A stretch of 25,192 nucleotides of DNA from positions 1 to 25,192 of the IMG/VR virus record IMGVR_UViG_3300033232_000128; one strand, written 5' to 3'. The position numbers and the translations under genes were made by a program. The notes under the pieces were generated by a model. The model saw only the letters and a program-made list of their open reading frames with translations, was not told the DNA's origin and made no database searches. How positions within the stretch are numbered: position 1 is the first letter of the stretch; each line of letters starts with the position of its first letter. This document shows positions 1-25,192 of the stretch, in pieces. Source of the stretch: a virus (lineage: Duplodnaviria > Caudoviricetes).

Positions 1-1
1 G

Positions 2-1531
2 GTGCGCTACCTGTTTCTCGACGAGGTCGACGGCTACCCGCTGGACGTTGAAGGCGAGGGCGATGCGATCAGTCTGGCCGAAGCCCGCACGCGCACCTTT
101 ACCCGGCGCAAGATATTCATCGTCTCGACCCCGACCATCGCAGGTGTGTCGGCCATCGAACGTGAATTCGAGGCCAGTGACCAGCGGCGCTACTTTGTAC
201 CGTGTCCGCACTGTGACCACCGCCAGTGGCTGCGCTTTGAGCGCCTGCGCTGGGAGAAATCCAAACCTGAGACCGCCGCCTATGTGTGCGAGTCTTGCGA
301 GCAGCCCATTGCAGAGCACCACAAGACGCGCATGCTCGAACTCGGCCAATGGCGCAGCATGATCGACCAAGAGTCTGTAAAAAGCAGCAAAGGTCGCACA
401 AAGACGGCCGGCTTTCACCTCTCTAGCCTGTACAGCCCGGTGGGTTGGCGCAGTTGGCGTGATGTGGCAGCAGCCTGGGAGAGCGCAGTCAGCAAGGAAT
501 CGGGTTGCGCTGCTGCGATCAAGACCTTCAAGAACACCGAGCTGGGTGAAACCTGGCTCGAGCAAGGTGAAGCACCCGACTGGCAGCGCCTGCTCGAGCG
601 CCGCGAGGACTACCCAATCGGCACCGTGCCCATGGGCGGCTTGCTGCTGGTGGCTGGTGCCGACGTGCAAAAAGACCGGCTCGAAGCCTCGGTCTGGGCC
701 TTCGGGCGCGGCAAGGAAGTCTGGCTGGTTGATCACCGCGTGATGATGGGTGATACCGCCCGGGACGAGGTTTGGCAGCAACTCGCCGCCATGCTCGCAG
801 AGCGCTGGACGCATGCCAGTGGTGCGCTGATGCCGCTGGCCCGGCTCGCGCTCGACACTGGCTATGCCACCCAGGAGGCGTATGCCTTTGCGCGCAACTG
901 CCGCGACCCCCGGCTGATGCCGATCAAGGGCATGCGCGCAGGCGCAATGGGTGGTGCCGCGCTGATCGGCACACCCACTGCGGTGGATGTGAGCCAGGGT
1001 GGCAGACGGCTGCGCCGGGGCATCAAGCTGTACTCGGTGTCGGTGGGCATGGCAAAGATGGAGTTTTACAACAACCTGCGCAAAAGCGCCGACGTGGGCT
1101 CTGATGGTGTTACGCCGATTTACCCGCCCGGCTTTGTGCACCTGCCCAAGATCGATGCCGAGTTTGTGCAGCAGTTATGCGCCGAGAGCCTGATCACGCG
1201 CCACGACAGACGCGGATTTGCACACAGAGAGTGGCAGAAAACGCGCGAGCGAAACGAGGCACTTGACATCTTTGTCTATGCCCGGGCTGCTGCGTGCAAC
1301 GCCGGTCTTGATCGCTTTGAAGAGCGTCACTGGTGTGAGTTGGAGCGCCAACTCGGTACGGAGCGCTTACCCGATGCAGTGGCGCGTGTTAACCCAATGA
1401 GTTTGACCAAGGACCTCATTGATGCCAGTCCTGGTGCATCTGCATCTGCATCTGCACCCGCTGGCATTGCTGTTTCTGTGCAGCCCAAATCCAGCCGACG
1501 CGTGATCCGCAGTTCCTGGCTTAAACGCTAG
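2..1531 (+). CDS. terL: Terminase large subunit, lambda GpA family (5'-truncated by window edge)
   Basis: Walker B 'YLFLDEVDGYP', 'STPT' motif, CPHC...CESC, nuclease motifs 'GADVQKDRLE' and 'RNEALD'; lies upstream of gpW and portal. Confidence 0.95.
   Translation: MRYLFLDEVDGYPLDVEGEGDAISLAEARTRTFTRRKIFIVSTPTIAGVSAIEREFEASDQRRYFVPCPHCDHRQWLRFERLRWEKSKPETAAYVCESCEQPIAEHHKTRMLELGQWRSMIDQESVKSSKGRTKTAGFHLSSLYSPVGWRSWRDVAAAWESAVSKESGCAAAIKTFKNTELGETWLEQGEAPDWQRLLERREDYPIGTVPMGGLLLVAGADVQKDRLEASVWAFGRGKEVWLVDHRVMMGDTARDEVWQQLAAMLAERWTHASGALMPLARLALDTGYATQEAYAFARNCRDPRLMPIKGMRAGAMGGAALIGTPTAVDVSQGGRRLRRGIKLYSVSVGMAKMEFYNNLRKSADVGSDGVTPIYPPGFVHLPKIDAEFVQQLCAESLITRHDRRGFAHREWQKTRERNEALDIFVYARAAACNAGLDRFEERHWCELERQLGTERLPDAVARVNPMSLTKDLIDASPGASASASAPAGIAVSVQPKSSRRVIRSSWLKR
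1435..1456 (+). repeat. (TGCATC)x3.7 in-frame hexamer repeat encoding ASASASA in the terminase C-terminal tail
   Basis: tgcatc tgcatc tgcatc tgca read directly. Confidence 0.9.
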
Positions 1532-1563
1532 GGACTACTTGCACGCGCTGGTGACTCGAACCT

Positions 1564-1590
1564 GGGCGCCTTGGTGTCCTTTTTACTTTT
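1564..1590 (+). terminator. Weak possible intrinsic terminator after terminase
   Basis: GGGCGC-CTTG-GTGTCC (6-bp stem with two G-U pairs) followed by TTTTTACTTTT. Confidence 0.3.
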
Positions 1591-1619
1591 GATTCCTTCA
1601 TTTTTTGGAGCTTTAACCC

Positions 1620-1787
1620 ATGAGTTTGCAAACCCGGTCAGGCGTCACTCGCACAGCGATGGGTCGCTGCCGCGTGACGTTTGCCAGCGCCGACGAGAAG
1701 ACCGTCAGGTACGTCGACATCAGTTGCGCAAAGGCTGCTCTGTCGTTTTCTGACAGCACCGAGATCAACCTGACGCTGTGGCGCTGA
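1620..1787 (+). pseudogene. 55-aa ORF (MSLQTRSGVTRTAMGRCRVTFASADEKTVRYVDISCAKAALSFSDSTEINLTLWR), probable deletion remnant of accessory virion gene(s)
   Basis: GGAG RBS upstream of ATG 1620, stop 1785-1787; not in ORF track. Segments resemble parts of longer proteins recalled at this position in related prophages. Confidence 0.5.
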
Positions 1788-1805
1788 CCCACAGGAAAAC
1801 CCCTT

Positions 1806-2027
1806 ATGTCCTTCACCCAAACCCAACTCGAAACCTTGCAGGGCGCGCTCACCCAGGGCGAGCGGCGTGTCTCCTTTGGCGACAAGACGGTCGAATACCG
1901 CTCGATCGAGGAATTGAAGCTCGCTATCCGCGAGGTCAAGCGCGCCCTGGCCGATCAGGCCGCTGCCACCGGCACGTGGCCTGGCGCACCCCGGCAAATT
2001 CGGCTCACCACCTCCAAAGGCACCTAA
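1806..2027 (+). CDS. Head-tail joining / head completion protein, gpW-like (73 aa)
   Basis: 'GERRVSFGDKTVEYRSIEELK' motif; AGGA RBS; between terminase and portal. Confidence 0.9.
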   Translation: MSFTQTQLETLQGALTQGERRVSFGDKTVEYRSIEELKLAIREVKRALADQAAATGTWPGAPRQIRLTTSKGT

Positions 2028-2032
2028 ACCCC

Positions 2033-3577
2033 ATGCTGCAAGCTCACAAAACGACTGGCTGGTTCCAGTCCATCAAGAGGAAGTTCTTTGCCACCGCATT
2101 CTCCAGCGCACCCACCTATGACGGCATCGGTTCTGGCAGGCGTGCGCTGGCGTGGTCGGTGGGCAACCCCGGGGCGGTGGCTGCCATGTTGTTCAACCAC
2201 AATGAGCTGCGCGCCAAGAGCCGGGATCTGGTGCGGCGCAACGCCTGGGCCAACTCGGCGCTCGAATCCTATGTGGCCAACGCCATTGGCACCGGCATCA
2301 AGCCCCAATCGATGCTCACCCAGGCAGACCAGCGTGAGGCGGTGCAGACCCTTTGGCGCAATTGGACGGTAGAGGCAGACGCCGCAGGGTTGACCGACTT
2401 TTACGGTCTGCAGGCCATGGCGTGTCGGGCCATGCTCGAAGGCGGCGAGGCTCTGGTGCGCTTGCGCTTTCGCAGACCAGAGGACGGCTTGAGCGTGGGC
2501 TTGCAATTGCAGGTCCTCGAGCCCGAGCACTTGCCTGTTCACTTGAACGCGACCGCCAGCAACGGCAACCTCATTCGCGCTGGCATCGAGTTTGACCGCC
2601 TGGGGCGTCGGGTGGCTTACCACATGTACCGCTCGCACCCCGAGGACGGCACGCTCGCCCCCATGTCGGGAGCCGGTAATGGCAGTACCGCCAGGGTCGA
2701 TGCCAGAGAAATCGTGCACTTGTACCGCGCTTTGCGCCCGGGGCAGATCCGTGGCGAGCCGTGGCTGGCACGCGCCCTGGTGAAACTACACGACCTGGAC
2801 CAATATGACGATGCTGAGTTGGTGCGCAAGAAGACGGCGGCCATGTTTGCCGGCTTCGTGACCCGCCTGACCCCGGAGGACAACCTACTCGGTGAGGGCC
2901 TGGCCAACGACCATGGTGTGGCACTTGCCGGCCTGGAGCCCGGAACCATGCAGATTCTGGAGCCCGGCGAAGACATCAAGTTCAGCCAGCCCGCAGATGT
3001 GGGTGGTTCGTACTCGGAATTTCTGCGCATGCAGTTTCGTGCCGTAGCGGCTGCCATGGGTGTCACTTATGAACAACTCACGGGCGACCTCACCCAAGTG
3101 AACTATTCATCCATTCGTGCTGGCTTGCTGGAGTTTCGCCGCCGGGTTGAGGCCTTGCAGCACGGTGTCATCGTGCACCAACTGTGTCGCCCGATCTGGA
3201 ACGCGTGGATGGACCAGGCTGTGCTTGAGGGTGCATTGGTCTTGCCCGGCTATGCGACAGAGGAAAGATTCAAACGCAACTACCAGGCCTGCAAGTGGAT
3301 ACCTCAGGGGTGGCAGTGGGTCGATCCCCTGAAAGAGGCTGATGCCATGAAGGCGGCCATTCGCTGCGGGTTGATGAGTCGAACTGAGGCGATATCGGCC
3401 AATGGCTATGACGCTGAGGATGTGGACCGTGAAATCGCCGCTGATAACGCGCGTGCTGATGGTTTGGGACTCATCCTGGACTCTGATCCGCGCCACGAGT
3501 TGGCGCCCAGCGCAGCAGTGCCTCCAGCAGGGGCTGCTCAAGAGCCTTCTCCTGAACCGCCCCAAAAAGGAAACTGA
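2033..3577 (+). CDS. Portal protein, lambda family (514 aa)
   Basis: 'LRAKSRDLVRRNAWA', 'RPGQIRGEPWL', 'LTGDLTQVNYSSIRAGLLEF', 'WVDPLKE'. Start reassigned to ATG 2033 just after the gpW stop. Confidence 0.95.
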   Translation: MLQAHKTTGWFQSIKRKFFATAFSSAPTYDGIGSGRRALAWSVGNPGAVAAMLFNHNELRAKSRDLVRRNAWANSALESYVANAIGTGIKPQSMLTQADQREAVQTLWRNWTVEADAAGLTDFYGLQAMACRAMLEGGEALVRLRFRRPEDGLSVGLQLQVLEPEHLPVHLNATASNGNLIRAGIEFDRLGRRVAYHMYRSHPEDGTLAPMSGAGNGSTARVDAREIVHLYRALRPGQIRGEPWLARALVKLHDLDQYDDAELVRKKTAAMFAGFVTRLTPEDNLLGEGLANDHGVALAGLEPGTMQILEPGEDIKFSQPADVGGSYSEFLRMQFRAVAAAMGVTYEQLTGDLTQVNYSSIRAGLLEFRRRVEALQHGVIVHQLCRPIWNAWMDQAVLEGALVLPGYATEERFKRNYQACKWIPQGWQWVDPLKEADAMKAAIRCGLMSRTEAISANGYDAEDVDREIAADNARADGLGLILDSDPRHELAPSAAVPPAGAAQEPSPEPPQKGN

Positions 3578-3579
3578 CC

Positions 3580-5073
3580 ATGTTTTTGCCACATCTGGCG
3601 TCCCGCCTTTACGGGACGCCGCTGCTGCTTGCGCGCACCAAGCTCGACGTCATTCTCAGCGTCCTGGGTGAGCGCGTTGGCTGGCCAGGCTCGGTGCCTG
3701 ATGCAAGTGCCTGGGCACCTTCAAGTCAACTTGCACATGCCGATGCTTGGTCGCTGCTCAATGTGTCGCAAGACATCTCCAGCACGAGCAGCGGTATCGC
3801 TGTCATTGGCATTACCGGCTCGCTAGTGCACCGAAATATTGGCATCGATGCCCAGTCCGGGCTGATGAGCTATGCAGAAATTGCGCAAAAGCTCGAACTC
3901 GCAGCCAATGATCCTTCGGTGTCGGGCATATTGCTCGACATTGACTCACCCGGTGGCGAGGCCGGTGGCGTGTTTGAGCTGGCCCAGCGTATTCGCGAGA
4001 TCGCTGCCATCAAGCCTGTATGGGCGCTGGCCTGTGACTCGGCGTTCTCTGCCGCCTACGCCATTGCCTGTGCCGCCTCACGCGTGCTGGTCACCCAAAC
4101 CAGTGGGGTGGGCTCCATTGGCGTGATTGCCATGCATGTCGATCAATCCCTACGCGATGCACAGCAGGGATATCGCTTCACGGCTGTGACAGCGGGTGAC
4201 TTCAAGGGCGACCTCTCACCGCACGAGGCGCTGACCAAGGGAGCTTGTGCGCGACTTCAATCAGAAGTTGACCGCTTGTACGGCTTGTTTGTCGATCATG
4301 TAGTGAGCATGCGATCTCTTGCGCCCAAAGCCGTTCATGCCACCCAGGCGGCCTGCTTCTTTGGGCCGGAGTCGATTGCAGTGGGACTGGCTGATGCACT
4401 GGTTCGGAGCGATCAAGTGATGGCTGAGTTTGCAGCGTACTTGTCGCAAAACCGGCTTCCTGGGCAGATCAGTCAAATCATCGGTTTGTCGCAGCGCGCG
4501 TTTGCCGGCGACGTCGTTCAAGCACAGCAGCCAGATGAATTACCCGCAGATAGCCCCACCGTAGTCCCTGCCGTAATCCCTGCCGTAGTCACCACCGTAT
4601 CTCAAATTTCCAACGTCAACCCAAAGGAGTCTCCCATGACGCAAACCCTGCAGAGCCAAACTGCACCCGCTGCCGAAGCACTTCCAGATGCAGTCGAAGT
4701 ACCTGTCGCTGAGGCACCAGCGGCTGAAATTGAGGAAGCACTGACTGATCCCAATCCCAATCCCAATCCCAATCCAGCCAGCGACGCTGTGAGCACGTTG
4801 GACGCTGTGGCTGCTGTGGCTGCTGGCCGCTCGCAAGCCCTGGAAATCGCCGAACTTTGTCAGCTTGCCGGGCAAAGCAGTCGCATTACCAGCTTCTTGG
4901 CCCAAGGCAGCTCGGCCCCTGAGGTGCGCCAGGCCTTGCTGCTCTCGCGTGCCCAAAGTGAAGAAATCTCCTCACTGATTCACCCAGATGCGGCCAAGCC
5001 ACTGGCAAAGGCCAGCAATGACGGCGTCTCAGCGCTGATGGCCGCCGTCAAAAAGCTCGCCGGTACGCCATGA
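3580..5073 (+). CDS. Prohead protease, S49 family (lambda gpC-like) with C-terminal scaffolding region
   Basis: 'LLDIDSPGGEAGG', catalytic Ser region 'AFSAAYAIA', 'GVGSIGV', Lys in 'AGDFKGD'. Confidence 0.93.
   Translation: MFLPHLASRLYGTPLLLARTKLDVILSVLGERVGWPGSVPDASAWAPSSQLAHADAWSLLNVSQDISSTSSGIAVIGITGSLVHRNIGIDAQSGLMSYAEIAQKLELAANDPSVSGILLDIDSPGGEAGGVFELAQRIREIAAIKPVWALACDSAFSAAYAIACAASRVLVTQTSGVGSIGVIAMHVDQSLRDAQQGYRFTAVTAGDFKGDLSPHEALTKGACARLQSEVDRLYGLFVDHVVSMRSLAPKAVHATQAACFFGPESIAVGLADALVRSDQVMAEFAAYLSQNRLPGQISQIIGLSQRAFAGDVVQAQQPDELPADSPTVVPAVIPAVVTTVSQISNVNPKESPMTQTLQSQTAPAAEALPDAVEVPVAEAPAAEIEEALTDPNPNPNPNPASDAVSTLDAVAAVAAGRSQALEIAELCQLAGQSSRITSFLAQGSSAPEVRQALLLSRAQSEEISSLIHPDAAKPLAKASNDGVSALMAAVKKLAGTP
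4636..5073 (+). CDS. Nested in-frame capsid scaffolding protein (gpNu3-like, 145 aa)
   Basis: AAGGAG at 4624-4629, 6 nt before in-frame ATG 4636; acidic Ala/Pro-rich then helical sequence, matching the lambda C/Nu3 arrangement. Confidence 0.75.
   Translation: MTQTLQSQTAPAAEALPDAVEVPVAEAPAAEIEEALTDPNPNPNPNPASDAVSTLDAVAAVAAGRSQALEIAELCQLAGQSSRITSFLAQGSSAPEVRQALLLSRAQSEEISSLIHPDAAKPLAKASNDGVSALMAAVKKLAGTP
4750..4773 (+). repeat. (CCCAAT)x4 hexamer repeat encoding PNPNPNPN
   Basis: Read directly from the sequence. Confidence 0.92.
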
Positions 5074-5136
5074 ATCTGAATATTGCGACTTTGTTTGCTT
5101 GTTTCTCAATCTCAACTCTTTACATAGGACACTGCC

Positions 5137-5517
5137 ATGACCGCTATCAATGAAACCCAGAACCTGGGCGACTTGCTCAAGTACGAAGAAGACCATCTTC
5201 GCTATTCACGAGAAGTTGCCACCGTCGCTGCCGGACAGAAACTCACCTTGGGCACCGTCGTCGCACGCGAAACGGCGAGTGCAAAACTCATGCAACTCGA
5301 CCCCTTGGCCACCGATGGTTCAGAAAACCCCATCGGCGTGCTTTTGAACGATGTCGATGCCTCCTTGATCGATGTGCAAGACGCACTCTTGCTCAACCGT
5401 CATGCGGTGCTCGCATCGGAGTGCGTGATTTGGCCCGCAGGCATCACCGCTGCGGCCAAGACCGCTGCCATCGGCGCGCTGGCCGACCTTGGCATCCTGA
5501 TTCGCCAGTCAGCCTGA
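5137..5517 (+). CDS. Head decoration protein (gpD-like, 126 aa)
   Basis: 'LGDLLKYEE..YSRE..TVAAGQ.L.LGTVV', 'WPAGITAA.K.AAI..L..LGI'; between protease and capsid; AGGA RBS. Confidence 0.9.
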   Translation: MTAINETQNLGDLLKYEEDHLRYSREVATVAAGQKLTLGTVVARETASAKLMQLDPLATDGSENPIGVLLNDVDASLIDVQDALLLNRHAVLASECVIWPAGITAAAKTAAIGALADLGILIRQSA

Positions 5518-5576
5518 TCGCACCCAAGCCTGGGCGCTGGTGCTGACTTATCACTTCAACCTTTGGACATTTCCCC

Positions 5577-6578
5577 ATGAACAACCCCTTCAACAACCCC
5601 GCCTTCTCGATGTCATCGCTGACCGCTGCGATCAACATCATCCCCAACCGCTTCGGTCGCATCGAGGCCCTCAAAATCTTCCCCGACAAGCCTGTGCGCA
5701 CGCGCCAGGTGATGGTCGAAGAACAAAACGGCGTGCTCAACCTGCTACCGACCATGCCCGTGGGCGCCCCTGGCACGGTGGGCACCCGTGGCAAGCGCGC
5801 CATGCGCTCCTTTGTGGTGCCGCATATTCCGCATGACGATGTGGTTTTGCCAGAGGAAGTCCAGGGCATTCGCGCCTTTGGCAGTGAGACCGAGATGGAA
5901 ACCATCGCCTCGGTCATGGCCCGACATCTGCAGACCATGCGCAACAAGCACGCCATCACACTGGAGAACCTGCGCATGGGTGCCTTGAAGGGCGTGATCC
6001 TGGATGCCGATGGCTCGGTGATTTACAACCTGTTTGATGAGTTTGGCATCACGCCCACGACCATCAACTTCGATCTGGCCAATGCAGCCTCCAACGTTAA
6101 AAAGAAGTGTGCCGATGTGCTGCGCCACTTTGAGGACAACCTCAAGGGTGAATTCATGACCTCGGTGCACTGCCTGTGCTCACCCGAGTTTTATGACGCG
6201 CTGACCGATCACGTCAAGGTCAAGGACGCGTTTGCCTACAGCCAGCAGCGGGCCGTGCTGATCGATGACATGCGCGCGGGCTTCACCTTTGGTGGAGTCA
6301 CCTTTGAGGAATACCGGGGCCAGGCCACCGACATGAATGGGGTCACCCGCCGTTTTATTGCCGCAGGCGAGGCCCATGCGTTTCCCTTGGGCACGGTCGA
6401 CACATTCAGCACCTACTACGCACCGGCTGACTTCAATGAGACCGCCAACACGCTGGGCCAGGCGCTCTACGCCAAGCAGGAGCCGCGCAAGTTTGAGCGC
6501 GGCACTGACCTGCACACGCAAAGCAACCCGCTGCCGATGTGCCACCGCCCGGGCGTTCTCGTGAAGCTGACGGTGTGA
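5577..6578 (+). CDS. Major capsid protein, lambda gpE family (333 aa)
   Basis: 'FSMSSLTAAIN', 'EEVQGIRAFG', 'FGGVTFEEYRG', 'QSNPLPMCHRP'; size and position. Confidence 0.95.
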   Translation: MNNPFNNPAFSMSSLTAAINIIPNRFGRIEALKIFPDKPVRTRQVMVEEQNGVLNLLPTMPVGAPGTVGTRGKRAMRSFVVPHIPHDDVVLPEEVQGIRAFGSETEMETIASVMARHLQTMRNKHAITLENLRMGALKGVILDADGSVIYNLFDEFGITPTTINFDLANAASNVKKKCADVLRHFEDNLKGEFMTSVHCLCSPEFYDALTDHVKVKDAFAYSQQRAVLIDDMRAGFTFGGVTFEEYRGQATDMNGVTRRFIAAGEAHAFPLGTVDTFSTYYAPADFNETANTLGQALYAKQEPRKFERGTDLHTQSNPLPMCHRPGVLVKLTV

Positions 6579-6862
6579 TGGTGCGCATCGAGGACTTCTA
6601 TGAGGCCGCTGGGCGGTCTGGCTTGCTGGTGGACGCGGAAATCGATGGCCACACCATCGCCGTCGATTTCCGCTCGCCAGACGAGAGCGTCCTCGACGGG
6701 CTTGCCCTGTCTGCCGATTACACGATCCGCTTTCCAGCCTCGACACTGCCGAGCCTGGCGGCAGGAGACATCGTGTCCATCGCAGGCAACACGTATCGCG
6801 TCCGCGATATCCGCAGCATCGGCGACGGCAGCGAGCGCCGCGCTTCACTCTCTCGACTCTAA
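6578..6862 (+). CDS. Head-tail connector/joining protein (94 aa, MVRIEDFYEAA...)
   Basis: TGATG coupling to the capsid stop; beta-rich with C-terminal 'YRVRDIRSIGDGSERRASL'; gpFII-like position. Confidence 0.75.
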   Translation: MVRIEDFYEAAGRSGLLVDAEIDGHTIAVDFRSPDESVLDGLALSADYTIRFPASTLPSLAAGDIVSIAGNTYRVRDIRSIGDGSERRASLSRL

Positions 6863-6874
6863 GGACTCCGGCTC

Positions 6875-7300
6875 ATGAACTCCATCCGCGAGCGCATCTT
6901 GCGGGAGGTCGTCGCTCGTCTCGCTGCCGGGGTGGCGCCCACGCCGGTACTGCGCTTTCCGACCGTGCCGGTGACGCGCGAGGCCAGCCCCGCGCTGCTG
7001 CTATTTGCCGAAGGCGACAGCATCACCGCGCATGCCAACAACCTCGTCGACCGGCTGCTGATGGTGCGTTTGGTAGCGGTGGCTCGTGGGGACGATGCCT
7101 TCGAGCAAGCCGATCTCGCCGTCGTCGCCGCCCACGCAGTCCTGATGAGCGACACCAACCTTGGCGGTCTGGCGCTGGCCCTGCGCGAGGCGGATTGCGA
7201 GTGGGACCCGGAGGACGCCGACGCCGGAGCCGTGGCGCTGCCTGCTCGCTACGAGATCCGCTACCGCACCCATGCACTTGATCTGACCCGACCTGGATAG
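6875..7300 (+). CDS. Putative tail terminator/completion protein (141 aa)
   Basis: 'SIRERIL..V...L' N-terminus and 'Y.I.YRT...DL' C-terminus; AAGGA RBS; upstream of the major tail protein. Confidence 0.65.
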   Translation: MNSIRERILREVVARLAAGVAPTPVLRFPTVPVTREASPALLLFAEGDSITAHANNLVDRLLMVRLVAVARGDDAFEQADLAVVAAHAVLMSDTNLGGLALALREADCEWDPEDADAGAVALPARYEIRYRTHALDLTRPG

Positions 7301-7306
7301 CCCGAC

Positions 7307-7486
7307 ATGAACATCGAACTAATGAAACCCCATACCCATGCCGGCGTCAGCTTCGCGCCGGGCGATCTGCTCGTCCTCGACGAGGCCGCTGCCCGCTGGC
7401 TGATCGACGCCGGCGTCGCTAAAGCCACCGACGGACTCGATGAGCCGATCGGCAAACCTCAACCCACTGCACGCAAGGGAGACTGA
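7307..7486 (+). CDS. Small phage protein (59 aa, MNIELMKPHTHAGVSFAPGD...ARWLIDAGVA)
   Basis: Fills the gap between 7300 and 7489; 'L.KPHTHAG....GD......A.WL...G.A' pattern of small tail-region proteins; below ORF track cutoff. Confidence 0.8.
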   Translation: MNIELMKPHTHAGVSFAPGDLLVLDEAAARWLIDAGVAKATDGLDEPIGKPQPTARKGD

Positions 7487-7488
7487 CC

Positions 7489-8241
7489 ATGCCTTACTTT
7501 TCTGGACAAGGGCGCGTTTACATCGGCGCCCGCGACATCACCGGCAAGCCACAGGGCTTGAACTACGTGGGCAATGTGCCCGAGCTCAAAGTCTCTCTCT
7601 CGGTGGAGACTCTGGAGCACCAGGAATCCACCAGCGGCCAGCGCCTGACCGACCTGCAGCTGATCAAGACCAAGAAGGGTGAGTTCGCCTGCACGCTCGA
7701 AGAGCTGATCGCGGTCAACCTGGGCTTGGCGTTGTACGGCACGACCACCGACCAGGTCAGCGGCACGGTCACCGCCGAGGTGCTGCCCAATCCCGTCACC
7801 TTGGGCAGTCTCTACCTGCTGGCCAAGCAGAACGTCTCGACAGTCGTGGTCAAGGATTCCACGGTCACGCCCAAGACGCTTCCGGCAGGTCAGTACACCC
7901 TCAACGCCAAGCACGGTTCGCTGGCGATCAACGACAAGACCACCGGCGGCCCCTACGTGGAGCCGTTCAAGGTGGACTACGCCTACGGCGCGGCGCAGAG
8001 CACGGCGATGTTCACCCAGCCGCTACCCGAGCGCTGGGTGCGCTTCGAAGGGCTGAACACGGCGGACGGCAACCGCGAAGTCGTGATCGACCTCTACCGC
8101 GTGGCAATCAATCCGGCCAAAGAGCTCTCGGTCATCACCGACGAACTGCTCAAGTTCGAGCTGTCGGGCCAGGTGCTGGCCGACACCCTGAAGCCTGCCG
8201 CTGGCGATCTCGGCCAGTTCGGCCGCATTGTGCTGCTGTGA
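7489..8241 (+). CDS. Major tail (tube) protein (250 aa)
   Basis: 'YFSGQGRVYIG', 'VGNVPEL', 'EHQESTSGQR', 'RFEGLNTA'; GGAG RBS; precedes the chaperones. Confidence 0.88.
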   Translation: MPYFSGQGRVYIGARDITGKPQGLNYVGNVPELKVSLSVETLEHQESTSGQRLTDLQLIKTKKGEFACTLEELIAVNLGLALYGTTTDQVSGTVTAEVLPNPVTLGSLYLLAKQNVSTVVVKDSTVTPKTLPAGQYTLNAKHGSLAINDKTTGGPYVEPFKVDYAYGAAQSTAMFTQPLPERWVRFEGLNTADGNREVVIDLYRVAINPAKELSVITDELLKFELSGQVLADTLKPAAGDLGQFGRIVLL

Positions 8242-8249
8242 GGTGAGTG

Positions 8250-8648
8250 ATGAACGACTTCGACGCGTTTCCGCCCACCCCGATTCCACTGGAGATCGCG
8301 GAGGTCGCACTGGCGATCACGCCCATTCGCATCGGCGAGATCCCGGCGCTGCTCGCTGCGGTTCGGCCCTTCGCGCACCGACTGGTCGACGGCGATCCGG
8401 ACTGGCTGGCGCTGCTGGCAGACCACGGTGACGCGCTGATCACGGCAATCGCCGTGGCCTCACGCCGTCCCCAAGAGTGGGTCGCAGCGCTGGCGATGGA
8501 CGACGCCATCCGACTAGCCACCGCCTTGTTTGAGGTGAATGCGGATTTTTTCGTGCAGCGGGTGGTGCCGACGATCCAGCACGCCGCCGCCCGGATCAAC
8601 GCACAAATGAGCGGCCCCTTGGCTGGGCTCACGCCATCGACCGTTTGA
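8250..8648 (+). CDS. Tail assembly chaperone G-like (132 aa; alternative GTG start at 8247)
   Basis: Follows the tail tube gene; contains 'EVNADFF' over slippery GGATTTTTTC. Confidence 0.8.
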   Translation: MNDFDAFPPTPIPLEIAEVALAITPIRIGEIPALLAAVRPFAHRLVDGDPDWLALLADHGDALITAIAVASRRPQEWVAALAMDDAIRLATALFEVNADFFVQRVVPTIQHAAARINAQMSGPLAGLTPSTV

Positions 8649-8836
8649 TCCATGCCGGACACCGGCTGCCGGATGTCATGGACTACACGCTCGCGCAGAT
8701 GACCGCGTTTCTCGATGCCGAAATGCATCGTGGCCGTGAGCACGCCAGTCTGCTTCTTGGGGTGACCGCTGTGGCCAGCCAAGGCGACAAGCGATCCATC
8801 GAACGGCTGCAGCGGGAGCTCGATCGTGAAGATTGA
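8549..8836 (+). CDS. Tail assembly chaperone T-like segment, likely made as a G-T fusion (about 195 aa) by -1 frameshift
   Basis: The -1 frame is open from 8534 to 8836 and encodes 'WAHAIDRLIHAGHRLPDVMDYTLAQ'; slippery T TTT TTC at 8546-8552. Confidence 0.75.
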   Translation, partial: FRAAGGADDPARRRPDQRTNERPLGWAHAIDRLIHAGHRLPDVMDYTLAQMTAFLDAEMHRGREHASLLLGVTAVASQGDKRSIERLQRELDRED

Positions 8837-9467
8837 TCTGACAGCATCTGGACTGTTCGATGCTCGGCAATTCAATGCCTGGTCCACCGAGCGCCGCGAT
8901 GCCATTCGGGCGGCGCTCAAGCGCGGTATGCAATCCGGTGGCCGCGAAGTACGCGACGCGGCACGCACACAGATGCGCGGAGCGTTCAACGTCAAGCGCA
9001 ACAGCTTCGTCTCCTCGATGCAGGCCAAGGTGCTGGACAAGAAGACCGATCGCCTGCCCGCCTTGCTGGTGGGCAGCAAGATCGCCTGGCTGGGTCTGCA
9101 CGAAAAAGGCGGCACGGTCTCCGGCAATCTGCTGATCCCGCTGCTTCCTGGGCGGATCGGGCCTAAGCGCTTCAAGGCAGTGGTCGACGGCTTGCTGCGA
9201 TCAGGCAACGCGTTCTTCGTCGAAAAGAACGGCAAGGTCATCTTGATGGCCGAGAACATTCGCGAGAACGCATCCCAGCTCACTCGCTTCAAGCGGGCCG
9301 AGCGCGCTCGCACCGGAACCAAACAAATCAAACGCGGCCAGGAGATTCCGATCGCCGTGCTGGTCAAGTCCGTCTCCCTCAAGCGGCGACTGGACCTGAC
9401 CGGCGCTGTGCAGCGGTCGCTGCCGCGGTTGGCGAGCGCAATTCAAAAAGAACTGGCGAAATCCTGA
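8826..9467 (+). CDS. Basic phage morphogenesis protein (DUF6441-like, possibly gpZ-like; 213 aa)
   Basis: GTG start after GGGAG; Lys/Arg-rich; stop coupled to the tape measure ATG (TGATG). Confidence 0.65.
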   Translation: MKIDLTASGLFDARQFNAWSTERRDAIRAALKRGMQSGGREVRDAARTQMRGAFNVKRNSFVSSMQAKVLDKKTDRLPALLVGSKIAWLGLHEKGGTVSGNLLIPLLPGRIGPKRFKAVVDGLLRSGNAFFVEKNGKVILMAENIRENASQLTRFKRAERARTGTKQIKRGQEIPIAVLVKSVSLKRRLDLTGAVQRSLPRLASAIQKELAKS

Positions 9468-11974
9468 TGGCCAACAACCGCGCACAACTCCTGATCACCG
9501 CCGTCGATCAGACCCGTGGCGCCTTCGATTCGATCAAGCGCAATCTCGGCGACCTGGGCAACGCGGCGCGATCCATCAAAGGACTGCTCGGCACGCTCGG
9601 CCTCGCGGTGTCTGCGGCCGGTCTCGGCGCGATGGTCAAGGCCTCGCTCGACTCGGCGGACTCGCTGTCCAAGCTTTCGCAGCGGGTCGGGATCACTGTC
9701 GAGTCGCTGTCCACCCTGATCCCGGTTGCGGATCTGGCCGGTGTCTCATCCGAGAAGTTCGAGGGAGGCCTGCGCAAGCTCGCCACCCGCATGCTCGATG
9801 CCGCGACCGGTTCGGACGAGGCAGCACGCGGATTCGCAGCGGTCGGCGTCGCCATCCAGAACCAGGATGGGACGCTGCGCGCCACCGATCAGGTCCTGCT
9901 CGACCTGGCCGACCGCTTCAAGGCGATGCCCGATGGTGCCCAAAAGACCGCGCTTGCGGTGGATCTGTTCGGCAAATCGGGCGCCGACCTCATCCCGTTC
10001 CTCAACCAGGGGCGTGATGGCGTCGAGGCGCTGACGACGGAGTTGCAAGCCCTGGGCGTGCAGATGGGTGGCGCCACCGCTGTACAGGCCGAGGTGTTCA
10101 ACGACTCACTCGCCAAGGTGCGACTGGCGATCACGAGCATTGGCAACCGGGTGATCGAGGCCTTCTTGCCGGCCATGAACGACATGGCCAACGGGATGGT
10201 GGAGTCGGCCAAACAAGGTGGCTCGCTGCGCGCGATCCTCGATGGCGTGGTGTCGGTGCTCAAAACCCTGGCGCTGGGTGCCGCCACGGTAGGCAAGGCA
10301 TTCGTAGCGCTGGGCGAAGCGATCGGCGCTGGCATGGCGGCTGCTGTCGATGCGCTATCTGGCAACGTGTCCGGCGCGAAAGCCATCATCACGGAACTCA
10401 AGGGCAGCCTGGTTCAGCGCCTGGACGAATTGGCGAGCTTCCGCGACAGCCTTTTCGACCCGAAGCCGATCGAAGTGCGTGCGCCGACAATCGTTGCCGA
10501 TCCCACTCTGATCGATCGACTGCGCACACCCGGACGGGCTACCGGGGACAACGGAGCCGCACGACTGGCGCTGGCCAAGGCACAGGCGGATGCCGAGCTA
10601 AAGCTGCTCAAGGACGTGCTGGACCGGCAGTCGCGCAGCCTGGACGAGGCGCTCGATGGGCGGCTGATCTCGCTGGCGGACTACTACGCCGCCAAGACGG
10701 CCCTGGAAACGCGTGAGATCGATGCTGAGATCGCTCGCACACAGACCTTGTTGGCCGAACAGCAGCGCATCGCGGCGTCCGGTGCTGACGAAGGCGCACG
10801 GATCAAGGCCCGTGCCGAGGTGGTCAAGATCGAGGCCGACCTCATCGTGCTCAACAACAAGCGGGCCGATGTCGAGATCGCCAACGCGCGCAAAGCCGCC
10901 GACGCCGAGCGTGCCTTGCGTGATGAACTGGCCCGCGTTCGGGAGGCGCTGCTCGATCTCACCGGTGCTGCAACCGGTCAGGACCGTCGTGCTGCGCTCG
11001 AGCGCCAGTACCAGTCACTCATCGAGCGCCTCCGAGCCGAGGGCGACACCGAGGGTGTGGCCACTGTCGCGCGCCTGATCGACGTGAAGGTTGCGGCAGC
11101 GGATCTGGCCACCTATGAACGCCAGTTCAATGACGCGCTCAGCCGCATGCGGGCCACCGAGGAATCGATCAACCTGCAGCGCCAATCGGGCCTGCTCACG
11201 GAATCGCAGGCTCGCCAGCAGATCCTCGCGCTGCACCGGCAGACCGGCCAGTCGCTCGACGCGCTGCTGCCGCAGTTGGAGGCGACCGCCACGGCCATCG
11301 GCCCGGAGGCGGTCGCCCGGGTGCAAGCGTGGAAGAACGAGATCGCGCAGGTGAAGCTGGTCGTCGACGACGTGGCGCTGGCCATTGATGGCGCGGTGCA
11401 GGACGGTTTCGCGCAACTGTTCCAGGACATCGGCAGCGGGGCGAAGTCGGCCACGCAGGCGTTCGCGGATTTTGGTCGCTCGGTGCTGCAGACGATCAAC
11501 CGCATCGCCTCGCAGAGGCTGGCCGAAGCCTTGTTCGGCAGCCTGATGGGGGGCGGCGCGGCAAGCAGTGCCGGAGGCTTGGGCGCGTTGATCTCGTCGT
11601 TCTTCGGGTTCGCCTCTGGAGGCTACGTGACCGGCCCCGGCACCTCGACCAGCGACTCCATTGCGGCGCGGCTCTCGCATGGCGAGTACGTGGTCAATGC
11701 CCGCGCGGTAAGCCGGCTTGGGTTGTCGTTCCTTGACGCCATCAACGGTTTGTCTGCCGGGCCTCGCATCCAAGGCGGGCGCCTGGCCTTTGCCGCTGGT
11801 GGCCTGGTGCCGGAAGGCCAGGCGCAACCGGCCACGAACCAAAACATCCGCATCGTCAACGTTATCGACCCGGCGATGGCGGCCGACTACCTCAACAGCA
11901 GCGCCGGCGAGCGCACGGTGATGAACCTCATCCAGCGCAACGCCACTTCGGTGCGCAACATCTTGGGACGCTAA
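9467..11974 (+). CDS. Tail tape measure protein (835 aa)
   Basis: 'LLITAVDQT', 'ALAVDLFGKSGADLIPFLNQG', long Ala-rich helical region, C-terminal 'FASGGYVTGPGTSTSDSI.ARLS.GEYV'. Confidence 0.95.
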   Translation: MANNRAQLLITAVDQTRGAFDSIKRNLGDLGNAARSIKGLLGTLGLAVSAAGLGAMVKASLDSADSLSKLSQRVGITVESLSTLIPVADLAGVSSEKFEGGLRKLATRMLDAATGSDEAARGFAAVGVAIQNQDGTLRATDQVLLDLADRFKAMPDGAQKTALAVDLFGKSGADLIPFLNQGRDGVEALTTELQALGVQMGGATAVQAEVFNDSLAKVRLAITSIGNRVIEAFLPAMNDMANGMVESAKQGGSLRAILDGVVSVLKTLALGAATVGKAFVALGEAIGAGMAAAVDALSGNVSGAKAIITELKGSLVQRLDELASFRDSLFDPKPIEVRAPTIVADPTLIDRLRTPGRATGDNGAARLALAKAQADAELKLLKDVLDRQSRSLDEALDGRLISLADYYAAKTALETREIDAEIARTQTLLAEQQRIAASGADEGARIKARAEVVKIEADLIVLNNKRADVEIANARKAADAERALRDELARVREALLDLTGAATGQDRRAALERQYQSLIERLRAEGDTEGVATVARLIDVKVAAADLATYERQFNDALSRMRATEESINLQRQSGLLTESQARQQILALHRQTGQSLDALLPQLEATATAIGPEAVARVQAWKNEIAQVKLVVDDVALAIDGAVQDGFAQLFQDIGSGAKSATQAFADFGRSVLQTINRIASQRLAEALFGSLMGGGAASSAGGLGALISSFFGFASGGYVTGPGTSTSDSIAARLSHGEYVVNARAVSRLGLSFLDAINGLSAGPRIQGGRLAFAAGGLVPEGQAQPATNQNIRIVNVIDPAMAADYLNSSAGERTVMNLIQRNATSVRNILGR

Positions 11975-11976
11975 AC

Positions 11977-12948
11977 ATGGCCTGGACTTCCGGCACGGCA
12001 ACCAATGCCGCCGACCTCTTCAACAAACTGATCACCTTTCTGACCGCCGACGCGACCTTGGTCGCTGGCGGTGAGGCCTGGACGATGTTGCGCCGAGACA
12101 CCTTCACCCTTGACGCCAAACGCGATCTGGTGGAACTGCGCGGCCCAGGCTCCTCGGCGGGCGATGCCATCTATGTGCAGCTTTGCCTGTTCGCCGACGC
12201 GGCGGCACCCGCGTATTCGATCCGGGTTCTCGGCTCGCAATCGTGGCAAAGCGCCGTCTCGATCAGCACGCCGGAAGGCCAACCGGGCAGTTTGCTCTCG
12301 GGGGCCGGCTCAATCGGCATCGTGCCGAGGATGCCGGTGTTCAACAGCGCGATCAGCTACTGGTTTGTCGCCAACGGCCGGCGCTTCATCGTCGTGGCGA
12401 AATCCTCGGCTTACTGGGGCGCGCTTTACGCGGGCTTCTTCCTGCCCTACGGCACACCGTCGCAGTACCCGTACCCGCTGTTCATCGGTGCCAACACCTC
12501 GCGCGGCGACAACTATCAGAGTTCGGATCTCGACATCGCCAACAGCGCGTTCTGGCGCAACGATGGTGGATACGGCAGTTACAGCGCAGCGATTCTGCAG
12601 CCGAGCGGCGGCTGGGTCGGCACCAACCGCTTCGATACGACCTACACCGGTCGCGCCTGGCCTTGGGCGATGTCCTTGGAAACCAAAAAGACCAGTGTCG
12701 GGCGCTACGAGCTCGCGTCGTTGACGCAGTTGCCCAACGGCGCAAGCCCGCTGCTGCCAGCCATTCTCTACGACTGCGGCACCTCGCGTCCGTTCAACGT
12801 TTGGGGCGAGCTGCAAGGCGTATTCGCCGTGCCGGGTTTCGGGGTGGCCGCGGGCGACACAGTGACTGTGGCCGGCAAATCCCACCTGGTCGTCCAGGCG
12901 GCGACTTCCACCAATGCGGCGCGTTTTGCCGCCATCCAATTGGCCTGA
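11977..12948 (+). CDS. Virion structural/tail tip protein (323 aa)
   Basis: 'MAWTSGTA', 'YWFVANGRRFIVV', 'YAGFFLPYGTPSQYPYPLFIG', 'GELQGVF.VPG', as recalled for post-tape-measure proteins of D3112/YuA-like siphophages. Confidence 0.78.
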   Translation: MAWTSGTATNAADLFNKLITFLTADATLVAGGEAWTMLRRDTFTLDAKRDLVELRGPGSSAGDAIYVQLCLFADAAAPAYSIRVLGSQSWQSAVSISTPEGQPGSLLSGAGSIGIVPRMPVFNSAISYWFVANGRRFIVVAKSSAYWGALYAGFFLPYGTPSQYPYPLFIGANTSRGDNYQSSDLDIANSAFWRNDGGYGSYSAAILQPSGGWVGTNRFDTTYTGRAWPWAMSLETKKTSVGRYELASLTQLPNGASPLLPAILYDCGTSRPFNVWGELQGVFAVPGFGVAAGDTVTVAGKSHLVVQAATSTNAARFAAIQLA

Positions 12949-12957
12949 GGCGATTCA

Positions 12958-14100
12958 ATGGCTTACATCACCGGCGCGTCAGCGGACATCAACACACTGC
13001 TGAGCGTCATCAAGAATTTCGCTGTGGCCAACGGCTGGACTGCCAACGCTACCGACACCTTTACGCTGACTTTCCCGACCTCCTCGTTGAACGGGCGCGC
13101 GACCCACGCCAGCACGACGTCGATGATTTCTTCGGTCAGCGGCTCTGATGCGTACCGGAATCAGTCGGAAACCAGTCTCACAGCGAACCGTGTGGTGCTG
13201 ACCAAGAACGGCGTGTCCTACCAACTGTTCGCGGTCAATAAAAAGCTCTACAAGAATGGCGTCAACGGCACCTACGCCTGCCTGGAGGCATGGGTGTGCG
13301 ACGAATTCGCGACTGGTGTGGCCGCCAATCTGCAGACCAACAATCGCAAGTTCGTGATGGTCGGTCCGATGGCGACCTCGCTCTATGCCTACCACCTGTT
13401 CTCCAACGGCGATTTCGTCCATGTGGTGATCGAGGACACGCCGGGACGCTTCCGCCACCTGTCGTTCGGCTTCATCAACAAGTACGGCTCCTTTGCCGGA
13501 GGGCAGTACCTGACCGCAGGTTGCCCCGTCGAGTCATTTACGACGACGCCCTATGCGTTCAACACTTCGAATCAATCGATTCCGTTCGGAGCGAACAGGC
13601 AGGGGCCATCGCGGGCGTCGCTCGCATCGAACGGCTATCCCGGCAGCTACGTGCGGGCCGACATCGATGGCTGGACGGTCGGCTGGCGCCTCTTGACGAC
13701 CGGCTACTCGGATACCGCCAACCTCGATGTTTGCGGCTGCGCAACCTATGCGAATACGACGAACAATCGAGCGGGCTACATCGGGTCCGGGACCCAGAAC
13801 TCCCTCAACACCCTGGCGCACGATCTGGCTTACCACTGCTCCCCGCAAAGCTACAACGGTCTGGCGCCGATGCTGCCCTGCTATGTGGGCGTCAATCGCA
13901 CGCCCTACGTCGGCACCTGGACGCTACTCGGCGAATTCCCCGATGTGCGCTTCCTGAACATCTCGAATTTCAACCCAGGCGATGAGCTGATCCTCGGCGC
14001 CGACGTGTGGAAGATCTTCCCGCTGTGGAACAAGGCCTACACGCTCGGGGCGGAACCGATCAGCTACGACTACGGACTGGCCTACCGCAAGGTGGTGTAA
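12958..14100 (+). CDS. Virion structural/tail tip protein (380 aa)
   Basis: 'MAYITGAS', 'VVIEDTPGRFRHLSFG', 'LGEFPDVRFLNI....PGDE...G.D.WKIFP', 'YGLAYRK'; GAGG RBS. Confidence 0.75.
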   Translation: MAYITGASADINTLLSVIKNFAVANGWTANATDTFTLTFPTSSLNGRATHASTTSMISSVSGSDAYRNQSETSLTANRVVLTKNGVSYQLFAVNKKLYKNGVNGTYACLEAWVCDEFATGVAANLQTNNRKFVMVGPMATSLYAYHLFSNGDFVHVVIEDTPGRFRHLSFGFINKYGSFAGGQYLTAGCPVESFTTTPYAFNTSNQSIPFGANRQGPSRASLASNGYPGSYVRADIDGWTVGWRLLTTGYSDTANLDVCGCATYANTTNNRAGYIGSGTQNSLNTLAHDLAYHCSPQSYNGLAPMLPCYVGVNRTPYVGTWTLLGEFPDVRFLNISNFNPGDELILGADVWKIFPLWNKAYTLGAEPISYDYGLAYRKVV

Positions 14101-15783
14101 ATGCCCGACTTCGCCGGAGCCTTCACGTCAAACATTCTGGGCGGCGCAGCGCCCGCCGGGATGAACAGCCTGTGGGACGATGGTCGACCCGCGTACTACG
14201 CACCCACGACTGCCATTGCGGCCATTGCTGGTGCGGTCGCTGTCATCGCCAGCGGCCAGCCCTCAATCGAGGCCCTGATCGCGCGGGCCGGAGCACACTG
14301 CGGTTCGTTCTCGGACGACTACTACCACCGGATCTACCTGCAGCCGTCCAGGATCGAGTTCGGCAATCTCGTCATCCCTACAACCCGTACCGTCGAAGTC
14401 TGGAATGCGTTCCTGGACCCGGCGACGATCTTCCAATTGGATGGCGATACCGAAGGGCTGTCCCTGGGCTTCTTCCCGCCCGCGAGGATGCGGGGGCTGG
14501 AGGACATCTTCTACGAGGTCACGGCCACACTCGATGGCCCGAGCTTCGTCGATACGCTGCTGACCCTGCATTTCTCGGCCGGCGGAACACGGGATCTGGC
14601 GATCAGCTATGGCCGCGTGCTGGTCATGGGCCTGCTGCATGATTGGCAAGGCGGCTTCACCGAGCGGCTGGAATGGCACACCGACGTGCTGACGATGCGC
14701 GACGGTGGTGAGCAGCGGGTGCGGCTGCGGACCGATCCCCGGCGCTCGTTCGAGTTCGACGTGCTGGAGTACGGCAACGGTGGGCAGCTGGATCTCTTGA
14801 TGAACGTCTGGCAGTCGCGCGTCTATGCCGTGCCGGTGTGGACCGACAAGGCTTGGCTTGCGGCCGCCATCCATCCCGGCGACACGGTGCTGGCCGTGAG
14901 TACCACGGACCTGGACTATCACGCCGGTGGGCTTGCCATCGTCGGCTCAAGCGCTGGCGCCAGCGAGGCACTGGAAGTCCTGTCCCTGACCGCCGGGACG
15001 ATCACGCTCAAGCGCCCGGCGTTGGGGAATTGGCCTGCAGGCTCCTGGATCGCCCCGGCCCGGCTGGGACGGTTACCCGCCCAGCAGTCCGTCACCCGGC
15101 CAACGGCGGCGATCTCCCAGGCAAAACTGCGCTTCGAGCTGGAGGACCTGGCCTCGCCGGTGGCGGCGACGAATTCACCGATTCAGTACCGAGGCTACGA
15201 CACGCTGCTGCAGCACCCGAATCGGATCGAGGACGTCAGCATCGACTATCAGCGGCTCGTCGATGTGTTCGACCACGACACCGGTACGCCTGCGGTGATC
15301 GACATCCCGAACCGGCCCTTCATCGTGCGCCGCCACCAGTACCTGCTACCGGATCGCGCCCGGCTCACCGCGATGCGGGGCTGGCTCGCCGCTCGTGCCG
15401 GACGGCAGGTGCCTTTCTGGGTGCCGACCTGGGAGCGTGGCCTCGAAGTCGCCCAGCCCTTCGCCTTCGATGCAACGGAAATTCTGGTCCAGGCCCGGGG
15501 CTTCGCCACCTACTACCAGGCCATGCCCGGCCGGCGGGACGTGGCCTTTGTGCACAACGACGGCACCTGGACTCTGCGGCGGATCACCGCCTTCGAGTTC
15601 GTGGACGGGGTCGTCGAGCGGATGCGGATCGACGCCGCTCTCGGCGTGGCCTGCGTGCCATCCGATTTCCGGATCGTCTGCTTCTTGGAACTGGCACGGC
15701 TGGAGAGCGATGCCGTGGAATTTTTCTTCGAGACGGATCGTGTGGTTCAGGTGACTTTGCCTATTCGGAGCATCAACGGATGA
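14101..15783 (+). CDS. Tail assembly/structural protein (560 aa)
   Basis: 'FSDDYYHRI', 'VEVWNA', 'ERLEWHTDVL', 'EQRVRLR..PRR', 'GRQVPFWVP', 'ARLESDAVE'; starts immediately after the previous stop. Confidence 0.78.
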   Translation: MPDFAGAFTSNILGGAAPAGMNSLWDDGRPAYYAPTTAIAAIAGAVAVIASGQPSIEALIARAGAHCGSFSDDYYHRIYLQPSRIEFGNLVIPTTRTVEVWNAFLDPATIFQLDGDTEGLSLGFFPPARMRGLEDIFYEVTATLDGPSFVDTLLTLHFSAGGTRDLAISYGRVLVMGLLHDWQGGFTERLEWHTDVLTMRDGGEQRVRLRTDPRRSFEFDVLEYGNGGQLDLLMNVWQSRVYAVPVWTDKAWLAAAIHPGDTVLAVSTTDLDYHAGGLAIVGSSAGASEALEVLSLTAGTITLKRPALGNWPAGSWIAPARLGRLPAQQSVTRPTAAISQAKLRFELEDLASPVAATNSPIQYRGYDTLLQHPNRIEDVSIDYQRLVDVFDHDTGTPAVIDIPNRPFIVRRHQYLLPDRARLTAMRGWLAARAGRQVPFWVPTWERGLEVAQPFAFDATEILVQARGFATYYQAMPGRRDVAFVHNDGTWTLRRITAFEFVDGVVERMRIDAALGVACVPSDFRIVCFLELARLESDAVEFFFETDRVVQVTLPIRSING

Positions 15784-16583
15784 CCTATCAGAGCATCGAG
15801 GCGAGCGTCCATTCTGGCCAGCCGGTCGAGTTGTACCGGTTCGCGCTGGGAACGACCGTCTGGCGCTACACCTCGGCTCGGGATGCCCTGACCTACAACG
15901 GCGAGCAGTACATTCCGGCGCCGATCAGGCGCTCGGAGATCGAGCAGACGCAGGAGTTCGCCCGCGCGATGCTCAATCTCGAAGCAGCGCTCGACATCGC
16001 AGTAGTGCAGTCCTTCATCGTGACCCCGCCCGATGGCGTGCTGTCACTCACCATCTCTCGCCAGCACCTGGCCGACCCGGGTACCGAATTCATCACCTGG
16101 TGGAAAGGGCGGGTCGTGTCGGTGGTGTTCAGCGGCATCACGGTGCAGATGCGTTGTGAGCCGATTTTTACGACGCTCAAGCGTTCGGGGCGGCGGGCGA
16201 ACTACCAGATCAACTGCCGTCATCCGCTATACCACGGCGGCTGCAAGGTCAACGCGGCCGATTACAAGACGGCCGGCATCGTCGAGAGCGTGGCGGGGCT
16301 GGAGGTGACCTCGTCCGTCTTCCTGCCCAAGCCCATCGCTTGGTTCGTCGGCGGCAGGCTGATGGCCGCCGGGGCGCAACGAATGATCGTCGCCAGCTCC
16401 GGCGGCGCGGTGACCCTCTCAGCCCCAATTCCGGGACTGAAGGCAGGCGACGCGTTCGAGGCTTATCCGGGCTGCGACCACACGCTCACGACCTGCGCCG
16501 CCAAGTTTGGCAACCAGCTGAACTACGGCGGCTTTCCCTACATCCCGGTGAAGAATCCTTTCACCGGGGACGCCATCGTTTAA
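15780..16583 (+). CDS. Baseplate hub / phage BR0599-family protein, gpL-like (267 aa)
   Basis: ATGA overlap; 'PVELYRF', 'C.H.LY..GC', 'YPGCDH....C..KFGN.LNYGGFPYIP.KNPF'. Confidence 0.88.
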   Translation: MTYQSIEASVHSGQPVELYRFALGTTVWRYTSARDALTYNGEQYIPAPIRRSEIEQTQEFARAMLNLEAALDIAVVQSFIVTPPDGVLSLTISRQHLADPGTEFITWWKGRVVSVVFSGITVQMRCEPIFTTLKRSGRRANYQINCRHPLYHGGCKVNAADYKTAGIVESVAGLEVTSSVFLPKPIAWFVGGRLMAAGAQRMIVASSGGAVTLSAPIPGLKAGDAFEAYPGCDHTLTTCAAKFGNQLNYGGFPYIPVKNPFTGDAIV

Positions 16584-16592
16584 GGATTTTCC

Positions 16593-16823
16593 ATGTGGCA
16601 ATACCTGATCGTGTGGGTGATCACGACGGTCCTGTCGTCGCTGCTCGCCCCGAAACCCAAGACCACCACGCCACAACCCGGCAATGTCGATGCGCCGGTC
16701 GCCGCCACCGACAGCCCGATTCCCGTGTTGTTCGGTACGCGGACGATCAAGCAGCCGAACTGCGTCTGGTTCGGCGATGTGCGGACGACGCCGATCAAGA
16801 CCAAGGGAGGCGGCAAGAAATGA
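16593..16823 (+). CDS. Small tail assembly protein (76 aa)
   Basis: Hydrophobic N-terminus, 'PIPVLFGTR.I..PN.VWFGD'; AAGGA RBS. Confidence 0.8.
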   Translation: MWQYLIVWVITTVLSSLLAPKPKTTTPQPGNVDAPVAATDSPIPVLFGTRTIKQPNCVWFGDVRTTPIKTKGGGKK

Positions 16824-17059
16824 GCGAACAGCACAGTCCCCGGCAATTCGCCACCCACCTCGATGCCAAGTCCCTCGGCTATTGCAATGCTGGGCTGCGC
16901 CGCTGGTTTCCGCGCGATGGCGTGACTTTTGAGGATTTTCGGCAACAAGGCGTGAGCACCGGCTGGCTGCGGGCCACCGGAGATGCGATGGCCATCCGGC
17001 TGGCCGAGCACGTCGAGCAGCAAGCCAATTCTGTAACGAGTGAGGCAGCGAAGGCATGA
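16820..17059 (+). CDS. Small phage tail protein (79 aa, MSEQHSPRQF...YCNAGLRRWF...ATGDAMAIRL)
   Basis: ATGA overlaps at both ends; GGGAGG RBS; 'C..G.R.WF' and 'GDAMA' pattern. Confidence 0.78.
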   Translation: MSEQHSPRQFATHLDAKSLGYCNAGLRRWFPRDGVTFEDFRQQGVSTGWLRATGDAMAIRLAEHVEQQANSVTSEAAKA

Positions 17060-19278
17060 GCGGCGGTGGCAAAGGCAGCAAGAGTGTCACCGTCGGCTAC
17101 CGCTACTACGCGGGAATGCATCTGGCGCTGTGCCACGGCCCGGTCGATTCGCTCAACAAGATCGTGGTCGGCGAGCGCACGGCGTGGTCGGGGTCGCTGA
17201 CGTCCAGCGGCCAGATTGCCATCAACCAGCCCGACCTGTTCGGCGGCGATGACCGCGAGGGCGGTATCGTCGGCGCCGTGGATCTGGTGATGGGCAACGC
17301 GGCGGACGGTCAGAACGACTACCTCGTGGCCAAGCTGGGCGCCAATGTGCCGGCTTTCCGGGGCGTGGTGTCGCTGGTACTGCGTCAGCCGCAACTGTCG
17401 GCGATGAACCCCTATATCAAGCCCTGGAGCGCGGAAGTCACGCGGATCATCCGGCGGTCCGACGGTTCGCCGCAGTGGTACTCGGACAAGGCGGCCATCG
17501 CCGGCGACATGAACCCGGCGCACATCATCTACGAGTGCCTGACCGACCGCACCTGGGGCCGGGGCTACAGCTCGGCCGAGATCGACGATGCGTCGTTTCG
17601 CGCCGCCGCCGATACGCTCTACGCCGAGAGCTTCGGCTTGTCGATCCTGTGGAATCAGCAGCAGGACATCGAGGCCTTCCTCGAGCGCATCCTGCAGCAC
17701 ATCGACGGCTCGATTTATGTGAGCCCGCGCACTGGGCTGTTCACGCTCAAACTGACCCGCGATGACTACGACCCGGCAATGCTGGTGGAGTTGAACCAGA
17801 CCAGCGTGATCGGGCTGGAGTCATTCGAGCGTACCTTGCCCGAGGAACTGATCAATCAGGTCACGCTGTCCTACCACGACCGCACGACCGACAAGAGCGT
17901 GTCGATCTCGGTGCAGGACATCGCCGGCATCGAACGATCCTTGGGTGAAATCAAGGACGCCAAGGTCAGCTACGAGGGCGTGGCCAATGGTGCTCTGGCC
18001 GCGCGCCTGGCGATGCGGGATCTTCGGCAGCTGTCGTCCACTTTGGCGAAGATCACGGTGGTGGCCAACCGCACCGCCGCCAGCCTCAACATCGGCGACG
18101 TGTTCAGGTTCTCCTGGCCCGAGTTGCGGATCGAACAGTTGATCCTGCGGGTGGCGCAGATTGGCTACGGGACGCTGGCCGACGGCCGGGTGCGGATCAC
18201 CTGCGTCGAGGATGTGTTCGGCCTGCCCGATGCCGTTTATCTGGCGCCCGCCGAGAGCGGCTGGGTCGATCCCCGGCAAGCACCCATCGCCGCGAACTTC
18301 GTGTCGGTGAGCGAACTGTCGTACTGGACGATTGTTCATGAGATGACGGGCGAGTCGGCCGCCGCTCAGGCCGAGATTGATCCGAATGGCGGGTTCCTGT
18401 CCGTCTCATCCGTTCGGCCCTCGGATGCGGCGATCAACTACGCGGTGCTGACCCGGCAGGGCTCGGCGGCCTTCGAGAAGATCGGCGTCGGTGATTTCAT
18501 TCCCTCTTGCGTACTCGCCACTGACATCGGGCAAACCGAGACAGCGCTGAACGTGCTCTACGGGGTCGATCTGGATCTGGTCACGTTCAACACCTACGCG
18601 CAGGTCGGCAGCGAGTTGGTCGCCGTGAAAGCGGTCAATTTGGCCGCCGGCACGGTGACGGTGGACCGGGGCGTGCTGGACACGGTGCCAGCGAAGCATT
18701 TGGCCGGTGCCCGGCTGTACTTCGTCGAGGGCGGGCAGTTCTACAACACGAGCCAGTACCTGAGCGGTGAGACGGTGCAGACCAAGGTGCTGCCTGCCAC
18801 CGGGATGGGCGTTCTGGCAGAGGCGTCGGCGCCGACGATCAGCTACACGTTCGCCAAGCGGCAGATCCGGCCCTATGCGCCCGGCAAGTTCAGGGTCAAC
18901 AACCTCGACTACAGCGTGAGCTACATCACTGAGGAAGTGACGGTCAGCTGGGCGCACCGCAGCCGGGTGCTGCAGACCGCCTATCTGGTGACGCAAGGGG
19001 AATCGAATATCGGGCCGGAACCCGGCACGACGTACACCGTGCGGATCTATGGCGAGGCGGGGACGCTCAAGCATACCGAAACGGGACTGACCGGCACGAG
19101 CTGGACCTATCCGATGGCCGCCGAGATTTCCGAGAGCGGCCTGAATCGGCCGAACGAGAAATTGACCATCAAGGTTGAGGCAATGCGCGACGGCCACACC
19201 AGCTGGCAGACCCAACAAATCGACATCCCCGAGTGCCGGGGCTACGGGATGTTCTACGGGGCAAGTTATGGGCAATGA
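17056..19278 (+). CDS. Tail tip / host specificity protein (gpJ-like phage tail protein, 740 aa)
   Basis: 'VGYRYYAGMHLALCHGPVD', 'LFGGDDREGG', 'DMNPAHIIYECLTD..WGRG', 'VDRGVLDT', 'SWAHRSR'. Confidence 0.88.
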   Translation: MSGGGKGSKSVTVGYRYYAGMHLALCHGPVDSLNKIVVGERTAWSGSLTSSGQIAINQPDLFGGDDREGGIVGAVDLVMGNAADGQNDYLVAKLGANVPAFRGVVSLVLRQPQLSAMNPYIKPWSAEVTRIIRRSDGSPQWYSDKAAIAGDMNPAHIIYECLTDRTWGRGYSSAEIDDASFRAAADTLYAESFGLSILWNQQQDIEAFLERILQHIDGSIYVSPRTGLFTLKLTRDDYDPAMLVELNQTSVIGLESFERTLPEELINQVTLSYHDRTTDKSVSISVQDIAGIERSLGEIKDAKVSYEGVANGALAARLAMRDLRQLSSTLAKITVVANRTAASLNIGDVFRFSWPELRIEQLILRVAQIGYGTLADGRVRITCVEDVFGLPDAVYLAPAESGWVDPRQAPIAANFVSVSELSYWTIVHEMTGESAAAQAEIDPNGGFLSVSSVRPSDAAINYAVLTRQGSAAFEKIGVGDFIPSCVLATDIGQTETALNVLYGVDLDLVTFNTYAQVGSELVAVKAVNLAAGTVTVDRGVLDTVPAKHLAGARLYFVEGGQFYNTSQYLSGETVQTKVLPATGMGVLAEASAPTISYTFAKRQIRPYAPGKFRVNNLDYSVSYITEEVTVSWAHRSRVLQTAYLVTQGESNIGPEPGTTYTVRIYGEAGTLKHTETGLTGTSWTYPMAAEISESGLNRPNEKLTIKVEAMRDGHTSWQTQQIDIPECRGYGMFYGASYGQ

Positions 19279-19293
19279 CACAAGGAGAATGAC

Positions 19294-19647
19294 ATGGCAG
19301 CACTGCAAGGCCCGAACCTGGGCCTGAACTACGGCTGGACCGCCCGCGAGTCGGGGTGGAATGCCGGAATGGATGCCAACCTCAAGCTGCTGGACGCCGT
19401 ACTGCAGTTGTCGGTGAAGTCGCGCGCGCAAACCACGCCGCCGACCACGCCAACGAACGGAGACCGATACATCGTGGCGGCCAGTCCGACCGGTGCCTGG
19501 GTCGGAAAAGCCGGCCAGATCGCCGTGCGCATCGATGCGGGATGGTGGTTCTACGCCCCGAAGATCGGCTGGACCTGCTTCATCGAGGACGAGGGCGTGC
19601 TCTCAGCCTACAAGGCCACCGGCTGGAGCGCTGGCCTCGCCATCTGA
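19294..19647 (+). CDS. DUF2793-like protein (117 aa)
   Basis: 'LDAVLQLSVKS', 'TPP..P..GDRYIV...TGAW.G..GQIA', 'W.F..PK.GW'; AAGGAG RBS. Confidence 0.85.
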   Translation: MAALQGPNLGLNYGWTARESGWNAGMDANLKLLDAVLQLSVKSRAQTTPPTTPTNGDRYIVAASPTGAWVGKAGQIAVRIDAGWWFYAPKIGWTCFIEDEGVLSAYKATGWSAGLAI

Positions 19648-19666
19648 TCATTACTTTCGCCCACCT

Positions 19667-19700
19667 GAAACCCGCCCCTCGAGGCGGGTTTCGCATTTCT
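19667..19700 (+). terminator. Stem-loop between tail and lysis modules, probable intrinsic terminator
   Basis: GAAACCCGCC-CCTCGA-GGCGGGTTTC perfect 10-bp stem (19667-19692) followed by GCATTTCT. Confidence 0.65.
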
Positions 19701-19711
19701 GGAGACCACCC

Positions 19712-20014
19712 ATGAATGAACCTGACAGCAAACCAGCGCTCGTCGAGAACCTGCTCCTGCTGCGCAAGGAGGACTTCGACGAACTGCTTGTCCACGCCGC
19801 CGAGCGTGGCGCGGAACGCGTCCTGTCCCACCTCGGCCTGGAAAACGGCCACGCCGCCCGCGACATCCGGGAGTTGCGCGATCTTCTGCAAGCGTGGCGC
19901 GACGCGCGCCGCACTGCGTGGCAGACGGCAGTCAAGGTGGCCACCACCGGCATCCTGGCCGCGTTGCTGGTCGGTGCCGCCATCAAGCTCAAGCTGATGG
20001 GAGGCCCCCAATGA
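19712..20014 (+). CDS. DUF6127-like membrane protein, possible holin or antiholin (100 aa)
   Basis: GGAG RBS; 'AAERGAERVL..LGL', 'DIRELRDLL.AWR', one C-terminal hydrophobic helix. Confidence 0.8.
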   Translation: MNEPDSKPALVENLLLLRKEDFDELLVHAAERGAERVLSHLGLENGHAARDIRELRDLLQAWRDARRTAWQTAVKVATTGILAALLVGAAIKLKLMGGPQ

Positions 20015-20493
20015 TCGAGACCTTGCTCGGTGGCCTTTTGGGCGGAGCCTTCCGTCTCGCGCCTGAGATCCTCAAGTGGCTCGACCGCAAGGGCGAACGC
20101 GGCCACGAGCTTGCGATGCAGGACAAGGCGCTGGAGTTCGAGAAAATTCGTGGTGCCAGTCGAATGGGGGAGATCGGTGCAAGTGCCGACCTGGCCTGGA
20201 ATAACGGTGCGATGGAGGCTTTCAAGGAAGCGGTTGCTGGCCAGGGCAGGCCATCGGGTGTGAAGTGGGCTGATGCGCTGTCCACAACGGTTCGACCCGT
20301 GGTGACTTACCTGTTTGTTCTCATGTACACCGGGGTCAAACTGGCAACTTTTGTGGGATCTGTTCAAACAGGCGTTGGATTTGGATCTGCACTTCTTGCT
20401 GCATGGTCAGGTGCAGATCAAGCATTGCTGTCTGGCATTCTGAACTACTGGTTCTTGAATAGAACCCTGGAAAAAGCCCGGGGTGGCCTGTAA
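20011..20493 (+). CDS. Putative holin (160 aa, MIETLLGGLLGGAFRLAPE...)
   Basis: ATGA overlap, GGAGG RBS; 'VRPVVTY' and 'ILNYWFLNR' motifs with hydrophobic segments; upstream of the endolysin. Confidence 0.72.
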   Translation: MIETLLGGLLGGAFRLAPEILKWLDRKGERGHELAMQDKALEFEKIRGASRMGEIGASADLAWNNGAMEAFKEAVAGQGRPSGVKWADALSTTVRPVVTYLFVLMYTGVKLATFVGSVQTGVGFGSALLAAWSGADQALLSGILNYWFLNRTLEKARGGL

Positions 20494-20763
20494 TGGCTCG
20501 AACAGGCAGGCCAGAAACACCTATGCGCATTCGATTTCTGGCGAAAATTGCGATTAATGACGGACAACATGGACGATATGGTCGCTAAAGGTCGCGCTGC
20601 CCATAATCGTGGCGAGCGCAACGGAACAGCGAGATTGAATCGATTGCAAGTTGAGTTGATTCGCCTTAGCAACGACACCCATGAGCGACTCGCAGAGTGT
20701 TTTTCTGTTTCTGCGACGACGATTGAATTGATCAAGCGGAGGCAGCCATGGGCGCACTTGTAG
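20493..20763 (+). pseudogene. HNH homing-endonuclease remnant with internal deletion and frameshift
   Basis: N-terminal fragment MARTGRPETPMRIRFLAKIAIN (ATG 20493, stop 20586-20588) is joined out of frame to 'TDNMDDMVAKGR...RGERNGTARL...LAECFSVSATTI..IKRRQPWAHL', the typical post-HNH tail. No HNH core is present. Confidence 0.72.
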
Positions 20764-21224
20764 TCCCCCAAGCAGCCGTGGTACTGGCCAAGCGCTTTGA
20801 GGGGTTCCACCGCGTGCCGAAGGCCGATCCTGAACGCGCCCACCCGTACATCTGCCCGGCAGGGTTTTGGACGATTGGCTATGGCCATCTGTGCGAGTCG
20901 ACGCACCCGCCGATCACCGAGTTCGAAGCAGAAGTCTATTTGGCGCGTGACCTGCAGACGGCCTTCGCAGCAACGCTGCGTTACTGCCCGGTGCTGGCCA
21001 CCGAGCACGAAGCGCGGCTCGCGGCTATAGTGGATTTCACGTTCAACCTTGGGGCTGGGCGGCTGCAGTCGTCTACGCTGCGGCGACGGATCAATCAGCG
21101 GGATTGGCAGGGCTCGGCTCATGAGTTGCTGCGCTGGGTTTATGCGGGAGGCAGGATATTGAATGGCCTGGTTGTACGACGCGAGGTCGAAAGTGAGCTC
21201 GTAAACCAGCCCGGCTTACGCTAA
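20748..21224 (+). CDS. Endolysin, phage lysozyme (GH24, 158 aa)
   Basis: 'KRFEG', 'YICPAGFWTIGYGH', 'AIVDFTFNLGAG.L..STL', 'RWVYAGG..L.GLV.RR..E'; GGAGG upstream. Confidence 0.95.
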   Translation: MGALVVPQAAVVLAKRFEGFHRVPKADPERAHPYICPAGFWTIGYGHLCESTHPPITEFEAEVYLARDLQTAFAATLRYCPVLATEHEARLAAIVDFTFNLGAGRLQSSTLRRRINQRDWQGSAHELLRWVYAGGRILNGLVVRREVESELVNQPGLR

Positions 21225-21227
21225 AAT
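21199..21227 (+). promoter_or_regulatory. Possible sigma70 promoter for the methyltransferase gene
   Basis: -10 TAAAAT at 21222-21227 (5/6 match, overlapping the lysozyme stop); weak -35 TCGTAA at 21199-21204; 17-bp spacer. Confidence 0.35.
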
Positions 21228-21229
21228 GT

Positions 21230-21252
21230 GTGTTCACAAATGTAGTGAACAC
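21230..21252. promoter_or_regulatory. Inverted repeat GTGTTCAC-N7-GTGAACAC, candidate operator
   Basis: Perfect 8-bp arms in a 40-bp intergenic gap, 12 bp upstream of a gene starting with an XRE-type HTH. Confidence 0.7.
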
Positions 21253-21264
21253 GCCACATAAAGC

Positions 21265-24200
21265 ATGCCAAAATCGACCAAAGAACAAATTTCAAGCCAC
21301 GGCCAACCGGGATCTGACGACCAGGGGGCATTGGCCGTCGCTGCGGCACCTGGAAATGGCTGCGGCCGTCTTTTGCGGGACCGCCGCCAAGAGAAGGAGA
21401 TTTCCCTTACGTCTCTAGCTGAGACACTTGGCTACGCAAAATCTTATCTCAGCATGCTCGAAAGCGGGCAGAGGCATCCAACCGACGAACAGTTTGAGGC
21501 CCTTTCAATCGCGCTTGAAGTTCCAGCGGATTTGCTGCGTGTTGCCGCAGGTAGACTGCCGCCTGATGTAGCAAGTGCCGTCCCGGGAAGGGTTGACGCG
21601 ATCGTGTCTGCTATTCGACGTGACGATTCCGGCGCAAAAGTCACGTTCTCGCGAAATCTTTCAGACAGCTTTCAGCGGCATATTCAGGAGAAAATATGTG
21701 ATGCGCCATCCAGCGATATAGGTCCATTCCTGGATCACTTGCGAGCTGGTAAGAATACACAGGCATATCGCGCGCACAGCTATCACACGAAGGTTCCACC
21801 CGAGGCCATCGATAAGCTCGTCCGCCATCACACAAGTGAGGGGCAAATCGTTGCAGATCCATTCTGCGGCAGCGGGATGACAGGGGTGGCTTCTATTCTT
21901 GCTGGCCGACATGCGGTGCTAAGTGACCTTTCTCCAGCGGCGGTACACATTGCACGAAACTACGTGAGTCCGTGCCAACCGGACGCATTTGTAAAAGCCG
22001 CAGCCAGAGTCATGGAGCGTGTGCGCCCAACTCTGAGTTGGCTCTACGAGACAGGAACTCCAGCCTCACGCTCCCGCGTCGAGTACACAGTTTGGAGTGA
22101 TGTATTCCAGTGTGGTCACTGCGGTGGTGAGATCGTCTATTGGGTTGGCGCGCGAGACCCCGTTTCGGGTGCAGTAGTCGACTCCGTCACTTGCCCTGTA
22201 TGTCGTCGTACAAGCCAGAAACGAGAGCTTAGATGGGTTGGGGAGCGTCCAGTTGAGACTAATGCAAAAGGCCCAATTTCAAGAGATGCTCATCCTCCGA
22301 CCAATGCGGAGCTAGAACTCATTCAAAGGGCAAACAGCAGTGAGATATTGCATTGGATCCCACAAGTACCTTTTGGTTCCGCGCGCGAAATGTGGCGGGC
22401 AGGACACTCGGCACAGGGAGTTAACTCCGTTGCAGACTTTTATACCAAGCGTAATCTTCACGCACTTTCAGCAATTCGTCACACTATTCAGGAGGAGAGA
22501 GACGAACGGCTACGTTCGGCGCTTCTCTTTGCATTCACCGGAATGGTCAATCGTGCGTCAAAGAGATACCAGTGGAACGTAAAGCGGCCTACTAACGTGA
22601 TGACGGGAACGCTATACATCTCGTCGTTGCGGTATGAGTGGAATGTAGGCAGTCTTTTAGAGAGAAAGCTTCGTGATGTAGAGAGGTACTTCAAGCATTT
22701 AGGAGGACCGAATAGTCGAGCCGAGGTGGTGAAATCTTCTGCGACAGATCTGTCGCATCTTCCAGATGGGTCAATTGACTATGTGTTTATGGATCCACCA
22801 TTTGGGTCGAATATTTTCTATGCCGATAGCAGCCTACTTTGGGATGCGTGGCTCGGGGCGTTGACTGACGAGCGAGAAGAAATTGTCGTAAATAAGCATC
22901 GCACACCAAGAGAAGGCGGTAAAACTATATCGGACTACCAACGACTGATGACAGGTGCATTCAAAGAAGTCTCGCGAATTCTTAAACCCAGCTCTTACGC
23001 AACGTTACAGTTTAATAATTCAAACGATGAAGTGTGGTGTGCGATTCAAGATGCATTAAGCGATGCAGGTCTTGAAGTTCGTCATGCAATTGGGCTCGAT
23101 AAGATTCATCCATCCATAAAAGGTGTAAAAGGCCTTCAAGCCAAGGAAAATGTTACCTCCCTTGATGCACTTATTGAACTGCGTCGCCGCCCCTCAACGC
23201 GTGCAGCAGCTGAGCGAGAGTCATCATCTGCTGATCAGATCAGATCAGCACTCATTGACTTCTCAAAGAACCAAAAATCCCCCTTTACAACTGATGAGGC
23301 ATTCGCATCATTGATCCGGTCATCACTCAAACTAGGAAATTCATTGAACGGTATTTCGATTCAGGCGGTAAAGGAGCTCTGTAGTAAGCTGTTCATCGAG
23401 TCTGGAACGAAATGGGTCCCCTCGAAAGAATTTTTAGAATCAGAAAAGAAATATGATCACGTCGCATCTCCATTTGGCTGCGTGGCTGAGCGCTACTTAA
23501 CAACGGACGCCGACCTCAATGGCTTGTTAGACACCACGCGGCCTGCTCCAGACGTAGGTGGTGAACCGCCTCGAGTTGTTTCAGGACAGCGAAATACGGC
23601 TCTATACAACGCTCACAGTTATCACACCAAGGTGCCGCCAGAGGCTATTACTCCTTTCATTAAACACTTCAGCCGCCCTGGAGATGTTGTCCTTGATCCA
23701 TTTTGTGGGACAGGAATGACAGGGGTTGCTGCACAAATGTCAGGACGTCGTGCTGTGCTCAGTGATTTGTCTGTGGTCGCAACCCATCTTGCTTACAACC
23801 ACACTCGACCATGCAATACTAGAGATCTGCAAAAGGCATTCGATGAGATTTCAGCTGACCTCGGTGCTGAATTCAGAGAAATTTATGCCTGCGTAGATGG
23901 TGATGAGCGCGGATATATTCTTTATACGCTCTGGGGACGTGATGCAGCTTGCCCACACTGCAAGCAAAACTTTTCAATTTGGGATTCAATTGATCGCGAA
24001 ACTGGCCGTATGCCAGCTGCACTTATTTGCCCTAAATGCGGCAAGGAAAGCGCCAAACATGGCTTGAAATACACCATAAACAGGCCAGTCCTTCTAAGCT
24101 ACAAGCGCGCGAACGGAAAACGTGTCGAGCGCGCACCAACCGCAGAAGACATTGCAATTATCCAGGAGCAATCGTCGGTAGCACCAACGAATTGGTTTCC

Positions 24201-25192
24201 CGAAGTTGATATTGATGCTACTCGAGAGATGTACATCCGATCTGCGCTTCACTTGCAGGGCATTGAGAGTATTTCTGATTTCTATATGCCGCGCAATCTT
24301 CGCGCTCTTTCTAGGCTCTGGGCCCGCATACAGCAAGTAGGCGATGAGCGTGTGCGTGCAGCGTTGACCTTCGCCTTCACCAATACGTCTTGGCACGGAA
24401 CGCGGATGAGGCGCTTTAATGCACGGGGTGGTCAACGACCACTTACAGGCACGTTGTATGTCCCGCAGCTGTCATCGGAGGCCAATGTCCTCGAGGTAAT
24501 GCGCAACAAGATCCGACAACTGCGTTCGTATTACGAGGCCCTTGGAAATCAGGACGGTCCCCTTCCTGCCATTCGTTTGGGGTCGGCGACTAGGCTTTCC
24601 GGGATTCCAGACTCCAGTATCGATTATGTTTTTACCGATCCTCCATTTGGCTCAAATCTCTTTTACGCAGACTGCAATCTCATTTGGGAATCCTGGCTTG
24701 GTGGTTTAACACCACAACAAGAGGAAGCTGTCGTCAATCGTTCTCGTGATCAGTCCCGAGGAGGAAAAACAGTGGCGGACTACGAGTCGCTGATGTCAGA
24801 TTCGATGCGCGAAATTTTCCGCGTTCTGAAACCTGGCGCTTGGGCGACCCTCGTCTTCCATAACACTGATCCAGCCATTTGGCGGGCGATACAAACTGCT
24901 GCTGAATGCGCTGGTTTCCAAATTGAAGATGCGGGAGCGCTTGACCGGAAGCAGCAGAGCCACAAGGGCTACAAAGGCCGAGAAGAAAAAGAAGGCGTTG
25001 CTCATTTTGACGTGATCATGTCGATGCGCAAACGGACCACGCCTAGCACGAGAGTGCGACGAATTATGGCAGCAGCGAACGTCAAGCAATTGGTGGTTGA
25101 TACGTTCAAGGCGTTGCCAGTGGATTCACGTACTGTTCAGCGCGTCCATTCTGAGGTCATTCAACACCTCGCTCGCGAAGGGTACGATCTCG
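21265..25192 (+). CDS. XRE-HTH fused to two tandem amino-DNA methyltransferase units (probably N6-adenine), at least 1309 aa, 3'-truncated by the window
   Basis: Manual frame-1 translation has no stop from ATG 21265 (upstream TAA at 21259) to the end. HTH 'LRDRRQEKEISLTSLAETLGYAKSYLSMLESGQRHP'; unit 1 DPFCGSG (21856) and DPPF (22792); unit 2 DPFCGTG (23695) and DPPF (24637); two CxxC pairs in each. Start codon uncertain because there is no clear SD. Confidence 0.93.
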   Translation, partial: MPKSTKEQISSHGQPGSDDQGALAVAAAPGNGCGRLLRDRRQEKEISLTSLAETLGYAKSYLSMLESGQRHPTDEQFEALSIALEVPADLLRVAAGRLPPDVASAVPGRVDAIVSAIRRDDSGAKVTFSRNLSDSFQRHIQEKICDAPSSDIGPFLDHLRAGKNTQAYRAHSYHTKVPPEAIDKLVRHHTSEGQIVADPFCGSGMTGVASILAGRHAVLSDLSPAAVHIARNYVSPCQPDAFVKAAARVMERVRPTLSWLYETGTPASRSRVEYTVWSDVFQCGHCGGEIVYWVGARDPVSGAVVDSVTCPVCRRTSQKRELRWVGERPVETNAKGPISRDAHPPTNAELELIQRANSSEILHWIPQVPFGSAREMWRAGHSAQGVNSVADFYTKRNLHALSAIRHTIQEERDERLRSALLFAFTGMVNRASKRYQWNVKRPTNVMTGTLYISSLRYEWNVGSLLERKLRDVERYFKHLGGPNSRAEVVKSSATDLSHLPDGSIDYVFMDPPFGSNIFYADSSLLWDAWLGALTDEREEIVVNKHRTPREGGKTISDYQRLMTGAFKEVSRILKPSSYATLQFNNSNDEVWCAIQDALSDAGLEVRHAIGLDKIHPSIKGVKGLQAKENVTSLDALIELRRRPSTRAAAERESSSADQIRSALIDFSKNQKSPFTTDEAFASLIRSSLKLGNSLNGISIQAVKELCSKLFIESGTKWVPSKEFLESEKKYDHVASPFGCVAERYLTTDADLNGLLDTTRPAPDVGGEPPRVVSGQRNTALYNAHSYHTKVPPEAITPFIKHFSRPGDVVLDPFCGTGMTGVAAQMSGRRAVLSDLSVVATHLAYNHTRPCNTRDLQKAFDEISADLGAEFREIYACVDGDERGYILYTLWGRDAACPHCKQNFSIWDSIDRETGRMPAALICPKCGKESAKHGLKYTINRPVLLSYKRANGKRVERAPTAEDIAIIQEQSSVAPTNWFPEVDIDATREMYIRSALHLQGIESISDFYMPRNLRALSRLWARIQQVGDERVRAALTFAFTNTSWHGTRMRRFNARGGQRPLTGTLYVPQLSSEANVLEVMRNKIRQLRSYYEALGNQDGPLPAIRLGSATRLSGIPDSSIDYVFTDPPFGSNLFYADCNLIWESWLGGLTPQQEEAVVNRSRDQSRGGKTVADYESLMSDSMREIFRVLKPGAWATLVFHNTDPAIWRAIQTAAECAGFQIEDAGALDRKQQSHKGYKGREEKEGVAHFDVIMSMRKRTTPSTRVRRIMAAANVKQLVVDTFKALPVDSRTVQRVHSEVIQHLAREGYDL

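Follow-up and report, generated by a model that had tools for sequence, protein, structure and literature searches.

What is the function of a large double methyltransferase encoded directly behind a phage lysozyme gene? The question is raised by the 3′ part of a 25,192-nucleotide (nt) viral DNA (Caudoviricetes; IMG/VR record IMGVR_UViG_3300033232_000128; hereafter, the window), in which a gene with a GC content of 0.51, versus 0.63 in window positions 1–20000, begins 41 nt past the lysozyme stop (21224).

A tandem amino-methyltransferase gene

An initial annotation, made from the letters alone, reported here an unlisted reading frame of at least 1,309 codons. Our ORF scan confirms it, with a single stop-free frame running for 1,309 codons from the ATG at 21265 to the window end (Table 1). 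About 34 codons of the 3′ end are lost at the contig edge, as judged from a 93% identical sister protein (locus L082) that ends 34 residues past the window's last residue. A contig from run X1, a run that may have a link to the source of the window and that we do not treat as independent confirmation, spans window positions 20973–25192 with 85 letter differences and an insertion of 12 nt that keeps the frame within the linker. By this comparison no frameshift is hidden between the two units.

Table 1 Features at the 3′ end of the window
Feature	Position	Strand	Evidence or remark
Phage lysozyme, final gene of morphogenesis/lysis block; left boundary of cargo slot	20748..21224	+	PF00959, E = 1.6e-31
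Palindrome GTTCAC-N7-GTGAAC, predicted HTH operator	21232..21250	.	Conserved in HTH-bearing loci
HTH–M1–M2 double DNA amino-methyltransferase	21265..25192	+	ORF; PDLC03312 match; 3′ end cut by contig end
XRE-family helix-turn-helix (HTH), residues 37–91	21373..21537	+	Pfam HTH_3 PF01381, E = 1.5e-10
Methylase unit M1; motif I 21856, Cys4 insert 22111–22203, putative specificity loop 22549–22599, DPPF 22792	21745..23199	+	
M1 helical tail and variable linker	23200..23580	+	Mean identity 0.33 in alignment A1
Methylase unit M2; motif I 23695, Cys4 insert 23950–24039, putative specificity loop 24382–24441, DPPF 24637	23581..25038	+	

The N-terminal HTH noticed initially is recognized by Pfam, and the two homologous units that follow it are 40% identical across 511 amino acids (aa; E = 2e-130), with a spacing of 613 aa between their HSYHTKVP motifs (residues 171 and 784). 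The main elements ascribed to each unit were located in both: motif I (residues 198 and 811), the CxxC pairs of the Cys4 insert (283/310 and 896/922), DPPF (510 and 1125) and R.LKP (571 and 1186), in an order that supports the proposed alpha-order amino-methyltransferase. In all 121 proteins examined, each of the two units has such motifs with DPP(F/Y), so the methylase is not a C5 enzyme. The M1 tail and linker form the least conserved internal part of the protein, and dN/dS is 0.12 for the HTH against L082, 0.03–0.06 for M1 and 0.03–0.07 for M2. Judged from sequence, the catalytic motifs of both units are intact and held by purifying selection.

Methylase family and putative specificity loops

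The combination of an HTH with two methylases had not been recognized as a described system. The view that it is undescribed is not supported, as a library profile spans the whole protein and similar neighbourhoods have been published as predictions: PADLOC profile PDLC03312 (MTase_II, 1,344 positions) matches residues 33–1304 over profile positions 61–1315 with 1,397 bits, and neighbourhoods combining a methylase, MTaX1 and CxC/Pbe genes are in print. The HTH–M1–M2 architecture is already catalogued, and its homologues form at least 120 clusters. PADLOC restriction–modification profiles probably derive from REBASE entries; the accessible portions of the two PADLOC papers neither confirmed this nor gave the source enzymes of PDLC03312, and NhaXI proved a false lead. 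Among solved structures, matches are limited to motif stretches; GenBank phages gave no match, and scans of IMG/VR turned up six single-unit loci but nothing related over the full length.

The suspected kinship to the PglXI/BrxXI methylases of BREX type 3 is borne out by the PADLOC PglXI profile (747 bits) and by a tree in which M1 (43 rows) and M2 (44 rows) form reciprocal clades (SH 99) and double units branch separately from single units; the M1 and M2 trees mirror one another across phyla. The catalytic regions have a mean pairwise identity of 0.54–0.62 in M1, M2 and single units alike. The corresponding value for the insert loop is 0.82 in M1 (biased by one search pattern that overlapped this loop), 0.87 in M2 (whose loop was not among the patterns) and 0.13 in 32 single units, and both loops were found again in searches run without patterns. 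This variability pattern suggests that the conserved insert loop is a putative specificity loop that may read bases. M1 and M2 are reciprocal clades of old standing, and in each of them this putative loop is nearly frozen. A k-mer depletion analysis of 37 cassettes against their flanks gave no convincing target site.

A predicted operator upstream of the gene

The palindrome ahead of the gene, generalized as GTTNAC-N7-GTNAAC from loci in which it was read by eye and later counted, occurs exactly upstream of 26 of 29 HTH-bearing genes and with at most one mismatch in all 29; in random windows the corresponding counts are 2 and 9 of 1,108. In 22 split loci without a fused HTH, the best upstream match has two or more mismatches. 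A scan of positions 20400–21500 for sigma-70 promoters and terminators detected nothing. Autorepression by HTH–methyltransferases is established (PMC12707154, available sections), and the autoregulation postulated in the initial annotation is likely here, given the conserved upstream palindrome: the HTH would bind it and repress its own promoter. M.SsoII/Ecl18kI autorepress through an N-terminal HTH in this way, and the window gene has both an HTH and a conserved predicted operator.

The downstream operon in sister loci

The effector genes lie outside the window and are linked to it through a near-identical contig and the sister locus. L082 is 88% identical in nucleotides to window positions 20784–25192, with a lysozyme 83% identical to that of the window, and a 21.7-kb contig approximately 98% identical to the window gene continues unbroken over L082 positions 1305–11620. 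Convergent to the methylase, L082 encodes a 119-aa DndE-fold protein, PbeC, a small ORF, PbeA and HTH_17–MTaX1, followed by a divergent MTaX1–HNH gene, in a cassette of about 11 kb whose ORFs include no Dnd modification genes. A downstream effector had been anticipated as one option, and these loci place one there in the form of a PbeABCD-like operon and MTaX1 genes.

PbeA (L082 8203–10344) matches TIGR04095 (E = 8.5e-93) and keeps its HxK, Walker A and DEVH motifs, and its orthologues match the PADLOC PbeA profile at 1e-205. PbeC (6037–7998) is DndD-like (E = 1.6e-52) with a CPAC zinc hook at residue 341, and its orthologues match PADLOC PbeC at 6e-241. Sequence profiles gave no match to the 119-aa protein; its structural model (pLDDT 88.6) superimposes on DndE 7x4e (Z 11.2, rmsd 2.9 over 105 residues) and 5wtu (Z 10.0) and falls with the Atlas DndE cluster (0.92), which identifies it, as modelled, as a DndE cognate (PbeD-like). 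An ORF of 68–77 aa without a profile match (8001–8234) lies where PbeB would be expected and is a candidate for it. The two MTaX1 genes match PF20296 (E = 3e-22 and 3.6e-17).

Across sister prophages, a PADLOC match at E ≤ 1e-25 directly follows the lysozyme in 26 of 35 scanned loci, which makes this slot a hotspot of predicted defence genes and a source of more of them. The 3′ end of L082, which we take to resemble the end of a tmRNA with a terminator behind it, was considered as an attachment site; ARAGORN found 0 genes in 19 loci, and Rfam gave no confirmation.

Neighbourhoods of double and single methylases

Of the 19 closest loci, 14 carry a DndE-like gene and PbeC downstream of the methylase; in 13 these genes follow it immediately, and in L003 an operon is inserted ahead of them. 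The other five comprise two truncated loci, two with MTaX1–HNH and one lone unit. Among 48 double-methylase loci, MTaX1 is present in 44, PbeA together with PbeC in 21, an McrB-like ATPase with a 650-aa partner in 9, and a DUF2357/PD-(D/E)XK McrC-like gene in 4; PglZ and BrxC are found in none. The 37 single-unit loci have no MTaX1 and carry PglZ in 22 and BrxC in 23 cases. MTaX1 is thus a nearly constant neighbour of the double methylase, and the nuclease module varies; Pbe is a non-obligatory partner, because under half of the double-methylase loci contain it. Two phage-like contigs carry M2 alone with the conserved loop, within a phage replication module (primase, DnaB, DNA polymerase A) in L093 and behind phage structural genes in L102.

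Proposed function and alternatives

We consider it probable that the protein is a self-repressing modification arm, acting on both DNA strands, within a defence cassette of the prophage, and that it would shield self DNA from an MTaX1/PbeABCD-like restriction machine. M1 would modify one strand, and M2 the other, of one asymmetric site that is fixed across the family; two methyltransferases protecting one such site are established for LlaJI (PMC12707154, available sections). The 'two-specificity' enzyme of the initial annotation is thus retained as two units, with the specificities read instead as belonging to the two strands of one site. MTaX1 may be a constant partner that recognizes the site, or its state of methylation, on behalf of exchangeable effectors; the effector here would consist of the HKD-nuclease/SF2 helicase PbeA, the ABC-ATPase PbeC, the DndE-like PbeD and the small PbeB, plus MTaX1–HNH. 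The cassette would protect the lysogen from other phages. As target base we lean towards N6-adenine on both strands; mixed m6A and m4C seems doubtful, and m4C only is the less likely remainder. In the sections available, BrxXI is classed as an N6-adenine methylase (PMC12839542), and Pbe-linked methylases are termed cytosine C5/N4 enzymes (PMC10853773).

MTaX1–HNH by itself could instead be the cognate restriction enzyme of an ordinary two-methylase Type II system, with the Pbe operon a separate system nested by chance. MTaX1-containing genes directly follow the methylase without Pbe genes in L009, L014, L095 and L096 (MTaX1–HNH by Pfam in L009, L095 and L096), and the minority of loci with PbeA and PbeC points the same way. 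However, HTH_17–MTaX1 is the leading gene of the Pbe operon in L004, L007, L082 and L083, and the available DNA of the close loci L004 and L083 has Pbe with a single MTaX1 gene and no MTaX1–HNH, which makes this arrangement rather improbable.

The logic of plain self-protection may nevertheless be wrong, because in DndCDEA–PbeABCD the loss of modification is non-toxic and no viral DNA cleavage is seen. In this tested system from Haloterrigena, antiviral activity depends on modification, and deletion of dndCDEA ended protection with no growth defect and no observed cleavage of viral DNA (PMC6459918, available sections). By analogy with Dnd modification and archaeal PbeABCD, the methylase could be a subunit that Pbe needs or a licence for its activity, and no shield against self-cleavage; the helical tails and the fixed pairing of M1 with M2 might offer docking surfaces. 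We judge this improbable, as the same methylase pair stands elsewhere beside McrBC-like and HNH nucleases, fitting classical protection, and PbeA of L082 retains its HxK nuclease and helicase motifs.

Methylation of two independent sites, or a solitary phage anti-restriction enzyme as also suggested initially, would fit the lone M2 units of L093 and L102 but is very improbable, given the mirrored M1 and M2 trees and the absence of full-length relatives from the phage collections; for the window locus, the solitary reading is rejected on its neighbourhood, since the near-identical contig runs on into the Pbe/MTaX1 operon. Membership of a BREX type 3 system as its PglXI/BrxXI, to which the PglXI score and the insert and Cys4 layout described for BrxXI (PMC12839542 section 26, as available) would point, is barely credible and ruled out by a neighbourhood without PglZ or BrxC and by the separate branching of the double units.

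Beyond the modification-arm reading, we tentatively raise a broader possibility: a duplicated BREX-type-3 methylase pair with an MTaX1 reader may act as a self/non-self platform of fixed specificity whose one site is conserved in several phyla and which accepts unrelated effectors (the PbeABCD motor-nuclease, McrBC-like pairs, HNH, even a Menshen-like fusion). Because the site would be fixed, phages could counter it by capturing M2 alone. If true, a PbeABCD licensed by methylation would be seen here for the first time, and a BrxXI-class enzyme would gain its first defined target.

Comparison with known systems

M.FokI is a fusion of two methylase units, as is the window gene. LlaJI and SsoII use m5C methylases and FokI Dam-like ones, and the methylase families and restriction modules of all three differ from those of the window system. 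With LlaJI the window system would share two methylases for one asymmetric site and an NTPase–nuclease partner (PMC12707154, available sections). Like BrxXI/PglXI, each unit has a predicted alpha-order core with an insert of about 250 residues, a Cys4 zinc finger and DPP(F/Y) (PMC12839542 section 26, as available); unlike BrxXI, the methylase is duplicated and HTH-fused, with a shorter C-terminal tail, a frozen rather than hypervariable loop and no BREX genes. The BrxXI class has been described from sequence and models and called less explored (PMC12839542, available sections), and the cassette would yield a target site for it.

A close likeness is to methylase-linked PbeABCD-like systems, predicted in 2019 (PMC6459918) and 2024 (PMC10853773 section 16, citing Krishnan 2020), which in the sections available share PbeA, a small protein (here the candidate PbeB), coiled-coil PbeC, a DndE cognate, MTaX1 and an adjacent methylase; a methyltransferase lies near 155 of 320 solitary pbeAC loci (PMC6459918). 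The available text of PMC10853773 is silent on tandem BrxXI-type enzymes fused to an HTH, on operators and on carriage by prophages, and it words the methylases as C5 or circularly permuted N4-cytosine enzymes; the CxxC hook of the sister PbeC is a further difference. Krishnan 2020 or the supplement of PMC10853773 may already depict the HTH–M1–M2 protein. A search of mostly open-access literature brought up no experiments on this methylase, on a Pbe system paired with a methylase or on this prophage slot. The pairing of PbeABCD with DNA methylation in place of phosphorothioation has been an open proposal since 2019 (PMC6459918, available sections). The compact cassette that follows the lysis gene lends itself to testing it, with its predicted operator and two catalytic sites that can be mutated one at a time. 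New here are the reciprocal clades with apparently frozen loops, the conserved palindrome, the near-constancy of MTaX1, the post-lysozyme hotspot and the lone M2 units in phage-like contigs.

The methylase gene and its homologues

The window is a complete contig of 25,192 nt, with genes in the order terminase, lambda-type portal, S49 protease, head decoration, major capsid, tail genes, DUF2793 and lysozyme, followed by the HTH–M1–M2 methylase frame (Table). M1 and M2 are 40% identical across 511 aa, and motif I, two CxxC pairs and DPPF are present in each, at positions proposed in the initial annotation that we confirmed on the protein. Because dN/dS relative to the 93% identical sister gene is low (0.03–0.07 in M1 and M2; 0.12 in the HTH), both units look functional. 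GC content falls from 0.63 over window 1–20000 to 0.51 inside the methylase gene, the expectation for acquired cargo. Upstream, the 71-aa open reading frame (ORF) in a lower-GC stretch resembles a remnant HNH homing endonuclease; it had no significant match in Pfam or PHROGs. In the near-identical run X1 contig, the lysozyme gene contains 721 additional letters.

Coordinates of features in the window and in homologue loci
Locus	Position	Feature	Detail
Window	20494–20763	Lower-GC stretch	Between holin-like gene and lysozyme
Window	20548–20763	71-aa ORF	
Window	21232–21250	GTTCAC-N7-GTGAAC, predicted operator	14 nt between its end and ATG
Window	21265 (ATG)	Methylase frame, 1309 codons	41 nt past lysozyme stop; open through window end
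Window	Residues 37–91 of methylase	XRE HTH	
L082	12395–12475	Cassette end	Resembles a strong terminator; many unrelated contigs pile up there
L003	4903–8731	Menshen-like operon	MTaX1 fused to GmrSD_N/NsnA protein, then NsnB; between methylase and Pbe genes
L050	6054–8042	~650-aa protein	Behind McrB-like ATPase; actinobacterial
L001	15744–17750	~650-aa protein	Behind McrB-like ATPase; actinobacterial
L093	9914–11869	Lone M2, loop conserved	Between DnaB helicase and DNA polymerase A; phage-like replication module
L102	9905–12025	Lone M2, loop conserved	Behind phage structural genes; IMG/VR contig

The initial annotation did not recognize this three-part combination as a described system, but the protein is not unique and is already catalogued: the PADLOC profile PDLC03312 (Type II methyltransferase, 1344 positions) covers residues 33–1304 with 1397 bits, and PADLOC PglXI scores 747 bits. 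The enzymes underlying PDLC03312 are not identified in the available text of PMC9252829 and PMC8565338. The best 120 homologue clusters listed are 49–93% identical, nearly all full-length, and come from metagenomes and from Burkholderia, Cupriavidus, Caballeronia, Methylobacterium and others. Full-length fused doubles number 3 among the 150 best representatives (50% clustering), which makes the fused form a single coherent clade. Two further proteins, P0247 (1289 aa) and P0277 (1323 aa), join a gamma-type N6 methylase (N6_Mtase/Eco57I) to a BrxXI-like unit.

Genes downstream of the methylase

The sister locus L082 shares 88% identity with window 20784–25192, lysozyme included, and its methylase runs 34 residues further than the part encoded in the window. 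After it, on the opposite strand, lie a 119-aa protein, a 653-aa ABC-ATPase, a 68–77-aa ORF, a 713-aa nuclease-helicase and an HTH_17–MTaX1 gene; the last gene, MTaX1–HNH, is divergent. Orthologues of the ATPase and nuclease-helicase are PbeC and PbeA in PADLOC. Sequence-profile searches returned no match for the 119-aa protein; its model (pLDDT 88.6) matches DndE structures with Z-scores of 11.2 and 10.0, the next match reaching 7.7.

Because the 21.7-kb run X1 contig differs from the window by 85 letters over 20973–25192 and aligns unbroken to L082 1305–11620, the window's own allele almost certainly runs on into an L082-type operon. Among the 19 closest loci, a DndE-like gene and PbeC follow in 14 (including the near-copies L085 and L086, and L003 with its Menshen-like insertion in between) and MTaX1–HNH in 2; the other three comprise 2 truncated loci and a lone unit. 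The L082 cassette end, which we take to resemble a tmRNA 3′ end, is possibly an attachment site; neither tmRNA nor attachment site was confirmed there by Rfam or ARAGORN.

Neighbourhood and phylogeny across the family

Loci pooled from a GTDB scan (79 kept of 582 confirmed), two plasmid loci, and metagenome and viral loci were sorted into 48 with a double methylase, whether fused or encoded by two adjacent genes, and 37 with a single unit. Broken or truncated loci (L036, L041, L048, L052, L056, L059, L068, L101), the near-copy L086, short contigs (L084, L087, L089, L090, L092, L094, L096–L098) and L093 were left out. With neighbour-gene profiles made from these same loci, family names being checked, MTaX1 is present in 44/48 double loci and 0/37 single loci, whereas PglZ and BrxC are absent from all 48 double loci and occur in 22/37 and 23/37 single loci. 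PbeA and PbeC occur together in 21/48 double loci, a McrB-like ATPase with a 650-aa partner in 9/48, and a DUF2357/PD-(D/E)XK gene in 4/48. The partner, found in L050, L001 and 7 further loci, had no Pfam, PADLOC or NCBIfam match in the two copies scanned; a weak Atlas lead points to PD-(D/E)XK McrC-like clusters (0.79).

In a FastTree of 119 units (midpoint root, no bootstrap), M1 (43) and M2 (44) form reciprocal clades (SH 99) with mirrored branching, which suggests that a BrxXI-like gene duplicated once, long ago, the fused forms being nested among split pairs; 32 BrxXI-like singles fall outside. The singles nearest the pair are those of L035, L044, L046, L053, L058 and L060, mostly Chloroflexota; their conserved operon also contains an upstream gene of ~1310 aa and a PglZ-like gene of ~900 aa.

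Conserved loops and a predicted operator

The insert loop between FAFT and TGTLY has a mean pairwise identity of 0.13 among singles, hypervariability expected of a specificity determinant, compared with 0.87 in M2 and 0.82 in M1, the latter biased because the M1 loop held one scan pattern (the M2 loop did not serve as one). Catalytic regions are 0.54–0.62 identical in all three groups. By whole-protein search, the M1 loop is kept in 118/121 proteins and the M2 loop in 120/121; a pattern-free profile search found one or both loops in 31/150 representatives and other loops in 119/150. From the frozen loops we infer one conserved asymmetric site, each unit reading one strand. K-mer depletion (37 cassettes versus flanks) yielded no convincing target site.

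Upstream of HTH-bearing genes, GTTNAC-N7-GTNAAC is exact in 26/29 loci with upstream DNA and within one mismatch in 29/29, compared with 2/1108 and 9/1108 random windows from the same loci; as the motif was taken by eye from the loci counted, these figures measure conservation, not independent prediction. In 22 split loci lacking a fused HTH, the best upstream match has at least two mismatches.

The post-lysozyme slot

Eighty IMG/VR loci carry a related lysozyme, and 44 of them have at least 1.5 kb downstream; leaving out 9 near-copies or ORF-poor loci, we scanned 62 proteins from 35. A PADLOC match at E ≤ 1e-25 follows the lysozyme in 26/35, an upper figure for true systems, as some matches are generic helicases or methylases. 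Matches include Type I, II, IIG and III R-M, BREX types 1 and 3, Qat, PD-T7-3, DUF1156 and PDC candidates. Within this lambda-like family of prophages, the slot is a hotspot for defence systems, the window cassette being one occupant. The 9 loci without a match at this threshold (L119, L120, L122, L123, L127, L144, L148, L151, L159) may hold undescribed systems. Elsewhere, the lone M2 units of L093 and L102 are candidates for anti-restriction capture.

Proposed mechanism and comparison with known systems

Given the domains, selection, neighbourhood and palindrome observed, the gene most likely encodes an autorepressing two-strand methylase that marks self for an MTaX1-guided effector. The protein would bind and repress its own promoter through the HTH, and M1 and M2 would methylate both strands of a putative asymmetric target. 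Methylation would separate self from invader for a defence effector, here probably the PbeA nuclease-helicase, a PbeC–DndE scanning pair and the second nuclease MTaX1–HNH. The modified base is left undecided by DPPF, which is also found in some m4C enzymes.

The window protein is real and intact and belongs to a kind of defence system that has been predicted but apparently not yet tested; searches of the literature listed no experimental test of methylase-linked Pbe/MTaX1 systems. In the text available, methyltransferases lie near 155/320 solitary pbeAC loci and a pairing was proposed (PMC6459918), and CxC-DndE systems with methylases and MTaX1 are described, citing Krishnan 2020 (PMC10853773); that study or the PMC10853773 supplement may already show the HTH–M1–M2 architecture. 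Our analysis adds an operator prediction, the frozen state of the loops, MTaX1 as a constant partner and phage copies of M2 alone. In the parts of these sources available, Ecl18kI and SsoII are established cases of HTH-methylase autorepression (PMC12707154), BrxXI is classed as an alpha-class N6-adenine enzyme (PMC12839542), and methylases beside CxC systems are described as cytosine C5 or permuted N4 enzymes (PMC10853773). In archaeal DndCDEA–PbeABCD, as far as the available text describes it, deleting modification abolished defence without toxicity and no cleavage of viral DNA was observed (PMC6459918), behaviour that counts against a simple shield model.
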